64,000 nt of DNA from Candidatus Kapaibacterium sp. (lineage in GTDB: Bacteria > Bacteroidota > Ignavibacteria > Kapaibacteriales > UBA2268), in contig JBAYUQ010000007.1 of assembly GCA_041675005.1 (NCBI GenBank), positions 89 through 64,088 on the forward strand, read 5' to 3'. Below the pieces are notes generated by a model that was not told where the DNA came from, did no database searches, and saw nothing but the letters and a program-made list of their open reading frames with translations. The translations under genes were made by a program, and so were the position numbers. How positions within the stretch are numbered: position 1 is the first letter of the stretch; the number at the start of each line of letters is the position of its first letter. This document shows, in pieces, positions 1 through 64,000 of the stretch.

Positions 1-479
1 TTAATTCAGAAATAGCTAAGGACCGTGAAGAACTAGCAGTTAGGATAACTGAAATAAAGGCAAAGATTGACAATGCTCAACTAGTCAAAAATACTCAAGA
101 GAATTTGACTAAGGCACAAACAGAGCTTAGAGACTACCAAAAGCAAGCTGATTCGATGACAAGGGAACTTGAAACATTAAAGTCAATGAAAACCTCAGTA
201 ACTGATGAATTACCAATCAAAGGGCTGTCTATACAAGAGGGAGAGATATTTGTTGATGACATACCTTACGATAGACTAAATACAGCTAAGAAACTCGAGA
301 TTGCTCTAGAAGTAGCAAAATTAAGAGCAGGTAAGTTGAAGCTTATTTGTGTAGATGGAATTGAAGTATTTGACTCAACTACATTAGCGAAATTCAAAGA
401 ATTAGCTAGTCAATCAGACCATCAATACATAATGACTAAGGTAAGTGATGAAGAAGAACTAACAGTAGTGAGTGAGTAA
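1..479 (+). CDS. Phage SMC/SbcC-like ATPase, C-terminal fragment (5' end outside window)
   Basis: Frame is open from base 3 with no upstream stop. Coiled-coil-like N-terminal part, then 'LKLICVDGIEVFD', which resembles the Walker B/D-loop of ABC/SMC ATPases. Stop overlaps the next ATG (TAATG). Confidence 0.4.
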   Translation, partial: NSEIAKDREELAVRITEIKAKIDNAQLVKNTQENLTKAQTELRDYQKQADSMTRELETLKSMKTSVTDELPIKGLSIQEGEIFVDDIPYDRLNTAKKLEIALEVAKLRAGKLKLICVDGIEVFDSTTLAKFKELASQSDHQYIMTKVSDEEELTVVSE

Positions 480-871
480 TGGAAGGGAAAATCACATTTA
501 AGGGGTTAGATATTGAATATGAATACCCATACTTTATCTCATCATCAGGGAGAACTATCACAAGTATCCAACCAAAGGTTACTATTGAGATTCCTGAGAT
601 ACAAATAGAAGTAGCAATAATAACTCATGTAGTTTACAACTTTGATGTAGCAATGGAATATATGAGAGATGTATTTCCACATCTCTTTATCAAAGTGCCT
701 GAATTTGATTCTGGTATTGACGACTTTAATCCGTTAGCATACTTGAATATGAAAGAGCCGATTAGACATGAATTATTTAGAAATATAATTGAGTCTGCAA
801 TGATACAAGACATACTAGAAGCAATACAAGAACACGAAAATCAAAATATACCTGAGGCAGCGAGATATTAA
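479..871 (+). CDS. hypothetical phage protein
   Basis: 130-aa ORF, translationally coupled to neighbours. No recognisable motif. Confidence 0.45.
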   Translation: MEGKITFKGLDIEYEYPYFISSSGRTITSIQPKVTIEIPEIQIEVAIITHVVYNFDVAMEYMRDVFPHLFIKVPEFDSGIDDFNPLAYLNMKEPIRHELFRNIIESAMIQDILEAIQEHENQNIPEAARY

Positions 872-1326
872 TGGAACTTAGAAAGATAAAATACAACAGC
901 GATAAAGTTGAGATCAAATATGATATTGATAACGACTCTTATAGGCTATCATCTTATGATAAGCCAAGACCAGAATTCATTGAAGCAATGCAGAAGCTAG
1001 TAGAGCCATTAGTTGAGATATGCGAATTTCAAGAAGGGTATGGAGATACTATTGATATAATAAGTGTTTCAATATCTCATTCAAAAGGAATAATGGGTGC
1101 AACAATTACAGGATTAAAGAAGCTAGATACTAGTTATGCACCATTGGTAATTAACACACCTCATTTACCAACAGAAGATTATTCTGGTAACAATCCGAAC
1201 GCACCAATATTACCAGATATTGCTGTTAAAAGAATTGAAGGATTAATTGAGGAAGCAGAGTTATATATAAATGGCAAAAGAAGCCAACTATCCATTTTGG
1301 ATGATATGGAAGTAAGTAATAATTAG
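871..1326 (+). CDS. hypothetical phage protein
   Basis: 151-aa ORF; start overlaps the previous stop. Confidence 0.45.
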   Translation: MELRKIKYNSDKVEIKYDIDNDSYRLSSYDKPRPEFIEAMQKLVEPLVEICEFQEGYGDTIDIISVSISHSKGIMGATITGLKKLDTSYAPLVINTPHLPTEDYSGNNPNAPILPDIAVKRIEGLIEEAELYINGKRSQLSILDDMEVSNN

Positions 1327-1337
1327 GAGGACACCTT

Positions 1338-1649
1338 ATGAGTGAATTAGGGAAATATCGAAAATGTGATATTTGTTGTGAATGGCACTGGACTGGTAAC
1401 AATTGTGCCCCAGCTTACGAGGTATTCCACGATGAGTATATGGGTGAGGAATCCCAAACTGTTAGAGCACATAGCTTATCTGGTGCAGCTGAAAAGTACG
1501 CACAGAAATACAATGAAGGTGATGGGGAATACACAATGATGGACGGTGAGGAAATAATCTTAAGAGTAGTTAAGGGTAGCGATGAAGCTACATTTTCGGT
1601 AAGTGCTACACCGAGTATTGATTATCATGTTAATGAGGTGGAACAATGA
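1338..1649 (+). CDS. hypothetical phage protein
   Basis: 103-aa ORF preceded by AGGAGG at 1324-1329. Confidence 0.5.
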   Translation: MSELGKYRKCDICCEWHWTGNNCAPAYEVFHDEYMGEESQTVRAHSLSGAAEKYAQKYNEGDGEYTMMDGEEIILRVVKGSDEATFSVSATPSIDYHVNEVEQ

Positions 1650-2410
1650 AATTAACAGCAGACCAAATACAAGCAATAGCAGACAGAATAACGCAACCAC
1701 TAGTCATATTTGACTTAGAGACAACAGGAATTGACAAAGCAAGAGATGAGATTGTTCAATTTTATGGCTTCAGGATAGAACCTGATGGGGAGCATACTCG
1801 GATGGAGTTCAAATGTAAACCAACTATTCCAATATCAAAGGAAGCATCGGAAGTACATGGAATCACAAATGAAGACTTAATACATGAAGAGCCATTTAGA
1901 TATTATATTCCTGATTTATTAACCTTATTCGATGGATGTATAATTGGTGGATATAATGTCTTCAACTTCGATTTACCAATTATCAATCGACAATTTGCAG
2001 AGCATGGAGAGATAGGAGTATTTAAAGAGGCCCATGTTCTCGACTCATTTAAGCTAGCAATGATTCAGCATCCTAGAGATTTATCTTCAATGCTAAAGGT
2101 TTATACTGGCGAGGATATGGAGAACGCTCACGATGCAGGAGCTGATGTTCATGCAACAGGAAAGATACTAGTAAAGCAGTTAGAGATAGATGAAGACATA
2201 GTACTTGCCATAGCAGAAAAAACAGCACCACCGCCTAATGAGAGGGTAGGATTAACTAACTCAATAATCTTTGTGGATGGTGAGCCGGAGTTCAATTTTG
2301 GAAAGCACAAGGGACAGAAATTACTTGATAATTTAAGTTATTGCCGTTGGATGTTGGGATCTGATTTTGATAATGATGTAAAGGATTTTATTAGAAATTT
2401 AATGATGTAA
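1646..2410 (+). CDS. DnaQ-like (DEDDh) 3'-5' exonuclease
   Basis: Exo I motif 'IFDLETTG' near the N-terminus and Exo III-like 'HDAGADVHATGKI'. 4-nt overlap with the upstream gene. Confidence 0.7.
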   Translation: MKLTADQIQAIADRITQPLVIFDLETTGIDKARDEIVQFYGFRIEPDGEHTRMEFKCKPTIPISKEASEVHGITNEDLIHEEPFRYYIPDLLTLFDGCIIGGYNVFNFDLPIINRQFAEHGEIGVFKEAHVLDSFKLAMIQHPRDLSSMLKVYTGEDMENAHDAGADVHATGKILVKQLEIDEDIVLAIAEKTAPPPNERVGLTNSIIFVDGEPEFNFGKHKGQKLLDNLSYCRWMLGSDFDNDVKDFIRNLMM

Positions 2411-2415
2411 ATATA

Positions 2416-2486
2416 CTCCCCTCCTCGTTCAATAACGACATAAGCTCTCCGCATTGATAGACACACTTGGAGGGGGGATTTTTAAA
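2416..2486 (+). terminator. GC-rich 9-bp stem (CTCCCCTCC / GGAGGGGGG) with an unusually large ~44-nt loop, followed by ATTTTT
   Basis: Read directly: 2416-2424 pairs with 2469-2477; T-run at 2478-2483. Lies between the exonuclease gene and the next ORF. Confidence 0.3.
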
Positions 2487-2495
2487 GAAATCGAG

Positions 2496-2798
2496 ATGGA
2501 AATGGGCAGAGCGAAAAAAATAATACATGATTATTCGGATCTAGAAAGATTCCCAAAGCGTCCAACTATAAATGATTTTTCAAATTTAGAAAAAGTAAAA
2601 TGGAACTTTGTTTACATACAAACTTTAGGACCGAATATTAGAATTTACAACCAAAAAAAGAGTGATTATATCAGCCTATGTAATTGGGATTTACATAGGA
2701 TTAATGCTCCTTTTTTCAATGATATGGATTCATATAAAAATGTAATACGAAATTATTTAAGTGAAAAAAGTATCTCTTTTCAAGAGTTTCTTTTTTAA
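2496..2798 (+). CDS. hypothetical protein (moron-like)
   Basis: ORF track starts at a TTG at 2454 inside the hairpin. The first ATG is at 2496 (MEMGRAKK...). Locally very AT-rich. No motif. Confidence 0.35.
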   Translation: MEMGRAKKIIHDYSDLERFPKRPTINDFSNLEKVKWNFVYIQTLGPNIRIYNQKKSDYISLCNWDLHRINAPFFNDMDSYKNVIRNYLSEKSISFQEFLF

Positions 2799-2838
2799 TT
2801 ATTTATTACACATACAGATAAAAGATTAACAAAGGAGA

Positions 2839-3426
2839 GTGAGGATGCGAGCAATAAAAGACCCTGTTAGAGAAACCTATGGAATGGATTATTCGGCAAG
2901 ATTTACTGATGAATTTGAAAAACTAATTGAACTGGCTAAGGAAAAGATTGAGCCGTTCAGCAAAAAAGAAATATCATACTGGACATACTATTTTGAAATT
3001 AACGGAGAGGATGTTGCAAGTGAATTTGATTGCTGTGATGATGTGAAGTGCATTGAGCAAACAAAAACAGAAATTAAAGAGCAATACGGCGAAGACACCC
3101 AAATTGAAGAAGTCTATTATGATAATGATGGTGACCATGAAAGAATTGAAATATGTTCCCAATGCGGGAAGCCATTAAATGAATGGCTAACTTGGTGTGG
3201 AGATGAGCTTAAATACATTGAAGAAAATGAATGGACTGCTGATTTCCTTAAAGAAGAAGCCTTTTTAATTCACTGTATTTTCCAAAGTATGCCTACTTGT
3301 GATAATAGAATATCTGAATATGCTAAACATCAAGGCGGAGATGTTCTGACACAAGCAATTGAAAATAGAGAGTTATTTTTTCAACGAATTGGGAAACTAG
3401 CACAATGCGTTATAGGTTATTTTTAA
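2839..3426 (+). CDS. hypothetical phage protein, Cys-rich
   Basis: 195-aa ORF with AAAGGAG leader. Several Cys pairs (CCDDVKC, CSQCGKP, WCGDEL); possible zinc-binding. Confidence 0.5.
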   Translation: MRMRAIKDPVRETYGMDYSARFTDEFEKLIELAKEKIEPFSKKEISYWTYYFEINGEDVASEFDCCDDVKCIEQTKTEIKEQYGEDTQIEEVYYDNDGDHERIEICSQCGKPLNEWLTWCGDELKYIEENEWTADFLKEEAFLIHCIFQSMPTCDNRISEYAKHQGGDVLTQAIENRELFFQRIGKLAQCVIGYF

Positions 3427-3435
3427 CAAAGGAGT

Positions 3436-3705
3436 ATGATTATGGTATCAATACCACAACTAATTAAGAAAGGAGATAGAAGTGTATTATTAGGTATGCA
3501 CAAGACTCCGCCTGCAGTTGATTGTAGGGTATGGGCTGAAGACAACTATCAAGAAGTCATTGATATGTTATCAGAGATTAGACAGTATGACATTGAGAGT
3601 TATGTAAATAGTGGAACAGCTCTATTGCCTCATCAGTTGAGACAAAGAATTCAGAAGTTTTTAGAACTCAATGATCGTAAATTTAAAGTAAGAATTACAG
3701 AGTAA
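3436..3705 (+). CDS. hypothetical phage protein
   Basis: 89-aa ORF, AAAGGAG leader. Confidence 0.4.
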   Translation: MIMVSIPQLIKKGDRSVLLGMHKTPPAVDCRVWAEDNYQEVIDMLSEIRQYDIESYVNSGTALLPHQLRQRIQKFLELNDRKFKVRITE

Positions 3706-3716
3706 AGGAGAATTAA

Positions 3717-3935
3717 ATGGGTGGGTTACAAAGACTCTGCAAGATATACGGACGGCTTCAAGTAAAAGATAAGCATGGCAACTCTACAATGTGGGTTTGG
3801 GATTACAAGAATGATAAGCCAATGTTAGAATCAGAGATGACAAAAGAAACAACTATGGAAAGCGACAAAGCCAAGTATAATTTAATTAAAGAACACTTGG
3901 ATAAAGAGAATATACTATTTGGGGAGTTAAAATGA
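3717..3935 (+). CDS. hypothetical phage protein
   Basis: 72-aa ORF, AAGGAG leader. Confidence 0.35.
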   Translation: MGGLQRLCKIYGRLQVKDKHGNSTMWVWDYKNDKPMLESEMTKETTMESDKAKYNLIKEHLDKENILFGELK

Positions 3936-4291
3936 TTTTAGGATTCAAAAAACAGTTTATAGAACCGATTAAAAACGGTACAAAGATTCACACAATTCGT
4001 GAAGATAAACCAGGTAGATGGAAAGCTGGGAATATAATCCACTTTGCTACTGGTATACGAACAAAAGAATATAATCAGTTCCACGAAGGTAAATGCAAAT
4101 CAACACAGAAAATTGTGATTAGTTATAGTCACCCAAGACCTTGTATTTATATAGATGATAAAGTCTTTTGGGATTTTGAAGCTGAAAAGGTGGCTCTAAA
4201 TGACGGATTTGATTCATTAGAAGATTTCTTCAAGTGGTTTAACAAAGACTTCACTGGTAAGATTATTCATTGGACAGATTATAAATATTAG
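3932..4291 (+). CDS. ASCH/PUA-like domain protein (putative)
   Basis: N-terminus 'MILGFKKQFIEPIKNGTKIHTIR' resembles the ASCH beta-barrel start (F..I..G.K..E.R). Tentative. Confidence 0.35.
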   Translation: MILGFKKQFIEPIKNGTKIHTIREDKPGRWKAGNIIHFATGIRTKEYNQFHEGKCKSTQKIVISYSHPRPCIYIDDKVFWDFEAEKVALNDGFDSLEDFFKWFNKDFTGKIIHWTDYKY

Positions 4292-4301
4292 GAGATTAAC
4301 A

Positions 4302-4739
4302 ATGAAAGTTAAAAACTACACATCAACAGTCCCAGCTTCACGATCAATGGCAAGAATAGAAGAACTCTTGGTAGAGGTTGGAGCTAAAAACATCAACAAA
4401 GAATACGTTGACAAAAAGGTAACAGCATTCTATTTTTTAGTAGACGTGAATCAGAAGAGTATGTTATTTAAACTGCCTGCGAAAGCAGAAGCAATAGAGA
4501 AAGTACTCAAAGCTGAGGTTAAGAAACCACAAGCTAATACTTATAAGAACATTGAAGCTCAATCTGAAAGGACAGCATGGAAGATTATTTGTGATTGGGT
4601 AGAAATCCAATGCACTATGATATATTTAGAGCAGGCAGAGCTTGCTCAAGTGTTCCTACCTTATAGTTATGATACCAAGAGTGAAACAACTCTGTGGGAG
4701 CAGGTTAAAAATAATGATTTTAAAATATTGCAAGAATGA
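4302..4739 (+). CDS. hypothetical phage protein
   Basis: 145-aa ORF, TAGGAG leader. Last gene before the bidirectional terminator. Confidence 0.45.
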   Translation: MKVKNYTSTVPASRSMARIEELLVEVGAKNINKEYVDKKVTAFYFLVDVNQKSMLFKLPAKAEAIEKVLKAEVKKPQANTYKNIEAQSERTAWKIICDWVEIQCTMIYLEQAELAQVFLPYSYDTKSETTLWEQVKNNDFKILQE

Positions 4740-4750
4740 TATAAGTGATT

Positions 4751-4779
4751 GATATAAAAAAAAAGGGCCTTTGCCCTTT
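4751..4779. terminator. Bidirectional rho-independent terminator
   Basis: AAAAAAAAGGGCctttGCCCTTTTTTTT between convergent genes 4302-4739(+) and 4809-6164(-). Confidence 0.75.
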
Positions 4780-4808
4780 TTTTTATATTATTGCTTTAAC
4801 AATTTTAT

Positions 4809-6164
4809 TTAATACTTAATAAATTTTGTATATACAACTTCTTGATTTGCAAATCTTATATAATACACACCAGTATTCAAATTTGAAATATCTAATTGGG
4901 CATTAAATAAATTCCCAATAATATTGGTATATTTAATTTCATTTATTTTTTGTAAACTGCCTTTAGAATCATATAATTTCATGTCTAGGTTTGATAATCT
5001 TTTATCATATATATATATTTCAATGTTAAGATATTCACTATTATTGGGATTAGGGTACGTATTTGTAATTAATAAATTAGCCAACCCCCATTGCTTGTCA
5101 GGATCCTCAACAGATGAAATAGTAAGTAAATCAGGAGCGTAAGCCTTGAATATACCTGAGCTTAATGTACCCACCCATAAAGTATCATTCTCATCTATGT
5201 CCATTGTAGTTATATACCACATATTATCTATATCATCACCTAATATTTTAGGTTTTGGAATAAGTATCGTGTCTGATAAATTTGTGAAATATAATTTATC
5301 CCCAAGTGCATAGAATAATCCATTATTATTATAATCAACAACGGAAGTAATTTGAGTAATATCCCAATCAGGATTTCTAAAAGTTAAATGAAATGCAGGA
5401 TATAAAAGATCTTTGCTCATAACCAATAATGTTGCAGAGGAATCCTTATTTACATAATTAAAATAGTAACTTAATCCTGAATCGAAAAACCCATAGAATT
5501 CTTTAATATTAGAAGTATCAAATTGTAATCTGTCATTTATATTTTTAACTTGCCCAGAACTAAATTCTAATAAGTTCAATTCTGTGTTTGTGCTAAAAAG
5601 TGCCTTATGAGTTTCATTAACTTCTAAAATTAAAGCACCACCAGTTCCAATTTGTGTTTCTTCATTTGGCATAATTAATTTCTCGTTTGGTAATTGTTTG
5701 TATTTATTATTAGCTATGTCCCAAGCAAATTTTACCATTTCTCTTGAAATTAATGTCAATACTAAAGTATCATTTGGAGTTAGAGAAATCCCACGATTGA
5801 ACTGTATATAATTAATATCATTTGCTCCTAATACTGTCCAATTTTTGCCGTCATACCAAGCAATACCATTATTATTCCTCCCTATCAAATTCCCATGTTT
5901 ATCTAATGTTAAACTTCTGAGTCCACAAAAGAAAAGCTCTTCTACAACAGGGTTTGCATCTTTAGGTACAAATAATCCGTTTTCATACTTGTAGATTTCG
6001 GTTGGAGTGGACAACCACTTTTCACCATTTAATATTTTGAATTCCGTAATAGTGCTAATTTTACTACCTTGATTATCCAAATTCACCCATTCCCAGTCTG
6101 AAGAGAATAAATTCAAACAGGAAAAATAAGATAATATAATAATAGTTGTGAAGAGCTTTTTCAT
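4809..6164 (-). CDS. T9SS-sorted secreted protein with beta-propeller-like repeats
   Basis: N-terminal signal peptide. C-terminal ~80 aa match the Por/T9SS C-terminal sorting domain (YPNP...LYD.KG....I.NL.TGVYYIRF...VYTKFIK). Internal 'WYDGKNW' and 'LWVGTLSSGIF' resemble two-component-regulator propeller repeats. Confidence 0.65.
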   Translation of the reverse strand: MKKLFTTIIILSYFSCLNLFSSDWEWVNLDNQGSKISTITEFKILNGEKWLSTPTEIYKYENGLFVPKDANPVVEELFFCGLRSLTLDKHGNLIGRNNNGIAWYDGKNWTVLGANDINYIQFNRGISLTPNDTLVLTLISREMVKFAWDIANNKYKQLPNEKLIMPNEETQIGTGGALILEVNETHKALFSTNTELNLLEFSSGQVKNINDRLQFDTSNIKEFYGFFDSGLSYYFNYVNKDSSATLLVMSKDLLYPAFHLTFRNPDWDITQITSVVDYNNNGLFYALGDKLYFTNLSDTILIPKPKILGDDIDNMWYITTMDIDENDTLWVGTLSSGIFKAYAPDLLTISSVEDPDKQWGLANLLITNTYPNPNNSEYLNIEIYIYDKRLSNLDMKLYDSKGSLQKINEIKYTNIIGNLFNAQLDISNLNTGVYYIRFANQEVVYTKFIKY

Positions 6165-6176
6165 TTTAGATACCTT

Positions 6177-6977
6177 TTACCAGTTTGCTATGTTTGTAAT
6201 GTCAAATTGATTTAAATAATAAGTGTCCTCATAATTCAACACATCTGAATCTGTAGGGTCTTTTTTCTTTGTAGTAGATGGAAAACAATCTCCAGGATAG
6301 CAATCATATGTTTGTTGAGTTATAGGTTCATAATAATCCCCAGGACATTCTGTTCCACCAGTTGTAATAAGGGTCCTTTGAAATGTTGAATATTGAACAC
6401 CGTTATTAATAACATAACAATACTTATATTCATATTTACAGTACCCTTCTGTATTACAAGGTGATTTTACCAACCTTCCACCTTGTGTTGTCCACTCATA
6501 ATAAGCTTCAGACAAACACTTAGCTGAATATACATCATAAAATTTATTATTATAATTTGGACATTCACTAATTGACCCATCTCCGAATATATTCATTTGA
6601 TTAACAATAACACTCACTGCTCTATCATGCATCAACGCTTTCTTCTTGTTATATTCGTTTAAACAACTTGAAAACCACCACCAAGGTGTTGATCCTGAAA
6701 CTACTTGTCTTCCTAGTATAATCTCTTTTTTACCATTAACAGTTCTATAACACCACTCATACTCTACCCAACAACTTGCCGTTATATGAACTCTTGTATT
6801 TGGTGTACCAGGTGTCCAAGCAGGTGTTGTACTTACACCATTTGGAATCCAATTACATTGAGCACTTAATTCATTTGCTCCAGATAATAAGAGTAAGGCA
6901 GTAAGACTAAACATTAATATCATAGTTTTAACTAGACTTCTACCTAAATATTCTTTGTAATCTATTACTCTTTCCAT
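6177..6977 (-). CDS. secreted Cys/Trp/Tyr-rich hypothetical protein
   Basis: Signal peptide (MILMFSLTALLLLSGANELSAQ; the true start is probably this internal Met). Mature part has ~18 Cys and many W/Y. No known motif. Confidence 0.45.
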   Translation of the reverse strand: MERVIDYKEYLGRSLVKTMILMFSLTALLLLSGANELSAQCNWIPNGVSTTPAWTPGTPNTRVHITASCWVEYEWCYRTVNGKKEIILGRQVVSGSTPWWWFSSCLNEYNKKKALMHDRAVSVIVNQMNIFGDGSISECPNYNNKFYDVYSAKCLSEAYYEWTTQGGRLVKSPCNTEGYCKYEYKYCYVINNGVQYSTFQRTLITTGGTECPGDYYEPITQQTYDCYPGDCFPSTTKKKDPTDSDVLNYEDTYYLNQFDITNIANW

Positions 6978-7066
6978 AAAAATACCTCTAAAATGTTTTA
7001 AAAATAAAATTAAAGAGTTAAGTTTGTAAGTATCAAATTTGGATGTAGTAATTTTTTTTTGATACT

Positions 7067-7108
7067 AGGTCGATCTTAACTCAAAAAGTTTTTATCGACC
7101 TTTTTATT
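7067..7108 (+). terminator. Hairpin AGGTCGAT-N19-ATCGACCT followed by TTTTTATTT (terminator-like on + strand only)
   Basis: Read directly. On the minus strand the hairpin is followed by an A-run, so it is orientation-specific. Confidence 0.3.
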
Positions 7109-7203
7109 TCATAATCATTTTACCCTCCTGAAAATATAAAATATAAAAAATACTTTCTCAATTCTTATTGCAAAATTATAAAATTGAATTAAATTCATAT
7201 TAC

Positions 7204-7249
7204 TCTAAAAGTTCAGTGAGGAATTTTTAGACCCCACTGAACTTTTAAG
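7204..7249. promoter_or_regulatory. Palindromic copy pair of the motif TAAAAGTTCAGTG (12-bp perfect inverted repeat, 17-nt spacer)
   Basis: CTCTAAAAGTTCAGTGAGG at 7204-7222 and its reverse complement at 7232-7249. The same 14-mer recurs at 9475-9488 and 9526-9539. Confidence 0.5.
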
Positions 7250-7261
7250 TTAATCAGATAA

Positions 7262-7534
7262 TTATGAATGATTTGTAATAGTTTCTTCTTTGGGCTCTCC
7301 CCAACCTTCTAATACCGTTTTTAAAGTAGCCCCCATTATTGTACCCGAAGGACCTAATTCAGAAGGTAGAACACAAGAATTAGGTGCTGAAAACATTGAT
7401 TCATATACAACAAGCCATTCACTTTGACCATCTTGTTTATATTTAAGTTTTAGCCCTTGCGTACCTAAAGGTAAATCATATGTTAGAGTATTATTCGTCC
7501 AATTGTAATTCGTTGGTGAACTTGATGTTGACAT
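7262..7534 (-). CDS. hypothetical protein (uncertain)
   Basis: 90-aa ORF overlapping the 3' end of the TPR gene by 44 nt in another frame. Could be real or an artefact. Confidence 0.25.
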   Translation of the reverse strand: MSTSSSPTNYNWTNNTLTYDLPLGTQGLKLKYKQDGQSEWLVVYESMFSAPNSCVLPSELGPSGTIMGATLKTVLEGWGEPKEETITNHS

Positions 7535-8930
7535 TTTGTCTCCTATTTGATAATTTTAAATTAGATAAATGTTCCGATACCTTATTGGAACCTTTTTGTA
7601 AGTCTTCTATTGTTTTTACAAACATATCATCATCTGTAAATATATTACTCAATAACATTAGGTTCGTCATTTTGGCAATATTATTCTGAACATCAGTTTT
7701 GTGCATTAATCTTGTTTCTTCATTATAGTTATTAACTGTTTTCTTAAATGCTGAAAGAACATTTTTCGTTATGATATACTTAATTGTTATTGGTATTAAG
7801 AGAACTAAAACAAAGATTAGTATTGATAAAAACTCTACACTTGTCCATGCAAATTTGACTTCCTTATTTAATTCAATGATAGTTCTTTCTATTTCTTCCT
7901 TTATGATTAATTCATTTTCTAATTCATTAGAATATAGTTCTGCTTCTTCAGTTCTAAATTTTAAGATTAAATCACTCCTATTAAAATTGGATTTAATATT
8001 CAAATTTCTAACGACAATACTAAAAAACTTAGTAATCTCAATAGCTTGAACGAAATTATTATTTTCAGTATAAATCGAATTTGCTTTATTTAAATATGTT
8101 ACAGCATTTTTAAAGTTATTTTTATAAAGTGAGTAGATAGATGCTTTAAAATTAGCATCAGCTATTTCCTCAGGACCAAGTTTATCCGAATCAACTAAGT
8201 ATTCTTCGAAATCATCTTCATTGTTTATAGTATCTCCAGCGGCTATGAAATAAAGATTTCGATTTGTAACAAAAAAGAGTCTATCATTTCTATTAGTATT
8301 CTCGCTTAGATTATTTAAAACTTTATCAGCATATAACTTAGAATTTGAATAATCTTCTTTTTTTGAATAGACAACCCCTATACTGTTCCAAATCTGATTA
8401 ATGATTCTACTATCTTCAATATCTGCTACTTTTAAAGCGAGATAATAGTATTTCAATGCTAATTCAAGTTTATTTAAATAAACCGAAGCATGCCCTAAGT
8501 TTATATAATTATGAGTTAACCTTTCATTAAGTCCAATCTCTTTATTAATTTCAATACATTTCTTTAAATAAAATATAGCATTTTGATTAAGTCCTTTTCT
8601 AATGTAGCAAACTGATAAGTCATTCAATACAGTAGAGTAGAGCTTTTGATTTATAGAATTTTTTAGCAATTTTTCTGAAATTAAAAAGTACTTTAGTGCA
8701 GAGTCTAACTCACCTAATCCTATATAATTGGAACCTAATCCAAAATATGCTTCACTCATTTCATCTCTATTTTTCATAGAGTTTAAATTATCTAAACAAC
8801 TTTCAATTTTATGTATTGAACTTGAATACTTTCCTTTCTTATAAAGTTCTTTACTCTCATTAATGCATGTGTTACTAAACATATGATTAGTTGACAATAT
8901 AAGAACAAATGTATATATCAGCACTTTCAT
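7491..8930 (-). CDS. TPR-repeat membrane sensor-like protein (extracytoplasmic TPR domain, one TM, short cytoplasmic tail)
   Basis: Signal peptide, then ~7 TPR-like repeats (AYFGLGSNYIGLGELDSALKYF, LALKYYYLALKV...), a coiled-coil, a TM segment (FLSILIFVLVLLIPITI) and a ~95-aa tail. No kinase or HTH domain seen. Confidence 0.55.
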   Translation of the reverse strand: MKVLIYTFVLILSTNHMFSNTCINESKELYKKGKYSSSIHKIESCLDNLNSMKNRDEMSEAYFGLGSNYIGLGELDSALKYFLISEKLLKNSINQKLYSTVLNDLSVCYIRKGLNQNAIFYLKKCIEINKEIGLNERLTHNYINLGHASVYLNKLELALKYYYLALKVADIEDSRIINQIWNSIGVVYSKKEDYSNSKLYADKVLNNLSENTNRNDRLFFVTNRNLYFIAAGDTINNEDDFEEYLVDSDKLGPEEIADANFKASIYSLYKNNFKNAVTYLNKANSIYTENNNFVQAIEITKFFSIVVRNLNIKSNFNRSDLILKFRTEEAELYSNELENELIIKEEIERTIIELNKEVKFAWTSVEFLSILIFVLVLLIPITIKYIITKNVLSAFKKTVNNYNEETRLMHKTDVQNNIAKMTNLMLLSNIFTDDDMFVKTIEDLQKGSNKVSEHLSNLKLSNRRQNVNIKFTNELQLDE

Positions 8931-9451
8931 TTTTTTATCTCTTTTAATCTATTTCCAATAATATTATTTGCATAGCAATCACCTTCTCCAGTAATGCTCC
9001 AACTAATATTACAGCCTGAGCTCTCTATTCTTTTTAAAATTAAATATGGTATGAATTTTTCGTTTTCAAAGAGTTGTCTTATTTCACCCTTTTTGAAATC
9101 ACGTGCTATTTCATACTCGATAATATTCTCATAATTTGATTCTATCCAAGCTTTAATTCTTTCCTTTTGTATATGGTAATCAAACTCCTCATTGACAATA
9201 GAACTATTTCTATTCTCATCGGGATTCCATTTAGATTTACCAATTCCAGCATAGAGCCAATCAATTGAATATCCAGCTCTAAATATCCTTAGACTAATTT
9301 TTTGAATATTATTCTCTTGCTTTAAATATTTATTTAAAGACTGATGAGATATATCAATTTCATTGGCGAACTCAGATTTAGTTAGTCCTGATAATCTAAA
9401 TAACTTTCTAAATCTTTCAATAATGTCATTTTCATTGTTCGAATTTATCAT
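8927..9451 (-). CDS. XRE/Cro-like helix-turn-helix regulator
   Basis: N-terminal 'SGLTKSEFANEIDISHQSLNKYLKQE' is an HTH_XRE-like signature. 4-nt overlap with the downstream TPR gene (operon). Confidence 0.5.
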   Translation of the reverse strand: MINSNNENDIIERFRKLFRLSGLTKSEFANEIDISHQSLNKYLKQENNIQKISLRIFRAGYSIDWLYAGIGKSKWNPDENRNSSIVNEEFDYHIQKERIKAWIESNYENIIEYEIARDFKKGEIRQLFENEKFIPYLILKRIESSGCNISWSITGEGDCYANNIIGNRLKEIKK

Positions 9452-9471
9452 TTCTTTAAAACTTCCTGTTG

Positions 9472-9545
9472 CTCTAAAAGTTCAGTGACGCAAGATAATT
9501 AAAAAATCATTCAATTTCATTGGCGTAAAAGTTCAGTGAGGGCTG
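9472..9545. promoter_or_regulatory. Two direct copies of CTAAAAGTTCAGTGA(C/G)G, 51 bp apart, in the divergent promoter region
   Basis: 9472-9490 and 9524-9545. Located between the HTH gene (minus, start 9451) and the small-peptide gene (plus, start 9626). Confidence 0.5.
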
Positions 9546-9625
9546 TATTTTTAATATTCACTTGATTTATATTTAAAATATTGATTTTTTTGGAATATTA
9601 ACAATTATAATTTTAGAGAAATACA

Positions 9626-9892
9626 ATGAAAAAAAACATACTTTCAATATTTCTTGTAGTGTCAATGCTTCTAATATTCAATACTTCTGACTTATATTCT
9701 GGAAGAAGGGGTTGTTCCGGTGATAAGTACTGCACAGCTTGCAGCAGCTGTAGTGGATGTAAACATTGTGCTAAAGAGGGTGGTACATGTGGGGTCTGCT
9801 ATACTCCACCCAAGAAGGAACCTAAAGTGAAAACTGAAAAAGATACAATTATCTCAGATAGTTTAAAGGTTAAGAGAAGTAAGAAGAAATAA
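9626..9892 (+). CDS. small secreted Cys-rich peptide/protein
   Basis: 88 aa. N-terminal signal/TM (ILSIFLVVSMLLIF), then 8 Cys in ~35 aa (C-x5-C-x2-C-x2-C-x2-C-x2-C-x6-C-x2-C), then a Lys-rich tail. Confidence 0.45.
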   Translation: MKKNILSIFLVVSMLLIFNTSDLYSGRRGCSGDKYCTACSSCSGCKHCAKEGGTCGVCYTPPKKEPKVKTEKDTIISDSLKVKRSKKK

Positions 9893-10001
9893 GTAAATAG
9901 AAGAGACTTACTTCCAAATTATTGGTATAGTATTCAATTCTACTATTATAAAGATGCTGTATTCTAATATACTTAATTTATAACTTAAAAATGGAGCTCC
10001 A

Positions 10002-10877
10002 ATGTTTAAAGAAGCATATGAAATAGCAAGCAAATACATAAAACCACTTATTGTGGTGCTCAGGTACCAAGACAAATCTGTTGAATGTGGATTAGGAACT
10101 TTAATTATATTAAATGACGAAGGCTGGATAATGACAGCTGCACATAATCTAAATGCTTCTAATGCATATAATCAACACCAACTTGAAATAAAAATGTTTC
10201 AAGAAAAGGTTGATAAAATTAACGCTAATCCAAAACTAAATGAAAATAAAAGAAAAAGACTTATTAAAGCAGTTAAAAGTAATCCTAAATGGATTACTGA
10301 TTTTATAATTTGGTTAGGTGCAGACAAAATACAGATTAAAGAGTCTTTCGTTTATAATGACCACGACATTGCATTTATACGTATAGACAAATTATTTATG
10401 AAAGGAATTACAGAATATCCAAAAATTAAAGACCCTCGAAATTTAAAACAGGGAACAAGCTTATGTAAGTTAGGATTTCCATTTTATCATATTAACGCAA
10501 CTTTTGATGAAACAACAAATAAATTTATTTTTCCTAAAAATACTTTCCCAATACCTAGATTTCCAATTGAAGGGATCTATACTAGAAATTTAATTACTGG
10601 TAAAAGCAATGATAAGACAATGGATGTTATGTACATTGAAACATCTTCACCAGGTCTAAAGGGGCAAAGTGGTGGTCCTATAATAGATATAGATGGTAAT
10701 ATTTATGCTGTACAATCTCAGAATTACACGCTACCGCTTGGTTTCAAAGGGAAGGAAGAAATAAATGGTATTGAGATTGAAGAAAGTCAATTTATAAATG
10801 TTGGTGTTGGAGTTCATACAGAGACTATAGTCACCCTTTTGAAAAAACACAAAATCAAACACGACATTGCACCATGA
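10002..10877 (+). CDS. trypsin-like (S1 family) serine peptidase, no signal peptide
   Basis: Triad-like motifs: 'MTAAHNL' (His), 'DHDIAFIRI' (Asp), 'GQSGGPII' (Ser, GDSGGP-like). Confidence 0.65.
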   Translation: MFKEAYEIASKYIKPLIVVLRYQDKSVECGLGTLIILNDEGWIMTAAHNLNASNAYNQHQLEIKMFQEKVDKINANPKLNENKRKRLIKAVKSNPKWITDFIIWLGADKIQIKESFVYNDHDIAFIRIDKLFMKGITEYPKIKDPRNLKQGTSLCKLGFPFYHINATFDETTNKFIFPKNTFPIPRFPIEGIYTRNLITGKSNDKTMDVMYIETSSPGLKGQSGGPIIDIDGNIYAVQSQNYTLPLGFKGKEEINGIEIEESQFINVGVGVHTETIVTLLKKHKIKHDIAP

Positions 10878-10995
10878 ATAATAAACTGCTTATCACACAA
10901 GTATCATGTGCTTACTGCGGAATGTTATAATGGTAAATGCAATAGTCTCTGGAGTAGATAAGCAGAATAATTGAAATATAGTTAATAGGAATAAA

Positions 10996-11502
10996 ATGAA
11001 AAAAGATATAAATTACGAAGTAGCATTTATTGTTTCAATTATAGGAGGAATGTTAGGAATCGATCGGTTCTATGTTGGGGATATTGGTCTTGGCATTTTG
11101 AAGCTTTTCACAGCTGGTGGTTTTTTTGTCTGGTATATTACAGATATTATAAAGTTTAATAAGTTAAGAATTGAACAGCGAATTGAGCAAAATAAGTTAT
11201 CAGATGAAGAGAGGGAAAAAAGAAGAAAAGAAGAATTGGAAAAAGAGGAACAAAAAAAACGACTTTTACTGTCAAAATATAGTCCCGAGATAGTTGCAAG
11301 AATACAATTAAAGAAACCTGCAATTGGGGATACTTTTGATATCATTAAAGAGATGTTCGGAAATCCTGTTAAATATGATAAAGAAGAAACGGCGAAAACT
11401 ACTAAATATACTCTAAAGTATTACGAAGGACAAAAGGGATCCTACAAGTTAGTGATTGAACTTAAGGATGATTTAGTTTCAAAAATAACTGATAAAAGAT
11501 AA
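10996..11502 (+). CDS. TM2-domain membrane protein
   Basis: 'GGMLGIDRFYVGDIGLGILKLFTAGGFFVWYITD' matches the TM2 signature (G..G.[DH]RFY.G......QL.T.GG.G.W...D). Followed by a KE-rich linker and a C-terminal soluble domain. Confidence 0.65.
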   Translation: MKKDINYEVAFIVSIIGGMLGIDRFYVGDIGLGILKLFTAGGFFVWYITDIIKFNKLRIEQRIEQNKLSDEEREKRRKEELEKEEQKKRLLLSKYSPEIVARIQLKKPAIGDTFDIIKEMFGNPVKYDKEETAKTTKYTLKYYEGQKGSYKLVIELKDDLVSKITDKR

Positions 11503-11516
11503 ATAGAGAGTTAAGA

Positions 11517-11786
11517 ATGTCAATAGAATTAAAAAGAAGTGATTTAAAGTTTGAATATATTTGGACGAGAGACAATGGTGACTCTCTTAGTACTGATGAG
11601 CGAGATAGAAGTAAAATAGATTTGGATGAAGGATATGAAGTGCTTCATTTCTTAAATTCATTATATAAAGACTTAAATATTAATATTAAAATAGAGGCTT
11701 TGTATATTGAAGATTTACTATATCAAAAACCTGGTAAATTACAGATTAGGAAGGATATTAAGGATTGGATAAAAACACAAATCTGA
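11517..11786 (+). CDS. hypothetical protein
   Basis: 89-aa ORF, AAGAATG start context. No motif. Confidence 0.35.
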   Translation: MSIELKRSDLKFEYIWTRDNGDSLSTDERDRSKIDLDEGYEVLHFLNSLYKDLNINIKIEALYIEDLLYQKPGKLQIRKDIKDWIKTQI

Positions 11787-11801
11787 AATAGTGTTATAAT
11801 C

Positions 11802-12428
11802 TTATTTTATAACATTTATAAACCAATATGCTTCAATCTTATCTGCTAATATTTGACCTGAGTGTACAACTCTCCCCAAATTTCGTTTATTCTCTTCACT
11901 CGGCCAAGGATCTCGAACAATTATATTTGTTATTATAGGTCCAATTTGAGATAAATAATAGCTTACTGCAGTTACAACAACAGCATGACCAGAATTAGGA
12001 CCCGTTTTATAAGCTATAATGACAGGCCTTTGATTTATAAGTTGTTCGATAAGTGTAGCTGGTGTAGGGGCTCCTCTTCCCATTAAAGCTTGGACAGTAT
12101 AAGCATATCCATAACTATCAATACCCCAATTGTTTAAGTTATAATGAATCGATTCTAGTGAACCTCCCCAGTTAGGTAAGTTTCCATAATCATCAGTTCC
12201 ATATGTACGATAAACAATTTGTTCTTGACTAATATTTACACCATAGCCAGTTAAAACCATTTGGATTGATGCAGCCCAACACCATTGAGAACTATTTTGT
12301 TTCGCTGAATAAAAGTTTACAACTCCAGATGGAACACCGACAGTTATTTGTTGTGCATTAGTATTTAATGTTGCGATAGCTAACAATAAAGGAATACAAA
12401 AAGTGAATTTAATATTGACATGTCTCAT
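11802..12428 (-). CDS. secreted papain-like cysteine peptidase-like protein (Peptidase_C39_2/BtrH-like)
   Basis: Signal peptide (MRHVNIKFTFCIPLLLAIATLNTNAQQ). 'QNSSQWCWAASIQMVLTGYG' matches the C39-like Q...C.xAS..M.L nucleophile motif; downstream 'SGHAVVVTAV' is a candidate catalytic His. Confidence 0.55.
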   Translation of the reverse strand: MRHVNIKFTFCIPLLLAIATLNTNAQQITVGVPSGVVNFYSAKQNSSQWCWAASIQMVLTGYGVNISQEQIVYRTYGTDDYGNLPNWGGSLESIHYNLNNWGIDSYGYAYTVQALMGRGAPTPATLIEQLINQRPVIIAYKTGPNSGHAVVVTAVSYYLSQIGPIITNIIVRDPWPSEENKRNLGRVVHSGQILADKIEAYWFINVIK

Positions 12429-12547
12429 AACCTATCCTGATTATTTGATTTAACAATTAAGCTAATACCAATTAAATAAAAAATTCAAACAAAAAGAAAA
12501 AATTACTAAAAAAATACTAGCACTGAACTTATAGAGCAATGCAGGAA

Positions 12548-12955
12548 CTACTTAATAATATCAATAATCTCCCACCCCTTCATAATATGCCTAAAATACT
12601 CATTTGTTGGCTTCAAATCGACTCCAAGCATATCTTCATTAGCGATGTAAACAACACATTCTTTAAGACCGTCGGCAGTCTCTATACTCAAATAACTCTT
12701 GGTATAATGTGCAGGAAATCCCTCATACATATCAAGTATCTTAATCGCTTTCTGGGATAATTTATAAATTATACCAGCAACATAGGAATCATCACAGATT
12801 TCTATGGTTGCATATCCTCGGCCTGGTATATTAGATTTTTTGTTGAAAGTTAGTTTATAACCTTGCAAGACTCCATGTTCCATTCCATAATAAACACCAA
12901 CCCTCTCTTTTAGCCTGTCTGGGTTCATATTTGAACCATATGCGAAGTATAACAT
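12548..12955 (-). CDS. gamma-glutamyl cyclotransferase (GGCT/AIG2/GGACT-like)
   Basis: N-terminal 'MLYFAYGSNMNPDRLKERVG' is the YGSNL/M signature of the AIG2-like/GGCT fold; ~135 aa is typical. Confidence 0.7.
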   Translation of the reverse strand: MLYFAYGSNMNPDRLKERVGVYYGMEHGVLQGYKLTFNKKSNIPGRGYATIEICDDSYVAGIIYKLSQKAIKILDMYEGFPAHYTKSYLSIETADGLKECVVYIANEDMLGVDLKPTNEYFRHIMKGWEIIDIIK

Positions 12956-13060
12956 ATGTACCTTTTTGATTAATTATTATACTCTAACATAACATAGCTT
13001 TTTGGAATAATCAAGGTCTTTTTCGTAATATTACGTAGCAACAATAAACAAAAATTAAAA

Positions 13061-14188
13061 ATGGCAAAGAGTAGAACTCGTAACCGATGGAAACATCCTG
13101 ATCGGAAATTCTGTTATTGCTTTAAGAGACCAGAATCCCCTTTTATTTATACTTCCGTATTCTCCAAGCGTGAAGTAACTGACCTTGTGTGGAAAGAGGC
13201 AAATAAAAACGATGCTATGGCGATTCTAGAGAAAAGGATATCTGAGTATATGAATCCGAACGAGACCGAAGAGAAGACACTTAATGACCTCTTTATTCAG
13301 TATGCGAATGTCTATTATTCAAACTATACCAAAGTTCAACAGTCCAGATACAATAAGGCTATAGAATACCTAATTACTAAGAATTTATTATGTTCTGATA
13401 TCAATGCTATTAGAAATGAAGTATTGAATAATCTAACAGACCTGAATAAAAAATATTCAGAGCCGTATGTTTACAAGATACTAGGTTCACTAAAAAAGAT
13501 TTTTGATTTTGGTATTGAAGAAGAATACTTGACCAGAAATCCCATCAAGAAGGCAATGTTCCCAATAGGAGGTAAAAGAGCAAGACAGATATTTTTTAGT
13601 AAGGAAGAGATTGATAAGCTTCTCCCCTATTGCCGTGAAAAGCGTGGTGATGAGTTTGGAGATTTAGTTGAATTAATCTCTATTATAGGCCCACGAATAA
13701 ATGAAGTAATATTGGGTGAAGTTAAGGATGTTGATTTGGAGAACAAACAAATGACAATTCGAGACTTCAAAAGAGCAAACAAAAACTTTGGAGAGACATT
13801 CACTCCACGATATATTGATATAGAGATATTTGACAATTACACTAGTCTGTATGAATTATTAGAACGTATTATATCAAGAGAAAATGGTAAGTATTATTTT
13901 AGATGGCAATCTTATGCTAATTTAGAGCGATGGTTAAGAGAAGATATGAAAGCTCTTAAAATGTATGAACCAACTAAAAACTTTCACGCTATTCGAAAGT
14001 ATGCAATAAATGAATTTATTTTGAAAGGTTTTCCTGTTTCTTTAGGAAGTCACTTCTTTGGACACAACGAAGCTGTCATGAAAAAGCACTATTTAGAAGT
14101 AATGGGACCTAAGAAATTCAAAGAATTCATACAAAATTCAATGAAAAACGTGCATACTTTACCCAATGAATACCCAGTAGAGAAATAA
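13061..14188 (+). CDS. tyrosine-type site-specific integrase
   Basis: C-terminal catalytic-region motifs 'FHAIRKYA' and 'FGHNEAVMKKHYLEV' (R...H..R...Y pattern). Located 46 bp from the 3' end of tRNA-Lys. Confidence 0.8.
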   Translation: MAKSRTRNRWKHPDRKFCYCFKRPESPFIYTSVFSKREVTDLVWKEANKNDAMAILEKRISEYMNPNETEEKTLNDLFIQYANVYYSNYTKVQQSRYNKAIEYLITKNLLCSDINAIRNEVLNNLTDLNKKYSEPYVYKILGSLKKIFDFGIEEEYLTRNPIKKAMFPIGGKRARQIFFSKEEIDKLLPYCREKRGDEFGDLVELISIIGPRINEVILGEVKDVDLENKQMTIRDFKRANKNFGETFTPRYIDIEIFDNYTSLYELLERIISRENGKYYFRWQSYANLERWLREDMKALKMYEPTKNFHAIRKYAINEFILKGFPVSLGSHFFGHNEAVMKKHYLEVMGPKKFKEFIQNSMKNVHTLPNEYPVEK

Positions 14189-14234
14189 AAAAAGGTTAAC
14201 TACTTTATTACAAGTAATTAACCTTAAATGGTTG

Positions 14235-14307
14235 TGACTCCTACAGGATTCGAACCTGTGGCCCTTTGATTAAAAATCAAATGCTCTACCGGCTGAGCTA
14301 AGGAGTC
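14235..14307 (-). tRNA. tRNA-Lys (anticodon UUU)
   Basis: Manually folded: acceptor GACTCCT/AGGAGTC, D-arm GCTC-AGCCGGTA-GAGC, anticodon stem TTTGA/TCAAA with loop TTTTTAA (anticodon TTT), T-arm ACAGG-TTCGAAT-CCTGT, discriminator A. CCA is not encoded. Confidence 0.85.
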
Positions 14308-14377
14308 GCCGTCTCAAAAACAGAATGCAAAACTAAGGCATATTGAATTAATATGCAAACATTTTGCAAAAAAAATA

Positions 14378-16294
14378 CTAAATTTCTATCTTATGATTAA
14401 TCTTATTTAATATAAGATTTGCTATCCCTTTACTATCCAATCCGATAGATTCGAATTGTTCTTCTTGTGTTCCATGCTCTACGAATATATCATCTATACC
14501 ATGTATAGTAAGATTATTGTGATAATTCATTTCGGCCATATATTCTGCAACTGCCGAACCAAATCCACCTTGCTTTTGCCCATCTTCTACTGTGAATATA
14601 TGCATATCTGTTCTGCATATTTCATCAACCATATTATGATCTAACGGTTTAACGAAACGTGCGTTCACTACTTTCGCATGAACACCTTCCGCTTCTAGTA
14701 GCTCAGCTGCTTCCATAGCTATGGGAACCATATTACCAAGTGCTAATATAGCCACATCCGCCCCATCTCTAAGTGTTTCTGATTGACCAAGCTCTATTGC
14801 GTTCATCGGCTTGATTGGAACGCCTACAGACTCGCCACGAGGGAATCTGATAGCTACGGGACCATTAGTAAATTTGTAAACTGCAGAGTAAAGCATATCT
14901 CGTAATTCTTGTTCATCTTTTGGAGCCATTAGAACTATACCTTGTATAGGGCGAAGGTAAGTGATATCCAATACACCGTGGTGAGTTGGGCCATCAGCAC
15001 CTACTAATCCAGCTCTATCCAATGCAAAAACTACATGTAGCTTCTGTATTGCGCAATCGTGAACTAGGTGATCATACGCTCTTTGCAGGAATGAAGAATA
15101 GATAGCAACTATTGGTACAACGCCTTGCGAAGCTAATCCTGCTGCAAAAGTAACAGCATGACCTTCGGCTATACCTACGTCTATTACACGCTCGGGCATT
15201 TCCTTTTGTACTCTATCTAATCCAGTACCATCGGGCATTGCTGCTGTGATTGATACTATTTTAGTATCTTTTTTGCATAATTCGAGAACTGCATCACCAA
15301 ATACATCTTGATATTTTGGTGGTTTAGGAGCAGATGGAGCACCAGCAACCGATTTACCAGTTATTTTATCAATCTTGCCTATAGCGTGCATATATTGCTT
15401 GTCGCGTGTAGCAAACTCGTAGCCGTGACCCTTTTGCGTCATAACGTGAAGGAATATCGGCCCTTCCATATCTTTAATGTTTTCTAGAATACTAACTAGT
15501 TTGTTTATATTGTGACCATTTACAGGGCCAATATAGTTGAAGCCAAGTGCTTCGAACAAAACTCCTGGTGTTATCACAGCTTTTACGCCGTCTTCCAGCT
15601 TAGAAGCTATCTTACGCAATCTATCACCCAAATCATCCATTTTGCCAGTGACTTGCCAAGCTTTTGCTCGCATTTTCTTAAATGGTTTCGATGTAAATAT
15701 CTCACTAAAATAGTTTGATAAAGCAGAAACATTGGGAGCAATTGAGAAATTATTATCATTCATTATTACTAGTAAGTCTTTTTGCAACACACCAGCATTA
15801 TTCAATGCCTCGAAAGCAAGACCACCTGTCATAGCACCATCGCCTATGATAGATACTACTTTGTATTTGTGATTATTAATATCTCTTGCAGCGGCAATAC
15901 CAAGTGCAGCTGAGATACTTGTACTAGCGTGACCGGCACCAAACTCATCATACTCACTTTCAGTTCTTTTAAGAAATCCAGATAAACCATCTTTTTGACG
16001 GATTGTATGAAGTTGATCTCTACGACCAGTTAATACTTTGTGAGGGTAACCTTGGTGACCAGTGTCTATTATAATCTTGTCTTCGGGAGTATTGAAAACA
16101 TAATGCAAAGCCACTGTAAGCTCTACTATACCCAAGCCAGCACCAAAGTGACCACCTATCTGTGATATAGTATCGATAATATACTCACGGACTTCATCAC
16201 AAACAACCGGCAGACTGGAAGCTTTAAGCTTACGCAAATCTGCCGGTGAATTTATATCCATTAAGTATTTATAGTCTGAATGATTAGACATCAA
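14378..16294 (-). CDS. dxs: 1-deoxy-D-xylulose-5-phosphate synthase
   Basis: 638 aa. N-terminal 'GHFGAGLGIVELTVALHYVFNTPEDKIIIDTGHQGYPHK' (ThDP-binding GDG...HQ) and transketolase-like C-terminal domains. Confidence 0.9.
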   Translation of the reverse strand: MMSNHSDYKYLMDINSPADLRKLKASSLPVVCDEVREYIIDTISQIGGHFGAGLGIVELTVALHYVFNTPEDKIIIDTGHQGYPHKVLTGRRDQLHTIRQKDGLSGFLKRTESEYDEFGAGHASTSISAALGIAAARDINNHKYKVVSIIGDGAMTGGLAFEALNNAGVLQKDLLVIMNDNNFSIAPNVSALSNYFSEIFTSKPFKKMRAKAWQVTGKMDDLGDRLRKIASKLEDGVKAVITPGVLFEALGFNYIGPVNGHNINKLVSILENIKDMEGPIFLHVMTQKGHGYEFATRDKQYMHAIGKIDKITGKSVAGAPSAPKPPKYQDVFGDAVLELCKKDTKIVSITAAMPDGTGLDRVQKEMPERVIDVGIAEGHAVTFAAGLASQGVVPIVAIYSSFLQRAYDHLVHDCAIQKLHVVFALDRAGLVGADGPTHHGVLDITYLRPIQGIVLMAPKDEQELRDMLYSAVYKFTNGPVAIRFPRGESVGVPIKPMNAIELGQSETLRDGADVAILALGNMVPIAMEAAELLEAEGVHAKVVNARFVKPLDHNMVDEICRTDMHIFTVEDGQKQGGFGSAVAEYMAEMNYHNNLTIHGIDDIFVEHGTQEEQFESIGLDSKGIANLILNKINHKIEI

Positions 16295-16296
16295 TC

Positions 16297-18291
16297 TTAT
16301 TTTTCCTTTGGAGTAATAACATAAATCTGTACAGTTCTTGATAATTGACGACCAATAGTCAAATCATTATCATAAGGTTGGATACTTTCACCAATACCAT
16401 ATACTTCAAATTTAGCATCTTTCGCTTTAGAACTGATATACTTTTCTACATTACGTGCTCTTAGTAGAGCAAGTTTCTTATTGTAGTTTTCTTCTCCGAT
16501 TCTATCACTATAACCGTATATTTGAACAGTCGAGTTATACGCAATAGCTGGTAGTATATTGTTATCGATTATATCTTTATCTTGTGCTGATATTTCTGGA
16601 CTATCGAAATCGAATACAACTAAACTGAATTTAGAAATTGTTTTATCTGGTTTAACTTCTTGTGATCTTTGTGAAGTTGAGATAAATTCAACTGGAATAG
16701 AGCCAGTTATATTATTTGATTTTCCTTTTACATTTTCAACTGACAAGTTATACTCAACTGGTAAATCACTAGCTGAAAGTTGATTTGGTTTGATTGCCCA
16801 TTGGATTTCATTAGGGTTTCCACCGCCATTGAAAGTCTTGATCATTTTACCTGATTGAGATAATTCTAATTGCCATTTAGTAACGCTATCTGATGATGTT
16901 ACTTCTGGAACGAACTCCACTAAATCTGGACTAGCAATTGAAGATTTCTCTTTCTCAACTAGCATTGGGTTTAATAGTGTTCTATCTTTAGATGTAAATT
17001 CTACTCTTCTGTTTTCTGCTACACCGTCTTCAACTCTTGTTGATGATGGCTTAGAAGGATTAGCTAATCCTTCTACAGTAATTCTATCTGGAGAGATACC
17101 ATAATTAACTACTAAATAGTTTTTAGCTTGCTCAGCTCTTTCTTTTGCTAGAGCTGTTTTACCTTTTTCAGTTTTATTATCAACAGTACCAGTGATTTTT
17201 AAATCAGCAGCAGTGTTTTGTTGCATACGAGTACCGATAATATCCAAAGTGTTTTTATTTATTTCGATAGCGTCTGCTTCTATATCTTCCATTACAAATT
17301 TACCAGTTTCTCTCTCTGCAGCTAATGTTTGAGTCGAAGCTGATGGATATTTACTACCTTCGTTGTAGAATACATAAGGTACAATTGGAAATAATTCAGT
17401 GTATTTTACTTCTTCTACTCTGATATTATCAACGCTGTAAGCCATACCATCTTTATTATAAGCTCTAATATCTTTCAAACCAACATTTATAGAAGATTCA
17501 GCTTCAGGTTCAACTTCATCATCGCCAAAACCAAATGTTAAGCTAACGCCAGCTCTTAGTTGAGCGAAGTTCCAATCATTATTAGTACCTCCGTTAAAAT
17601 CACTTACATTCGAGAAAGGTAATCTGAAACTAACCTCAGGAGTCAAGAAAATGTTATCATCGATTTCCATCATATAGCCAGCACCTAAAGCAAGGGCTAA
17701 TCTAAGAGGAGTATCCATTATATCGCCAGAGGATGGTTGATCAGCAAGAGTTGAAATACCAAATTCATCTGTTGTAATCCTAGTTTCTAATCTATTATAA
17801 GATGCAGCTATAGGTATTCCTAATTCAAGACCAGCTAATAAGTATAGATTGTCAACTGGAATTACATTATGGAATTGCATAAACAAATCAATCTCACCAT
17901 ACATCAATGAAGATTCGAACTCATCAAAATAAGTACTAGTATCTGTTAAGAAATGAGTGTACTTATCGCTAGTAGTTGCAAAATCTGCACCAGCACCGTG
18001 CAATCCTAATCTTCCAGAAAAAATGAACATATTGTCAAATGGTACGTTTATAATAAATCCACCATTCAATCCAAGAGACGATTCTGCACCGTAGAAACCA
18101 ATTGGTACTGGATTATTAGAACTTGCATTGAATGAAGTTGGATATTGGAAATCGCCATTGTGCATATTATAGTTTAATCCAAGATAGCCACCTAAGTTAA
18201 GAGGAATATCTTTTTCTTTGGATTGTGCGCTTAGATTAATTAAATTGAAACCAATTAAAATTGGTAGAACAAAAAGGGCAAACTTTTTCAT
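16297..18291 (-). CDS. OmpA-family outer-membrane protein with two C-terminal OmpA-like domains
   Basis: Signal peptide, beta-barrel-like N-terminal half, and two peptidoglycan-binding OmpA_C-like segments ('AENRRVEF', 'YNKKLALLRARNVEKYI'). Confidence 0.65.
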   Translation of the reverse strand: MKKFALFVLPILIGFNLINLSAQSKEKDIPLNLGGYLGLNYNMHNGDFQYPTSFNASSNNPVPIGFYGAESSLGLNGGFIINVPFDNMFIFSGRLGLHGAGADFATTSDKYTHFLTDTSTYFDEFESSLMYGEIDLFMQFHNVIPVDNLYLLAGLELGIPIAASYNRLETRITTDEFGISTLADQPSSGDIMDTPLRLALALGAGYMMEIDDNIFLTPEVSFRLPFSNVSDFNGGTNNDWNFAQLRAGVSLTFGFGDDEVEPEAESSINVGLKDIRAYNKDGMAYSVDNIRVEEVKYTELFPIVPYVFYNEGSKYPSASTQTLAAERETGKFVMEDIEADAIEINKNTLDIIGTRMQQNTAADLKITGTVDNKTEKGKTALAKERAEQAKNYLVVNYGISPDRITVEGLANPSKPSSTRVEDGVAENRRVEFTSKDRTLLNPMLVEKEKSSIASPDLVEFVPEVTSSDSVTKWQLELSQSGKMIKTFNGGGNPNEIQWAIKPNQLSASDLPVEYNLSVENVKGKSNNITGSIPVEFISTSQRSQEVKPDKTISKFSLVVFDFDSPEISAQDKDIIDNNILPAIAYNSTVQIYGYSDRIGEENYNKKLALLRARNVEKYISSKAKDAKFEVYGIGESIQPYDNDLTIGRQLSRTVQIYVITPKEK

Positions 18292-18353
18292 AGTAAAAAG
18301 AACCTTAGTAAATTTAAAAATTATTTATTCAAAATTAACAATAATATAGTCAA

Positions 18354-19052
18354 ATGAAAAGTATTAACGCAAACTCAAATAGAATAGTAACGAGATTACT
18401 TCTTGTAACGTCTATTATACTAATTAATTTTAGTGTTTCTTCTGCCGCAGGTCCATTAGGATTGCATTTCAAAGCTGGATTATCTACTCCTAATGACCAG
18501 ATATCAAAAGTTTACTCAGATGATAATTTGACATCCAATAATATTAGCTCTGGTGATTTTTTAACCGAAAATGCTGATTTGGGTTATCATTTGGGTGTAG
18601 CTGCTAGAATAGAACTAGCTTCAATGTTTCATTTTGTGGGTGGTATTGAGTTCCATAGGTTTCCTCGCTCGGAATTCAAGATAAAAGACCCACAAACTGG
18701 TGAAATACATCAATTCAAATCAACTCAGAATATAATACCTATTCATGCTGGTATCAATTTAGCGTTCATCAATACTGATTTATTAAATATATATGCGACT
18801 GGTGGATTTGCTTATAACTATATTTCTAATTCAGTTGATTATGTTTCTGATGAATCTGATTATTCTGTACCACTTGATATGAGTCCAACTGATTCAAGAA
18901 TTGGTTATTTTTTAGGTGCAGGTACTGATTTAGATTTGAAGATATTTAAGCTTAATCTAGAGTTGAAATACCAACATATAAATCTGATTGGGAAAGATTC
19001 AGGTGAGCCTGATAAAAAGTTCTTGGCTGTTAGTTTGGGTGTGATTCTTTAG
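18354..19052 (+). CDS. outer-membrane beta-barrel protein (porin/OmpW-like)
   Basis: Signal peptide, alternating amphipathic strands, C-terminal aromatic-x-aromatic-type ending (SLGVIL). Confidence 0.45.
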   Translation: MKSINANSNRIVTRLLLVTSIILINFSVSSAAGPLGLHFKAGLSTPNDQISKVYSDDNLTSNNISSGDFLTENADLGYHLGVAARIELASMFHFVGGIEFHRFPRSEFKIKDPQTGEIHQFKSTQNIIPIHAGINLAFINTDLLNIYATGGFAYNYISNSVDYVSDESDYSVPLDMSPTDSRIGYFLGAGTDLDLKIFKLNLELKYQHINLIGKDSGEPDKKFLAVSLGVIL

Positions 19053-19900
19053 TTATCCGACTTATAAAAATACCCGTCTTTGAACGCTTTTATAACTGTT
19101 TGTCTATCTGATTTGTTGCTTGCTTTTCGGAGCCAAGAGATTAGATAGGCAAATGGTCTTAACCACCTAACAAGAAAAGTCCCATGCAATACATCAATTG
19201 CAATTATATTACGAATAATATAATAGTTTTTCCAAGAGAATTCCTTATTCAAATCAGGTGCATCAAGCATTCTATCTAGGTTTGCAGCTTTGATTATATA
19301 AGAGCTGAAATCAGCTTTTTTAGCACGAATCATATATTCACTATCATCAGCAAATATAAAGAATTTCTTTTCTGGTAAACCAATCTTTTCTATCAATGAT
19401 CTATGAAACATCGGTCCTTCAAAAGTAAGACCGGTGGCTGGAATAATTTCATTCACCAAATCTTCCTTCTTCAGTAATCGCTTCCATATATTGCTGAATG
19501 GGTTCGTCAGATTAAATTCGATTGTATCATTTATGAAAGGAGTACCGTCTAAGCTATATCTAAGAGGAGCTACAACTGTATTAGGTTCTATGTTAGCTAC
19601 CAAATGCGATAGGCAATCTGGTCTGGGAATTACGTCATCGTCCATAGCCCAAATCCATTCATGTCCCCTATCATAAGCAGTTTTGAATGCAGTATATTGA
19701 CCACCAGAGCTTCCTACATTTTCTTGTGTAACTACGAATATATCAGTATTCTCCGCTAACCATTCTACAGTTCCATCAGTAGAGCCGTTGTTCACTACTA
19801 TTATCTCATCTATACTCTGAGTTTGAGCTCTCAAACCAGCAATAGTTTTCTTGAGTAATTCCAATCGGTTGAATGTAATGACAATAGCTGCTATACTCAT
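19049..19900 (-). CDS. family 2 glycosyltransferase
   Basis: 'AAIVITFNRLELLKKTI...IIVVNNGSTDGT' GT2 N-terminal signature; DxD-like 'MDDD'. Confidence 0.7.
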   Translation of the reverse strand: MSIAAIVITFNRLELLKKTIAGLRAQTQSIDEIIVVNNGSTDGTVEWLAENTDIFVVTQENVGSSGGQYTAFKTAYDRGHEWIWAMDDDVIPRPDCLSHLVANIEPNTVVAPLRYSLDGTPFINDTIEFNLTNPFSNIWKRLLKKEDLVNEIIPATGLTFEGPMFHRSLIEKIGLPEKKFFIFADDSEYMIRAKKADFSSYIIKAANLDRMLDAPDLNKEFSWKNYYIIRNIIAIDVLHGTFLVRWLRPFAYLISWLRKASNKSDRQTVIKAFKDGYFYKSDN

Positions 19901-20343
19901 ATCGAGAATATCCTTAGTTGTTCGGGATTACGTATTATCTTTTCCAATTGAATAGCACCATTTACATGATCGGGAATTGGGAAAAAGTGCTCTAGTTCTG
20001 AATTTTTCAGCCAGCTGAATTCTGTGTGCTCTTCTGAAATAATAATATTTCTAAAATCTTCTAATACAACAGCAAATGTAGGAACACTTTCAACAGTATC
20101 TCTCCTCAGGTCATAGAAGCCACCAAGATAGGGTAACTTGTACCAAGTATCAATAATAAGTCCAGACTCTTCTTTTAATTCTCTTTTTGCTGCATCGAAA
20201 GCATTTTCATCTTCTTCAAGTGTACCTGTAATAGTTTGCCACATAGTAGGAAAGAGTTTGCAATTCTCTGATCTACGTAGAGCTAAGTGCCAAATCTCAT
20301 TTTCTTTAGACACGGCTACATGTACTTGAATGGTTCTAAACAT
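19897..20343 (-). CDS. NUDIX hydrolase
   Basis: Nudix box 'GTLEEDENAFDAAKRELKEESGL' (Gx5Ex7REUxEExGU). Confidence 0.7.
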   Translation of the reverse strand: MFRTIQVHVAVSKENEIWHLALRRSENCKLFPTMWQTITGTLEEDENAFDAAKRELKEESGLIIDTWYKLPYLGGFYDLRRDTVESVPTFAVVLEDFRNIIISEEHTEFSWLKNSELEHFFPIPDHVNGAIQLEKIIRNPEQLRIFSI

Positions 20344-20344
20344 A

Positions 20345-21502
20345 TTATATTACCTCTTTAACAAATTGGAGTAATGCTTTCTCATCTACTGACCAATTGT
20401 ATCTTTTCACATAGGCATTATAAGCATTAGTTGAAAGATTGTCATAATCACAATCGTATAATTTTTTAATGCTTTCTTTTATATCAATATTAGAATCAAT
20501 ATTGATAGTTATACCGCAGCCAAGTTCATTGTTTAATCTTGACATTGGTTTAGTATCGGAAGTTATTATCGGAATTCCAAATTTAAGGAAATCGTAGTAT
20601 TTGTTGAAGTTCGTAGTATTAGTGAAGTCATTGACTCCATAAGGTAGCACGCCAAAGTTAATCGTTTTCAGATACTTTTGATAAAGCTCATCTTTCCAAT
20701 TACCGTACATTATTATCTTATCAGAATGTCCAGATTCATCAACTATTTTCTTCGTTTCTTGGTATATTTCCCCATTACCCATAATATGGAATTCCATATC
20801 ATAGCCCTCGTTTAATAGCTCTATAACAGCTTGGAGGAACTCGAATACAGATTTATCACCAGTTAGATTACCGTGATGACCAAATATTGGCTTGGTGAAT
20901 TTCTTGTCTATTTTTGTATTTTCTTCGAAGATTGGAGTATTTTCGACTACGCAGAACTTGTGATTGCTAATGTATTTCTCAGACTTTAGTCTATCTACTT
21001 GTTCGTCACAAACAACAATTACATTTTTTATCAAATTAAGCGATTTCTTCTCAACCACTTTTGCCAAATCGAGAGTGTGGATTAGAAATCTAGAGAATAT
21101 GTTTTGCTTATATTTTTTGAATAGTTTGATGACGGCAGGATAATTCTCCGCCATATCCATAATAGTAGGAATACTATACTTTTTACCTAATTTGCCGACT
21201 AAAGTACCAAGCATAATCTCACGAACTATAATAGCATCTGGTTTGAAACCTTTGATAACAGTTTCTAGCTCTTTTTTCCAAATGGGATTAAAAGAAAGAG
21301 GAATGCTTTTTATTGACTTCTCACGGAAGCCAACACGGCGAACAGTAATACCGTCAATTTGTTCAGCTTTTTTAGCTTCTTTACCCCATCGTGCAAGTAT
21401 AAGAACTTCATAATCTTTGGCTAGGGAGTTACAAATTTTTTCAACTCTAACATCCCATGGATAGGGTGACTTCCATACATATATTATTTTCTTTCTATCC
21501 AT
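20345..21502 (-). CDS. glycosyltransferase (GT4/GT1-like)
   Basis: 385 aa, two Rossmann-like halves, C-terminal 'GIPIITSD' GT-B type motif. Sits in the glycosylation locus. Confidence 0.5.
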   Translation of the reverse strand: MDRKKIIYVWKSPYPWDVRVEKICNSLAKDYEVLILARWGKEAKKAEQIDGITVRRVGFREKSIKSIPLSFNPIWKKELETVIKGFKPDAIIVREIMLGTLVGKLGKKYSIPTIMDMAENYPAVIKLFKKYKQNIFSRFLIHTLDLAKVVEKKSLNLIKNVIVVCDEQVDRLKSEKYISNHKFCVVENTPIFEENTKIDKKFTKPIFGHHGNLTGDKSVFEFLQAVIELLNEGYDMEFHIMGNGEIYQETKKIVDESGHSDKIIMYGNWKDELYQKYLKTINFGVLPYGVNDFTNTTNFNKYYDFLKFGIPIITSDTKPMSRLNNELGCGITINIDSNIDIKESIKKLYDCDYDNLSTNAYNAYVKRYNWSVDEKALLQFVKEVI

Positions 21503-22123
21503 CTATAGCATATACTTTACTGCTACGAAACCACCAACTAGAAGCACTAAGAAAGCTATTGAGATAACATCAAAATACTTTTCGATAAATGCCTTGATAG
21601 GAGCACCATATTTGAATAGAAGACCTGCCACTAAGAAGAAACGAGCCGCTCTACCGATAGAAGAGACTGCAATAAAAGTAGTTAAATCCATATTCGCAGC
21701 ACCCGAAGCAATTGTTGCTACTTTATAAGGAATTGGAGAAAATGCTGCACCTGCCAAGAAAAGTGTTCCCCATTCTTCATATAACTTGACAAAGTCTGCC
21801 ATTGCATGTTCTTTCCCATAGAATTGTAATATTGGGTTTCCAATCGAATCCATTAGTACAGCACCTATATAATATCCGAAGATACCACCAAGAACAGAAC
21901 CAATACTACACCAAAGTGCAGCTTTAAAGGCCCTTTTAGGGTTAGAAATAGCTATTGCAATAAGTAGTACATCCGGAGGAATCGGGAAGAAAGAGGACTC
22001 CATAAAGGATAAAACAAATAATGCCAACATAGCGTGTGGCTTGTCGGCAAAACTTTCCATCCAATCTGTCATTCGCCTTATCCAGGCAGTAAATTTCTTT
22101 AGCAAATTATTCCTCCCAAACAC
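21503..22123 (-). CDS. DedA/YqaA-family (SNARE-associated) membrane protein
   Basis: '[27 protein letters not shown]' is typical of the YqaA/DedA family; 4-5 TM segments. Confidence 0.55.
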
Positions 22124-23060
22124 CCATATTCAAGAATTTCTCATGACGTATTTCTATGAGCTTTTTGGAATCGTATTTTTTGTAAGATTTTAGTTCTTTA
22201 AGAAGTGTTCTTCTCATAATAGCAAACATATCATCTGGGTTTTTGTGAGCTCCACCAAGAGGTTCTTTTACAATTTCGTCAATTATATTAAGTTCTTTCA
22301 AATCAGGAGCAGTTAGTTTTAGAGCTTCAGCCGCTTGTTCTTTGAAATCCCAAGTCTTCCATAAAATACTACTACAAGATTCTGGAGCTATTACCGAATA
22401 CCAAGAGTATTCCAACATCAGTATTCTATCACCAATACCTATACCCAAAGCACCACCAGAAGCCCCTTCGCCTATTACAATTACTATTATTGGAACTTTT
22501 AATTGTGCCATTTTAATTAAGTTGTCAGCTATTGCTTCTGCTTGACCTCTTTCTTCTGCTTCTATACCTGGGTAAGCACCCGGCGTATCTAAGAAACAAA
22601 CAATTGGTCTATTGAATTTCTCTGCCATTTTGAAAAGTCTTAACGCTTTTCTGTATCCTTCAGGATTGGGCATACCAAAATTCCTAAGAATATTAGACTT
22701 AGTATCTCTTCCTTTTTGGTGTCCAACGAACATAACTTGATGCTCACCGATAGTAGCCATACCACCCATAATAGCAGCGTCATCTTTGAACTTTCTATCG
22801 CCGTGTAATTCCACAAAGCTATCGAATGTATTTTCAAGATAGTCGGAAGTAATCGGTCTTTCTGGATGGCGAGCTATTTGCACTCTTTGCCATCTAGTTA
22901 GTCCTGCGTAAATATTCTTTTTGAGATTATCTACTTTCTTTTCTAAACTTTCTATGTCTTGTTCAATATCCAATTCTTCGCCTAATTGTTTCATCTCGGC
23001 TATCTTATCTTCCAATTCTATGATTGGTTTCTCAAAGTCTAAAATAAAGTTATTTGCCAT
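22107..23060 (-). CDS. accA: acetyl-CoA carboxylase carboxyltransferase alpha subunit
   Basis: N-terminal '[14 protein letters not shown]', then '[11 protein letters not shown]', '[11 protein letters not shown]' and '[18 protein letters not shown]' AccA motifs. Confidence 0.85.
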
Positions 23061-23063
23061 GTT

Positions 23064-24995
23064 CTATCTTCTAAATAAATATTTAAAAAGTATGTCAAAA
23101 TCCAATGAAAGTGAATAGTTATCAAGGTAATGATTGTTCAATTCAGCTATCATTTTCTCTTTTAATTTCTGTGGTTCGCTTATTTGGGCGAGTCCAATAA
23201 TACCTAATTTTCCTTTATCTGACAAACTATTGGTCTCTGGAAATAAACCTATAAATGTCAATTTGCCAAGTAACAACTTAACGAATATATTAGTATTTCC
23301 TTTTACAATTAGTAAAGGTAGTCCGATGGTGAGCATCAGAAGTGAAATAGAAATATCTGATATTCTTTTTAGTAATTTGTATCTAAGTTGTGTTAATTTT
23401 CTTTGCTTCGCCTCTGGATTCACACCAGACACTTCCGTAAGTATTTTTGATATTACCAGATTATCATAGTCATTGGCAAAGAATATATGAACCAAATTAT
23501 CATTTTTCAATCTAATGAATTTCGTATCATCATCAAATTGGAACTCGGTTTTATCTAATACAATAACTTCTGTTATCGATTTATCATTTATAGTTTTCTG
23601 TATGTAATCTGGCTCACCAAGATAATCCAAATCACTAGTAGCACTTTCTTTATTACTGATATACCCTACAATAACGGAGTTATTATAGCTCGATTTTATA
23701 TTATGAATTAACTTAGTTGCATTCTCATTCCAACCAACTAGTACTATTCTGTTTATCTCTTTTACGTTCTTTTGTTTCTCTATTATAGAGCTCAATATCC
23801 TCGTAACTGTTATAAAGACTGCCGAAAACGAAATAGTCATTAGCAATATACCACGACTAAATGCAAAATCACGGAAAAAATAAGTAAAGAAAGTAAGTAT
23901 CAGTAACGAGGACAGAAGTCCGAAAAATGATTTCCTAATAGTTTGATTTTGCTCGAAATACTCACCCGAAAAGAGCATTGAAATAAATGTAATTATACTT
24001 AAGAATATAAACACTGTTGGGTACGCGTAATCTGGGAATGGGAATGCTTCCCTCCATCTCAGGAACGAAGAAAGTATAAGAGATAGATTAACTATTATCA
24101 GATCTATAATAATGAATACTACATCTTTTCTATGCTTTTTGAGATAACTTATAAATGCACGTAGTTTGATACCCATCCGAAGAAAAGCAAAAAACAGCTT
24201 TGATTTACCATAGTGCTTACGAGCAAATATCTCCATAGCATCGTAGAAATGCTTTGTCTCATTCAAAGTACTCCTTTTGGAGCTCTCCCCTTTGAAATGA
24301 GTAATAGTCGTTTTAGGATAGTAGGTAACTCTATAGCCAGCTTGCTTGATTCTATAGCATAAATCTAAATCCTCACCATACATAAAGAAACTTTCATCGA
24401 AACCATTTATCTGCTTTAAGACATCAGTCCTGGTAAACATAAAAGCACCAATCAAAGCATCTATGTCGTTCGTATCATCTTCATTAAGATAACTTAGATT
24501 GTACTTTGCGAATAATTTTGATTTTGGAAATAATCGTTGAAGACCAAAGAGTTTACAAAAAGAAGCCCAAGGAGTTGGGAATCCCCTTCTACAAGCCGAT
24601 TGGAAAGTACCATCTAAATTAAGAACCTTACACCCAGATGTTCCTATATCTGGATTAGATTCCATATAATCGTACATTACTTGTAGTGTATCTGGCTCAA
24701 GTAGAGTATCAGGATTGAGTATTAATGTGTATTTCCCTTTGGCTTCATTGAAACCAAGATTATTGGCTTTACCGAATCCGAGATTACTCTTGGAGTAAAT
24801 ATAATAGAAATTATCTTCTGATTTAGATTGCTCGCCGAATATCACTTCCGAGCCATCAGTCGAGGCATTGTCAACTACTATTATCTCATATCGCAAATTG
24901 GTCGTAGATTTGTGAATCGAGCTTATACACTGTGAAAGGAAGTCCTTCACATTGTAATTCACAATTACGATGGATATGTCAATATTGGGTTGCAA
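23064..24995 (-). CDS. GT2 glycosyltransferase fused to a membrane domain with a bacterial sugar-transferase-like C-terminus
   Basis: N-terminal 'ISIVIVNYNVKDFL...IIVVDNASTDGS' (GT2). Multiple TM segments. The C-terminal 'YLDNYSLSLDFDILFKYLF' resembles the end of WbaP-type transferases. Confidence 0.55.
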   Translation of the reverse strand: MQPNIDISIVIVNYNVKDFLSQCISSIHKSTTNLRYEIIVVDNASTDGSEVIFGEQSKSEDNFYYIYSKSNLGFGKANNLGFNEAKGKYTLILNPDTLLEPDTLQVMYDYMESNPDIGTSGCKVLNLDGTFQSACRRGFPTPWASFCKLFGLQRLFPKSKLFAKYNLSYLNEDDTNDIDALIGAFMFTRTDVLKQINGFDESFFMYGEDLDLCYRIKQAGYRVTYYPKTTITHFKGESSKRSTLNETKHFYDAMEIFARKHYGKSKLFFAFLRMGIKLRAFISYLKKHRKDVVFIIIDLIIVNLSLILSSFLRWREAFPFPDYAYPTVFIFLSIITFISMLFSGEYFEQNQTIRKSFFGLLSSLLILTFFTYFFRDFAFSRGILLMTISFSAVFITVTRILSSIIEKQKNVKEINRIVLVGWNENATKLIHNIKSSYNNSVIVGYISNKESATSDLDYLGEPDYIQKTINDKSITEVIVLDKTEFQFDDDTKFIRLKNDNLVHIFFANDYDNLVISKILTEVSGVNPEAKQRKLTQLRYKLLKRISDISISLLMLTIGLPLLIVKGNTNIFVKLLLGKLTFIGLFPETNSLSDKGKLGIIGLAQISEPQKLKEKMIAELNNHYLDNYSLSLDFDILFKYLFRR

Positions 24996-25010
24996 TTATT
25001 TTTTTGAAGG

Positions 25011-25724
25011 TTATTTTGAGATTTTGACTAAGCCCAACTTGAGCTTCCACACCATAAAAATAGCTTCGTACACAATTTTTTTACTCATTTTTGATTCGCC
25101 TTCCAATCTATCAACAAATATGATTGGAATTTCCTTTACTTTCGCTCCCTTTTTCCATAATCGATAAGTCATCTCTATTTGGAAGCTATATCCATTCGAT
25201 TTGACTTCATCGAAATTAATTTTGGAAAGAGCAGTAGCTCTAAAGCATTTGAATCCACCAGTTGCGTCTTTGACATCCATACCCGTTATAACACGAGTAT
25301 AAAGATTAGCGAAATAGCTAAGTAGCAATCTTTTCAAAGGCCAGTTAACTACATTAACTCCCTTTATATACCTAGAACCTAATACTACATCATATTCTTG
25401 GATATACTTCAAGAAGTTTGGAATCTCTTCAGGATTGTGAGAGAAATCCGCATCCATTTCCATTATATAGTCGTATTTATTCTCAAGCGCGTATTTGAAT
25501 CCAGCTAGATAAGCCGTACCGAGTCCCATTTTCCCTTCACGTTCTATGATATGAATACGAGTTGATTCTTGCATCTTGTCTCTTACAAGTTTGCCAGTTC
25601 CATCAGGAGAATTATCGTCTACTACGAGTATGTCTATCTCATCGTGAACTGAGAATATCTTATCTATAATTCTAACTATATTCTTACTTTCGTTGTATGT
25701 CGGTATTACTACTATTGCTTTCAT
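25011..25724 (-). CDS. polyprenyl-phosphate glycosyltransferase (DPM1-like GT2)
   Basis: 'VVIPTYNESKNI', 'ILVVDDNSPDGT', 'MDADFSH' are typical of dolichyl/undecaprenyl-phosphate mannosyl/glucosyltransferases. Confidence 0.7.
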   Translation of the reverse strand: MKAIVVIPTYNESKNIVRIIDKIFSVHDEIDILVVDDNSPDGTGKLVRDKMQESTRIHIIEREGKMGLGTAYLAGFKYALENKYDYIMEMDADFSHNPEEIPNFLKYIQEYDVVLGSRYIKGVNVVNWPLKRLLLSYFANLYTRVITGMDVKDATGGFKCFRATALSKINFDEVKSNGYSFQIEMTYRLWKKGAKVKEIPIIFVDRLEGESKMSKKIVYEAIFMVWKLKLGLVKISK

Positions 25725-25727
25725 ATA

Positions 25728-27203
25728 TTATGCTTGTCCATGTCCTTTGAACACTAACCAAATTGTCCGAATAATTATTTCAAAATCTAATTTCAACGAC
25801 ATATTTTCAATATAATAAAAATCGTCCTTAGTTCTATTTTCTATTTCTTCTAAACTGAGTTCGTGCGACTCATATTTTATTTGCCACCAACCCGTAATGC
25901 CGGGTCTGACTTTGTGACGGCGATTATAGTAGTCTAGTTGCTCCGAAAACATTTTTACGAATTTCGGTTGCTCGGGCCTTGGCCCAACTATACTCATATC
26001 CCCAATGAAACAATTCCAAAACTGAGGAACTTCGTCGAGATGAGATTTTCGTAAGAATTTACCGAATTTCGTCACCCTTTTATCGCCTACTACTGTCCAT
26101 TTTTGTTCGGCATCTGGCTTAGCAGGAACCATTGATCTAAACTTATATATTTTAAACTCCTTGCCGTGTCTCCCCACTCGTGGTTGAGTATAGAATACCC
26201 CACCTTTCGACTCAATTGATATAGCTAAAGCTAATAGGAGCCATACAGGCAAACCAATAATAAGTACTAAAGTACTAAAAACTATGTCGAATATTCTTTT
26301 AGCAAAGCTTTGCCATGGCTTCATCAGATTTAAGTTCACATCAATCAGAGGAATACCATAAAGATTCGTAGTCTTAGATTGACCCGTGAAGATATGATAC
26401 AAATCTGGTTCTATTTTCACGCTAATATTATTGTCCTTGCATATCTGGACTATGTTGAACATACTTGCTCTATGACTCATCTTAGAACCAATAACTATCG
26501 AATCTGGTTTGTATTCTTCTATTATTTTCATGAAATCATTAATAGAGCCAATATTAGGGATCAGATCTCTGTCTTCTTCTTTTTCTTTATTCTCCGAAGT
26601 ACTAATATAGCCAATTGGTCTAAAGCCCCACCCTGGTGAAAGCTGCATTTTCCTTGCTATTTGGAATACTTTTTCTTTCTTACCTATGAAAATAGTTCTC
26701 AGATTTATAACTTTTCTCTTTCTCAAAGAGAGCTGTATTCTTCTAGCTATAGTTCTAAATATAACGATATTGATACTTAGCACGACAAAATATATTAGAA
26801 TCAGCATTCTTGGGCTAGTCTGGATAACCGATAGCACCACAATAGCAAGCATCAAACAACCGAAGCCGACCAGTTTGAGCATTGTAAATATTTCATCAAT
26901 AGGTGATCGTTCGTACCAGTTCCTATACATACCATTAACAGCGAAAAGTGCAATCCAATAAACAATTAATGATATTGAAGGATATAATATCAATGACCAA
27001 TCATAAGATAGATTTGGCTTAATTGCTCCGAATAAGCTAGTCTCAAATCGAATATAATACTGAATAAAAAAGCTAACTACAATAGCCAATATATCAGCCG
27101 TAAGTTCCAAATAGAGTGGCAAAATCAAATTCTTGAACTTAGTAGAGTAGGAAGTTTTGATTTGCTCAGTTATGATTTTACTATTTTCTACAGCTATACT
27201 CAA
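25728..27203 (-). CDS. undecaprenyl-phosphate sugar phosphotransferase (WbaP/EpsE-like initiating transferase)
   Basis: C-terminal 'RIFDIVFSTLVLIIGLPVWLLLALAI...GGVFYTQPRVGRHGKEFKIYKFRSM' bacterial sugar-transferase signature; N-terminal TM bundle. Confidence 0.8.
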   Translation of the reverse strand: MSIAVENSKIITEQIKTSYSTKFKNLILPLYLELTADILAIVVSFFIQYYIRFETSLFGAIKPNLSYDWSLILYPSISLIVYWIALFAVNGMYRNWYERSPIDEIFTMLKLVGFGCLMLAIVVLSVIQTSPRMLILIYFVVLSINIVIFRTIARRIQLSLRKRKVINLRTIFIGKKEKVFQIARKMQLSPGWGFRPIGYISTSENKEKEEDRDLIPNIGSINDFMKIIEEYKPDSIVIGSKMSHRASMFNIVQICKDNNISVKIEPDLYHIFTGQSKTTNLYGIPLIDVNLNLMKPWQSFAKRIFDIVFSTLVLIIGLPVWLLLALAISIESKGGVFYTQPRVGRHGKEFKIYKFRSMVPAKPDAEQKWTVVGDKRVTKFGKFLRKSHLDEVPQFWNCFIGDMSIVGPRPEQPKFVKMFSEQLDYYNRRHKVRPGITGWWQIKYESHELSLEEIENRTKDDFYYIENMSLKLDFEIIIRTIWLVFKGHGQA

Positions 27204-28333
27204 TCTAATCCTTTTCTACTCCATTTTGCATTTTGATTACCATAGAGATAATGCAATATCCCTTTTATGAAACCGATATTCATAGAGACAAAGAACAGTG
27301 GTATTTTCAGCGGATTGGGCATTTTAGCTTTTTCTAATAAGAAACCTATAGCACTTATAACAAGCAATACACTAAATAGATAAGCGGTAATTAATCCAAA
27401 ATGCGTATCCAACATAAACAGTGAAGTAACATAAGCTAATAACAAGAATAAAGAAGAGAACCATCTAAGAATCTTATGAGACCAAAGAAAGAAAGCACTC
27501 CATCCGTTACTCATCGAAAGTAAATCTTTGAAAGCAAATATAGTAGATAGTCCACCACCTACTAGTCGCTTTCTACGAGAGTAATCTTCGAAGAAATTTG
27601 ACTTTCGTACTTCGTATATTTTATTATTCTCATCAAAATAGACACGCTTTCCTTTCTTTATACTCGTTAGTATAGAGTGTAAATCATCGCAATATTTATC
27701 TGAAGGAATATTATCGAAAATATCTTTCTTAATTATATAGCTTCCAAGAGAGTTAACACAAGAAGCTATTTCACTCTCATTTCTTCTTATATATGATTCA
27801 TATTTCTGATAAATTGATTCGCCTTCTTTTGAATCTTCACCACTCTTAGTTCTCATCTCTATTGGGCAAATGATAATCCCAACATCAAGCTTACCGAAGT
27901 TTTCAAGTATATTTTTTATACTATTTTCTTTCAATCTAAAATCAGCATCTATGAAAAGAAGATTCTCATTTTTAGATTCTTTAACTAATTGATTTAGAGT
28001 TTGGTTTTTACCCTGTCTAGGAAAGTCAAATACTTTTACCAAATCATTATTGAGTGCTTTCACAAACTCAACTGTCCTATCATCACTACCGTCTGAGCCA
28101 ACTAGAATCTCTATGTCTAGCCCAGCAATATCTGATTGAAGTATAGATTCGATACAATCAACAATATGTTCTTCTTCATTATAAGCCGCTATTATTATAC
28201 TTAGCGAGTTTATCGCTTCGTTTTTTTGCTTTATCTTATTTTTTGGAAGTATAGCCAGAATTATCGGATAGATAACCAATGGATATGCAAATAGAACAAG
28301 CAAAATAGCAAGTATAATAGACATTACATCCAT
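27200..28333 (-). CDS. membrane-anchored GT2 glycosyltransferase
   Basis: 'LSIIIAAYNEEEHI', 'ILVGSDGSDDRT', 'IDADFRL' plus C-terminal TM segments. Paralog of the next gene. Confidence 0.6.
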   Translation of the reverse strand: MDVMSIILAILLVLFAYPLVIYPIILAILPKNKIKQKNEAINSLSIIIAAYNEEEHIVDCIESILQSDIAGLDIEILVGSDGSDDRTVEFVKALNNDLVKVFDFPRQGKNQTLNQLVKESKNENLLFIDADFRLKENSIKNILENFGKLDVGIIICPIEMRTKSGEDSKEGESIYQKYESYIRRNESEIASCVNSLGSYIIKKDIFDNIPSDKYCDDLHSILTSIKKGKRVYFDENNKIYEVRKSNFFEDYSRRKRLVGGGLSTIFAFKDLLSMSNGWSAFFLWSHKILRWFSSLFLLLAYVTSLFMLDTHFGLITAYLFSVLLVISAIGFLLEKAKMPNPLKIPLFFVSMNIGFIKGILHYLYGNQNAKWSRKGLD

Positions 28334-28382
28334 ATATTCACCTCTTTGATTGATTCAAATCTGATATGTTGTTGATTATTTC

Positions 28383-29528
28383 TCACTCTAATCCTTTTCT
28401 ACTCCAAATAGCGTTTTGTTTTTTCTTATAAAACTGAATAATACCTTCCACAAATCCTATGTTCATAGATATAAAGAACAGAGGTAATTTCAGTGGGTTA
28501 CTTAAACGATTTTTCTCAAGTACATAGCCGATTATACTTAGGACTATTGTAATCGTGAAAAAGTACATAAAACCAGCACCAATTGCTGTATCTAATATTA
28601 AGAAAGACGCAATGTAAGCTAGTAATAGTATAATAGATGAGTACCATCTAAGTATTTTATGTGACCATAAGAAAAGTGAAGTCCACCCATAAGTTGGGTT
28701 TAGCAGTTTAGGGAAGCTAAATATAGTTGCTAATCCACCTCCTACTAACCTTTTACGTCTTTGATATTCTTCGCCAAAGTTTCTCTCTCTTACGTCAACT
28801 ATATTTATTTTCTTACTGAAAATGACTTTTTTCTTGTTTTGAATAGTCACAAGAAGTGAATAAAGATCATCACATACTTTGTCATTCGGGAATTTTTGGA
28901 ATAACTCTTTGCGTATAGCATGGCTACCGAGTGAGTTGATATTGCTCTTTAATAACGATTCTCTTTCCCTAAGGAAGCTATCGTATTTCTGATAGAAAGA
29001 TTCACCCTTAGAGCCAGTGTTGTCATCTGATTGGCTGAATTCAACTGAGTAAACCAAACAACCAACTTTATCTTTCAGAATCGTATTTGTTTGCTTCAGT
29101 GATTCTGTTTTTAAACGACAATCTGCATCAAGAACAAGCATAATTGAACCACTCATCTCATCAGATAAGTGATTTAGAATAGAGTTTTTTCCAACTCTTT
29201 CATGCCTAAAGTACTTTACGTTTTCATATTCTTGAGCTATTTTTTTTATAATCTCATCAGTTTTATCGGTCGAACCATCTGAACCGACTAGAATTTCTAA
29301 CTGTGACTGAGGGTAATCTGCTTTTATAACAGAATGAATACAATCATAAATATAATCTTCTTCGTTATAAGCAGCAATTAATACAGATATTTTCTCTAAA
29401 TTCTCTTCGTTATTTCCAAAAATAACGCTCTTATTAACAGTCAAAACATACAATATTACAGGATAAAGTATATAGACATAAGTCACCAGTAGTAAAGACA
29501 ATAGTAATATAAATAGGGATATACTCAT
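28383..29528 (-). CDS. membrane-anchored GT2 glycosyltransferase (paralog)
   Basis: 'ISVLIAAYNEEDYI', 'ILVGSDGSTDKT', 'LDADCRL'. Shares a conserved C-terminal block (RRKRLVGGGL.TIF.F..LL..) with the previous gene. Confidence 0.6.
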   Translation of the reverse strand: MSISLFILLLSLLLVTYVYILYPVILYVLTVNKSVIFGNNEENLEKISVLIAAYNEEDYIYDCIHSVIKADYPQSQLEILVGSDGSTDKTDEIIKKIAQEYENVKYFRHERVGKNSILNHLSDEMSGSIMLVLDADCRLKTESLKQTNTILKDKVGCLVYSVEFSQSDDNTGSKGESFYQKYDSFLRERESLLKSNINSLGSHAIRKELFQKFPNDKVCDDLYSLLVTIQNKKKVIFSKKINIVDVRERNFGEEYQRRKRLVGGGLATIFSFPKLLNPTYGWTSLFLWSHKILRWYSSIILLLAYIASFLILDTAIGAGFMYFFTITIVLSIIGYVLEKNRLSNPLKLPLFFISMNIGFVEGIIQFYKKKQNAIWSRKGLE

Positions 29529-29534
29529 TATAAA

Positions 29535-31178
29535 CTAGAAGTCCTCCAGAGTTAGGATAACTCTAAAATAATTATTCGATTCCACTTTTGTTTCGTAAGA
29601 GTACATAGCTTTCAAATTAAGATTTCTAATCAATTCTAACCCAACAGAAAGTTCAAATATACTTGTTTTTATTAGATTTCCATCTAAGAATTCTATTCCT
29701 GTTAATTTATCATCTGGTCTTCGTGATTGATTTTCATCTCCCCCAACATTACCAACTAGTTCGTTATTCTCAAATACATTTTCACCATGTCTAGTATTAA
29801 TATAGCGGAAGCTAATCGGGTATTTGTTGCTTATCCAATAGTTTATCATAAACCCAATGTAATCGGAATTAGGTTTGATAATCGAGCCAAGTAATCCTTT
29901 ATCATTGGTATATGAGTTCAATCCATTGAAATGTGAGTACGTATATGGCTCAACTCTAGAATACTCTATCCCTACATCTATTGGTAAATCAAGAGAGTAA
30001 GTTGCGGCTATGTTCCAAGCAGTCTTATTGCTCCAATATCCATTACCTATTTCACTTATTATTATATCATCAAGTAAGAAGCTACCTTTGAGTTGTAAGT
30101 TCTTTAGAGGACGAATAGTCGCATCTATTCCCATCATTGAATTATCTCTATCTCGTAGTGCATGTTCTAGAGATTTAAAAAAAGAGATTGGGTTCAAGTA
30201 TGCAAAATCTATAGAGCGGTCGGAGTATATTACACTTTCCCAAAGAGCAAATTCACCCCATGATGGGCGGAATGCAAATCGGTGCATCACTAAAAACTTA
30301 TCAGGTATAACCGAGTTAAAGCCCTGACTTATATTAGAATCTTGAGGAGAAGAAAGCAAAGATCCATGAGTAAAACGATACTCAAAGCTACTGAACTTTG
30401 CTCCTAAACTAAGTGCATCGAATGGTTGCGAGGAGTTAGAAATAAACACTTTCTGAAATAAGCCAGCACCTAAGTTTCTTACTTCTCTACCAAGAGTGGC
30501 ATAAAACCAAGAGTTATCATAGCGTATATGCGATTGAGTGAAGTCCAAATCACTTTCTAAAAACGCAAACTTTACGTTATTTCTATATGATTGCTCTCTA
30601 TCTATAGCTAATTTCCTATCGCCAGAGATGATTGAACCATTTGTAGCTTGTAAGTAATACCCAAATGAATTAGAGAGTGTTCCCATAAGCCTAACCCCAC
30701 CATGTAGTAAAACACTTTTACTCTCATCATAATATTGATAATTAGAAAAAAAGGATTCTGCTTTTATTAGTGGTTTTAGTTCAACGTTGCTATTGCTATC
30801 AGTGTACTTGTATATATACTTGTCTTTGTTACTAATCAAATCAGAGAAGAATATATTATCAGTATTTTGTTCATTCTCGAATACAACTGTATTTCTTTCA
30901 GGTAGCGCATTAAATTCTTTCAAATAGAATGTTACAATTTCTTTATCACTATCTGATAGATTTTTGTCGTTATACATTTGGTTCAAAATAGCAGTAATTT
31001 CTTTTCTTTGGAGTGGTAAACTAGATAGAGATTTATGCTCCAAATATCCTTTATTTTCAGCTCTTAAAAGATAATCATATACGGGGGAAGTCAATGGAAC
31101 GTGTTCCACCTGTGCTTCAAGCATGCCGCTAGTTAAAGAAATAACTAGTAGAGCCGATATGATTAATCTTTTTGTCAT
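29535..31178 (-). CDS. secreted/outer-membrane protein of the EPS locus (function unknown)
   Basis: Signal peptide (MTKRLIISALLVISLTSGMLEAQ), 547 aa, beta-rich. Position between the exporter and the GTs suggests a capsule/EPS assembly role. Confidence 0.4.
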   Translation of the reverse strand: MTKRLIISALLVISLTSGMLEAQVEHVPLTSPVYDYLLRAENKGYLEHKSLSSLPLQRKEITAILNQMYNDKNLSDSDKEIVTFYLKEFNALPERNTVVFENEQNTDNIFFSDLISNKDKYIYKYTDSNSNVELKPLIKAESFFSNYQYYDESKSVLLHGGVRLMGTLSNSFGYYLQATNGSIISGDRKLAIDREQSYRNNVKFAFLESDLDFTQSHIRYDNSWFYATLGREVRNLGAGLFQKVFISNSSQPFDALSLGAKFSSFEYRFTHGSLLSSPQDSNISQGFNSVIPDKFLVMHRFAFRPSWGEFALWESVIYSDRSIDFAYLNPISFFKSLEHALRDRDNSMMGIDATIRPLKNLQLKGSFLLDDIIISEIGNGYWSNKTAWNIAATYSLDLPIDVGIEYSRVEPYTYSHFNGLNSYTNDKGLLGSIIKPNSDYIGFMINYWISNKYPISFRYINTRHGENVFENNELVGNVGGDENQSRRPDDKLTGIEFLDGNLIKTSIFELSVGLELIRNLNLKAMYSYETKVESNNYFRVILTLEDF

Positions 31179-32893
31179 TAATTTTTAACTGTATTCACGA
31201 TATTGACAATCAAGAAACCAAGAGACAAAATGATACTACCGATTGCAGCATAAGTAGAGACTTTCGCTTGTTCTGTTGATGTCGAAACATCAACTTCTCC
31301 AGGGACGTATATATAATCCCCGTCATAGACTAGGGTCTCTTCTATATCACCTTCCCACGAACTTGTGTTCTTCCTTATTACAGCTGTACGATCTTCATCA
31401 GCAACGTTAGTAAACCCACCCGTCTTAGTAATATAATACTGAATGTTTTGCCCTTTTTGGAATTCTACAAAACCTGGATTTTCTACTCTTCCGAATACAT
31501 AAACTCTATTGGGACTAGTTGGTATTACTATCTCATCGCCATTTTCTAAAGTTACATCAAAGTTTTTATCACTCAAGGCTTTTGTGAAATCTACAGATAC
31601 TAGTGGTTCTATAGCGTGTACGTCAAGCGTATATCTTACAGTATCTTCGAGTGTTAGATTACTCTTTCTGAATAACTTGAATGCTTCAGTTCTTGATTGA
31701 CTTAACTCATCAAATTCATTACTTTTTCTGTATAATTTAGCAAGAGGTAAATATGCACCTTCTGTTATGCCTCCAGCTTTCTCAATAATTTCTCTAAGAG
31801 TTGTTTTAGAATTAACAATCGGAAATGCACCCGGACTATTTACATATCCTCTGACAGTAACTACTCCCTCTTCTATTGACTGTCTCTCTTCTAAATTAGC
31901 TGCGATGACTACTGCACCTTGACTAAGTAATCTGTCATTATCTACAACTATTTTGCCGTCTTTTGCATTTAGCTTTATTTTACTGCCATTGTCGAATAAA
32001 TATATGTTATCCGTATCTGCAAATGAAGTCAAACCTAAACCATACTCTACTAGTTCAGATAGTTTATCGCCACTTTTAAAAGGAATAGAGATAGGTCTAT
32101 TAACTTCACCCGAAATTGAGATTGTACCGAAGTTAGTTCTGTTGAAAGGTACTATTATTCTATCCCCTTGTCTTACATAAGGATTGTTAAACGCATTATC
32201 TTTAGATTTTGCTTTTACTAAATCCACAAGAGTACTCGAACCATCTTCATGAACAACTAATATATTTCTTTTCCAATAGTCAACAATCTCACTATTATCT
32301 TGATTTCTCGAATAAGTTCTCTTTATCCTCATTCTTTCTTGAATGTAAGTATCTTCACTAGCGTTGCTTTTTTCAGAAATAGGACCTCTCTTATTTGCTA
32401 TTTGAATAGCATCGGAGACCTTGAAAGTTGAAGGAAGATTATAAACACTTGAGTTAAGTACATTACCTTCAACTTCTACGAATGACAGATGTGATCTTTG
32501 GAATGATGTAGTGACTATAGCATCCGATTTATATTTAGTTATATTCTCTTCTATTAACTTACGTACTTCAGTTAGTGTCTTTCCATTTACATCTACCAAC
32601 CCACCGGAGCGTGGTAATAATATCATATTATCTGGAGATACTACAACAGGTACAGGTGTTGTTAACATTGGTATTGCCTTAATCATAAGCACATCACCTG
32701 GGCCCAGATAATAATAATCGGGATTTACTATATTAGAAACAGGCAGTTGCTCTGTTTCAAACATTTGAGAATCCATTCCTTTATTATTCTCTATTTCACT
32801 TTTCAGTATTGAGCTACTTTCACTCATGCCTGTTACTTGTGCCATCAAACTAACAGTCGATAGCAACATAACAATAAAATACCTTAACTTCAT
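31178..32893 (-). CDS. polysaccharide export protein (Wza-like, SLBB repeats)
   Basis: Signal peptide. 'YYLGPGDVLMIKAIP' polysaccharide-export motif, then repeated soluble-ligand-binding-beta-grasp-like segments. C-terminal TM helix. Confidence 0.7.
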   Translation of the reverse strand: MKLRYFIVMLLSTVSLMAQVTGMSESSSILKSEIENNKGMDSQMFETEQLPVSNIVNPDYYYLGPGDVLMIKAIPMLTTPVPVVVSPDNMILLPRSGGLVDVNGKTLTEVRKLIEENITKYKSDAIVTTSFQRSHLSFVEVEGNVLNSSVYNLPSTFKVSDAIQIANKRGPISEKSNASEDTYIQERMRIKRTYSRNQDNSEIVDYWKRNILVVHEDGSSTLVDLVKAKSKDNAFNNPYVRQGDRIIVPFNRTNFGTISISGEVNRPISIPFKSGDKLSELVEYGLGLTSFADTDNIYLFDNGSKIKLNAKDGKIVVDNDRLLSQGAVVIAANLEERQSIEEGVVTVRGYVNSPGAFPIVNSKTTLREIIEKAGGITEGAYLPLAKLYRKSNEFDELSQSRTEAFKLFRKSNLTLEDTVRYTLDVHAIEPLVSVDFTKALSDKNFDVTLENGDEIVIPTSPNRVYVFGRVENPGFVEFQKGQNIQYYITKTGGFTNVADEDRTAVIRKNTSSWEGDIEETLVYDGDYIYVPGEVDVSTSTEQAKVSTYAAIGSIILSLGFLIVNIVNTVKN

Positions 32894-33996
32894 TTACTCT
32901 CCGACAATCTATTACTTATTACTTCGGCGATTCTCTCGGCCGCATTACCGTCCCAAAGGTAAGGAACACTTCCCGTTTTTCTATCGCCACTCAAATATTT
33001 ATTTACAGCTTTCTCTATATCATTTTTATTCGGTTGTACTAATATATTAGTACCCAATTCTATCGTGCTTGGCCTTTCTGTAGTAGTTCTGATTGTAATA
33101 CAATCAACACCTAATGCAGTTGTTTCTTCTTGTATTCCACCCGAATCCGTCATTACGAAATCGCAATTCTTCATCAAATTAAGAAAATCAAGATACCCCA
33201 ATGGCTCAGTAATAACTAGATTTTCTATTGCTTCTAGTTTCTCAGTTAAGCCAAAACTCTCTATGTTTTTCTTCGTTCTTGGGTGCATTGGTATTACGAC
33301 AGTTCTTCGCTTAGATATTAGCTCAAATATATCGAGCAAATCATTCATCTGCTCTTTATTATCTACATTCGAAGGTCTATGAACAGTCGAAAGTACATAC
33401 CCTTTACTAGTAAGTCCCAATCTTTCTAGTACATTATTTCCAGCAAGTTTTTGCAAAGCAAAATGCTGTGAATCAATCATCGTATTCCCAACAAAATGTA
33501 TATTCTTTTCGGGATAGTCTTCTTTTAGTAAATTTCTTTTTCCGCTTTCTTCAGTAACGAAAGCAATATCACAAATAGAATCCGTAACCAATCTGTTGAT
33601 TTCCTCGGGCATCTTTCTATCCCCACTACGAAGCCCTGATTCGACGTGAGCAACTGGTATATGCAGTTTAACAGCCGTTAGACTACAAGCAACAGTTGAA
33701 TTGACATCACCTACCACTATTACTAAATCTGGTTTCTCTAATTCCAATATTCTCTCGAATTCAACCATAACTTTGGCTGTTTGCTGGGCATGAGTACCTG
33801 AGCCAACACTTAAAAAGTGCTTTGGATGTGGCATTTCCAAATCTTGGAAAAAGGCATCACTCATATTTTTATCATAGTGCTGTCCCGTATGAACAAGAAA
33901 ATGCTCTATATTGGGATACTTCTCGAACGCTCTGTGTATTGGTGCAACTTTCATAAAATTTGGTCTTGCACCAACCACTGATATTACTTTTTTCAT
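32890..33996 (-). CDS. wecB: UDP-N-acetylglucosamine 2-epimerase (non-hydrolysing)
   Basis: 'VVGARPNFMKVAPI...VHTGQHYDKNMSDAFF' and 'HVESGLRS' WecB motifs. Confidence 0.8.
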   Translation of the reverse strand: MKKVISVVGARPNFMKVAPIHRAFEKYPNIEHFLVHTGQHYDKNMSDAFFQDLEMPHPKHFLSVGSGTHAQQTAKVMVEFERILELEKPDLVIVVGDVNSTVACSLTAVKLHIPVAHVESGLRSGDRKMPEEINRLVTDSICDIAFVTEESGKRNLLKEDYPEKNIHFVGNTMIDSQHFALQKLAGNNVLERLGLTSKGYVLSTVHRPSNVDNKEQMNDLLDIFELISKRRTVVIPMHPRTKKNIESFGLTEKLEAIENLVITEPLGYLDFLNLMKNCDFVMTDSGGIQEETTALGVDCITIRTTTERPSTIELGTNILVQPNKNDIEKAVNKYLSGDRKTGSVPYLWDGNAAERIAEVISNRLSESK

Positions 33997-35006
33997 CTAT
34001 TGCTGTAATTTGATTTATAATAATCTCTATACTCACCCGAAATAACTCTTTCCACCCAATCCATATTATCCAAGTACCAATCTATTGTCAACTTCAATCC
34101 ATTCTCGAAATCATATTTTGGTGTCCAACCCAGCTCAGAAGAGATTTTGGTATTATCCATAGCGTATCTCTTATCGTGTCCGGGGCGATCCTTAACGTAT
34201 TTAATAAGCGATTCTGGTTTATTAAGATAATTCAGAATCTGTTTTACTATTTCTATATTCGGCATTTCGTTCTCAGCTCCAATATTGTAAACTTGCCCCA
34301 CTCTCCCCTTCTCATATACTTCTAGTATCGCCTGGCAGTGGTCATCTACATATATCCAATCTCTAACGTTCATACCATCACCATAAACAGGTAAATCTTT
34401 ATCGCTAAGAGCGTTCATTATCATCAGTGGTATTAGCTTTTCAGGGAATTGGTAAGGTCCGTAATTATTAGAACATCTAGTAATCAAAGCAGGGAAATCG
34501 AAAGTCTTATAGTAAGAACGAACGAAATTATCGGCAGCTGTCTTAGAAGCCGAATATGGTGAATTTGGTTTCAAATTAGTCTTCTCTGTGAATTTACCAG
34601 TTGCTCCTAGCGAACCATAAACCTCATCAGTCGAAACTTGTAAGTATCTTTCTACATTATGCTTTTTTGCAAAATCTAGTAGATTCACAGTTCCGAATAC
34701 GTTTGTACTGACAAATGGAGAAGAATCCATAATAGAGCGATCTACGTGAGACTCAGCAGCAAAATTAATAGCACCATCGAATTTATGTTCATTGAACACT
34801 GATTCTAAATCTGTTTTACACTCTATATTTCCTTTCACAAATGTATGATTGGGATTATCTACGAGAGAAGCAAGGTTCTCCAAATTACCGGCATAAGTTA
34901 GTGCGTCGAAACTTACGACTTCGTAGTCGCCTTTCTTTAGCATTAGCTTTACAAAGCTACTACCTATGAATCCTGCACTTCCTGTTACTAATATTTTCTT
35001 TGCCAT
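33993..35006 (-). CDS. rfbB: dTDP-glucose 4,6-dehydratase
   Basis: 'ILVTGSAGFIGS', 'DALTYAGNLENL', 'YSASKTAADNFV' (SDR extended family, RmlB-type). Confidence 0.7.
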   Translation of the reverse strand: MAKKILVTGSAGFIGSSFVKLMLKKGDYEVVSFDALTYAGNLENLASLVDNPNHTFVKGNIECKTDLESVFNEHKFDGAINFAAESHVDRSIMDSSPFVSTNVFGTVNLLDFAKKHNVERYLQVSTDEVYGSLGATGKFTEKTNLKPNSPYSASKTAADNFVRSYYKTFDFPALITRCSNNYGPYQFPEKLIPLMIMNALSDKDLPVYGDGMNVRDWIYVDDHCQAILEVYEKGRVGQVYNIGAENEMPNIEIVKQILNYLNKPESLIKYVKDRPGHDKRYAMDNTKISSELGWTPKYDFENGLKLTIDWYLDNMDWVERVISGEYRDYYKSNYSNR

Positions 35007-35012
35007 AAGTTA

Positions 35013-36554
35013 TTAATTGTTTGGTTGAGCGTCCATATTATTTGTTCTACCACTTAGTATCATTGTAGCCGCAGCTAATGAGGCTAAGGAGTTAGAATAA
35101 GTAAGTACAGATACATCTGATCTAATCTCATCTGCTAAGTACGGATTGCCGAAATAGACAGTTATAACTGGTTTACCCATTGCTATTTTCTTCATTATAG
35201 CGCTGATTTTCTCTGCCGTACCTATGTCACCTACATAGGATCTACTTCTGTGGAAGACTGCGAATAGAATAATATCAGCATCATCTGTACCAAGTTTCAT
35301 TTGCTCCAGATCTTCTTCACTTATGTCTTCATTTATATATGCGAAATCACAATCATTTTCGAGTGCTTGTTGCATAAAATTGAAGAACATACTCGCTGGT
35401 CCAAAATCATCTTCTTTCTGCAAAAAAGCGAAACCAGCATATTGCATACCTTCTTGAATCGGTATAACGTTATTTTCTATTTTAAGTTCAACACTTTCTC
35501 GAGCTAGCTCAAGTGCTATTTTCTCATGTTCCATGAAGTGATCTTTGAAATCTTCATCTATACTTGGAGGATTCATAGCTCCAACAAAGTTCATTTCTTT
35601 TTTTAGCTTTCTATAAGATTCATTTAGATGTTCTTTCAACTCTGAATTCTTAGCTATTTCAGCAGATAATTCTTCAATTGCATCGAATGGATTTTCCGGC
35701 ATTAATGCTATATCACCACCAGCTTCAAAGAACTTAATTGTTGCTTCTCCGGATTTATAATGATTAGCTATTGATTTCATTTCGAGCGCATCACTGATAA
35801 TCAGGCCTTCAAAGCCTAACATTTCTTTCAATAATTTAGTTATTACATTATGAGAGAGAGTCGCTGGAATCTTTTCTTCATCCATCGCCTTCACCCATAA
35901 GTGACCAATCATAATAGATTTGATACCATTTTTTATGTTATTTATAAATGGTTTTAGTTCTATCTGAAATTCTTCACCTGTTTTCTCTAATACTGGCAAA
36001 TCTAAATGTGAATCAACTTCCGTGTCTCCATGACCAGGGAAATGCTTCCCACAAGCCAGTACTTTCTCGTTTTGTGTAGCTTTCATGTAGTACACAGAGT
36101 GCTGAGATACTGTTAGATCATCTTCGCCAAAAGCACGAATGTTTATTATTGGGTTCTTCGGATTTGAGTTTATATCGCAAACGGGAGCTAAATTCCAATC
36201 TATACCCAATAGCTTCGCTTCTTTAGCTATGAATTTGGCCGCAATACCTGACTTTGTCGGGTCTTCAGTTCTACCCAATGCCATAGCATGAGGAAATCCA
36301 GTTCCACCCAAAAACCGCATAGGAAGACCGAATTCCATATCTGCACTGAATATTAGTGGTTGTTCCGATATTGCTTTTAGCTCAGTAATCATATTTTTTA
36401 CTTGATTAACTTCACCACCGAATACACAAAAGCCACTAACCCCGTATTCTATTAACTTATGGATTATTTTTTTATAATCTTCTTGCTCATAGTAGTAGGG
36501 TGTATTCAATCTAGGAATAACACATCTTGCCGCTATTTTTAAATTTGATTCCAT
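35013..36554 (-). CDS. GH3 beta-N-acetylhexosaminidase (NagZ-like)
   Basis: 'GKHFPGHGDTEVDSHLDLP' and 'IISDALEM' GH3 motifs. Confidence 0.75.
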   Translation of the reverse strand: MESNLKIAARCVIPRLNTPYYYEQEDYKKIIHKLIEYGVSGFCVFGGEVNQVKNMITELKAISEQPLIFSADMEFGLPMRFLGGTGFPHAMALGRTEDPTKSGIAAKFIAKEAKLLGIDWNLAPVCDINSNPKNPIINIRAFGEDDLTVSQHSVYYMKATQNEKVLACGKHFPGHGDTEVDSHLDLPVLEKTGEEFQIELKPFINNIKNGIKSIMIGHLWVKAMDEEKIPATLSHNVITKLLKEMLGFEGLIISDALEMKSIANHYKSGEATIKFFEAGGDIALMPENPFDAIEELSAEIAKNSELKEHLNESYRKLKKEMNFVGAMNPPSIDEDFKDHFMEHEKIALELARESVELKIENNVIPIQEGMQYAGFAFLQKEDDFGPASMFFNFMQQALENDCDFAYINEDISEEDLEQMKLGTDDADIILFAVFHRSRSYVGDIGTAEKISAIMKKIAMGKPVITVYFGNPYLADEIRSDVSVLTYSNSLASLAAATMILSGRTNNMDAQPNN

Positions 36555-37012
36555 TACTTTTCGTAGTTGTTTATCTTTTCTCTTACAAAACCCGGTATTG
36601 TAACCGGCTTCCCATTTTTTGTATCTACATATACTAATATAGATTTAGCTTCCAATATCAGTTTATTAGCCGAGTAAACCTGATTGACAAACGTAATAGA
36701 GCTATCCCCTATTTTACTTACTCTGGTTAGCACTGTGTATATATCAGTGAACTTCATAGAATTATAATAATCTACTTCGCTATGCACTGTCATTATTGGC
36801 ATACGAATAGAAAAAATACTATCATCACGAGGCATACCTATATCGAACAAATACTGAGTTCTAGCCCATTCCAGCCAATAAAGATAAGCTAGATTATGCA
36901 CTACATTGAACGAATCTACCTCGCTGAATTTTACTTCGCCAGTATATTCGTGTCTGAACTCTTCTCTTTTGTACTTTATTTCCATAATTACTGAGCTAAT
37001 AGTAGGACACAA
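36554..37012 (-). CDS. hotdog-fold acyl-CoA thioesterase (YbgC/4HBT-like)
   Basis: ~150 aa; size and composition fit the 4HBT fold. Confidence 0.45.
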
Positions 37013-38022
37013 TCTGTAGTTAATTTAACAGCTTTTTTAGTCTCTTGCTCACTTATCTGGAAGTGGAATACAACTCTTATAGTGTTCTGTCCAATCTCAC
37101 TACAAAGCATTCCTTTTTCTTTCGCTTTTTCTACGAAGTCAGCAGCTTTGATTTGAGGAGCTAATTTGAAATTCACGATATTCGTTTGTACACGAGTCAG
37201 ATCAACTGCTATTAGCGGAGATTCCATTACTTTCTGAGCGAAGTACTTCGCCTTAACGTGGTCACCTTTTAGATGCTTTATGTGATGTTTTATAGCATGA
37301 AGTCCACCAGCTGCTATGATACCTGCCTGACGCATACCTCCACCAAGCATTTTTCTGAATTTTCTACCACGGTTGACATGTTCCCATGTACCAGCTAGTA
37401 CAGATCCAACTGGAGCACCAAGCCCCTTAGATAAACAAACTGAAACAGTATCGAATGGCTCAGCATATTTCTCTAGAGCTATACCTGTCTCAGCGTGGGC
37501 GTTCCATAGTCTAGCACCATCTAAGTGCATTTTTATCTCGTGTTTGTCAGCCAATTCTTTTACTTGTTGCGTATAAGCAACATCGAGCAAAGTACCGCCA
37601 TGTCTATTATGTGAATTTTCAAGAGTAATCAATGAAGATCGGGAATTATAATAAATATTTGGTCGAATAGCAGCTTCTATATCTTCAATCGCTGGGCTTC
37701 CATAATCAGAAGGAATACAACGGCACATAACACCTGAGAATACAGCCGGTGCTCCAGTTTCATAATGGAATATATGAGCATCAGCATCCATAATTACTTC
37801 GTGACCGGGTTTAGTGTGTAACTTTATAGCAATCTGATTAGCCATAACACCTGAAGGCACAAAAAGTCCAGCTTCTTTACCTAATAGATTTGAGACTGCT
37901 CTTTCTAATTCTTTTACTGAGGGGTCTTCTTTGTAAACATCATCTCCAACCTCTGCCTCTGCCATAGCTTTACGCATTTCGTCTGTTGGTTTTGTTACGG
38001 TATCGCTTCTTAAATCAATCAT
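36988..38022 (-). CDS. ltaE: low-specificity L-threonine aldolase
   Basis: N-terminal '[30 protein letters not shown]' threonine aldolase signature; PLP-lysine region '[12 protein letters not shown]'. Confidence 0.8.
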
Positions 38023-38109
38023 AATTCTTTTTCTTACATTTAGTTAAAATATATAACTACAAAGATAAAGAATATACACGTTAATTTGAATTTTTAGGAG
38101 AGTTTGTGG

Positions 38110-38781
38110 CTAATTCAAGAATCCTAAAAAAGATTGTCCAGATAATCCATAGAAATACTCGCCGGCTAGCATGACTAAACCTACGGAAATAGGAATAGAT
38201 AAGTTATCGTCTATTTTTATTACTTTAGAAACAGCTTCAACGAATCCACCGATAGTAGCAGCTATAACACCTATAATGAGATAACTAAATGGCAAATCGA
38301 ACAAATTGTAATAGATGAAAATAATAGCAATTGCAGAAACGATGAAAGAAATAGTCCCTTCCCATGATTTATCAAAGAATCCATGCTTACCGAAACGACG
38401 CCCGATAAGTGCGGCACAAATATCTGAGATAATTAGAATAGTAAAACCAGTAATCGTGATGATTTTAGGGAAAGCTAAGACACAAATTGTAGCTGAAATG
38501 AGTACCCAAGTTGCCCCATTGAAAAAACCTTTACCTTTCTTTTCATGAGGCCTGAGCATTTGACCGAAGTATTTCAGCATTAAATTGATGAAAAACTGTA
38601 CATTTTTGGACAGTATGTCGAATATTACAAATAAGATAGTAGCAGGAACAAGGACGCTCAACATATTTTCTCGAGTAAAAAAAATGTAGCTAATCGGAAT
38701 AGAAAGAGAAGCTAAATGAATACCTTTTCTTAGAATTTCCTGCTTATAACTTATATTGCTTTCATTTGACATACAAAACAA
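38110..38781 (-). CDS. CTP-dependent polyprenol/dolichol/phytol-kinase-like membrane protein (PF01148-type)
   Basis: 'ILRKGIHL' N-terminal motif and 'DICAALIGRRFGKHGFFDKSWEG' (D..A..[IV]G...GKH......KS.EG) as in the dolichol/phytol kinase subgroup; 6 TM. Confidence 0.5.
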   Translation of the reverse strand: MFCMSNESNISYKQEILRKGIHLASLSIPISYIFFTRENMLSVLVPATILFVIFDILSKNVQFFINLMLKYFGQMLRPHEKKGKGFFNGATWVLISATICVLAFPKIITITGFTILIISDICAALIGRRFGKHGFFDKSWEGTISFIVSAIAIIFIYYNLFDLPFSYLIIGVIAATIGGFVEAVSKVIKIDDNLSIPISVGLVMLAGEYFYGLSGQSFLGFLN

Positions 38782-38793
38782 AAATAGAATAAA

Positions 38794-39633
38794 ATGAAAA
38801 TTAAAAAAAATGCGAATGCAAAAATTAATATTGGTCTAGAGATATTAAACAAAAGAAGTGATGAGTACCATAACCTCAACACCGTTTTTTATTCTCTCAA
38901 CAATTTGTACGATGAACTTATATTTGAACGAAATGACGACCAAAAAGTTAAAATCGACTCAAATATTCCCGAATTAAATACAAAAGACAACTTAATATAC
39001 ACAGCAATTCGCAAAATAGAGCGAAAAGTTAATAAGAAAATTGGTGTCAACATACATTTGACTAAAAATATACCAATGGGTGCAGGATTAGGTGGTGGAA
39101 GTAGCGATGCTGCCTGTACTATCAACGCCATAGATCAGCTCTATGAACTTGGGCTCAGCTACAATGATAAATTGATACTAGCACAAGCCGTTGGCTCTGA
39201 TGTACCATTCTTTCTGCAAGGCGGGGCGGCTATAGGTCGGAGCAGAGGTGAATCGCTGACTTTCTTCGAGTATGAAATTCCCCTTCAAATTGTTGTCGTA
39301 TCTCCGAATATACACGTATCTACACCGGCTGCTTATGGCGAATTACATAGAGATTCAACCCCTAGGAATATGGTCGATTATAAAATGATATTAGATAATG
39401 CAAAAGATAATCCTTCGCTCATGAGAAGCATGATATTCAATGAATTCGAGAAGCCGATATTCGCTAAGCATCCTGAAATAAAAGAAATCAAGCATAAACT
39501 TTATGAACAAGGAGCTATATTTTCATTAATGTCTGGAAGTGGTTCTTCAGTATTTGGTATGTTTGAAAGTGGGTTCGACGTAGAAAAGTTACATGATGTT
39601 TTCCCAAATTATAAAGTGATGAAAGCAAACTGA
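38794..39633 (+). CDS. ispE: 4-(cytidine 5'-diphospho)-2-C-methyl-D-erythritol kinase
   Basis: GHMP kinase motif 'NIPMGAGLGGGSSDAA' and N-terminal 'KINIGLEIL'. Confidence 0.85.
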   Translation: MKIKKNANAKINIGLEILNKRSDEYHNLNTVFYSLNNLYDELIFERNDDQKVKIDSNIPELNTKDNLIYTAIRKIERKVNKKIGVNIHLTKNIPMGAGLGGGSSDAACTINAIDQLYELGLSYNDKLILAQAVGSDVPFFLQGGAAIGRSRGESLTFFEYEIPLQIVVVSPNIHVSTPAAYGELHRDSTPRNMVDYKMILDNAKDNPSLMRSMIFNEFEKPIFAKHPEIKEIKHKLYEQGAIFSLMSGSGSSVFGMFESGFDVEKLHDVFPNYKVMKAN

Positions 39634-39689
39634 AATTAGAAAATAAAATAGCACTCAAATATATTTTCACGAGCAAAGATATTAGCTTC

Positions 39690-40814
39690 GTGAAGGTAAT
39701 CAATTTACTGGCGACACTTGGTATTACCATCGGTGTGGCCTCTATTATATTTGTAGTGTCTGTTTTGAGTGGATTTCAGGTGATGAACTACGAGCAGATA
39801 CTCGGCTATGACCCCCACGTTCGGGTGAAGTTAAGCGGTAAAAGTGAATTGGATAATTCGCTAATTAAATTTGTACGTGATTCGAAGGAAATGAGGGACT
39901 TTGCACTAACAACTGAGAAAAAATCTGCACTCCGAGTGAAAGATAATTTCAAAGTGGCTCGATTACTATATATAAACCCGATGAGCAAGAATTATCTTGA
40001 CGGACTGAACCAATCGCTGCTATTTGGGAAATTGCAACCAAACTCGAATAATCTGATAATGGGTGCCAAATTAGCTGAAGGATTAGATATAACTAGAGGC
40101 GATGAAGTAGAGCTAATAACTCCCGAAGCACTAGAGAAATCGGCCCGTATGTTCCGACAATTGGACGGCTCGAAATATGTGGTAAGTGGAATATTCTACA
40201 GTAGCGTCAAGGATTATGACGAGAAGCAGATATACATATATGACAATAATCCGAAAAAAGACTTCATAGATATAAAGCTAACGGATTACGAACTGACCGA
40301 TGATTTTGTAGCTAAGCTCCAAAAATCATACAAGGACTTAGTTATATTCACTTGGAAAGATTTGAATTCTGATTTTTATAGGATAATGCAATTCGAGAAA
40401 GTAATGACAATAGTCGTACTATTCTTGATAATATTAATCTCGGCATTCAATATATTAGCATCGCTCTCGATGACAGTAGTCCAAAAGAAAAAGGACATCT
40501 CAATTCTCCGAACTCTGGGTATGTCAACTAATAGAATAGTCGCAATATTCAGAAATGAAGGTGTATTAATAGGAGTACTCGGCACATTGCTCGGCACTAC
40601 TATTGGGCTAATACTAACGTATTTGCAGGAGACTAGAGGACTAATTATGTTCGGTCAGGGAATAACTATACAATCGGCATTCCCTATCAGCTATGAGTAC
40701 GAAGTATATATCGCCGTTGTCCTTATTTCTATACTGCTATCTTGGGGAGCAACCTATCTACCAACCAAACGAATCTCAAAAATAGATATACTAGATGGAA
40801 TTAGGGAAGAGTAG
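39690..40814 (+). CDS. ABC transporter permease, FtsX/LolC-LolE family
   Basis: N-terminal TM, large periplasmic domain, C-terminal three-TM FtsX-like bundle ('ILRTLGMSTNRIVAIF'). Confidence 0.7.
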   Translation: MKVINLLATLGITIGVASIIFVVSVLSGFQVMNYEQILGYDPHVRVKLSGKSELDNSLIKFVRDSKEMRDFALTTEKKSALRVKDNFKVARLLYINPMSKNYLDGLNQSLLFGKLQPNSNNLIMGAKLAEGLDITRGDEVELITPEALEKSARMFRQLDGSKYVVSGIFYSSVKDYDEKQIYIYDNNPKKDFIDIKLTDYELTDDFVAKLQKSYKDLVIFTWKDLNSDFYRIMQFEKVMTIVVLFLIILISAFNILASLSMTVVQKKKDISILRTLGMSTNRIVAIFRNEGVLIGVLGTLLGTTIGLILTYLQETRGLIMFGQGITIQSAFPISYEYEVYIAVVLISILLSWGATYLPTKRISKIDILDGIREE

Positions 40815-40955
40815 AAGGAGCCAAAACTCCCTCCCTGCGTTGCCAGAGTTCTGCATAACCTCGAAATCAGATTTTACTTTCTCAACATCTATTTTTGAGT
40901 ATGTAAAAATAGGGGTAAAGAGTAGTATTAAGCAAATTGTATTTAGTGTTTTCAT
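40791..40955 (-). CDS. small ORF (54 aa) built on copy 1 of the 136-bp module; missing from the ORF track
   Basis: ATG at 40955-40953. Translation MKTLNTICLILLFTPIFTYSKIDVEKVKSDFEVMQNSGNAGREFWLLLLFPNSI*; the first 45 aa are near-identical to the start of ORF 41578-41778. Overlaps the lolE-like 3' end. Confidence 0.3.
   Translation of the reverse strand: MKTLNTICLILLFTPIFTYSKIDVEKVKSDFEVMQNSGNAGREFWLLLLFPNSI
40820..40955. repeat. 136-bp repeat copy 1 (about 88% identical to 41643-41778)
   Basis: Aligned by eye, e.g. GCCAAAACTCCCT...CCAGAGTTCTG...CAGATTTTACTTTCTC.ACATCTATTTTTGAGTATGTAAAAATAGGGGTAAAGAGTAGTATTA... Confidence 0.7.
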
Positions 40956-40978
40956 GTGTTCTCTGTTTTGAGGTTAAA

Positions 40979-41581
40979 TTAATGAATTATTTTTGAACCG
41001 ATAATATCCAAATGTTTACTTGTCTCCAAAAACTGCTTATCTTCAAAACTAATTGTATCAAGACTTTTCGAAAAACCTAAAACTTGTTTTTCAAATTTAA
41101 TTGATAAACTATCAGCATTTCTCATATTATATTCACTTAGTTTGTTCAAAATAGTTATATCATCAAAATAATAAATATGGTAATTAAAGTAGTTAATATT
41201 TCTATCGAGTATTTTTTTATTTATTGTTATTTTAATAATAAAATTAGAGTTAGGTTGAATCCTATAAAACATTGGCACTTCAAATAGTGCTGACTTCAAA
41301 TCATTACCACGAATTTCTGTGTTTAAAAATTTATATTCATCTTCAGAAAAGTATAATTTATTGATTAGAAATTCTGTACTCCAAATATTATCTATATCTC
41401 TATTTTTACGAGTACTGTCATCTAATACAATCCAATTATTGGCAAGTATAAATATAGCGTTATTTGATGTATTTTCTATATTAATTGAATCTATATAATA
41501 CTGAGGAGTAATTTGTGAATTCTTAGAATCACAAGAAATTAAATGAAACAATATAATTGAAATTAGTATTTTCATCATCAT
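40979..41581 (-). CDS. lipoprotein-like hypothetical protein (immunity-protein candidate)
   Basis: Signal peptide with lipobox-like 'LISCDS'. 200 aa. Lies in the array downstream of the RHS toxin tip. Confidence 0.4.
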   Translation of the reverse strand: MMMKILISIILFHLISCDSKNSQITPQYYIDSINIENTSNNAIFILANNWIVLDDSTRKNRDIDNIWSTEFLINKLYFSEDEYKFLNTEIRGNDLKSALFEVPMFYRIQPNSNFIIKITINKKILDRNINYFNYHIYYFDDITILNKLSEYNMRNADSLSIKFEKQVLGFSKSLDTISFEDKQFLETSKHLDIIGSKIIH

Positions 41582-41778
41582 TCCTGTGACTGTTTTTTAT
41601 ACTTCTCTGCACCATTCCTTGTATCAATAGGTGTAAAAGTCAGCCAAAACTCCCTACCCGTGTTACCAGAGTTCTGTATTACCTCAAAGTCAGATTTTAC
41701 TTTCTCTACATCTATTTTTGAGTATGTAAAAATAGGGGTAAAGAGTAGTATTAGTATTATTTTATTTAGTGTTATCAT
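41578..41778 (-). CDS. small secreted hypothetical protein (starts with 136-bp module copy 2)
   Basis: 66 aa; signal peptide MITLNKIILILLFTPIFTYS. Confidence 0.35.
   Translation of the reverse strand: MITLNKIILILLFTPIFTYSKIDVEKVKSDFEVIQNSGNTGREFWLTFTPIDTRNGAEKYKKQSQE
41643..41778. repeat. 136-bp repeat copy 2
   Basis: See copy 1. Confidence 0.7.
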
Positions 41779-42166
41779 AAGGTTTTAAATTTTTTTTAAT
41801 CGAATCAAAATAATATTTAGGCAACACATTTTCGAAATGATGAATATATTTTGATTCTAAATTGTAATACTTTTCATTAATTAATAGAATTTCAAAATTT
41901 ATAATCTCATAATAAATTGTATCTATTATATAATTATGGCTTAGTTTAATACAAGCATGTTGATTAATTAAATTGGGTTTTTCAAGTTCTTTTGAACTGG
42001 ATATACTGTCTAATACTAAAGGGCAAAACCATTCGTCAAACTTTTGTGATTTTATAGAAACATTGTTCTGTATATCCTTGAATTCTAATTTATAACTGTA
42101 GTATTTTGTTTGACATGAAATTTCATATCCTGTTAATATTAAAAGAACTATTATAACCTTAATCAT
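41762..42166 (-). CDS. secreted hypothetical protein (immunity-protein candidate)
   Basis: Signal peptide MIKVIIVLLILTGYEISCQ; 134 aa. Confidence 0.4.
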   Translation of the reverse strand: MIKVIIVLLILTGYEISCQTKYYSYKLEFKDIQNNVSIKSQKFDEWFCPLVLDSISSSKELEKPNLINQHACIKLSHNYIIDTIYYEIINFEILLINEKYYNLESKYIHHFENVLPKYYFDSIKKNLKPYDNTK

Positions 42167-42174
42167 TTAATTAC

Positions 42175-42555
42175 CTACCAAATTTTATAGTTAATTGGAA
42201 AAAATTCATCTGTTAGTTCTATTATTTCTTTAAATTCATTTTTTTTTGAATCCATTCGATTTAGAATCAGTGTGTCACGTTGACAACCTTTAAATAAAAT
42301 GATTATTGTTTTAGTTTGACTTGGGTAAAATTTATTTCTTATATCAATTTTAGACATTAGGGCTTCAAATCGATTAACTATTGAATCATTATCAATTTGA
42401 ATATGTAATTGAGAATCAAAGGTTATAAAACCTTCAATACTTTTTTGATAGCCTTCTTTAGTACCTGAATAAGATTCAGTAAATATTTCAATGCTTGAAT
42501 CTTTTGAAATTAATAAGTTACCAATCAATATAAAAATAAAAATTAATTTTTTCAA
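42175..42555 (-). CDS. secreted hypothetical protein (immunity-protein candidate)
   Basis: Signal peptide MKKLIFIFILIGNLLIS; 126 aa. Confidence 0.4.
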   Translation of the reverse strand: MKKLIFIFILIGNLLISKDSSIEIFTESYSGTKEGYQKSIEGFITFDSQLHIQIDNDSIVNRFEALMSKIDIRNKFYPSQTKTIIILFKGCQRDTLILNRMDSKKNEFKEIIELTDEFFPINYKIW

Positions 42556-42557
42556 TT

Positions 42558-42833
42558 TTATTCTCCTTTAGGTTTTGTATCTGTTGGGGAATCAACCTCA
42601 TAAGATTCTCCACAATCATGACAATCCCTCACACCCTCACCATTATTCTTTGAAATTTCATTCTCACTTGGGATTCTAAAAAGTGAAAACATTCCAATTG
42701 ATATTGAAGTATTCATAAAACTATTTCCTGTTATTACCCTATACTCTTCCAAACTATCCCAACCATCTTCCGTTTTTGCAATGTCACATAGTTGGATTAA
42801 ATATAAAAAAATACCGTAAGCCTCAATCAACAA
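42558..42833 (-). CDS. hypothetical protein
   Basis: 91 aa; 'CHDCGESYEV' could be half of a zinc ribbon. Overlaps the LRR gene end. Confidence 0.3.
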   Translation of the reverse strand: MLIEAYGIFLYLIQLCDIAKTEDGWDSLEEYRVITGNSFMNTSISIGMFSLFRIPSENEISKNNGEGVRDCHDCGESYEVDSPTDTKPKGE

Positions 42834-43845
42834 AAGGGTTACCTTCTTGGTTAATAATAATATCTAATTGTATTGGGGGAGCTACACGTGCATTTAAATC
42901 ATTAAACTCAATATCTACTTGATTTAGGCCTTCAATTTCGAAAATATTATAGTTAAAATCCGATATTATATTATCGTCTAAATATAGGTACTTAAGATTT
43001 TTTAAGTTTACAATATTATCTGGTACATATTTAATTTTATTATTGTTTAACAATAAATATTTAAGTTTATGTGCTTTGAATATTTCTTTTGGAATTTCTT
43101 TTAAGTTCATTCTTACAAAAGAAAGGAATTCTAGACTATCAACATTAAACAATAAATCACTTATGTCCTTATTATTATATACGCTGTTTATACTTAGTTG
43201 AACTAGCCTACAATTCTTATTTATTTTTGGGAGTTCAGATAAATTATCCAATACTAATATTTTTAAATCAGATAAATTATTAATCAGGATTTCATTGTTT
43301 AACAAGTTAACAGCCCTTAATTCTAGAGTCTTTAGATTAGTTAATTTATCCAGTGCAGAAATATTATCTAAAAATAATTCATTATAATCATTTAAAATTA
43401 AAAACTCGATTTGATCAGAAAAATCATTGAAATCTATATTACCAATATATGAATTTCTAATATCAAAAGAATTAAATGCCTTTAAGTTTTTGATTTTTGA
43501 ACTGGTGACAGTATTTTGAATAGTAAGACTTAATTGTGATTCTTGGTAATCACTAAAATCAATTATTTTATCGTTTAAAGAAGAGTTTGCTATTGTAATA
43601 CTTTTCAATTGACTTTTATCTACTTTGGATAAAATTGAATTTAATGAACCAATACACTTATCAATATAGATTGATTCAATTTTAAGATTATTAATAATTA
43701 AATCCGAATTTAATTGTTTTAATTCAAGTTTTAATTCATTTTTTAATTCATTTTTAAATATCAAATTATTATTTAAAGATAAAGTACTATATACGACAAA
43801 GATATTCAGAATAAATATAAATATGCATTTTAAAAATGTTTTCAT
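42823..43845 (-). CDS. secreted leucine-rich-repeat protein
   Basis: Signal peptide. Multiple LxxLxLxxN repeats ('LKYLLLNNNKIKYVPDNIVNLKNLKYLYLDDNIIS'). 4-nt overlap with the upstream toxin gene. Confidence 0.6.
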   Translation of the reverse strand: MKTFLKCIFIFILNIFVVYSTLSLNNNLIFKNELKNELKLELKQLNSDLIINNLKIESIYIDKCIGSLNSILSKVDKSQLKSITIANSSLNDKIIDFSDYQESQLSLTIQNTVTSSKIKNLKAFNSFDIRNSYIGNIDFNDFSDQIEFLILNDYNELFLDNISALDKLTNLKTLELRAVNLLNNEILINNLSDLKILVLDNLSELPKINKNCRLVQLSINSVYNNKDISDLLFNVDSLEFLSFVRMNLKEIPKEIFKAHKLKYLLLNNNKIKYVPDNIVNLKNLKYLYLDDNIISDFNYNIFEIEGLNQVDIEFNDLNARVAPPIQLDIIINQEGNPFVD

Positions 43846-44765
43846 TTAGAGTAGTCCTCTAAAACTTGTCTTGGAATAACAACATCATCAGCTGAATCAT
43901 ACCCATTAAATATAGTCACAGATTCGCTATTACGCATTGCACTACCCCAAAATAAAATTCCAAACTGTAAATTTATTCCATATTTGTGGTTAAGTTGATT
44001 TATTGCATCTCTATCACCCTGTGATGGTGTATCTTCATAAGCACCACCAGGGTGATCGTGTGTAAAATAAGTTAGAAATTGTTCGAGCCCTTTACTAACA
44101 CTTTCTTTTATTGCATTATTTACTTCTGTAGTAGCTTTACCTGAATGTTTAGTAGTTGGCGGATCGAAATTCCGGCCCCCTTCGTAAAATGTTCCTCCAC
44201 CTCCCGCACCACCTGCTTCTCCCTGTGTCAGTGATTTATGAAAACTAAGTATATTTGCTAATTCTTCAGAATTAGCATTTGGCAGCTGAGAACTCATTAA
44301 ACTCATTTTATTAAAATCTATACCAAAAACACCTTTTGAATTTTTTAATAATGAAGCAGAAAATGCAAAATTCGAAGTAGCAAATATATTCCCATCATTA
44401 ACACCATCACTTACTTTAGCTCCTCCATTCAATAGAAAATCTGCATCCCCGTTTACATCTATTCTACTTATCGGGCTATTCATACTATACTGATAAGGTG
44501 TCCATCCGTAGTAGTTACTCCAAAGTGGGTCTATACTTATAAACCTACCAGTCTCATATTCGTATTTTCTCACTCCGTGGTCTCCTAGTTTCGATTCGTT
44601 GTCTTTTTCTTTACCTACCCAGTTAAGTAGGGTGCTTTCTGTTTCAGCTAAGTTACTATTTGTCCATCTATCACCGCCATAAGGGTTGTGCGTTTGCATA
44701 GATGTTGGTGTCGTTAAGACACAATTATTGTCAAATTGTATACAAATATAGAATAAAATAATCAC
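43842..44765 (-). CDS. orphan RHS-repeat C-terminal tip with polymorphic toxin domain (no RHS body)
   Basis: 'YEYETGRFISIDPLWSNYYGWTPYQYSMNSPISRIDVNGD' matches the conserved end of the RHS core (YDPxTGRFxSxDP...Y.Y..NNP....DPDG). A ~200-aa variable domain follows, containing 'EQF...HDHPGGAYEDTPSQGD' (JAB/RadC-like HxH...S..D pattern). Only ~70 aa precede the motif. Confidence 0.6.
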   Translation of the reverse strand: MIILFYICIQFDNNCVLTTPTSMQTHNPYGGDRWTNSNLAETESTLLNWVGKEKDNESKLGDHGVRKYEYETGRFISIDPLWSNYYGWTPYQYSMNSPISRIDVNGDADFLLNGGAKVSDGVNDGNIFATSNFAFSASLLKNSKGVFGIDFNKMSLMSSQLPNANSEELANILSFHKSLTQGEAGGAGGGGTFYEGGRNFDPPTTKHSGKATTEVNNAIKESVSKGLEQFLTYFTHDHPGGAYEDTPSQGDRDAINQLNHKYGINLQFGILFWGSAMRNSESVTIFNGYDSADDVVIPRQVLEDYSK

Positions 44766-44865
44766 ATTTTGAAATAAAAATTCATTAAAATGCTCTTCAG
44801 GTAACCCTTAGACTCTTCGCTAACTATGTTAGCTCAGAGTGACTGGGATATTTTTGGAGGGTGTT

Positions 44866-45270
44866 TTACTCTTGCTCAGGAGCTTCGGTTTCGTCGGTTG
44901 GGTTTTCTGGGGTTTCCATATCTTCATCTATCTCAAAGCGGATGAGTATTCGCTCGCCATTGGAGGCAACGACTTCTATAGATTCTAGATCGCCGTCTTT
45001 TCTACGATTTATATATACTTCTGCTTTGCCGCTAGTATCACCGGGTTTAGATATTTCAACAGTGCTAGTGCTGTCCTCTAGGTCTTCGGACTCTATGAAT
45101 GATTTGTCGTACTTCTTGGATTTTGTGTCGAATTTTGGGACAGAAAATGAGCTATCGAAATCCTCTAACTCTAATGAATTAGATAAATCTTTCGTTGACA
45201 GAAGACTCTCGCCCTCACTTTCGTCCTCGAACTCATTTTCGAATGGGTCTATATTATTAGGATTGCTCAT
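44866..45270 (-). CDS. highly acidic hypothetical protein co-transcribed with the two-component system
   Basis: 134 aa, D/E/S-rich. Its start overlaps the response-regulator stop by 14 nt. Confidence 0.4.
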   Translation of the reverse strand: MSNPNNIDPFENEFEDESEGESLLSTKDLSNSLELEDFDSSFSVPKFDTKSKKYDKSFIESEDLEDSTSTVEISKPGDTSGKAEVYINRRKDGDLESIEVVASNGERILIRFEIDEDMETPENPTDETEAPEQE

Positions 45271-46708
45271 TTTTCAGTGCTTTGTAGTTTCTAGAAGTAG
45301 CGTCTATATCTAGTTGCTCTAGTCTATATCTAAGCTTCGCTCTTGATATACCTAGTACTTTTGCAGCTTTTATCTGGTTACCTTTGGTTATCAATAGGGT
45401 TTGATGAATCAAATCCTTGATTATATTACCCATGAATGCACCCTTATCAGATATTTTAAGGAAGTGCTCGCCTTCATTCAGGTAAATCTCTCTTGGAGCT
45501 TCATCTTTATTCTTCGATGCTTTTTTATCCCCTCTGAGGAAGCTTAGTGATTCTTTCGAGATTACATCTTCTTGCTCTAGTAGTACTATCCGTTCTATAA
45601 CGTTAGTTAACTCACGAATATTCCCTTTCCAATGATATTTCTGGAGAATTTGAGCTGCTTCTGGAGTAAATCCTTTTATATCTTTTCCGAATGATTTGTT
45701 GAATTTCTCAACGAAATTAGAAGCAAGTATTAGAATGTCCTCATTTCTCTCTCTTAGTGGCGGCAGTGTAATAGAAGCCACGTTCAGACGGTAGTATAAG
45801 TCCTCTCTGAACTCATTTTCCTCTACCATCTCTTCCAAATCACGATTGGTAGCAGCCAAGACTCTAACATCGACAGTGAGTTCTTTCGAGCCACCTAGTC
45901 TATAGTATTTCTTCTCTTGAAGCACTCGTAGTAGCTTCACTTGCAAATCTAAGCTCAACTCACCTACTTCATCTAGCAGTATAGTACCGTGGTTTGCTTG
46001 CTCAAATCGACCTTGTTTAATTTTCTCAGTAGCACCAGTAAATGCACCCTTTTCGTAACCAAATAGCTCATTCTCCGCTAATTCTCTAGGAATAGCACCG
46101 CAATTTATCGTGATGAATGGACCTTTGGCACGGGGTGAATTATCGTGTATATGACGAGCCATTAGCTCTTTACCAGTACCCGATTCACCGAGTATAAGTA
46201 CAGTTGTGTTCTCAGCTTTGGCGAATAATTTACCCATCTCCATAGCTTTTCTAAGACCATCGGATTTACCGATTATCTCGCTTGGCTTGGATTCGCTTAA
46301 TTGCTCAGAAAGTATATCAACTTTACGTCTGAGATCGTGGTTGTCTAATGCTTTTTCTACGCTCAGCTCTAATTGTTCTAGGTCTAGTGGCTTTACAATG
46401 AAATCCTCTGCGCCCAGCTTCATAGCACGAACAGCCATCTTGATATCAGAAAATGCTGTCATCATAATAACAGGCATTTTAAAACCTTCATTACGAAGAG
46501 TTTCTAGTATATCTAGACCATTAGCATGACCGAGAAATATATCTAATAACACCAAATCTGGCCCCAAGGAACCAATCTCTTCTAGTGCAATTTTTGCATC
46601 ATTATATACTTGTATATTAGTATATGATTCAGATAAAATATCGCTAACTGTATCACTTACCAGCTTATCGTCTTCTATTATCGCTATTGTATAATTCTTT
46701 TGTGCCAT
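45257..46708 (-). CDS. sigma54-dependent response regulator (NtrC family)
   Basis: REC domain (D in 'VLLDIFL'), AAA+ 'GESGTGKE' and 'GAFTGA' motifs, C-terminal Fis-type HTH. Confidence 0.85.
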   Translation of the reverse strand: MAQKNYTIAIIEDDKLVSDTVSDILSESYTNIQVYNDAKIALEEIGSLGPDLVLLDIFLGHANGLDILETLRNEGFKMPVIMMTAFSDIKMAVRAMKLGAEDFIVKPLDLEQLELSVEKALDNHDLRRKVDILSEQLSESKPSEIIGKSDGLRKAMEMGKLFAKAENTTVLILGESGTGKELMARHIHDNSPRAKGPFITINCGAIPRELAENELFGYEKGAFTGATEKIKQGRFEQANHGTILLDEVGELSLDLQVKLLRVLQEKKYYRLGGSKELTVDVRVLAATNRDLEEMVEENEFREDLYYRLNVASITLPPLRERNEDILILASNFVEKFNKSFGKDIKGFTPEAAQILQKYHWKGNIRELTNVIERIVLLEQEDVISKESLSFLRGDKKASKNKDEAPREIYLNEGEHFLKISDKGAFMGNIIKDLIHQTLLITKGNQIKAAKVLGISRAKLRYRLEQLDIDATSRNYKALKNEQS

Positions 46709-46763
46709 CTTTTAATATTTTATTTGAAATTCGATTGTAAATTTAATAAATTTATTTTGCTTA

Positions 46764-47873
46764 TTATAATATAGGTAGCTTAACGTAGAAACAAGTACCT
46801 TCGTTCAGATTACTCTCTACATCTATCACTCCATTATGTTGGTGAAGTATTCTTTGAGTTATAGGCAAACCTAATCCTGTACCTTCTGTCTTACGAGTGA
46901 AGAATGGATTGAATATTTTCTGCAAATCCTCTGCTTGGATACCACATCCAGTATCTTTCACAGAAGTAATTACATAATTAGTCTCGCTTGCTTTTATTCC
47001 CATTTCCACATAAGTAGAGATTGTGATAGTCCCTTTATCTTTGATAGCATCGCTTGCATTAGTTAGCAAATTGATGAATACTTGCTGTATTTGCTTAGCA
47101 TCGGCAGCTGTATCAGGGAGATTATCATCTAATTCAACTCTGATTTCTATATCTTTTCTTTTGATAACTGGCTTCACCATGTCAAGAGCAGTCGGGATAA
47201 TCTTGTTGACATTTAGTCTTTCTACTCTTGGTACTGCAGGCCTAGAGAAATTCAAAGTTAATTCGACTATTCTTGATATTCGTTCCGCACCTGAAATTGC
47301 ATTTTTTATGTAATTGTAATTTTTATTTTCTTCGCCAAGATTTCTTTTCATCAACTGCAAATTGAGATTAATAGCAGCCAGTGGATTCCTAATTTCGTGA
47401 GCTACACCTGCGCTTAGTTGACCTAGAAGTACTAGTTTATCTGCATGTACCATCTTATCAGTCAGAGCGTGTTGTTCACTTACGTCTCTTGCAATAGCAT
47501 AGATCAAATCTGTATCATAATGCCTGAAAAATCTAGCACTAACTTCAACCATTAAGTTCGGGTTATTCGGAGTGTCAATTGATAACTCACTCAGTACAAC
47601 TGGCGACGATGATTTTTTGAGTAGCTTGAATATACGCCTAAATTGAGGCATAGCAGCTCCAACTAGTTCATTTTTGGGGATGCCCAATAGAGTCGCAGCA
47701 TAGTCATTAGCATCAAGAACATCCCACGCGTCAGGTTGAACTATAAATACAGCATCTGTTGCATTGTCAAAAAATGATTTGTACCAGAGTAGTTTCTGTT
47801 CAAGTTTATCAATTTTATTGATTAACTCTTCGGTTTCAGCATACCCTCTTTCGATTTCGAAGTCTTTTCCCAT
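46764..47873 (-). CDS. PAS-domain sensor histidine kinase
   Basis: HisKA H-box 'GVAHEIRNPLAAI'; HATPase N and G boxes ('GTGLGLPITQRIL'). Confidence 0.8.
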   Translation of the reverse strand: MGKDFEIERGYAETEELINKIDKLEQKLLWYKSFFDNATDAVFIVQPDAWDVLDANDYAATLLGIPKNELVGAAMPQFRRIFKLLKKSSSPVVLSELSIDTPNNPNLMVEVSARFFRHYDTDLIYAIARDVSEQHALTDKMVHADKLVLLGQLSAGVAHEIRNPLAAINLNLQLMKRNLGEENKNYNYIKNAISGAERISRIVELTLNFSRPAVPRVERLNVNKIIPTALDMVKPVIKRKDIEIRVELDDNLPDTAADAKQIQQVFINLLTNASDAIKDKGTITISTYVEMGIKASETNYVITSVKDTGCGIQAEDLQKIFNPFFTRKTEGTGLGLPITQRILHQHNGVIDVESNLNEGTCFYVKLPIL

Positions 47874-47933
47874 TAGAAAGCATAATCTATATTATTTATT
47901 TTGCAATGTATGACATTTTCTAATGAAAATCAA

Positions 47934-50093
47934 TTATTTTTTCTTTGTGGAGTCCGCAGGAATAGTCTCATATTCTATTGTTTTTTGATCTGGAGGTAAC
48001 TCTGTTTCGGGTTCTTCAGAGTTAAACAAGTTAAGAGGGTTTAACTTATCGAAATCAATATTTTTCAACATTTCTAATGGTTTTGATAGCGTACCTTCTC
48101 CCTCTTCTAGTGCTTTACTCGGGTCATTAATCAAATCATCTGGAGTAATCGGCTTGTTCAAATTGGGATTATTCTGATTTGGGGTTGTGGAAATTGCATT
48201 AGGCAACCCTTTTATTGCATTATTCTCATTTACCACATACTTCGACTTATATGATAAAGAATCCGGCAATTTCTCTCCACTACGTATGCTTTTCAATTGT
48301 GCTAAAGGTAACGTCATTTCTAAAGCATATTCCGACCTTGGATACTTCTCTATTAGCAATCCATAATAATAGATAGCACTATCTAAATTGACCAAATCTC
48401 GCTCAAATATCCAACCGATATTATATAGTGAACGTGGTGCTAGTTTATGTCCTGGAAACCTCTGATATGCACTATAGAACTGTTTGACAGCAAATGGGTA
48501 TTCACTTATTTTTTTTAATTTCATACCAGACGCAAATAATTCTTGAACTGTATCTACTATGAACTCTTCAGTAAACCCGAGGATTTTCATCGCATCTCGC
48601 CCATAATCGGTCATAGCATAATTATCAGCAACGACTTCGTAAAGTGAATCTGATTTATAGGCATCATCTTCTCTTATTACACGAGCATAAGAGTATAGGA
48701 AACGTGAAGTTTCGCTCATGTTCTTAGGTGATACTTTATAAGATTTTTCATAATAGAATTTAACTGAATCTATATTGCCTAATTCTTCGTGTATTCGACC
48801 AGCTTCAAAGTATAACAGAGCTGTGCTATATCTAATAGTGTCATTGTTTACACCCGTAGTATCGTTTTCTATTCTTTTTAGATAATCATCAGCACTCTTC
48901 ACTTTATATCTTAATTCTGATAGTGCCTTGAACATAAAGCTAGATTGTTTGAAAACAGGAGTTCTTTGGTTTCTAGCTTTTGAGAAGTACTGTTGTGCTT
49001 TAAAGTAATTCTTGCTGTAATAGAAATCCATTCCCCTCTCAAAACTATATGTATTAATCAACAGATTATTTACATAAGTAGTATCCGAATGGTTCTCCAT
49101 AAATTCTAATTTTTCATCATCATCGGCTTTCATTCTCTTTTCTGTCAATCTTCCAGAGTATGTATAACCCATCCATTCTTCGAATTTGGAATCTTCTTCT
49201 AAGTGGGTGAGTAACTCATTTGATCTCTCAAAGTTCTTTATCCTTGCACTGCTTTGAGCTTCATAAAGATATGATTCGTATAACCCTTCGTAAGTAGGAG
49301 AGAAGTCTCTTACCTTAGCAAATTCTTTGGCTGCTTTTTCGAATTCTCCAATTCTATAAAGCAAAGCCCCAAGTTCCAATTGCCATTTCGCTGCTAATTC
49401 AGCATTTTCAGATTGTGCTACAGCTTGTCTATATGGGCGTAGTGCTTCTTCTTTATCACCTTCGTATAGGGATAACTCCGCTTGCAAACGAAACGCTTCA
49501 GATAGGATATCATATCTTTTCTTTTGCCATGCTATATCAACTGTACGGGAAAGCATTATCTTTCCAGTATAGAAGTTTCGTTGTATTAATGAGTTTTTTG
49601 CAAAAAGCAAGTGAGCATCAGGGGAGAAATCACTATTTGGGTATTTATCTACTAACTCGCTACACTTTATCTCGGAGGGTCTCCATTCTTCTTGATAGAA
49701 GAACGATTTTGCCATCATGAAAATAGCACCTTCTACATAGTCAGTTTTGCTCTTATAAGCTAATATTTTAGAACCCTTTATAATGATAGAATCAAGCTTG
49801 GTTTCTACTGCTTGTCGCTGTCTCTGTGTTATTATCAGATCTTTCATAAAAGGTGGTGGCCCTAGCGAATAGTCCTCTCTTTCTTTTAGATTGGGATCGG
49901 GTACATAGATTTGAATCTCGCGAACATCAAATGCCATAAAGTCAAACTCATCTTCCGCCTTATCCATCAATCTTTCCATGTTATAGTAAGTATTGAAGTA
50001 AGTCGTAAAATTATCAAAAGTCTGACACCCTACTAAGAAAAGTAAAGTAAACATACTTATGAATGATGCTTTATGTAACTTCTTTTTGTTCAT
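47934..50093 (-). CDS. TPR-repeat lipoprotein
   Basis: Lipoprotein signal (LLFLVGCQ). Numerous TPR-like repeats over 719 aa. Pro-rich C-terminal tail. Confidence 0.55.
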   Translation of the reverse strand: MNKKKLHKASFISMFTLLFLVGCQTFDNFTTYFNTYYNMERLMDKAEDEFDFMAFDVREIQIYVPDPNLKEREDYSLGPPPFMKDLIITQRQRQAVETKLDSIIIKGSKILAYKSKTDYVEGAIFMMAKSFFYQEEWRPSEIKCSELVDKYPNSDFSPDAHLLFAKNSLIQRNFYTGKIMLSRTVDIAWQKKRYDILSEAFRLQAELSLYEGDKEEALRPYRQAVAQSENAELAAKWQLELGALLYRIGEFEKAAKEFAKVRDFSPTYEGLYESYLYEAQSSARIKNFERSNELLTHLEEDSKFEEWMGYTYSGRLTEKRMKADDDEKLEFMENHSDTTYVNNLLINTYSFERGMDFYYSKNYFKAQQYFSKARNQRTPVFKQSSFMFKALSELRYKVKSADDYLKRIENDTTGVNNDTIRYSTALLYFEAGRIHEELGNIDSVKFYYEKSYKVSPKNMSETSRFLYSYARVIREDDAYKSDSLYEVVADNYAMTDYGRDAMKILGFTEEFIVDTVQELFASGMKLKKISEYPFAVKQFYSAYQRFPGHKLAPRSLYNIGWIFERDLVNLDSAIYYYGLLIEKYPRSEYALEMTLPLAQLKSIRSGEKLPDSLSYKSKYVVNENNAIKGLPNAISTTPNQNNPNLNKPITPDDLINDPSKALEEGEGTLSKPLEMLKNIDFDKLNPLNLFNSEEPETELPPDQKTIEYETIPADSTKKK

Positions 50094-52166
50094 TTATTCT
50101 ATGTTTTTTGTAGCTCTTTGTACTAGCAATTCTGCTAAACCACAAAGCAAAGCAAGTGCCAAGAAGAGCTGCCATAGCTCTGTACCTAGTTTTGCCCTCT
50201 GAATACTTTCTTCTATGTTTCTATCATCTTCTAATATACTGATATTGTCCGAATTTATCCCAATTTTCGTCATTTTTTCTTTAAAAATATCGTCTTCCAT
50301 TGGCTTTAATTCTGACTCAGATTTACTAGGATTAATACTATAATACGCAACAACTTGCTTATTGTTATTCTTAACTAAATAATTTCCAAATTGCGATTTA
50401 TCATCGATCGTAAGTATATAATTGTTTCCTGTTTTATTCGCATCGGCAAACTTCTCTGTACCATCCGGTGTTAGTATATTAAACTTTGAACTTCCAGCTA
50501 GCTCATCGCTTATTAATAATGTGCTTTGGTTTACTTGATTAGATAGTGTTCCATCAAAGCTAGAATTCAAATACGTAACCGATTTATATAGTAGTGATGG
50601 GAATATACTAAGTACTTGGAAATCACTCCATTCCGTTGATATTGGAACTGAGAAATAGAACAACGAACTATTTGCAATATCAAATTGACTAAGGAAATTA
50701 CCCGATTGAGTCTCTATTATAGGTCTTCCATTTTGTGATGGAATCTCTACTTTTATCTTCGGCGACTCTACTTCTTTCTGATTAGCAGTCTCCCCTTTGA
50801 ATACTCCACTGAATATAGGATGAAGTTTATCTACTTTAGTAAACTCAGCAGGGTTTACATCATATCGTGCTACTGCCTTTACGTTAACTCCTATCAAAGA
50901 TGAGTTAGTGAGGAAGTCAGTCAAATTATCTTTAGGTGCGAAAAGTATTATTTTTGCATTATTAGATTGTAGTTTAGCAATACTAGACAAATCTTGTTTC
51001 GTCAGACTGTTTTTAGCAACAATCAAAACCTTCTCTTGACCAGCACTATAGCCGCTTATGTCTTGTACAAACTGGTAACCTGATATTGCGTTGAACTCTT
51101 TCATATTACTCAATATAGCATCGAAGAAAATGTTTGAAGACTCAGATACAACTGTAACAAATGGCTGTTTAGGTATATTGATAGCGAAGAAGAAGTTATT
51201 ATCTGGTAGAAGCTCATCACTCTCTAGTTGTAACTCAGCTTTCACAATTCCAGTGCTATTATAAGTAGCAGAGACAACTGTACTTTTTAATTCCTCAGGA
51301 GCTATATCAATAGTTTTCTGTGATACTTTCTTTTCATTGAAATTTAGACTTATCAGATTATCGGTAATTTTTTTATTGCTGTGATTCTTTATGAATACTT
51401 CCAGCTCTATCGGTCTATCTTTCTGTATTATAGAACTAATGACATTGACTGAATCTATACTAAGGTTGCTAAATTCTTTCTTAGAAGTTCTACCAACATT
51501 TGCAACTAGGAACGAAACATTATTCTTAAAGTATTTATTTGTATCTACTTCAGCCATTAAGTTCTCTTGCATATCAGAAACTAGATATACAAGCTTATTA
51601 AGATTAATAGCTTCTGTCATCATTATAGAAGCAAACTTCAGGTTAGTATTTAGATTAGCTTTCTCTGTCCCAATCAATACTTCATCAATACTCTTATTCA
51701 GTAAGTCTTTGTTCGTTGACCAAGCAAATGACCGTAGAGGTCTATCACTAGAAAGAGGCATTACCAATGCTTGGTCGCCTTCTTTCATCGAATTAATTAG
51801 AGTACTTGCAATTTTCTTTGATTGTCTTAATCTGTTCCCATTCTCATCTGAAACGTCCATACTATATGAATTATCTATAAGTATAATCATACTTGTATTA
51901 GAATACTCAGTGAAACCTGGTAGTGAACTTTGGATAGTAGGACGAGAAAATGCCAAAACAGCAAATATAATTAGTAAAGTTCGTAACAGTAATAGCAACC
52001 ACTGCTTTATCTTTAGCTTCTTTATACTTGATTTTTGTAGTTCTTTTAGGAATTTCAGAGTAGAAAACTCGACAGTCTTTTGCTTTCTAAGATTAATTAG
52101 ATGCAAAATAATAGGTATCGAAGCTGCTGCTAGTCCAAATAGTACAAATGGGTTTAAAAAATTCAT
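50094..52166 (-). CDS. BatA-type protein with N-terminal double-transmembrane anchor domain
   Basis: First 75 aa 'MNFLNPFVLFGLAAASIPIILHLINLRKQKTVEFSTLKFL...WLLLLLRTLLIIFAVLAFSRP' match the aerotolerance-BatA N-terminal double-TM domain consensus. C-terminal TM present. Confidence 0.6.
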   Translation of the reverse strand: MNFLNPFVLFGLAAASIPIILHLINLRKQKTVEFSTLKFLKELQKSSIKKLKIKQWLLLLLRTLLIIFAVLAFSRPTIQSSLPGFTEYSNTSMIILIDNSYSMDVSDENGNRLRQSKKIASTLINSMKEGDQALVMPLSSDRPLRSFAWSTNKDLLNKSIDEVLIGTEKANLNTNLKFASIMMTEAINLNKLVYLVSDMQENLMAEVDTNKYFKNNVSFLVANVGRTSKKEFSNLSIDSVNVISSIIQKDRPIELEVFIKNHSNKKITDNLISLNFNEKKVSQKTIDIAPEELKSTVVSATYNSTGIVKAELQLESDELLPDNNFFFAINIPKQPFVTVVSESSNIFFDAILSNMKEFNAISGYQFVQDISGYSAGQEKVLIVAKNSLTKQDLSSIAKLQSNNAKIILFAPKDNLTDFLTNSSLIGVNVKAVARYDVNPAEFTKVDKLHPIFSGVFKGETANQKEVESPKIKVEIPSQNGRPIIETQSGNFLSQFDIANSSLFYFSVPISTEWSDFQVLSIFPSLLYKSVTYLNSSFDGTLSNQVNQSTLLISDELAGSSKFNILTPDGTEKFADANKTGNNYILTIDDKSQFGNYLVKNNNKQVVAYYSINPSKSESELKPMEDDIFKEKMTKIGINSDNISILEDDRNIEESIQRAKLGTELWQLFLALALLCGLAELLVQRATKNIE

Positions 52167-52182
52167 TAATCTTTTATTCTAT

Positions 52183-52989
52183 TTAACGTAATCCAACTAG
52201 CTTTCTTAACGCACTAATCTCGTTTTTGTTCAGCTGGCGGTATTCTCCACGAGCCATACCTGCATTCGAAATACAGCCATAAGATTTACGATCAAGCTTT
52301 TTAACAAAATAACCGAACTTTTCGAATATTCTTCTGATTTCTCTGTTCTTACCCTCGTGCATAGACATCGTTAGATTATCACCATGTTTGGGATCTATGA
52401 ATATCTCGCAAGGAGCAGTAATATCACCTTCAAGGTCAACTCCACCTTTAGCTATAATTCTAGCGTGAGGTATCTCTAATTTCTTATCAAGCTTTACTTT
52501 GTAAACACGTTCTATACCGTAACTAGGGTGTGTTAATCTATTAGCTAACTCACCATCATTAGTCATTATTAGTGTTCCAGTTGAATTTCTATCCAATCTT
52601 CCAACAGGATATACTCTTCGTCTAACATGAATTATATCCATTACAGTCTTTCGTTTGAATTGATCTTCGGTAGTAGTAATAGTGTCTTTTGGTTTGTTCA
52701 GAATATAATATACATTCTTTTCTTCGTAACCAACGGAATCACCGTCAACTCGGACGTTATCGCCCTTTCTTACCTTTGTACCATGTTCAGTTACTACTTT
52801 TCCGCCTACTGTAACTCTACCGGCTTCTATTAGCTCATCGGCTTTACGGCGTGATGTATAACCAGCATCAGATATAAATTTATTCAGACGGACAGTTTGA
52901 TCCAACATGTCTATCTTTTTTTCTTTCTTGAATTGTTTTGTTTCTTTACCTAATCTTTTCGGTTTAGGTTTTGCTCTTTCGTGTTTCAT
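52183..52989 (-). CDS. rluB: 23S rRNA pseudouridine synthase (RsuA/RluB family)
   Basis: S4 domain 'RLNKFISDAGYTSRRKADELIEAGRVTV' and catalytic 'GRLDRNSTG'. Lys-rich N-terminal extension. Confidence 0.8.
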   Translation of the reverse strand: MKHERAKPKPKRLGKETKQFKKEKKIDMLDQTVRLNKFISDAGYTSRRKADELIEAGRVTVGGKVVTEHGTKVRKGDNVRVDGDSVGYEEKNVYYILNKPKDTITTTEDQFKRKTVMDIIHVRRRVYPVGRLDRNSTGTLIMTNDGELANRLTHPSYGIERVYKVKLDKKLEIPHARIIAKGGVDLEGDITAPCEIFIDPKHGDNLTMSMHEGKNREIRRIFEKFGYFVKKLDRKSYGCISNAGMARGEYRQLNKNEISALRKLVGLR

Positions 52990-53094
52990 AGTACTTTTAT
53001 AATTTTTGAATCTGTAAACGTATTAAAAACAAAAATAGCTTTAAATATCGAATTTTAAAGCTATTTTATTAAATATATTAAAGTTATCGACTAT

Positions 53095-53220
53095 TTAGTC
53101 ATCTTCCTCATAACTAATCTTATCAGTTAGGATTTTCTTCATTGATGAAACTAGCATCCAGATAACAAAACCCCATCCAAGTCCCATAAATATATATGCT
53201 CCAGTGCTTATATGTTCCAT
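53095..53220 (-). CDS. 41-aa single-TM small protein, translationally coupled (TAATG) to the NSS transporter; missing from the ORF track
   Basis: MEHISTGAYIFMGLGWGFVIWMLVSSMKKILTDKISYEEDD*. Its ATG shares one base with the transporter stop. The paralogous copy at 55184-55309 is conserved. Confidence 0.55.
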   Translation of the reverse strand: MEHISTGAYIFMGLGWGFVIWMLVSSMKKILTDKISYEEDD

Positions 53221-54818
53221 TACTTACCTCCTTCTATTTCTTCTTGTGTATAAGGTTTACCGTTATTTCGTTTCCAAGCTAACCAAATCATACCACAAAG
53301 TGACATAAATATAGCTGTCATGAATACTCTAGCTCCCCATCTATAAGCTATCTCGCTTTCAACAACTTTTTCCATTAATAATTTGGGAATTGCTTCTTGA
53401 TATGTCCAAGAAACGAGTATAAATATTAAATATGTTGGTGTCACGTATTTGATTATATAATAGAATATCTTAGGTATTTTTATATCCGAACCACGATTGA
53501 TTTCTTCCCAACCCTTATCCATTCCAAATACCCATGCATAAAGTACAACCTCAAAAAGTGAAATTATAACCAGTCCAAAAGTACCTGCCCAATAATCCAT
53601 TTCTTCTAGGAATCCGTGTTCTAAGTAAAGGAAAACAAAGTGAACACCAATAAAGATTAGAATACCAACAGCAACTGTAGCTTTGTTTCTATTAAACCTA
53701 AATTGCTCTTGCAAGAAGGATATGAGCGGTTGTGCCATAGCCACCGAGGAAGTCACCCCAGCTATAAATAGCAAGAAGAACCAAATAAAGCTAAGTACAT
53801 TACCGAATGGAATCTCTGTGAAAACAGACGCCATTGCTATAATACCAAGGTCAAACGCACCACCTTCGGCTATAGTTTGTGTCATTGCCAATCCAAAAAA
53901 GGCAGTTGCAATTGGAATAGCAATCATACTACCGAGTACAACTTCACTAAACTCATTGATACCAGCAGTAGCCAGCCCACTAAGAGCTATATCATCATCT
54001 TTATCTAAGTAACTAGCATAAGCTTGCAATGTTCCCATCCCCACACTTAAGGTGAAGAACACCTGCCCGGCGGCGGCTAGCCAGATTTTGGAATCTCCGA
54101 GGAGCTCAAAGTTCGGTTCCCATATATAATTTATTCCTACAAAAGCACTGAAATCAGGCAATTCCGGATTTGGAGTCCCCAAAAAAAATACCCACACTAC
54201 AAGAACTATACCGAACCCTACGAGTAAGGGAACAGCAATTGTAGCAAATTTCTCTATCCCTCCCGATATACCCTTCGATAATATATAAAAATTAACGGCT
54301 AAGGTGATTAAAAGAAATATATACGCTGGCCATTGTGAATCGAAGTACCCCTCACCTATCCCTTGGTAGGAGTATAGAAAAGTCTTCATGCTATCTAAGG
54401 TATGAAATTCATTGAATGTCCCAATTAGGGAAAAAAAACTAAATCCAAGAGTCCAGGAGATAATATAGACATAGTATATCATAACTAAGGTTGAGATAAG
54501 AATACCAATCGCCCCGATATACTTGGCGACTTTATTTTTGGTAAGAGTATCAAACATCCCCGGTAAACTACCGTGTCCGTACTGACCTCCCCTTCGTCCT
54601 ATCGACCATTCTACCCACATTAGGGGAATAGCAAGCAATATAAAGGCCGTGAAATAAGGTATCATAAACGCCCCACCGCCATTCTGTGCTGCTTGTACTG
54701 GGAATCTCAAAAAATTCCCCAGACCTACAGCATTACCTGCCATCGCAAATATTAATCCTAACCTACTGTTCCAATGCTCTCTTTCAGCCATATTTCCTTT
54801 TATCTTTTTTATCAACAA
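53220..54818 (-). CDS. neurotransmitter:sodium symporter (NSS/SNF) family transporter
   Basis: 'W.SRLGLIFAMAGNAVGLGNFLRFPVQAAQNGGGAFMIPYF' is the NSS signature (TM1 unwound-region motif); 12 TM. Confidence 0.8.
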   Translation of the reverse strand: MLIKKIKGNMAEREHWNSRLGLIFAMAGNAVGLGNFLRFPVQAAQNGGGAFMIPYFTAFILLAIPLMWVEWSIGRRGGQYGHGSLPGMFDTLTKNKVAKYIGAIGILISTLVMIYYVYIISWTLGFSFFSLIGTFNEFHTLDSMKTFLYSYQGIGEGYFDSQWPAYIFLLITLAVNFYILSKGISGGIEKFATIAVPLLVGFGIVLVVWVFFLGTPNPELPDFSAFVGINYIWEPNFELLGDSKIWLAAAGQVFFTLSVGMGTLQAYASYLDKDDDIALSGLATAGINEFSEVVLGSMIAIPIATAFFGLAMTQTIAEGGAFDLGIIAMASVFTEIPFGNVLSFIWFFLLFIAGVTSSVAMAQPLISFLQEQFRFNRNKATVAVGILIFIGVHFVFLYLEHGFLEEMDYWAGTFGLVIISLFEVVLYAWVFGMDKGWEEINRGSDIKIPKIFYYIIKYVTPTYLIFILVSWTYQEAIPKLLMEKVVESEIAYRWGARVFMTAIFMSLCGMIWLAWKRNNGKPYTQEEIEGGK

Positions 54819-55106
54819 AAATAATAATGTACGAAGTTAGAATTTGAATTTTACGACATGTTTATCATCTTAAACTATGTAAAATTGAATGTTATGCGTT
54901 AACATTTTTTAGATAAAAATTTCTACTTCGCAATTTTTAATACTTGAAGATAAAATAAATAACTGACTATCAAAAAGAAATATCCAAATCGTTAAATATG
55001 GTTTAACTATATCGGGGTTCACAAACCCTTATTTTTTAAGTGAATTAGTGTAGGTTGTAATAGAGTCGAATTAGGTTGGATACGATGAGGTCTAATTGCA
55101 CATAAG

Positions 55107-55130
55107 TTGCAGAGAGGAAAAACTCTGCAA
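55107..55130. promoter_or_regulatory. Perfect palindrome TTGCAGAG-N8-CTCTGCAA between the two NSS paralogs
   Basis: Read directly. Lies ~290 bp upstream of the downstream NSS start. Confidence 0.3.
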
Positions 55131-55183
55131 CTCGTTCGCATTTAGATTTTTATTCTTTTTGATTTTAAATAAAGTTAGTAATA

Positions 55184-55309
55184 TTAATCATCTTCCTCAT
55201 AACTAATCTTACTAGTTAAGATTTTCTTCATCGGATATATAACTAGGAGTAGAACAAACGCCCAGCCTAGCCCCATAAAGATTAGTGCTTCCGTAGATAC
55301 TTGTTCCAT
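55184..55309 (-). CDS. 41-aa single-TM small protein, translationally coupled to the NSS paralog 2; missing from the ORF track
   Basis: MEQVSTEALIFMGLGWAFVLLLVIYPMKKILTSKISYEEDD*. Same TAATG overlap as copy 1. Confidence 0.55.
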   Translation of the reverse strand: MEQVSTEALIFMGLGWAFVLLLVIYPMKKILTSKISYEEDD

Positions 55310-56907
55310 TATTTACCTCCTTCTATTTCATCTTGAGTAAATGCTTTTCCGTTGTTACGCTTCCAAGCTAACCATATCATACTAATAAACGAAATCAATA
55401 TTACGACTATAAATACTCTAGCCCCCAATCTGTAAATAATTTCAGATTCTTTCACACCTTTAAATAATAAAGTAGGTATAGCGCTATCAAAAGTCCAGAA
55501 TGTAAGGATAAAGATTAAGTAAGCTGGTGTTACATACTTTATTATATAGTAAAAAATTCGAGGTATTTTAATATCTGACCCTCTACTGAGCTCTTCCCAT
55601 CCTTTCTTCATACCAAATACCCAAGCAAATAGAATCACTTCGGCTAATGATACAACTACGAGGGCAAAAGTTCCTACCCAATAATCTAACTCATCTAAGA
55701 CCCCATGTTCGAAGAATAAGAATACGAAATGAACCCCAAGCAACATTAGAATCCCAACGGTAATAGTGGATTTTTTTCTGTTGAATCTAAATTGCTCTTG
55801 TAAGAAAGAAATGAGAGGTTGCGCCATAGCAACTGAAGATGTTACACCGGCAACAAATAGCAGAATAAACCAAATAAAGCTCAGAATAGAACCAAATGGA
55901 ATATCAGTAAATACTGACGCCATAGCCACAATACCAAGATTAAATGCTCCACCGGCAGCAATATCTTGAGTCATAGCAAGACCGAAGAAAGCAGTTGCTA
56001 TCGGTATAGCAATCATACCGCCTATAATAACTTCACTAAACTCATTAATACCTGCAGTAGCCAAACCGCTAAGAATAATATCATCGTCTTTTTTGAGATA
56101 ACTTGCATAAGCTTGAAGTGTACCCATACCAACGCTTAAAGTGAAAAATACCTGCCCCGCGGCGGCTAACCATATATTGGAAGTAGTTAACAGTGAGAAA
56201 TCTGGTTTCCATATATAGTCGATTCCAACAAAAGTACTAAACTCTGGCTTCGTCGGATCAGGTGTACCTAAAAAGAAAACCCAAACAACTAGTAATAATC
56301 CAAACCCAATAAGCGTTGGTATTGCAATAGTTGCGAATTTCTCTATACCACCAGAAATTCCTTTAGAAAGTATATAGAAATTTATGACCAGAGTTAACAT
56401 TAGGAAGAAATATGCCGGCCATTGTGAGGTGAAATATCCCGCACCGTTACCTTGATAAGAGTAGAGGAAAGTTTTCATAGTTTCTATATCGTGGATACCA
56501 TCGAAAGTACCGATAATTGAAAAGAAACTGAAACCTAAAGTCCATGATATAATATAGACATAATATACCATAACTAAAAATGAAATCAGAAGCCCTAAAG
56601 CCCCAATGTATTTGGCAACTTTGTTTTGGGTAAGAGTGTCGAACATACCAGGTAAACTACCGTGTCCGTACTGCCCACCCCTACGGCCTATTGACCATTC
56701 GACCCACATTAGAGGAATTCCGAGGAGTAGAAAGGCAATGAAATAGGGTATCATAAACGCCCCGCCACCATTCTGTGCTGCCTGTACGGGAAATCTCAAG
56801 AAATTCCCTAGCCCGACAGCATTACCTGCCATAGCAAATATTAGACCTAACCTATTATTCCAATGCTCTCTTTCTGCCATATTCCCCGTATTCCTTTTTA
56901 TTAACAA
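55309..56907 (-). CDS. NSS-family transporter (tandem paralog)
   Basis: Same signature; about 80% identical to the downstream copy over most of its length. Confidence 0.8.
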   Translation of the reverse strand: MLIKRNTGNMAEREHWNNRLGLIFAMAGNAVGLGNFLRFPVQAAQNGGGAFMIPYFIAFLLLGIPLMWVEWSIGRRGGQYGHGSLPGMFDTLTQNKVAKYIGALGLLISFLVMVYYVYIISWTLGFSFFSIIGTFDGIHDIETMKTFLYSYQGNGAGYFTSQWPAYFFLMLTLVINFYILSKGISGGIEKFATIAIPTLIGFGLLLVVWVFFLGTPDPTKPEFSTFVGIDYIWKPDFSLLTTSNIWLAAAGQVFFTLSVGMGTLQAYASYLKKDDDIILSGLATAGINEFSEVIIGGMIAIPIATAFFGLAMTQDIAAGGAFNLGIVAMASVFTDIPFGSILSFIWFILLFVAGVTSSVAMAQPLISFLQEQFRFNRKKSTITVGILMLLGVHFVFLFFEHGVLDELDYWVGTFALVVVSLAEVILFAWVFGMKKGWEELSRGSDIKIPRIFYYIIKYVTPAYLIFILTFWTFDSAIPTLLFKGVKESEIIYRLGARVFIVVILISFISMIWLAWKRNNGKAFTQDEIEGGK

Positions 56908-57102
56908 AAATAATAATGTACGCAGTAAGAATTTGAATTAAATCACATTTTACTTAAATTATGATATCGTAAAGAGTAATTTTTACTTTTCTTAATTTTT
57001 CTAAAATAAATTTCTACTTAGTAAAAATTTATTGGATAAAGATAAAGTAAAAATTCAACAAACAAAACAGAAATTTTAAAATCACAATAGGATAGTTTAA
57101 AT

Positions 57103-57789
57103 ATGTTAGGATTTTTAAAATCTAATATTCTAAGCAAGTTTGTGGTGGCTATAACGGGTTTGATCTTGGTGGGTTTCATCTTAGGTCACACCTTAGGTAA
57201 TCTGCTTATATTCGCAGGACCAGAGGCACTCAACACTTACGCAGTAGGATTAAGAGATCTAGGCCCAACTCTTTGGGTAGTTAGGATAGTACTGATAATA
57301 GCAGCTATTTTACACGTAATAACAACTATTAATTTAGTGCGTCAGAATAAGAAAATTGCTTCTGGTTACAAAGTAAGTAACTATAAAGCATCTACTTTTT
57401 CTGCGAGATTCATGGGATATGCAGGTTTGACAATTTTGTTCTTCGTACTATATCACTTAGCTCATTTCACACTTGGGTTCGTTGATGCTAGTACATTTAA
57501 TATGGAGACAACATTGGAGAATGGAAGAGTAGTACATGATGTTTATTCTATGGTCGTTATTGGGTTTAGAAATGTTATTGTGTCGCTATTTTACATATTA
57601 GCTGTATCGTTTTTAGGTTTACACTTAAAGCATGGTATTCATAGTATGTTCCAATCATTAGGAATACATGGTAAAAAATTCACTCCAATGATTCAGAAAG
57701 TAGCTGCAATTGTAGCTTTAATAATAGTAATTTCTTTAATCTCAATACCAATAAGTATAATGTTAGGAATAGTTGGAGGTCAAGTATGA
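57103..57789 (+). CDS. sdhC: succinate dehydrogenase/fumarate reductase cytochrome b subunit (b558 type)
   Basis: 228 aa, 5 TM with conserved His residues. Immediately upstream of the flavoprotein gene with a 4-nt overlap. Confidence 0.7.
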
Positions 57790-59699
57790 AATTAGACGCA
57801 AAAATACCAGAAGGTCCGATACAAGATAAGTGGACCAAACATAAATTTGATGTTAAGTTAATTAACCCTGCTAACAAAAGAAAGTATAAGATAATAGTAG
57901 TTGGAACTGGTCTTGCAGGAGCTTCGGCAGCTGCATCTCTTTCTGAGTTGGGCTACCAAGTAGAAGCGATTACTTTCCATGATAGCTCACGTAGAGCACA
58001 CTCGATAGCTGCACAAGGTGGTATAAACTCAGCTAAGAACTATCCAAACGATGGCGATAGTGTTTGGCGTTTATTCTACGATACTGTCAAAGGGGGCGAT
58101 TTCCGTTCTCGTGAGGCGAATGTATATCGTTTGGCTCAAGTGAGTGTTGATATTATAGACCAAGCTACGGCACAAGGTGTTCCTTTCGCTCGCGAATATG
58201 GTGGAAACTTGGCTAACCGTTCATTCGGTGGCGCTCAAGTTTCTAGAACATTCTACGCTAGAGGGCAAACAGGGCAACAATTGCTATTAGGTGCTTACCA
58301 AGCATTGGCAAAAGAAGTTGAAAGCGGAAGTGTGAAGCTCCGCACAAGAAAAGAGATGATGGACATAATAGTAGTTGACGGCAAAGCTCGTGGAGTTGTA
58401 ACTAGAGACCTAGTAACTGGTGAGTTAGAAACGCATTTAGCAGACTCAGTTGTATTAGCAACTGGTGGCTACGGTAACGTATTCTACTTATCTACTAACG
58501 CACAAGCTTGTAACGTAACAGCTACTTATAGAGCATATAAGAAAGGTGCACTATTCGCTAATCCTTGTTATACTCAAATTCACCCTACTTGTATTCCTGT
58601 TAGTGGTGATTACCAATCTAAGTTGACACTGATGTCAGAGTCACTTAGAAACGATGGTAGAATTTGGGTTCCTAAAGCAAAAGGCGACAAACGTAAGCCC
58701 AGAGAAATTCCTGAAAATGAAAGAGATTATTACTTAGAAAGAAAGTACCCTAGTTTCGGTAACCTTTCTCCTAGAGATATATCGTCACGTTCTGCGAAAG
58801 AAGCATGTGATAATGGTCTTGGAATAGGTGCTACTGGATATGGAGTTTACCTAGATTTCAAAGATGCAATAGCTAGATTAGGTAGAGACACTATCGAAGA
58901 AAGATATGGTAATCTATTCGAAATGTATGAGAGAATCACTGGTGATAACCCTTACGAAACTCCTATGATGATTTACCCTGCATCGCACTATACTATGGGC
59001 GGTCTATGGGTAGATTATAACTTGATGAGTAATTTGGAAGGATTGCACGTAATCGGTGAAGCTAACTTCTCTGACCACGGAGCCAATAGATTAGGTGCAT
59101 CTGCACTTATGCAAGGTCTGGCAGATGGTTACTTCGTATTACCATATACAATAGGTAATTACTTAGCAACTGCTGATCTGAAGAAAATAGACGCTAATAC
59201 TCCTGAATGCAAGGCAACTGTAAAAGAAGTAGAGGATAAAGTCAACAAGCTAATAAATGTAAATGGAACTAAAACTCCATCTTACTTCCATAGAAAATTG
59301 GGTAAGCTAATGTGGGATAATGTAGGAATGGCTAGAAATGAAGCTGGACTGAAACACGCATTAGAAGAAATACCTAAGATTCGTGAGGAATTCTGGAAAG
59401 ACGTGAAGATAAGCGGAACCGGTGCTGAGTATAATATCTCATTAGAAAAGGCATCGAGAGTAGCTGACTTCCTTGAGTTTGCTGAGATTATGGCTTATGA
59501 CGCATTGGACAGAGACGAATCGGCTGGTGCACACTTCCGTGAGGAACACCAAACACCAGACGGCGAAGCAAAAAGAAATGACGAAGATTACAGATATGTA
59601 GCCGCTTGGGAATACAAGGGCGTTGGTCAAAGACCAGAGTTACATAAAGAAGAACTAAAATTTGAAAATGTTAAGCTAGCTGTAAGAAGCTACAAATAA
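57786..59699 (+). CDS. sdhA: succinate dehydrogenase/fumarate reductase flavoprotein subunit
   Basis: '[13 protein letters not shown]' FAD fold; 'SIAAQGGIN' (covalent FAD His region); 'HYTMGGL'. Confidence 0.9.
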
Positions 59700-59718
59700 C
59701 AATTAAGGAGAATAGAAA

Positions 59719-60471
59719 ATGAATTTAAAACTTCATATTTGGCGTCAGAAAAATAATAAAGCAGCGGGAGCTTTCGAGCAATATGCCGTGAGCGATATTT
59801 CTGAAGATATGTCATTTCTTGAAATGCTAGACGTACTGAACGAGGATTTGATAGTAGGTGGCAAAGATCCAGTAGCATTCGACCACGATTGTCGTGAGGG
59901 TATTTGTGGAGCTTGCTCTATGACTATCAACGGTAATCCTCATGGTCCTGAGAAAGCAACTACGGCCTGCCAACTTCACATGAGAAAATTCAACGATGGT
60001 CAAGAGATATACATAGAGCCATTCAAAAACAAATCATTCCCTGTAATCAGAGATTTGGTTGTGGACAGAAGCGCTCTAGATAGAATCATCGAATCTGGTG
60101 GATACATAAGTGTAAAAACTGGTTCCGCACCTGATGCAAATGATATAGCAGTAGCAAAAGCTAAATCAGATGTAGCTATGGATGCAGCGGCTTGTATTGG
60201 TTGTGGTGCATGTGTAGCGGCTTGCCCTAATGGAGCAGCTATGCTATTCACATCTGCCAAATTGAAGCACTTAAACGTGCTACCACAAGGCCAAGCAGAG
60301 AAGAAAAAGCGTACACTAGCTATGGTAGATCAGATGGACAAAGAAGGATTTGGCTCATGTACTAATCACTACGAATGTGAGGCGGCATGTCCTAAGTCAA
60401 TATCTGTTGAGTTCATATCAGAGATGAATTTCGAATATGCAAAAGCAAGAGCAACAGCATACAGAGACTAA
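59719..60471 (+). CDS. sdhB: succinate dehydrogenase/fumarate reductase iron-sulfur subunit
   Basis: 2Fe-2S '[11 protein letters not shown]'; 4Fe-4S '[14 protein letters not shown]'; '[13 protein letters not shown]'. Confidence 0.9.
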
Positions 60472-60568
60472 TCGAAAACAACATAGATTATATTTTAAAA
60501 AGAACCTCGGATTTTATTCGAGGTTTTTTTGTGGGGGAATTTCATAGGGATTTTGTATATTTGGGGAA
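60463..60568. repeat. Direct repeat copy 1 (sdhB last codons + terminator + ~40 bp); matches 63346-63457
   Basis: GCATACAGAGACTAA...ACATAGATTATATTTTAAAAAGAACCTCGGATTTTATTCGAGGTTTTTTTGTGGGGGAAT...TTTTGTA vs GCTTACAGAGTCTAA...ACATAGATTATATTTTTAAAAAGACCTCGGACATTGTTCGAGTTTTTTTGTGGGGGGTAT...TTTTGTA. Confidence 0.7.
60503..60530 (+). terminator. rho-independent terminator after sdhB
   Basis: AACCTCG-gattttatt-CGAGGTT followed by TTTTTTT. Confidence 0.7.
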
Positions 60569-60591
60569 ATGAATTATTGTGACAAAACTTT

Positions 60592-62562
60592 ATGTCTATT
60601 AAAAAACTAAAGAATAAATTAAAAAATGATCAAAGGTTTTTCCCTTATAATCAGAATTATGACTTTAAATATATTAAAGAATATTTAGAAACAAATAATC
60701 TATTAGAAAGTAACTCACAAATAAGTCAAAATGTATTATGCTCAATTTACTTCAATAAATATTTTAAGTATTTTAAAGAACTATATTTTCACACATTTGA
60801 AGTAAATCAAACACCCACAGATGAATTTTTCAAAATACTCATAACCTTGCTTAATAGGGAAGTTTATATTATGGGAAAAAAAATGATGGATTCCATGGAA
60901 AACTTAGATGAGTTTCATTTTGATGAACTAATAAATAGCAAGATAGATTCAATAATACCAGAGTATGGTTTTATTAATGTACAAGGTGGCTTAGAAGCAA
61001 GTCATGAAGCACTTAATACTATAATTAATTTACATCAACTAAACAGACTTATAAGTTCAAATCCTAAAATCGATTTGAGTTCGGTAAAAAATTCATCCAA
61101 ACTTTTAACCTATTCAAACATCTATACATCTGTAAAATTTGCATATGATATGACTGTTTGGGGTAATTATTCAGTTAGCATAGATGACACTAAAGAACTA
61201 ATTAAAATAAGTTGTACGAATACACAACAAGAAAAGATAATTAAGATAGGGCAACGTAGATTTATAAGTAATATGCATTTTAGTATTGCAGTTATGATCT
61301 CAGATATAAAAAAAGAAAATAAAGTTTATAAATTTTTACTTTCAGAGTCAAACAAAAGGCGAAAGCAAAAAAGATTAAAAAGTGTTAAAGTCATTGATGG
61401 AGAAATTTATTTTAATATCGCAAAAGGAAATGATAAAGAGGAAGCAAAAAAAGAATTATTAACTATGTCTGCTGTTTTATCCCATTATCCTTTTTTAACA
61501 AAAGAGCGTCTACTAAATTTTGGAGAACTAAATATTCAAGAAGTCCTCTCAATTTTTATTGTTATTCAAAATTTATTTGAACAAGTATCTCAAATCAGCA
61601 AAGAAGAAACTAATATAATAGATCTCGAATATTTCAACCTCTTTACATTAAAGGTTAAACAAAATGTGCTAATTGAATATGTTTTAACTAAAACTAATTT
61701 TTCGAAATCACAGATTAAAAAAGTTATTGAGGCATTTGTATACAGTCAAGGATATATTAATATTTGGGAAAAACCATTAATTGAGATTAATAATTATCTA
61801 TATCCAGTTTTATTACCTTTATTACAACCTAATTTATTAAGAATTACTGACTATTTATTAGATACAGGAGGGTTTGATTTAAAGAAAAGAGGTAAATTAT
61901 TCGAAAATTATTTAAAATTTGAGCTAATAAATTCACTTAGAGAAAAAGATTATCAAATAAATATTATTAAGAATAATATCTTTAAGAATTCAAAAAAAGA
62001 TTATGAAGAAATTGATTTGATAGCTGAGTTAAAAGGAGTTACTATCATTGCAGAGATAAAGTGTATAAAGTTTCCATTTGAACCAAGAGATTATAACAGT
62101 ATGCTAAAGAGATTAACAGAAGGGACGGAACAAATTAACAGAAAAGTTGAATTTCTAAATAAATTCAAGAATGAGATTAAAGGTTTATCTTTTTTGAATA
62201 AACCTATAGTTAAGCTAGTAATTACAAATTATCCGCACTTTTCTGGATTAGTTATAAATGACGTACCAATTACTGATGCGACATTAATTGATAATTATTT
62301 TATAAATGGGGCTTTTACTAGTGGGCATATTGTATCAAATAAAGATGTGTATGATATTTATGAGGCAAGTAGTTCAAGTATAATTTACTATAATAATGAA
62401 GATGACTTATCCAAGAATCTAAAAAGTTTTTTTCACAATCCAATACCAATTGCTGAGCAACTAAAAGACGTTTATCTTAAAGAAACTCTAATATCGTTAC
62501 CAACTGCAAATCCTAAAATAGTTATGGATTTTTTCGACTTCAAACAATCACATTACATTTAG
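60592..62562 (+). CDS. large hypothetical protein with C-terminal NERD-like PD-(D/E)xK nuclease motif
   Basis: 656 aa, very AT-rich codon usage (N/K/I-rich). Residues ~450-500 'GKLFENYLKFELINSL...DYEEIDLIAELKGVTIIAEIKCIKFPFEP' fit the NERD/restriction-endonuclease-like pattern (E...hD...hhhE.K). No P-loop seen in the N-terminal 440 aa. Confidence 0.5.
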   Translation: MSIKKLKNKLKNDQRFFPYNQNYDFKYIKEYLETNNLLESNSQISQNVLCSIYFNKYFKYFKELYFHTFEVNQTPTDEFFKILITLLNREVYIMGKKMMDSMENLDEFHFDELINSKIDSIIPEYGFINVQGGLEASHEALNTIINLHQLNRLISSNPKIDLSSVKNSSKLLTYSNIYTSVKFAYDMTVWGNYSVSIDDTKELIKISCTNTQQEKIIKIGQRRFISNMHFSIAVMISDIKKENKVYKFLLSESNKRRKQKRLKSVKVIDGEIYFNIAKGNDKEEAKKELLTMSAVLSHYPFLTKERLLNFGELNIQEVLSIFIVIQNLFEQVSQISKEETNIIDLEYFNLFTLKVKQNVLIEYVLTKTNFSKSQIKKVIEAFVYSQGYINIWEKPLIEINNYLYPVLLPLLQPNLLRITDYLLDTGGFDLKKRGKLFENYLKFELINSLREKDYQINIIKNNIFKNSKKDYEEIDLIAELKGVTIIAEIKCIKFPFEPRDYNSMLKRLTEGTEQINRKVEFLNKFKNEIKGLSFLNKPIVKLVITNYPHFSGLVINDVPITDATLIDNYFINGAFTSGHIVSNKDVYDIYEASSSSIIYYNNEDDLSKNLKSFFHNPIPIAEQLKDVYLKETLISLPTANPKIVMDFFDFKQSHYI

Positions 62563-62629
62563 GGTAAATAAAATATTGCCTAAATTAATATATATATTTT
62601 TTGTACTTTTAAAAGAATTTTTTTTAATT

Positions 62630-63208
62630 ATGAATAGCTCCAAAATTGATATTATTTACACTCAGACAGGTAATGTTTGTGTATTTGCTTCGTATTCGAT
62701 TATAATAAATTATTTTTCTAAAGGTAGGAAAAAAATCACAGCACTGTTAAATAAGTATGTTGAAGTTTATAATACCAATCCAACTGGCAATAGTGCTTTG
62801 CAATTAGAAGATTCAATTTACCATCATTATCATTCTTACTGTAAAGCAAACAAATTACGAGGATTTGAGTTTATAAGAGATCAGCATTTAAATGACAAAT
62901 TTTCTACTTACAATTATTGTACTCCTAAAATAATTGCTGTAAATAATAATCACACTGTACTCCCATCTCATCATAATATCAGTTTGAGAAAAAAATTAAA
63001 AAGAGGTGGACTTGCAATGGTTCTTTATCAATCAGGAAATAAACTATTTCATTCAATTGTAATCGGATTTGATAAACGTAAAGGTGGATTTTTTATTAGG
63101 AATCCACAACAATTTCAAAATCATCCTTTATTAAGCAGAACAGACTTCCTAAAAAATAATGATATTTTAGAGTATATTCTTTTTGAGCGTATTAAAAGAA
63201 GGAATTGA
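62630..63208 (+). CDS. hypothetical protein with papain-like Cys/His candidate motifs
   Basis: ORF track starts at a TTG at 62576. The first ATG (62630) gives MNSSKIDIIYTQTGNVCVFASYSII..., a Q..N.C..AS pattern like C39-like/papain-fold nucleophile sites. Later 'LFHSIVIGFD' and 'IRNPQ' are candidate His and Asn/Asp. Confidence 0.4.
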   Translation: MNSSKIDIIYTQTGNVCVFASYSIIINYFSKGRKKITALLNKYVEVYNTNPTGNSALQLEDSIYHHYHSYCKANKLRGFEFIRDQHLNDKFSTYNYCTPKIIAVNNNHTVLPSHHNISLRKKLKRGGLAMVLYQSGNKLFHSIVIGFDKRKGGFFIRNPQQFQNHPLLSRTDFLKNNDILEYILFERIKRRN

Positions 63209-63212
63209 ATCT

Positions 63213-63362
63213 ATGAAATACACGACTGAAGATATTGAACTTATTAAAGCACAAAAGAAAATGCTAGAAATGAGTGAGGTCGATATAAAGAACGGAAGAC
63301 TCATCTTGCAAGAGGCATTGAATAAGAGAAACTTAGAATGGCTAAACGCTTACAGAGTCTAA
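63213..63362 (+). CDS. 49-aa ORF whose last five codons duplicate the sdhB 3' end
   Basis: MKYTTEDIELIKAQKKMLEMSEVDIKNGRLILQEALNKRNLEWLNAYRV*. Ends in ...AYRV* (GCTTACAGAGTCTAA), against sdhB ...AYRD* (GCATACAGAGACTAA). Lies inside repeat copy 2. Confidence 0.3.
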   Translation: MKYTTEDIELIKAQKKMLEMSEVDIKNGRLILQEALNKRNLEWLNAYRV

Positions 63363-63457
63363 GCTCAGCCACATAGATTATATTTTTAAAAAGACCTCGG
63401 ACATTGTTCGAGTTTTTTTGTGGGGGGTATGACAGGAATTTTGTAACTTTGGTGGTT
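63346..63457. repeat. Direct repeat copy 2 (degenerate sdhB-end/terminator copy)
   Basis: See copy 1. The hairpin is weakened here (CCTCGG-acattgtt-CGAG). Confidence 0.7.
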
Positions 63458-63494
63458 AAACAGTTATTTAATTACATCAAAAGAACCAAACAAT

Positions 63495-63899
63495 ATGGCA
63501 CAAAAAGAAATTAACTTAAGTACTGAAGTTTCTAGCTTATTAGATGAAATAAACCACCCATTTAGAAATGAGATTGAAATTCTGCGAAATTGTATATTGA
63601 ACGCAAATAACGATTTGGAAGAGAATATAAAATGGAATGGACCAAACTATTGTTTTGACAATGAAGATAGAATCACAATGAGAGTGCAACCACCTACTAA
63701 ACAAGTTCAATTGATTTTTCATAGAGGAGCTAAAAAGCAGGAACAACCGAAGAATAAACTAATTGAAAGTAAAAGCAAACTGTTAGTTTGGAAAGAAAAT
63801 GACAGAGCCATTATAACTTTTAAAAGTTTGAATGATATCGAAGGTGCAATAGAAGAATTGTCAATAATTGTAAATGAATGGATAAGTAACACGAAGTAA
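63495..63899 (+). CDS. DUF1801 (YdhG-like) domain protein
   Basis: 134 aa; 'ENIKWNGPNYCF' and the overall pattern resemble the DUF1801 family. Tentative. Confidence 0.4.
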   Translation: MAQKEINLSTEVSSLLDEINHPFRNEIEILRNCILNANNDLEENIKWNGPNYCFDNEDRITMRVQPPTKQVQLIFHRGAKKQEQPKNKLIESKSKLLVWKENDRAIITFKSLNDIEGAIEELSIIVNEWISNTK

Positions 63900-64000
63900 G
63901 GGGTAAATTTGTTCATATACTTGATGTTGAAGGTAATAAAGTTGAACTATGGGAAGAGATATACTAAAGCGAAAGAACAACCTAATTTTTTTTGCACTTC

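What the first reader, a model, noticed from the sequence alone, without database searches (positions are those of the whole stretch)
7491..9892. Prophage-borne HTH regulator plus signal-peptide TPR membrane sensor operon, divergent from a small secreted Cys-rich peptide gene: candidate peptide/envelope-signal lysogeny control module
Within the integrated element, an XRE-like HTH gene (8927-9451) is translationally coupled (ATGA overlap) to a 479-aa protein with a signal peptide, an extracytoplasmic run of TPR repeats, a single TM and a ~95-aa cytoplasmic tail with no kinase or DNA-binding domain. Divergently transcribed from the shared 174-bp promoter region is an 88-aa protein with a signal/TM segment and an 8-Cys cluster. 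An XRE-like regulator beside a TPR sensor and a small secreted peptide resembles peptide-sensing lysis/lysogeny systems (arbitrium/RRNPP-like). The difference is that here the TPR domain faces the periplasm and the HTH is a separate polypeptide. That arrangement is not described for phages of this bacterial group. The repeated operator-like motif in the same promoter (next two findings) supports a regulatory switch.
Basis: inference. Interest (0 to 1): 0.55.

Follow-up and report, generated by a model that had tools for sequence, protein, structure and literature searches.

The report
Portable three-gene regulator of mobile-element cargo
The regulator and membrane repeat-protein genes are real, but they belong to a conserved three-gene cassette that appears to switch on neighbouring accessory genes of mobile elements in an uncultured bacterial lineage; it does not look like a peptide-sensing lysogeny switch.

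Summary
The HTH gene and the signal-peptide/TPR/TM gene overlap by ATGA.

The Cys-rich 88-aa gene accompanies the cassette in only 3 of these contexts and is adjacent only here.

The HTH protein models as two tandem lambda/186-CI-like HTH domains, with no S24 peptidase. A separate S24 CI-like repressor with divergent Cro-like genes lies about 13-14 kb to the left, so this cassette is not the element's main immunity switch.

A ~22-nt motif (CTCACTGAACTTTTA..CAA) occurs in three settings:
- as two direct repeats 51-52 nt apart in the cassette promoter;
- as an inverted pair just after the third gene;
- singly, 42-43 nt upstream of TAnnTTTG-type promoter boxes, before neighbouring cargo (T9SS proteins, proteases, SIR2-HerA, TIR, caspase-like genes).

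The motif changes in step with the HTH clade.

Best reading: an autoregulated accessory-gene regulator. Input from a periplasmic TPR sensor is inferred, not shown. The arbitrium-like reading is not supported.

The parts
8927..9451 (-). Gene 1: 174-aa regulator made of two tandem lambda/186-CI-like HTH domains (about residues 10-75 and 92-160) plus a C-terminal helix. No S24 peptidase domain.
   Evidence: ORF. PHROG repressor families reach E 8.5e-9. The AF2 model has pLDDT 79, about 90 in the C-terminal domain, and the same helix pattern appears twice. Foldseek top hits are 186 CI, 434 Cro/repressor and P22 c2, all with weak E-values. hhalign aligns the N- and C-terminal halves in register at the G-x-S/N-I-x-W-x-x-x-G-x-G motif, E 0.0018 but reported probability only 15%. 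The gene is conserved in all loci.
7491..8930 (-). Gene 2: 479-aa protein with a signal peptide, a periplasmic TPR domain, a coiled-coil-like stretch, a single TM (365-383) and a ~96-aa cytoplasmic tail without any known domain.
   Evidence: Pfam TPR hits. Homologs are 28-49% identical. Signal peptide, TM and positive-inside pattern hold in 13 of 13 homologs. The Cys22/Cys45 pair is kept in 12 of 13 and lost together in L008. The tail has no Pfam hit at E<=10. More distant relatives carry HisKA/HATPase_c or SpoIIE after the TPR region.
7262..7534 (-). It overlaps the 3' end of gene 2 by 44 nt.
   Evidence: ORF. It is conserved at 44-73% identity in every complete cassette, more so than the TPR protein. 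About nine standalone ~90-aa clusters exist among 1.8 billion representatives. The AF2 model is low confidence (pLDDT 56) with seven strands. All top Foldseek hits are Fn3 domains, TM 0.5-0.6, E about 0.05.
9468..9491 (-). Proximal operator copy (core TCACTGAACTTTTA at 9475-9488). It is in the sense orientation and starts right after the conserved TTAATTATCTTG box. Inferred autorepression site.
   Evidence: The same position and orientation are seen in all clade-A, -B and -C loci.
9491..9502 (-). Conserved TTAATTATCTTG box between the two operator copies. Candidate core promoter element of the cassette operon (inferred).
   Evidence: Conserved in all loci in the upstream alignment by eye.
9519..9542 (-). 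Distal operator copy (core at 9526-9539), 51 nt upstream of the proximal copy. Read towards the divergent Cys-rich gene, it lies 43 nt upstream of TTTTTTTG (9585-9592).
7199..7254 (.). Inverted pair of operator copies (7206-7219 minus strand, 7234-7247 plus strand) directly after the orf90 stop codon. It can form a 17-bp hairpin. It is followed by TAATTTTG at 7171-7178(-), upstream of the 266-aa and 451-aa secreted-protein genes.
   Evidence: The RNA fold is -26 kcal/mol, z -5.9. The same arrangement occurs in L004, L006, L007, L011, L012 and L013, and in L005/L015 with that clade's own motif.
12519..12540 (+). Single, slightly degenerate operator copy (AGCACTGAACTTATAGAGCAAT), 93 nt upstream of the C39-like peptidase gene and antisense to it.
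   Evidence: one mismatch in the core. One search gives Peptidase_C39_2 for 11802-12428. The 42-nt spacing rule is not met here.
9626..9892 (+). 88-aa protein with a signal/TM segment and 8 Cys. It is the first gene of the divergent operon here (followed by a trypsin-like protease, a TM2 protein and an 89-aa ORF). It is variable cargo, not a conserved member of the cassette.
   Evidence: No family hits. Homologs occur only in L007 and L018.
4809..6977 (-). Downstream same-strand cargo: a 266-aa Cys-rich secreted protein (6177-6977) and a 451-aa protein with a T9SS C-terminal sorting domain (4809-6164). Candidate regulon members.
   Evidence: Pfam Por_Secre_tail at 2.3e-7. Hydrophobic N-terminus of the 266-aa protein. 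Por_Secre_tail genes flank the cassette in most of the loci examined.

Best explanation
The HTH and TPR genes are the first two genes of a conserved, self-contained three-gene regulatory cassette. It is carried by integrative elements, prophages and defence islands of Kapaibacterium/Ignavibacteria-like bacteria.

**Gene 1.** It encodes a DNA-binding protein built from two tandem CI-type HTH domains. I infer that it binds an asymmetric ~22-nt site, CTCACTGAACTTTTA(G/C)(A/G)(G/C)CAA.

**Where the site occurs.**
- In the cassette's own promoter, two sense-oriented copies lie 51-52 nt apart. The proximal copy starts right after a conserved promoter box, so binding there would repress the operon (inferred).
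- The distal copy, and single copies in front of neighbouring genes, lie 42-43 nt upstream of a (TA)nnTTTG box. That places the site centre near -68, which is typical of an activator (inferred).
- A third setting is an inverted pair just after gene 3. It may combine a terminator hairpin with a double operator for the downstream cargo genes.

**What it controls.** The cassette would control accessory cargo of the element. In this window the candidates are the Cys-rich 88-aa/protease/TM2 operon, the two downstream secreted or T9SS proteins, and perhaps a C39-like peptidase. In other loci the cargo includes T9SS proteins, SIR2-HerA, TIR and caspase-like genes.

**Signal input (inferred).** Gene 2 is a periplasm-facing TPR protein with one TM and a ~95-aa cytoplasmic tail. 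It is architecturally a FimS-like sensor that has lost its kinase. I propose that it passes an envelope or extracellular signal to the regulator by protein-protein contact, with the ~90-aa beta-sandwich protein (gene 3) as a possible adaptor.

**Shown versus inferred.** Shown: gene conservation, domain folds, topology features, motif positions and motif co-variation. Inferred: who binds the motif, the sign of regulation, and the TPR-to-HTH signalling.
For: **Cassette conservation.**
- HTH, TPR and orf90 occur in the same order and with overlapping stop/start codons in 15 contexts.

**Regulator fold.**
- The AF2 model shows two HTH-like domains and no S24 peptidase.

**Motif positions.**
- Two direct repeats lie upstream in every clade-A, -B and -C locus, and an inverted pair follows orf90.
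- In the 64-kb window the four exact core copies (plus one with a single mismatch in a 13-nt core) all lie between 7.2 and 12.6 kb, inside the element.

**Co-variation with the cassette clade.**
- Both upstream copies read TGATCTATTA in L001/9/10 and TGAATTTTTA in L014.
- L005 and L015 use a different motif, GAACTTACGG..GACCGTA. It again appears both upstream of the HTH gene and as an inverted pair after orf90.
- The HTH protein is the only DNA-binding fold in the cassette.

**Fixed promoter geometry.**
- TTTG lies at offset 46/47 after the motif in 12 of 33 non-redundant sites, against about 0.8 expected (examples).

**Genes behind such sites.**
- SIR2 (7e-129) with HerA (1e-243), TIR-TM (3e-80), and caspase-like with ThsB-like TIR.
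- T9SS cargo genes.

**TPR topology.**
-.
- Distant relatives carry HisKA/HATPase_c or SpoIIE output domains after the same TPR region, and NCBIfam gives a weak TPR-region hit to FimS.

**The element's main switch is elsewhere.**
- A separate S24 CI-like repressor with Cro-like genes lies in the left flank.
Against: - No experiment or complex prediction links the HTH protein to the motif, or the TPR tail or orf90 to the HTH protein.
- The window and L006/L007 share 90% identical HTH proteins but only 40% identical TPR proteins. A tight, specific HTH-tail contact would have to tolerate this mosaicism.
- The (TA)nnTTTG promoter box is known from Bacteroidetes, not from Kapaibacteria. I applied it from my own knowledge.
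- 21 of 33 sites lack TTTG at the fixed offset. These include the window's C39-peptidase site and the pair after orf90, where the TAATTTTG box starts at offset 53, not 42-43.
- The orf90 fold rests on a low-confidence model (pLDDT 56).
- Foldseek E-values for the HTH model are weak (0.3 or higher).
- The hhalign match between the two halves has a reported probability of only 15%.
- The family is tiny and known only from metagenome assemblies.
Confidence: 0.55

Rival explanations
1. This is an arbitrium/RRNPP-like lysis-lysogeny module. The secreted Cys-rich 88-aa peptide is the signal, the periplasmic TPR protein is its receptor, and the HTH protein is the lysogeny regulator.
For: - The peptide gene is divergent from the HTH gene across a 174-nt region that holds the repeats.
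- The distal repeat sits 43 nt upstream of a TTTG-type box facing the peptide gene, so the peptide gene probably belongs to the regulon here.
- The peptide co-occurs with the cassette in the phage-linked contexts: the window, L007 and L018.
Against: - The peptide gene is absent from 12 of 15 cassette contexts, and it is not adjacent in L007 or L018.
- It has no recognisable propeptide or processing features and no family hits.
- The same element carries a separate S24 CI-like repressor with Cro-like genes.
- The cassette occurs in loci with no phage gene within the 8 kb examined.
- The motif precedes cargo and defence genes, not lytic genes.
- HTH and TPR are separate proteins, and the TPR protein is exported.
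Confidence: 0.05
2. The HTH protein is an autoregulated regulator, but the TPR protein and orf90 are not signalling parts. They would be co-expressed helper proteins for the neighbouring secreted or T9SS cargo, for example a periplasmic scaffold or chaperone.
For: - Genes with a Por_Secre_tail domain lie within a few kb of the cassette in the window and in L001, L005-L011, L014 and L015.
- Periplasmic TPR proteins often act as scaffolds (general knowledge).
- The TPR protein evolves quickly, and it differs along with the downstream cargo between the window and L006/L007 even though the HTH proteins are 90% identical.
Against: - In L012 and L013 the genes behind the motif copies downstream of the cassette are cytoplasmic or membrane defence proteins and a secreted metallopeptidase. 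No T9SS sorting domain was looked for or found in the few neighbours examined there.
- The conserved TM and ~95-aa cytoplasmic tail, with conserved positions, are not needed for a periplasmic chaperone.
- orf90 has no export signal.
- The tight three-gene translational coupling is kept whatever the cargo.
Confidence: 0.15
3. The cassette is itself a defence or exclusion system. It would be a membrane TPR effector or sensor with an HTH regulator and a small partner, acting for example in superinfection exclusion or abortive infection. It would not be a regulator of other genes.
For: It sits in defence islands next to restriction-modification systems, a DUF2806 gene, HATPase_c genes, SIR2-HerA, TIR and caspase-like genes, and on prophages.
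Against: - There is no significant PADLOC model hit beyond generic TPR and HTH matches.
- No enzymatic or pore-forming effector domain is present.
- The motif copies in front of other genes argue for a regulon.
Confidence: 0.1
4. The repeated 22-nt motif is not a protein operator. It would act as RNA, as a 3' terminator or stabiliser hairpin and a 5'-UTR element, or as a recombination or cassette-boundary site that moves the module.
For: - The inverted pair folds into a 17-bp hairpin of -24 to -27 kcal/mol, z between -6 and -9, directly after the orf90 stop codon in five loci.
- Motif copies bracket the cassette.
- Homology between L006, L007 and the window breaks close to the distal copy, and mosaic cassettes exist.
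Against: - Single copies lie upstream of promoter boxes at a fixed 42-43 nt and are antisense to the genes they precede. That puts them in DNA that is probably not transcribed.
- No recombinase travels with the cassette.
- No Rfam family matches.
- The motif co-varies with the HTH clade.
Confidence: 0.1

Closest known systems
RRNPP / arbitrium receptors (AimR-AimP, PlcR-PapR, Rap-Phr)
   Same: An HTH regulator is associated with TPR repeats on a mobile element. In this one window a small exported protein gene lies next to it.
   Different: In that family HTH and TPR are fused in one cytoplasmic protein, and the cognate propeptide gene is always adjacent. Here they are two proteins, the TPR domain is exported behind a signal peptide, and the small gene is not conserved with the cassette. 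The host is a diderm of the FCB group, not a Firmicute.
Bacteroidetes periplasmic-TPR sensor histidine kinases (FimS of Porphyromonas gingivalis type)
   Same: Same layout: N-terminal signal/anchor, periplasmic TPR domain, TM, cytoplasmic C-terminus. NCBIfam gives a weak TPR-region hit to FimS, and distant relatives carry HisKA/HATPase_c.
   Different: There is no HisKA or HATPase_c domain. The cytoplasmic part is a 84-100-aa domain of unknown fold. No response regulator is present. The partner is an XRE-type double-HTH protein.
Phage 186 CI / lambda-434-P22 repressor-type HTH proteins
   Same: It shares the five-helix HTH fold. 186 CI (2fjr) is the top Foldseek hit and a weak profile hit. The layout suggests autoregulation at a divergent promoter, with additional flanking sites.
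   Different: Two HTH-like domains sit in one chain, where those repressors have an HTH plus an oligomerisation or S24 domain. The sites are asymmetric and arranged as direct repeats. The element's probable immunity repressor is a different, S24-bearing protein.
Single-pass membrane regulators that hold a transcription factor (anti-sigma/ECF sigma pairs, Mlc-PtsG, BlaR1-BlaI): comparison of logic only
   Same: An extracytoplasmic sensing domain, one TM and a short cytoplasmic domain are encoded next to a soluble transcription factor in one operon.
   Different: There is no sigma factor, no anti-sigma domain and no protease domain. The cytoplasmic part is C-terminal. A third small beta-sandwich protein is always present. 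The interaction is untested.

Membership tests
RRNPP / arbitrium (AimR-AimP-like) | The receptor is one cytoplasmic polypeptide with an N-terminal HTH (or other effector domain) fused to a TPR-like peptide-binding domain. | tested here: not met
   HTH (174 aa) and TPR (479 aa) are separate ORFs in all loci. The TPR protein has a conserved signal peptide and a TM.
RRNPP / arbitrium (AimR-AimP-like) | A cognate small propeptide gene is conserved next to the receptor gene. | tested here: not met
   Homologs of the 88-aa gene occur in only 3 of 15 cassette contexts, and the gene is adjacent only in the window.
RRNPP / arbitrium (AimR-AimP-like) | The mature peptide is re-imported and binds the TPR domain, changing DNA binding. 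| not testable with these tools
   This needs biochemistry.
CI/LexA-type S24 repressors | A C-terminal peptidase S24 autocleavage domain. | tested here: not met
   There is no S24 hit. The AF2 model shows a second all-helical HTH-like domain at residues 92-160. An S24 protein is encoded elsewhere in the element (L017 3892-4671).
XRE / lambda-repressor-like HTH superfamily | A five-helix HTH DNA-binding fold. | tested here: met
   PHROG repressor and regulator families reach E 8.5e-9 and 1.5e-8. All top Foldseek hits to the AF2 model are lambda-type HTH domains. Pfam HTH_3 itself is below its cut-off (18.9 vs 23 bits).
Periplasmic-TPR sensor histidine kinases (FimS-like) | Signal/anchor, periplasmic TPR domain and TM architecture. 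| tested here: met
Periplasmic-TPR sensor histidine kinases (FimS-like) | Cytoplasmic HisKA (DHp) and HATPase_c domains. | tested here: not met
   There are no such hits for the whole protein or for six tails at E<=10. BLASTP alignment with a TPR kinase relative covers only the TPR region.
Anti-sigma factor / ECF sigma pairs | An adjacent ECF sigma gene and an N-terminal cytoplasmic anti-sigma domain. | tested here: not met
   No sigma gene is present in the cassette in any locus. The cytoplasmic part is C-terminal.
Fibronectin type III-like domain (orf90) | A seven-stranded beta-sandwich of Fn3 topology. | tested here: inconclusive
   The AF2 model has seven strands but pLDDT is only 56. All top Foldseek hits are Fn3 domains, TM 0.5-0.6, E about 0.05. 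There is no Pfam hit.
Known anti-phage defence systems (PADLOC) | A match of the cassette proteins to a defence-system model. | tested here: not met
   Only generic TPR (1.8e-5) and HTH-region (HORMA model, 2e-5, residues 8-59) matches were found, and none for orf90.

The most novel reading that the evidence does not exclude
The cassette is a new type of three-component envelope-to-DNA switch carried by mobile elements. A kinase-less periplasmic TPR sensor detects an envelope event, such as phage attack, surface damage or a secreted cue. Through its tail and the Fn3-like partner it then releases or activates a tandem-HTH regulator. That regulator turns on whatever cargo sits behind its portable operator-promoter module, including anti-phage systems (SIR2-HerA, TIR, caspase-like) and T9SS surface proteins.
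Probability: 0.2. Interest if true: 0.75.

Novelty: new variant of a known kind. Interest (0 to 1): 0.45.

Why it matters
Three things would follow if the reading is right.

- It defines a compact and previously undescribed regulatory cassette in the little-studied Kapaibacteria/Ignavibacteria lineage. The cassette comes with a readable operator code and a fixed operator-to-promoter geometry.
- It shows that mobile elements can carry a portable promoter module and place very different cargo under one regulator, including anti-phage defence operons and secreted T9SS proteins.
- How defence systems are transcriptionally controlled is largely unknown. A regulator apparently wired to a periplasm-facing sensor would give a testable case of envelope-triggered control.

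The finding also removes a tempting false lead. It is not an arbitrium-like system in a diderm host.

Tried and rejected
- **Arbitrium/RRNPP reading.** Rejected on synteny and architecture.
- **HTH as a conventional CI with S24.** Rejected. The S24 repressor is a separate gene in the left flank.
- **Tail as a degenerate DHp/HisKA domain.** A conserved His in 'IHxxxIKNxIAKM' suggested this. I found no Pfam or PDB sequence support, BLASTP against a TPR kinase aligns only the TPR region, and the His is absent in L005. Left open.
- **Known RNA element in the intergenic regions.** Rfam finds nothing except the tRNA.
- **Defence-system membership of the cassette.** No PADLOC support.
- **Scan of IMG/VR with the HTH patterns.** No hit.
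- **Scan of IMG/VR for the 15-nt motif core.** Only 29 single matches, which I judge to be chance level.
- **Metagenome scans.** The two-copy motif pattern and the HTH patterns both found nothing.
- **Structure prediction of orf90 with a deeper alignment.** The 2-sequence model is low confidence.
- **Literature searches.** No description of such a module turned up.
- **Not run.** A full-length TPR model (structure cap reached) and any complex prediction.

Full report
**1. Observation**

- TPR protein: 7491-8930(-), 479 aa.
- HTH protein: 8927-9451(-), 174 aa.
- Cys-rich protein: 9626-9892(+), 88 aa.
- The HTH and TPR genes overlap by ATGA on the minus strand at 8927-8930, and the shared intergenic region is 174 nt.

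The TPR repeats are significant (Pfam TPR_8 1e-15, TPR_2 3e-13, TPR_12 4e-10). The HTH protein matches phage repressor families in PHROGs (E 8.5e-9), but Pfam HTH_3 is below its cut-off (18.9 vs 23 bits). The Cys-rich protein has a hydrophobic N-terminus (residues 3-24), eight Cys between residues 30 and 58, and no family hit.

I call it 'orf90' below. It overlaps the end of the TPR gene by 44 nt.

**2. Setting**

- An identical HTH protein (P0010) is named by NCBI as coming from a Candidatus Kapaibacterium MAG.
- A tRNA-Lys lies at 14234-14307(-) and a tyrosine integrase gene at 13061-14188(+).
- GC content falls to 28-30% between 4 and 12 kb, against 33-38% in most of the rest of the window.
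- Genes at 105-4739 hit PHROG families, including a DNA polymerase exonuclease subunit.
- DNA to the left of the window was recovered as L017. It carries a 259-aa Peptidase_S24 (CI/LexA-type) protein divergent from small genes, including an HTH_17 protein, followed by early-type genes and a PrimPol/VapE primase.

So the element has its own canonical immunity region about 13-14 kb to the left of the module under study.

**3. What is conserved**

Homolog searches and context look-ups gave these contexts:
- L001-L011;
- L012-L016 from GTDB representative genomes, labelled Chlorobiota or Ignavibacteriae MAGs, with one genome holding three copies;
- L018, an IMG/VR viral contig.

tblastn/tblastx shows HTH, TPR and orf90 together, in that order, in every locus.
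- The 4-nt HTH/TPR overlap is kept in the called gene tables.
- orf90 overlaps the TPR gene by 8-62 nt.
- In L004 orf90 is cut by the contig end.
- L016 holds only the first 64 codons of the HTH gene.

Identity of homologs to the window proteins:

| Protein | Identity to window |
|---|---|
| HTH | 35-90% |
| orf90 | 44-73% |
| TPR | 28-49% |

The TPR protein therefore evolves fastest. The window and L006/L007 share HTH at 90% identity but TPR at only 40%, which points to recombination inside the cassette.

The Cys-rich gene has homologs only in L007 (85%) and L018 (88%). In those loci it lies about 1 kb and 3.8 kb from the HTH gene, behind a 255-aa gene. L007 and L018 sit next to phage head, neck and tail genes.

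Other contexts hold:
- T9SS cargo genes, restriction-modification systems, transposases and integrases;
- in L004, a TonB-dependent receptor;
- in L008, housekeeping genes beyond an integrase.

The real trio is HTH-TPR-orf90.

**4. The proteins**

*HTH protein.*
- The AF2 model has mean pLDDT 79, about 90 in the C-terminal half. The same helix pattern appears twice, at residues 10-75 and 92-160, followed by a terminal helix.
- Both halves end in the motif G-x-(S/N)-I-x-W-x-x-x-G-x-G. hhalign aligns the halves in register, E 0.0018 but reported probability only 15%.
- Foldseek hits are all lambda-type HTH domains, led by phage 186 CI, but with weak E-values. A profile of the C-terminal half also weakly hits 186 CI.
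- There is no S24 domain.

*TPR protein.*
- All 13 homologs start with a short hydrophobic segment ending in (A/S)-N-x-C.
- All have one strong TM near residues 360-383, with more K/R after it than before it, and a tail of 84-100 aa.
- Cys22 and Cys45 are present in 12 of 13 homologs and both replaced by Asn in L008. This suggests a disulfide and hence a periplasmic domain (inference).
- The tail has conserved positions but no Pfam or PDB sequence match.
- More distant relatives carry HisKA/HATPase_c or SpoIIE domains after a similar TPR region. NCBIfam gives a weak TPR-region hit to FimS.

*orf90.*
- It has no hydrophobic segment.
- Only about nine ~90-aa clusters exist in 1.8 billion representative proteins.
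- The AF2 model is low confidence (pLDDT 56) with seven strands. All its best Foldseek hits are Fn3 domains.
- I treat 'Fn3-like' as tentative.

**5. The repeated motif**

The consensus is CTCACTGAACTTTTA(G/C)(A/G)(G/C)CAA. It occurs in three settings.

*Own promoter.*
- The ~95 nt upstream of the HTH gene is conserved across loci.
- It holds two sense-oriented copies, 51-52 nt apart. In the window the cores are at 9526-9539 and 9475-9488, on the minus strand.
- A conserved TTAATTATCTTG box lies just before the proximal copy.

*After orf90.*
- An inverted pair follows the orf90 stop codon directly: window 7234-7247(+) and 7206-7219(-). The same is seen in L004, L006, L007, L011, L012 and L013.
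- As RNA the pair would form a 17-bp hairpin of -24 to -27 kcal/mol, z between -6 and -9.

*Single copies before neighbouring genes.* These lie 90-155 nt upstream of the start codon and antisense to the gene.

| Locus | Gene behind the site | Evidence |
|---|---|---|
| window | C39-like peptidase (degenerate copy at 12521) | |
| L011 | 159-aa gene | |
| L012 | SIR2 + HerA operon | PADLOC 7e-129 and 1e-243, |
| L013 | TIR-TM | 3e-80, |
| L013 | caspase-like + ThsB-like TIR | |
| L013 | secreted HExxH peptidase | |

*Other properties of the motif.*
- Within the 64-kb window, all four exact core copies lie between 7.2 and 9.6 kb. The 12521 copy has one mismatch in the 13-nt core and two in the 14-nt core.
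- The motif co-varies with the cassette. Both upstream copies read TGATCTATTA in L001/L009/L010 and TGAATTTTTA in L014.
- The most divergent clade (L005, L015) uses GAACTTACGG-N4-ACCGTA. It again appears upstream of the HTH gene and as an inverted pair after orf90.

*Geometry.*
- Read outward from the motif, TTTG lies at offset 46/47 in 12 of 33 non-redundant sites, against about 0.8 expected. This equals an 8-nt (TA)nnTTTG box starting 42-43 nt after the motif.
- The window's distal copy fits this rule and faces the Cys-rich gene (TTTTTTTG at 9585-9592).
- TAnnTTTG is the -7 element of Bacteroidetes promoters. That is my own knowledge and is not established for Kapaibacteria.
- With that reading the site is centred near -68, an activator-like position. 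The proximal sense copy would cover the start of the cassette's own transcript, a repressor-like position. Both are inferences.

**6. Interpretation**

- The cassette is best read as a portable, autoregulated regulator of accessory cargo on mobile elements.
- The tandem-HTH protein would be the DNA-binding component.
- Signal input through the kinase-less periplasmic TPR protein is inferred, with orf90 possibly assisting.
- In this window the likely regulon is the divergent operon (Cys-rich 88 aa, trypsin-like protease, TM2 protein, 89-aa ORF), the downstream 266-aa secreted protein and 451-aa T9SS protein, and possibly the C39-like peptidase.
- It is not the element's lysis-lysogeny switch, and it is not an RRNPP/arbitrium system.

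Rivals are listed with their evidence in the report sections. They are helper proteins for T9SS cargo, a defence or exclusion system in its own right, and a motif that acts as RNA or as a recombination site. None is excluded by experiment.

**7. Novelty and score**

- The parts are of known kinds: an XRE-type HTH, TPR repeats, and a FimS-like sensor topology.
- The combination was not found in Pfam, NCBIfam, PHROGs, PADLOC or two literature searches. It consists of a kinase-less periplasmic TPR protein, a separate double-HTH protein, an obligatory ~90-aa beta-protein, and a portable operator-promoter module in front of defence and T9SS cargo.
- The family is very small and known only from metagenomes.
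- I rate it a new variant of a known kind and of moderate interest (0.45). The link between a periplasm-facing sensor and defence-gene promoters is the most interesting lead, and it is unproven.

Noticed in passing
L017 3892-5312 (DNA about 13-14 kb left of the HTH gene, same element): A 259-aa Peptidase_S24 CI/LexA-type repressor is divergent from a 68-aa gene and a 90-aa HTH_17 gene. Early-type genes follow, and a PrimPol/VapE primase lies further left. This is probably the element's real immunity switch.
   Followed up: partly
L012 11009-13944; L013 10893-14886: Anti-phage defence operons each carry the cassette's operator plus the 42-nt-spaced TAnnTTTG box in their upstream region. They are SIR2+HerA, TIR-TM, and caspase-like with ThsB-like TIR.
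   Followed up: yes
window 8927-9625 versus 7262-8930, compared with L006/L007: The cassette is mosaic. The promoter, HTH gene and Cys-rich gene are 85-90% identical to L007, but the TPR protein is only 40% and orf90 73% identical. This suggests a recombination breakpoint near the HTH/TPR junction.
   Followed up: partly
L008 2101-2165: A second complete 'repeat - box - repeat' promoter module has no HTH gene behind it. It points into the 3' end of a 1212-aa T9SS gene on the other strand. It may be an orphan or relic promoter, or serve the 221-aa gene about 250 nt away.
   Followed up: no
L016 8001-8192; L002 4666-5198: Two cassette copies look decayed. L016 keeps the promoter repeats but only residues 6-69 of the HTH gene. 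In L002 the HTH gene is split into 76-aa and 93-aa ORFs.
   Followed up: no
window 7491-8930, residues 22 and 45 of the TPR protein: The Cys pair is conserved in 12 of 13 homologs down to 28% identity and lost together (both to Asn) in L008. It is probably a periplasmic disulfide.
   Followed up: yes
window 10002-12955: The island between the cassette and the integrase holds a trypsin-like protease (weak PADLOC match to the protease domain of RT-Protease_XI), a TM2-domain protein, a signal-peptide C39/AvrRpt2-like cysteine peptidase and a gamma-glutamyl cyclotransferase, which PHROGs classes as a moron.
   Followed up: partly
window 42001-44000: GC content drops to 24.5% in a chromosomal stretch that holds ORFs 42823-43845 and 43842-44765 on the minus strand. 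Not examined.
   Followed up: no
window 7060-7110: A second hairpin (GGTCGAT...ATCGACC), flanked by A/T runs, lies between the operator pair and the 266-aa gene. It may be a bidirectional terminator or attenuator (read by eye).
   Followed up: no

Follow-up and report, generated by a model that had tools for sequence, protein, structure and literature searches.

Layout of the locus

In the window, by which we mean the whole 64-kb stretch of DNA analysed here, from a Kapabacteriales bacterium, a sigma-54 two-component operon and lolE enclose an island that carries an orphan RHS tip and, downstream of it, the seven ORFs named in the original prediction, all of them found in place. GC content is 22–27% at 41000-44000, against ~35% in the surroundings. 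In the order of transcription, the features are:

43842..44765, (-) strand: orphan RHS tip ORF, 307 aa from the GTG at 44765; the likely start is the ATG at 44699, which gives 285 aa
44448..44713, (-) strand: RHS-derived core end, from 'TPTSMQTHNPYGG' through the cleavage-site motif 'IDVNGD' (TIGR03696, blastn/tblastn, PDB core ends)
43845..44447, (-) strand: toxin A, a ~200-aa domain with a predicted JAB/MPN fold (AF2 and Foldseek; no Pfam match)
44219-44217 (E183) and 44060-44052 (H236-D-H238), with S248 and D251, (-) strand: toxin A motif residues (nine-sequence alignment)
42823..43845, (-) strand: 340-aa LRR protein whose N-terminus resembles a signal peptide; start codon overlapping the toxin A stop (ATGA)
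42558..42779, (-) strand: toxin B remnant, the 3'-terminal 73 codons of a tip of the P0004 type (90% amino acid identity to the P0004 C-terminus)
42175..42555, (-) strand: 126-aa predicted exported protein, immunity candidate B1, first gene after toxin B; 100% identical to L004 10891-11271
41762..42166, (-) strand: 134-aa lipoprotein-like protein, immunity candidate B2, second gene after toxin B; ~95% identical to a 124-aa gene of L004
41618..41778, (-) strand: fragment 2 of an IgGFc_binding/T9SS gene, the gene's first ~160-185 nt and the bulk of a 66-aa pseudo-ORF (41578-41778)
41579..41617, (-) strand: toxin C remnant, the last ~40 nt ('..KYKKQSQE*')
40979..41581, (-) strand: 200-aa lipoprotein with the lipobox LISC, toxin C immunity candidate; homolog P0058
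40819..40955, (-) strand: fragment 1 of the IgGFc_binding gene, its first 137 nt; the 54-aa ORF here (40791-40955) is a pseudo-ORF

The ORFs behind the tip had been read as an immunity array headed by an LRR protein and continued by six small proteins, five with signal peptides. Immunity-type genes do lie there, and to that extent the reading holds, but three of the six are gene fragments: the 91-aa ORF (42558-42833) is a pseudo-ORF over the 3' end of a displaced toxin B, and the 66-aa and 54-aa ORFs cover two 5' copies of the IgGFc_binding gene. Only the 126-aa, 134-aa and 200-aa ORFs encode true small proteins predicted to be exported or lipoproteins. Judged from its homologies, the array is not a row of six parallel immunity genes; it consists of three nested toxin/immunity cassettes, in which two of the toxins survive as remnants only, and of two pieces of a neighbouring gene.

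An RHS core end without its shell

Residues 27-106 of the tip match the TIGR03696 profile (Rhs_assc_core) with E=1e-12 and 48.4 bits (cutoff 32.5), so the RHS core-end motif recognised earlier in this ORF survives a profile search. A profile built from the family also matches the C-terminal core ends of the solved RHS/teneurin-like proteins SGS1 (8fjp), Rhs (8h8a), Tse5 (8cp6) and YenC2, and the 285-aa form is 100% identical to an NCBI protein annotated as RHS repeat-associated core domain-containing protein of Candidatus Kapaibacterium sp. (P0001). The second of the cleavage motifs is degenerate, reading DVNGD instead of DPxGL. Homology to RHS genes sets in abruptly at 44713, 88 aa ahead of the cleavage site, and blastn and tblastn relate the core end to L004, L005 and the main RHS of L007. 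When the 64-kb window was searched by tblastn with two full-length RHS proteins, only 44714..44445, the core end of the tip itself, was matched; as predicted, the window holds no full-length RHS gene, and the description of the ORF as a displaced tip without RHS shell in a polymorphic-toxin island is supported.

Toxin A, a domain with a predicted JAB/MPN fold

The variable domain had been likened to JAB and RadC proteins on the strength of an HxH-x9-S-x2-D string, which is present as described (HDHPGGAYEDTPSQGD, 44060..44013). The AF2 model of the domain reaches pLDDT 82-93 across most of its length, and its best Foldseek matches are BRCC36, an Rpn11 homolog, CSN5 and RadC, at probabilities of 0.97-1.0 with E-values of only ~2e-3. 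In an alignment of nine family members, E183, H236 and H238 are invariant, P247 and D251 near-invariant, and position 248 is mostly S, with T or N in some members. The metal-site glutamate was thus misplaced in the original prediction: the Glu of 'GLEQF' is not conserved, and the invariant one is E183 in 'QGEAGG'. The loop from HxH to S measures 9 residues in toxin A, 8 to 15 in its closer homologs and as many as about 20 in P0042 and P0044, which are the most distant.

Sequence profiles tell nothing of this kinship. None of the nine members matches JAB, Prok-JAB, RadC, DUF4329 or Toxin-JAB1 in Pfam at E<=10, the search of the domain against Pfam, NCBIfam and PADLOC returned no profile, a sequence search of the PDB matched the core end only, and an hhalign comparison of the family with P0038, a member of PF15659, was not significant (E=0.27). 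The proposed JAB/RadC-like nature thus holds for the modelled fold and the invariant E and HxH and fails at the level of profiles; we regard a JAB/MPN fold as supported by the structural models. On this basis toxin A represents a small JAB-fold toxin family that is absent from Pfam. A search of 1.84 billion representative proteins gave no more than 8-9 clusters of it and not one full-length RHS that ends in toxin A, and a metagenome scan with a four-sequence toxin A alignment led to two loci only.

The LRR protein as putative immunity partner

The window LRR protein falls slightly below the Pfam cutoffs (38.2 against 40 for LRR_14, 26.8 against 27 for LRR_4), which its orthologous partners exceed. 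An LRR gene directly follows toxin A in six independent contexts, with toxin A homologs of L007, L008-9, L012, L027 and L028 among them, and in the five complete pairs the toxins are 31-38% and the LRR proteins 26-34% identical. Since a predicted exported LRR protein trails the toxin A family in all six, it is likely the cognate immunity protein of toxin A, translationally coupled to it; its first position in the array, earlier called atypical, is the regular one in this family. An LRR protein of 340-380 aa is large for an immunity protein, it appears to be exported, and adhesins and effectors often contain LRR domains, with weak NCBIfam matches here to LRRs of the XopAE/XopL type, all of which would also suit an exported accessory that accompanies toxin A, for instance for target binding or delivery. 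We hold this to be very unlikely, as the LRR gene always comes next after the toxin gene, whose stop codon its start overlaps, diverges in step with the toxin, and occupies the slot that in other cassettes is taken by unrelated small exported proteins or lipoproteins; moreover, Imm-LRR is an established, recognised immunity class (PMC3482391).

As an immunity protein, the LRR protein would block toxin A in the envelope or periplasm. N-terminal hydrophobicity points to signal-like N-termini on all immunity candidates of the locus, and the full-length RHS of a relative, L021, carries a predicted Sec-type signal peptide; toxin A, presumably a zinc-dependent JAB/MPN-fold hydrolase, is therefore most likely directed at a target in the envelope or periplasm, where it may act as a peptidase, isopeptidase or amidase. 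Zhang et al. proposed nuclease activity for RadC-like and Tox-JAB domains (PMC3482391), and RadC (2qlc) gives the best target-normalised TM-score among the fold matches (0.48, rmsd 4.0), so that toxin A might instead be a nuclease acting in the cytoplasm. This seems improbable to us: the LRR partners have signal-peptide-like N-termini in 6/6 contexts, Tox-JAB-1 has a lipoprotein, Imm65, as its partner (PMC3482391), and an exported immunity protein would be unable to guard against a cytoplasmic nuclease. The predicted export of the LRR partner thus speaks for the cell envelope as the place where JAB-type polymorphic toxins act, and against a role as nucleases; our literature search turned up no experimental characterisation of such toxins.

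A close known counterpart is the Tox-JAB-1/Imm65 system of Bacteroidetes RHS proteins (Zhang et al. 2012, PMC3482391; PF15659), likewise from the FCB group, in which a JAB-fold toxin with the same E, HxH, S, D layout sits at the RHS C-terminus and is paired with an exported, lipoprotein immunity partner; P0038, a true PF15659 member, is found on the same kind of short tip. In contrast, toxin A lies outside PF15659, its HxH-to-S loop is longer and variable in length, and its partner is an LRR protein, not Imm65. Imm-LRR genes, too, directly follow polymorphic toxins (Zhang et al. 2012), but they have been described beside T5SS toxins and in polyimmunity loci, and the FCB group/Bacteroidetes is not among the taxa listed (PMC3482391), whereas the LRR protein described here occurs strictly together with a JAB-like RHS tip and has a predicted signal peptide.

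Relics of two earlier cassettes

The three nested cassettes and the deletion of the IgGFc_binding gene are defined by the pattern of homology to three relatives, L001, L004 and L029. Window 42753..41594 corresponds to L004 10693..11857 at 94.5% identity, and L004 has an intact toxin B, after which come the same 126-aa ORF and a nearly identical version of the 134-aa one. Toxin B itself (P0004) is a singleton in 5.8 billion proteins, has no sequence match in the PDB, and yields only pLDDT 33 in a single-sequence AF2 model; the name metallopeptidase could be given to it because of its HEFNH motif alone, which falls in the part that is absent from the window remnant.

Further downstream, window 41617..40819 corresponds to L029 601..1398 at 83%, where P0058, the homolog of the 200-aa lipoprotein, stands directly after an RHS tip and before the IgGFc gene. 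The end of toxin C is joined to IgGFc fragment 2 at a microhomology, GAAGTAT(A/G)AAAAA. The two 5' copies of the IgGFc_binding gene form a 137-nt direct repeat (88% identical), and fragment 1 abuts the 3' end of lolE through a deletion of ~2.8 kb relative to L001; the ~950-aa IgGFc_binding/T9SS gene itself is gone from the window and its duplicated 5' ends stay. As for such a fragment donating a signal peptide to the tip of L005, it was rejected, the two being out of frame with overlapping stop and start.

Exchange of cassettes among relatives and the fate of the tip

Strains whose flanks are 97-100% identical carry other toxin/immunity pairs at the same site. Between the window and L001, this level of identity extends up to ~44690, the core ends are ~80-95% identical, and the toxins are unrelated. 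The ORFs downstream of the tip do not form a conserved operon unrelated to it: at the syntenic position, this close relative has another toxin and another small gene. The same type of swap is seen at a second chromosomal site among L004, L005 and L008, and near-identical core ends bear at least five toxin types. The acidic 134-aa ORF upstream of the tip (44866-45270), identical in L001, was considered as a part of the module and dismissed, as its counterparts at the second site are unrelated.

A full-length RHS gene that matches the tip does exist: the related metagenome contig L007 encodes an RHS protein of 2823 aa whose core end is ~85% identical to that of the window tip, followed by truncated tips, one of which is a toxin A homolog with its LRR gene. 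Full-length RHS proteins with a related core end are otherwise known here only from the more distant Kapaibacterium L021.

We infer the following history. On the left side, alleles from other strains would have entered by recombination at the point where the conserved core end starts, or just ahead of it; on the right side, the incoming alleles may have been joined illegitimately or by microhomology, and every replacement would have displaced the resident toxin and spared its immunity genes. With its three immunity sets, the cell would be shielded from neighbours armed with toxins A, B and C. Recombination can activate orphan rhs tips (PMC3967940), and the tip may be a stored module, usable only once recombined into a full-length rhs gene.

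We thus consider it probable that the locus is a hypervariable toxin/immunity island in which a shell-less RHS tip and its LRR immunity gene are followed by the relics of two earlier cassettes, and that the tip is a stored, inert module. Counting against an inert store, the tip retains an intact ORF with its own ATG and promoter-like motifs (a scan for promoters and terminators found sigma-70-type promoters not above chance), dN/dS in the core ends is 0.10-0.30, and in species-representative genomes the core end lies inside a long RHS ORF in only 2/16 loci, the short form making up the other 14 and all members of the toxin A family. In addition, the module of tip, immunity gene and ~950-aa IgGFc_binding gene recurs at two chromosomal sites and in several MAGs. 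Short tips might accordingly be a class of working stand-alone toxins in Kapabacteriales, with translation starting at their own ATG and export or delivery that needs no RHS shell, perhaps with the help of the adjacent T9SS-secreted IgGFc_binding surface protein. The dN/dS range fits translated genes, although the constraint could come from full-length parents. Against such a class, the truncation points of more than 40 tips scatter between 34 and 325 aa ahead of the cleavage site, which leaves no fixed N-terminal boundary and no conserved N-terminal domain; judged from its N-terminal hydrophobicity, the tip has no signal peptide and, lacking a shell as well, is probably inert; the window strain keeps its tip despite the deletion of the IgGFc gene; IgGFc allele classes track the genome and not the toxin type; and L007 shows the classical layout of a main RHS plus orphans with the same core end. 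On balance we find stand-alone function unlikely. Less likely still is an elaborate version of it, in which the tips are swapped as cassettes between two conserved arms, the RHS core end to the left and, to the right, the first 140 nt of the polymorphic T9SS IgGFc_binding gene, and are translated and delivered with no RHS cocoon around them; the toxins, among them a JAB-fold (iso)peptidase that an exported LRR protein blocks, would then hit the envelope of neighbours.

Comparison with other orphan toxin loci

Loci of this kind are already well known, while the host phylum is little studied. The orphan rhs modules of Enterobacteria, e.g. the rhs-orphan of Salmonella Typhimurium (PMC3967940), likewise begin with a 5'-truncated rhs fragment of which the conserved core end alone is left, followed by a variable toxin domain and then an immunity gene, with swapping and displacement at core-end homology. 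They differ from the tip described here in that the latter has no main rhs gene adjacent to it or within 64 kb, lies in a conserved chromosomal hot spot beside a T9SS surface-protein gene, and is accompanied by immunity candidates that are predicted to be exported; the host belongs to Kapabacteria, not Proteobacteria, and no T6SS context was seen. Kapabacteria are represented here by metagenome-assembled genomes only.

The pattern of orphan toxins and accumulated immunity genes, mainly known from Proteobacteria, is thereby extended to Kapabacteria, in a locus that reads as a clean record of three successive toxin replacements. Orphan cdiA-CT/cdiI arrays and clusters of orphan immunity genes (e.g. 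Serratia Rhs, PMC10539506) likewise collect, behind the current toxin, what successive displacements have left of older toxins, along with intact immunity genes; unlike in those arrays, the relics in the window are separated by repeated 5' fragments of the unrelated IgGFc_binding gene, which marks the right-hand boundary of the cassettes.

The truncated RHS tip and its toxin domain

The locus is of a known kind, and the original prediction of an RHS toxin tip displaced from its shell is correct and well observed, with several corrections needed. The source of the window is a Candidatus Kapaibacterium MAG, and the tip protein matches an NCBI entry from a 128-kb contig at 100% identity. Its residues 27-106 match TIGR03696 (RHS repeat-associated core domain; E=1e-12, 48.4 bits, cutoff 32.5), and a profile of the tip family matches the C-terminal core ends of solved RHS and teneurin-like proteins. 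As tblastn with two full-length RHS proteins found no further RHS sequence in the 64-kb window, the tip indeed lacks its shell and the window a full-length RHS gene. GC content is 22-27% at 41000-44000, as against ~35% in the surroundings. The main features are:

43842-44765, (-) strand: RHS tip, probable ATG start at 44699 giving 285 aa
Cassette 1: core end, toxin A and LRR gene (42823..43845, (-) strand)
Cassette 2, 42753..41594: 94.5% identical to the related contig L004
Cassette 3, 41617..40819: 83% identical to the related contig L029

The variable domain of the tip, toxin A (residues 107-307 in 307-aa numbering), has no match in Pfam, NCBIfam, PADLOC or PDB sequences, and its family is tiny: at 50% identity it forms 8-9 clusters among 1.84 billion representative proteins, where all real members are short RHS tips. 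E183, G185, H236, D237, H238 and P239 are invariant in a nine-sequence alignment, and P247 and D251 near-invariant in an eleven-sequence alignment. The Glu within 'GLEQF', earlier proposed for the metal site, varies across the family, while E183 does not. An AlphaFold2 model of the tip, built from the family alignment, reaches pLDDT 82-93 over most of the toxin A domain, the isolated core end being modelled without confidence. In a Foldseek comparison with the PDB, the top-ranking structures all belong to the JAB/MPN group (BRCC36, an archaeal Rpn11 homolog, CSN5 and RadC; probabilities 0.97-1.0, E-values only ~2e-3), with cytidine deaminases, which share the superfold, ranking after them. We accept the modelled JAB/MPN assignment as a fold-level claim; the predicted JAB-like character of the domain thus holds for the fold, but not for the chosen Glu, and without a Pfam match. 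Toxin A falls outside Pfam Toxin-JAB1, a true domain of which is present on the sister tip P0038.

An exported LRR protein follows toxin A

The 340-aa LRR ORF starts inside the stop codon of toxin A (ATGA). In five further independent contexts, toxin A homologs directly precede a 340-380-aa LRR protein (L007; L008 and L009, of the same contig type; L012; L027, contig-truncated at 227+ aa; and L028), and all these LRR proteins carry a signal-peptide-like hydrophobic segment at the N-terminus. Identity across the five complete pairs is 31-38% for the toxins and 26-34% for the LRR proteins. Toxin and LRR protein behave like a co-diverging toxin/immunity pair, with the LRR protein as candidate immunity, and Imm-LRR is an immunity class already named (PMC3482391). 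Given this recurrent adjacency and the known class, an LRR protein in first position, previously considered atypical, is the rule for the toxin A family. The known partner of Tox-JAB-1 is the lipoprotein Imm65 (PMC3482391). The pairing of a JAB-like toxin family with exported LRR proteins is the modestly new element of the locus.

Three nested cassettes

Decoded against related contigs, the supposed array of small secreted proteins reads as three nested cassettes. Three of the six proposed proteins (91, 66 and 54 aa) are fragments of other genes, and the 126-aa, 134-aa and 200-aa (lipoprotein) ORFs match genes of relatives. L004 carries, in order, the intact tip P0004 (toxin B, with an HEFNH motif), a 126-aa gene, a 124-aa gene and a 950-aa IgGFc_binding/Por_Secre_tail gene (hereafter IgGFc gene); because cassette 2 aligns to this locus, the 91-aa 'ORF' can be recognized as the last 73 codons of toxin B. 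Behind this remnant, the 126-aa and 134-aa ORFs correspond to the two small L004 genes at 100% and ~95% identity, and most of the 66-aa 'ORF' comes from the first ~185 nt of the IgGFc gene. P0004 (L004 10001-10888) is a singleton, 5.8 billion proteins yielding no homolog beyond the window fragment.

In L029, the order is tip (toxin C), homolog of the 200-aa lipoprotein, IgGFc gene. A 13-nt microhomology marks where the ~40 nt of toxin C left in the window meet the IgGFc fragment, and the 200-aa lipoprotein is best read as the partner of toxin C and its candidate immunity protein. With the 54-aa 'ORF', the IgGFc 5' end occurs a second time, which accounts for a 137-nt direct repeat (88% identity); this copy directly adjoins the 3' end of lolE. 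Relative to the syntenic L001, ~2.8 kb are deleted (IgGFc gene).

Allelic exchange and mosaicism

In L001, from a close relative, the flanks are 97-100% identical to the window up to ~44690, and the same site holds another toxin (P0006), another lipoprotein (148 aa) and an intact IgGFc gene. Between the two, identity in the core end falls to ~80-95%, so that the whole cassette, core end included, was exchanged. A second chromosomal site of the same module lies after a biotin-carboxylase operon, its toxin varying by strain (P0004, P0008 or P0005). From these comparisons, the site appears to be a recombination hot spot.

Mosaicism extends to the IgGFc gene adjoining the cassettes: alleles share 74-93% identity over the first 140 nt, allele classes only 49-68% over nt 140-1000, and identity is 80-89% in the 3' part. 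The conserved 5' end falls exactly on the right-hand edge of the toxin/immunity cassettes. The IgGFc_binding/T9SS alleles are:

L001, 11326-14172
L004, 11673-14525
L005, 11590-14436
L012, 5169-8021
L013, from 11594
L029, 1262-3619

A further IgGFc 5' copy lies upstream of tip P0008 in L005 (9828-10003, equivalent to L011 9666-9841), and its 58-codon ORF ends in an ATGA overlap with the P0008 start. The ~22 nt after 'GREFW' in L005 resemble the IgGFc::lolE deletion junction of the window (20/24 nt), lolE being absent at that site; either the likeness is accidental or sequence has moved from one site to the other.

Orphan tip or stand-alone toxin

L007 encodes a 2823-aa RHS protein (PF05593) that shares ~85% identity with the window in the core end; behind it lie three truncated tips, including a toxin A homolog with its LRR protein. 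Across >40 tips, RHS homology starts between 34 and 325 aa before the cleavage site, and such scattered truncation points speak against a conserved functional N-terminus; the window tip also lacks a signal peptide, whereas the full-length RHS of L021 has one. These observations favour an orphan tip over the alternative that short tips act as stand-alone toxins, which we keep alive as 14 of the 16 loci in species-representative genomes are short, toxin A was never seen on a full-length RHS among the 1.84 billion representative proteins, core ends show dN/dS of 0.10-0.30, and the tip is preceded by an ATG and promoter-like motifs, although the promoter scan was not above chance.

In other Kapabacteria, Ignavibacteria and Chlorobiota MAGs (L016 10001-14137; L017; L014; L018), 2-4 truncated RHS core ends likewise stand in tandem and bear different tips, often with no full-length RHS beside them within the 20 kb examined.

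Proposed mode of action

We directly observed how the locus is built, that alleles are swapped and that toxin and LRR genes stay adjacent across contexts. Mechanistically, toxin A would be a Zn-dependent JAB-fold hydrolase. Export or lipidation of every immunity candidate in the cassettes points to the target-cell envelope as the most likely site of action of the toxins, a reading that for toxin A disagrees with the 2012 proposal of Tox-JAB as a nuclease (PMC3482391). The window strain would retain immunity to toxins A, B and C, and may keep toxin A only as a stored module.

Other features of the window

At 60592-63208 on the (+) strand, a low-GC (24-27%) pair of ORFs (656 and 210 aa) possibly represents a defence or mobile island; neither ORF has a match in Pfam or PADLOC, and the 656-aa one contains a D...E.K-like string ('EIDLIAELKGVTIIAEIKCIK'). 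Two 532-aa paralogs lie in tandem at 53220-54818 and 55309-56907 on the (-) strand; they belong to the sodium:neurotransmitter symporter family, and each starts with TTG. A further low-GC stretch (26-27%), at 7000-9500, encodes a TPR protein of 479 aa and a 174-aa ORF that weakly matches DUF7726.

Follow-up and report, generated by a model that had tools for sequence, protein, structure and literature searches.

An AT-rich insert downstream of sdhB in a Kapabacteria-like genome is a mobile cassette with probable defence genes and represents no new two-gene system

Layout and composition of the sdhB locus

The locus lies in a 64-kb stretch of DNA that was analysed as a whole (the window), and all of its features are on the forward strand. 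Its conserved left anchor is sdhB (59719-60471), encoding the Fe-S subunit of succinate dehydrogenase/fumarate reductase (NCBIfam PRK07570, 7.8e-128). The last five sdhB codons, the stop, an intrinsic terminator and about 40 nt more make up the left att-like repeat, R1 (60457-60568). Beyond R1 is an AT-rich foreign insert of about 2.6 kb (60577-63179; GC about 0.25-0.26) with the gene for a 656-aa protein (60592-62562), a member of a large uncharacterised family of proteins of about 650 aa, followed on the same strand after 67 nt by the gene for a 192-aa protein (62630-63208) with a predicted cytoplasmic papain-like cysteine peptidase fold. An antitoxin relic (63180-63362), which can be read as a 49-aa ORF (63213-63362) or as 59 aa from a TTG at 63183, leads into the right att-like repeat, R2 (63348-63457), composed of a copy of the sdhB 3' end (AYRV*), a terminator hairpin (63395-63412) and a downstream segment. 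A DUF1801 gene (63495-63899; Pfam, 5.6e-14) comes next.

GC content drops from about 0.40-0.42 to 0.22-0.29 across 60400-63200. GC3 is 0.18 in both cargo genes versus 0.32 in sdhB and a window median of 0.28, a low value though not a unique one, being the fourth lowest among the 41 long ORFs of this 34% GC window. On the left, the sdhB region is syntenic with relatives at 81-85% nucleotide identity up to about 60567-60576, where homology to them ends; on the right, the insert is limited by antitoxin-derived sequence that begins at 63180. No terminator was found between the 656-aa and 192-aa genes, and this, together with their shared GC3, suggests that the 2.6-kb insert was probably acquired in one piece from an AT-rich donor.

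R1 and R2 are 82% identical across a gap-free 60 nt and about 80% identical across roughly 110 nt (60457-60568 versus 63348-63457), with the last five sdhB codons reading AYRD* in R1 and AYRV* in R2. A 30-nt seed from the repeat, with up to three mismatches, finds these two sites only in 64 kb (0 expected from 100 shuffles); the hairpin CCTCGGA-N5-TTCGAG likewise occurs only twice within the window and is not a genome-wide repeat. Each copy folds as a terminator hairpin with a 7-bp stem, that of R1 lying at about 60503-60524 with a T-run to 60530 (-16.5 kcal/mol, z -5.25). The preliminary description of this DNA had already set out the three ORFs that follow sdhB (656, 192 and 49 aa), the AT-extreme codon usage of the first two, the direct repeats of the sdhB end flanking the segment and the lack of an integrase inside it, and all of these hold, ORF coordinates included.

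It had also recognised that the C-terminus of the 49-aa ORF is the duplicated sdhB end, as is the case, but missed where the rest comes from. This region is 72% identical over 57 aa to an 80-aa antitoxin that precedes ParE in the relative L171, and 88% identical at the nucleotide level to L171 12281-12397. Antitoxin residues 23-79 are kept, the first 22 codons are gone, and the final codons have been replaced by the sdhB-like AYRV* of R2. Its GC3 is 0.42, which is host-like, versus 0.18 in the two cargo genes. The antitoxin-ParE pair is intact in L171, whereas the 64-kb window holds no ParE-like sequence and thus no ParDE-type module. By these alignments, the 49-aa ORF is the relic of a ParE-associated antitoxin whose toxin gene is gone. 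Because it is a truncated antitoxin with host-like GC3, the foreign insert ends near 63180 and not at R2, where the boundary had been placed; the antitoxin remains lie in between.

The two cargo proteins

The AF2 model of the 656-aa protein (pLDDT 88.7, pTM 0.87) begins with a largely helical region (residues 1-414) that may include a winged helix around residues 345-410, followed by a NERD-type nuclease domain and, at about 561-656, a beta-rich C-terminal domain. For the protein itself, searches of Pfam, PADLOC, PHROGs and NCBIfam gave no match (no PADLOC family and no NERD match even at E<=1). Its family, which numbers 1,088 clusters at 50% identity, is without an entry in the searched copies of Pfam, PADLOC and PHROGs, and no solved structure related to it by sequence was found. 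Its relatives are more informative: 36 of 76 family representatives match Pfam NERD in the same region at E<=0.01 (best 2.3e-8), several of them just above the PF08378 gathering score of 22.1 bits (22.2-23.3 bits). The predicted catalytic set, E438 (61903-61905), D475 (62014-62016), E488 (62053-62055) and K490 (62059-62061), is near-invariant among them, and this conserved E...D...ExK arrangement on a restriction-endonuclease-like fold is that of the PD-(D/E)xK superfamily. From the modelled fold, the motif and the relatives' NERD matches, we assign residues ~415-560 (61834-62271) to a NERD-type PD-(D/E)xK domain, in agreement with the NERD-like nuclease first proposed for this protein.

Published proteins provide precedents for a nuclease of this kind acting alone. 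ZwsA is a stand-alone defence RNA endonuclease with a NERD domain and the residues E535/D567/E580/K582 (bioRxiv 10.64898/2026.04.06.716636). Like the 656-aa protein it is a multidomain single protein with an E...D-13-ExK set and is found in defence islands; the VHS, DUF647 and S4 domains of ZwsA were not detected in the 656-aa protein, and the sequence comparison covers the NERD domain. Upx, a single-protein PD-(D/E)xK anti-phage sensor-nuclease, is about 1200 aa long (1212-aa chain in PDB 9wuf) and has an NTD, an MD, a CTD and two nuclease domains, the second atypical (PMC13099982, PMC13601566). The 656-aa protein is about half as long with a single nuclease domain, matches no PADLOC model and superposes poorly on Upx (TM 0.32, 12% identity), a remote and purely structural similarity, and we do not identify it as Upx. 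ZwsA and Upx nonetheless support a stand-alone defence reading.

Seven independent genomic contexts could be read for the 656 family and four for the 192 family, so that the association with defence islands is anecdotal and carries no statistic. One 656 homologue lies with Septu PtuA/PtuB (5.7e-90, 1.2e-73), HEPN and type IIG/ISP restriction-modification genes (L004), another with RadC, DUF3871, AAA_24 and DUF4145 (L170), a third with two large serine recombinases (L179), and a fourth has a Dam-class methyltransferase directly upstream (L001). An alternative is that the protein is a conventional restriction endonuclease, either a type II/IIS enzyme with a distant methyltransferase or a modification-dependent type IV enzyme, and not a sensor-activated effector. 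We consider this unlikely. A methyltransferase adjoins the family gene in only one of the seven contexts, and none was found in the cassette or its flanks, which thus lack the adjacency of a type II system. The N-terminal region is strongly conserved from end to end, with a mean column identity of 55% and many invariant residues, whereas the recognition domains of type II enzymes diverge fast. Finally, in two family fusions of ~1500 aa the catalytic residues are gone and a C-terminal extension shows weak similarity to CHAT; such nuclease-dead forms fit a modular sensor scaffold better, and suggest that the effector of the family may be exchangeable. Judging by these sequence comparisons, the likeliest role of the 656-aa protein is that of a stand-alone defence nuclease.

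The 192-aa protein has the layout of clan CA papain-like enzymes, with the Cys on an N-terminal helix, a His, an Asn/Asp and an oxyanion-hole Gln, as had been noticed from its motifs. The residues concerned, Q12 (62663-62665), C17 (62678-62680), H141 (63050-63052) and N158 (63101-63103), are conserved in homologues, which begin at the same ATG (62630); the last ~9 codons of the gene overlap the antitoxin-derived sequence in another frame. It reaches the threshold of no family HMM among C39/C39-like enzymes, staphopains, C70 (AvrRpt2) and Josephin-type clippases, and its Cys lies just 17 residues into the chain. Membership of C39 or C70 was rejected, with Peptidase_C70 scoring 15.9 bits in the Pfam search, below its cut-off of 19, no C39 match, and no ABC transporter being present at the window locus or the other 192-family loci read. 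The protein has no signal peptide or prodomain, and there is no double-glycine substrate nearby. Its predicted fold is that of a cytoplasmic papain-like cysteine peptidase or amidase.

We considered whether nuclease and peptidase are the two obligate partners of a defence or toxin-like system, as the preliminary description proposed; the peptidase might, for example, activate or restrain the nuclease. They are adjacent on one strand with a 67-nt gap and no terminator between them, their extreme GC3 values are identical, and the weak CHAT protease match in the two 656-family fusions shows that a scaffold-plus-protease theme is present in that family. Against this, a tblastn search with ten 192-family proteins gave no match at ten 656-family loci, the reverse search at four 192-family loci returned only noise, and the two lists of homologues share no contig but the window's own. 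The neighbours of the two families are unrelated to each other, and each family occurs alone in other defence or mobile-element contexts, those of the 192 family being beside type I restriction-modification genes, beside an antitoxin-ParE pair, and as a low-GC moron in a phage-like contig. Because the two genes never co-occur elsewhere, such a system is unsupported, and we regard it as very unlikely. In other words, the 656 and 192 genes are mobile independently of each other elsewhere, although, given their common composition and operon-like layout, the two may still be functionally linked within this lineage.

A variable region downstream of sdhB

We compared the locus with that of five close relatives whose sdhB is 90-96% identical, making six genomes with the window's own. 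The five relatives carry five different cargos after sdhB, among them an AAA ATPase, a 198-aa protein, katG and antitoxin-ParE in L171; a UvrD-type helicase and a 183-aa protein in L172; 187-aa and 87-aa proteins and more in L174; and Lactamase_B, SDR, AraC and more in L175. Both the 656-aa and the 192-aa genes are missing from the site in all five. The flanks are conserved on both sides. The variable region extends beyond the end of the window to about 65280, the start of a conserved Gly_transporter gene, and right-hand synteny picks up again at L088 11563. The DUF1801 gene thus belongs to the variable region; it is missing from the hotspot of L171, L172, L174 and L175 and adjoins sdhB in none of 80 metagenome loci.

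Further repeat copies are present in two of these genomes. Those of L171 follow the 198-aa gene, katG and ParE, and two of them take in 45 nt or more of sdhB coding sequence; those of L174 follow the 87-aa gene and a glyoxalase gene. R1 is orthologous to R1 of L171, L172 and L174, and R2 matches the L171 copy behind katG at 94.5% identity across 55 nt. Divergence between copies within a genome equals that between genomes (77-83% identity over 100 nt), so that a native copy in the window cannot be told from an imported one. No recombinase of the integrase, resolvase or transposase Pfam families lies within 6-10 kb of sdhB in the six genomes, and neither an empty site (sdhB-R-flank) nor an excised circle was found. 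The different genes in each relative and the further repeats in L171 and L174 define a strain-variable cassette hotspot with att-like repeats, which bears out the original suggestion of an insertion at the sdhB terminator. The loci of the relatives effectively refute another reading, in which the repeats are merely terminators that look alike, or the product of an old local duplication, and the two genes are ancestral residents. In its favour, the repeat has an ordinary intrinsic terminator at its core, and the genome is AT-rich overall with a few other genes of similar GC3; against it, both genes are absent from every relative's site, R2 contains sdhB coding sequence, the copies in L171 carry at least 45 nt of such sequence, and the hairpin sequence is found nowhere else in 64 kb. 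The AT-rich insert is therefore a mobile cassette.

A model for the cassette and its implications

The explanation that we favour, and consider probable as a whole, is an sdhB hotspot holding a cassette with two independent accessory genes, a 656-aa defence nuclease and a 192-aa peptidase. In this Kapabacteria-like lineage the region just 3' of sdhB is a hotspot whose cassettes vary between strains and are separated by diverged modules of ~55-110 bp (sdhB 3' end plus terminator) that behave like an att site. The sdhB-proximal AT-rich cassette of ~2.6 kb is joined on its right to the remains of an older antitoxin/ParE cassette. Entry may have occurred by site-specific recombination through a recombinase encoded elsewhere, or by Campbell-type or homology-anchored illegitimate recombination. 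The cassette would be transcribed as a single unit ending at the R2 terminator, and the first 415 residues of the 656-aa protein could serve as sensor or regulator, with the NERD-type PD-(D/E)xK domain as the nucleic-acid-cleaving effector.

Comparable arrangements are the composite SCC and pseudo-SCC arrays at the 3' end of orfX (rlmH) in staphylococci and the accretion of ICE and CIME elements at the 3' end of fda in Streptococcus thermophilus. As in those, cargo of strain-variable content sits at the 3' end of a housekeeping gene, direct repeats copying that end lie at both ends of the element, and several elements can stand in tandem, some without a recombinase of their own. In contrast, no Ccr-type or tyrosine recombinase was found in or near any of the six arrays; the repeats, at ~55-110 bp, exceed theirs in length and have a terminator hairpin at their centre, and the elements are very small (1-3 genes). 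The array does not resemble an integron: no integrase lies beside it in the 6-10 kb around sdhB, and each repeat consists of sdhB coding sequence followed by a terminator hairpin with a 7-bp stem. Core defence hotspots flanked by conserved genes, as in Pseudomonas aeruginosa (PMC10250203), resemble this locus in having a fixed site between conserved flanks (here sdhB and Gly_transporter) with differing accessory or defence genes per strain. Here, genes unrelated to defence (katG, Lactamase_B, SDR, AraC, DUF1801) are found among the cargo as well, and copies of the 3' end of the flanking gene stand between the cassettes.

A bolder proposal, which we think quite unlikely, is that the sdhB-end copies are recombination sites of a dedicated integron- or SCC-like capture platform, without an adjacent integrase, that stocks accessory and defence cassettes of 1-3 genes behind sdhB in Kapabacteria, and that the 656 family is a widespread single-protein immune family in which an N-terminal sensor scaffold drives either a NERD nuclease or, in the nuclease-dead fusions, a CHAT-like protease.

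The cassette of our favoured explanation is fairly ordinary, though real, and since it represents no new nuclease-peptidase system, follow-up effort in that direction is saved. The locus gives the position of a hotspot in an uncultured lineage that has been little studied (Kapabacteria-like MAGs), where small cassettes marked by sdhB terminator copies are exchanged between strains. These copies offer a simple handle with which to mine accessory and defence genes and to ask how cassettes move without an adjacent recombinase, and the 656 family, with more than 1,000 clusters at 50% identity, is a reasonable stand-alone defence candidate that is testable by cloning one gene.

Variation among relatives at the 3' end of sdhB

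The sdhC, sdhA and sdhB genes (57103-60471) are followed by plus-strand ORFs of 656 aa (60592-62562), 192 aa (62630-63208) and 49 aa (63213-63362) and by a plus-strand DUF1801 gene (63495-63899; Pfam, 5.6e-14), ORF calling having returned the same layout and coordinates as the preliminary description. The direct repeat proposed there was also borne out by alignment. The left copy, R1 (60457-60568), comprises the 3' end of sdhB with its terminator and ~40 further bases, and is duplicated as R2 at 63348-63457 with 82% identity across a gap-free 60 nt and ~80% across roughly 110 nt, sdhB codons included, such that AYRV* in R2 is the counterpart of AYRD* in sdhB. Terminator folding is predicted for both copies alike. 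Within the 64 kb, R1 and R2 are the only sites of a 30-nt repeat seed (≤3 mismatches) and likewise the only sites of the hairpin CCTCGGA-N5-TTCGAG, the chance expectation being approximately zero. A search of the region yielded no tRNA gene or Rfam family.

Across the 656-aa and 192-aa genes GC drops to 0.22-0.29, and GC3 is 0.18 in both, whereas sdhB has 0.32 and the 41 long ORFs of the window have a median of 0.28. The codon usage is AT-rich, as first described; these values are low yet shared by other genes in a window of 34% GC, and composition therefore supports an insertion without proving one.

Close relatives, whose sdhB is 90-96% identical, were recovered by a protein search with sdhB; a genome-contig scan with the same query gave ≤67% identity among the matches listed, and hence no close relatives, and an exact-sequence look-up returned the same strain only. 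The relatives carry different genes directly 3' of sdhB. In locus L171 these are an AAA ATPase (663 aa), a 198-aa protein, katG, an 80-aa antitoxin and ParE; in L172, a UvrD-type helicase with a Top1 zinc ribbon (891 aa) and a 183-aa protein; in L174, proteins of 187 and 87 aa, then a large Por-secreted peptidase and others; and in L175, a 127-aa protein, Lactamase_B, SDR, AraC and others. The antitoxin is the only cargo protein common to more than one genome. Synteny with the relatives on the left flank (81-85% nucleotide identity) ends at ~60567-60576 and, where the right flank is present, restarts at a convergent Gly_transporter gene ~1.3 kb past the window end. The DUF1801 gene lies within the variable region too; none of 80 loci found in a metagenome scan with DUF1801 carries sdhA, sdhB or the island genes, which makes the gene unsuitable as a marker of synteny. 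Neither the relatives' loci nor the metagenome DUF1801 loci yielded an empty site. The junction comparison indicates that the 656-aa and 192-aa genes are not ancestral residents, other genes occupying the site in each of the relatives. The locus is a strain-variable hotspot at the sdhB 3' end. The cassette resembles those of SCC/pseudo-SCC or ICE/CIME accretion and also those of core defence hotspots.

Several further features were recorded. The 891-aa helicase of L172 (6882-9557), with its C-terminal Top1-type zinc ribbon, matches PADLOC GajB helicase models (1.3e-42) and stands at the hotspot without a GajA partner. Upstream of sdhC lie two tandem SNF-family (PF00209) transporter genes of 523 aa (53220-56880, minus strand; 1-3162 of L088, the window strain's own locus); L171, L172 and L174 have a single such gene, to which the window strain's second copy is ~80% identical in nucleotide sequence. 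A second AT-rich stretch, at 40979-44765 on the minus strand, has the lowest GC in the window (0.22-0.24). It encodes a 307-aa protein in which a C-terminal domain comes after an Rhs/YD-type core end (…GRFISIDPL…PYQYSMNSPISRIDVNGD). A leucine-rich-repeat protein of 340 aa is encoded downstream, as are three small lipoprotein-like ORFs (126, 134 and 200 aa), and the stretch resembles an orphan polymorphic-toxin tip accompanied by immunity-like genes.

Repeat copies, an antitoxin relic and cassette entry

Additional copies of the sdhB end and terminator separate genes in the relatives. In L171 they follow the 198-aa gene, katG and ParE, and those after katG and ParE each retain 45 nt or more of the sdhB coding region. 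L174 has them after the 87-aa gene and after a glyoxalase gene. The copies have in common the core ACATAGATTATATTTTTAAAAAGACCTCGGA-N5-TTCGAGGTTTTTTTGTGGGG. The L171 array (6739-12753) contains at least four such modules, which set apart an AAA-ATPase and 198-aa cassette, katG alone and an antitoxin-ParE cassette; a catalase-peroxidase gene as a one-gene cassette between att-like repeats is unusual. Copies diverge as much within as between genomes: identity is 77-83% across 100 nt and 84-91% across the core, a divergence comparable with that of the sdh operon itself. For this reason neither window copy can be assigned as native, and we rejected the designation of one as native and the other as imported. 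Codons of sdhB serve no purpose elsewhere, and finding them in the repeats means that each cassette was once joined to, or integrated through, the sdhB end. Such coding remnants are the signature of att-type duplication and tandem accretion.

At the right end of the insert, window positions 63180-63350 match an 80-aa antitoxin, the one encoded just before ParE in L171, and correspond to its residues 23-79 (72% protein identity, 88% nucleotide identity). This segment has a GC3 of 0.42, lacks the first 22 codons and has its final codons substituted by AYRV* of R2, in agreement with the earlier derivation of the 49-aa ORF's C-terminus from the duplicated sdhB end; no ParE-like sequence was found within the window. 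The 49-aa ORF is the decayed remnant of an older toxin-antitoxin cassette, not new cargo. With antitoxin-derived sequence beginning at 63180, the AT-rich insert proper spans ~60577-63179. It directly abuts the relic with no repeat copy between them, which suggests that the join was illegitimate or that a deletion occurred later.

The preliminary description noted no integrase inside the island, and none of six genomes has an integrase, resolvase or transposase family member within 6-10 kb; a search of viral contigs for the core of the repeat gave no match. Cassettes may have entered by way of a recombinase supplied in trans, by Campbell-type recombination of circles, or by illegitimate recombination anchored in homology. 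We rejected an integron-like reading, since no IntI lies beside the arrays and the repeats are unlike attC sites. A more novel but less likely reading, as yet unproven, would make the site a dedicated cassette platform without an adjacent integrase.

The 656-aa protein as a predicted stand-alone nuclease

The window's 656-aa protein has no family match in Pfam, PADLOC, PHROGs or NCBIfam, and neither it nor the 192-aa protein is matched in a PDB sequence search or by tblastn against plasmids and phages. A word-indexed homology search found only 23 relatives; a profile search expanded the family to 1,088 clusters at 50% identity, which with few exceptions are full-length, ~650 aa. Residues E438, D475, E488 and K490 are invariant across 21 close homologues, and the E-D-(E/D)-K set is intact in 141/145 family representatives. 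The proposed NERD assignment is right for the family, because 36 of 76 representatives match Pfam NERD in the catalytic-motif region (best E 2.3e-8), although no NERD match is obtained with the window protein. For residues 1-414 no convincing match emerged beyond a weak winged-helix hint, consistent with the initial impression that the N-terminal ~440 aa lack a recognised motif. The AlphaFold2 model is confident (pLDDT 88.7, pTM 0.87), and Upx is its sole significant Foldseek match (E 4.5e-4). Upx (PMC13099982, PMC13601566) and the NERD RNA endonuclease ZwsA (bioRxiv 10.64898/2026.04.06.716636) are published stand-alone proteins of the same general design. We consider it probable that the 656-aa protein is likewise a stand-alone defence nuclease.

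Two homologues, P0168 and P0170, are fusions of ~1500 aa that have lost the catalytic residues, the set reading M-S-E-S or R-S-E-C instead of E-D-E-K, with an ~850-aa C-terminal extension whose end weakly matches a CHAT caspase-like protease domain (E 0.0058). The extension may represent an effector swap, and the fusions suggest a sensor scaffold with exchangeable effectors.

The main variant reading, that the protein is a conventional restriction enzyme, strikes us as rather unlikely. Among the seven family contexts the only R-M-like arrangement is that of L001 (4926-7947), which carries the closest homologue outside the window strain (49% identity). A Dam-class (MethyltransfD12) methyltransferase gene lies 74 nt upstream of this homologue, and its start overlaps the recJ stop. 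The other contexts include Septu PtuA/PtuB, a HEPN protein and type IIG/ISP R-M (L004), mobile-element genes and DUF4145 (L170), two serine recombinases (L179, an IMG/VR contig) and unknown neighbors (L002, L169). Comparison of these neighbors among themselves revealed no hidden conserved partner.

Association with the 192-aa gene

The 192-aa protein has an AlphaFold2 model of pLDDT 93.4 and retains the predicted papain-like arrangement: Q12, C17 and H141 are nearly invariant among its homologues, with either N or D at position 158. PADLOC, PHROGs and NCBIfam returned nothing, and we found no signal peptide, ABC transporter partner or above-threshold family HMM. Homologues are few (10 in a homology search), and occur next to type I R-M, next to antitoxin-ParE, and as a low-GC moron amid phage structural genes. 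The gene is accessory and mobile. The papain-like gene is immediately followed by a small antitoxin-type gene at two independent loci, that of homologue P0028, where ParE is intact, and the window (62630-63362), which has the relic alone; this adjacency may be coincidence or loose association.

The earlier interpretation took the nuclease and the peptidase to form a system. The two genes neighbor each other on one strand, no terminator separating them, and their identical extreme composition suggests that they were probably acquired together. An obligate pair is nonetheless very unlikely, as co-occurrence fails: a 192-family relative is present at none of 10 656-family loci and a 656-family relative at none of four 192-family loci, the neighbors of the homologues are mutually unrelated, and only the window's contig is common to both hit lists. 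The 663-aa and 198-aa pair of L171 was rejected as distant homologues of the window pair, BLASTP giving no similarity and the 663-aa protein being an AAA ATPase. The observation is confirmed and the original interpretation holds in part: insertion at the sdhB terminator is supported, the two-gene system is not. We regard the feature as a small cassette of accessory and probable defence genes in the sdhB 3'-end hotspot, with cargo of uncharacterised families and known folds, and the 656 family may represent a new, still unproven, family of single-protein sensor-nucleases.
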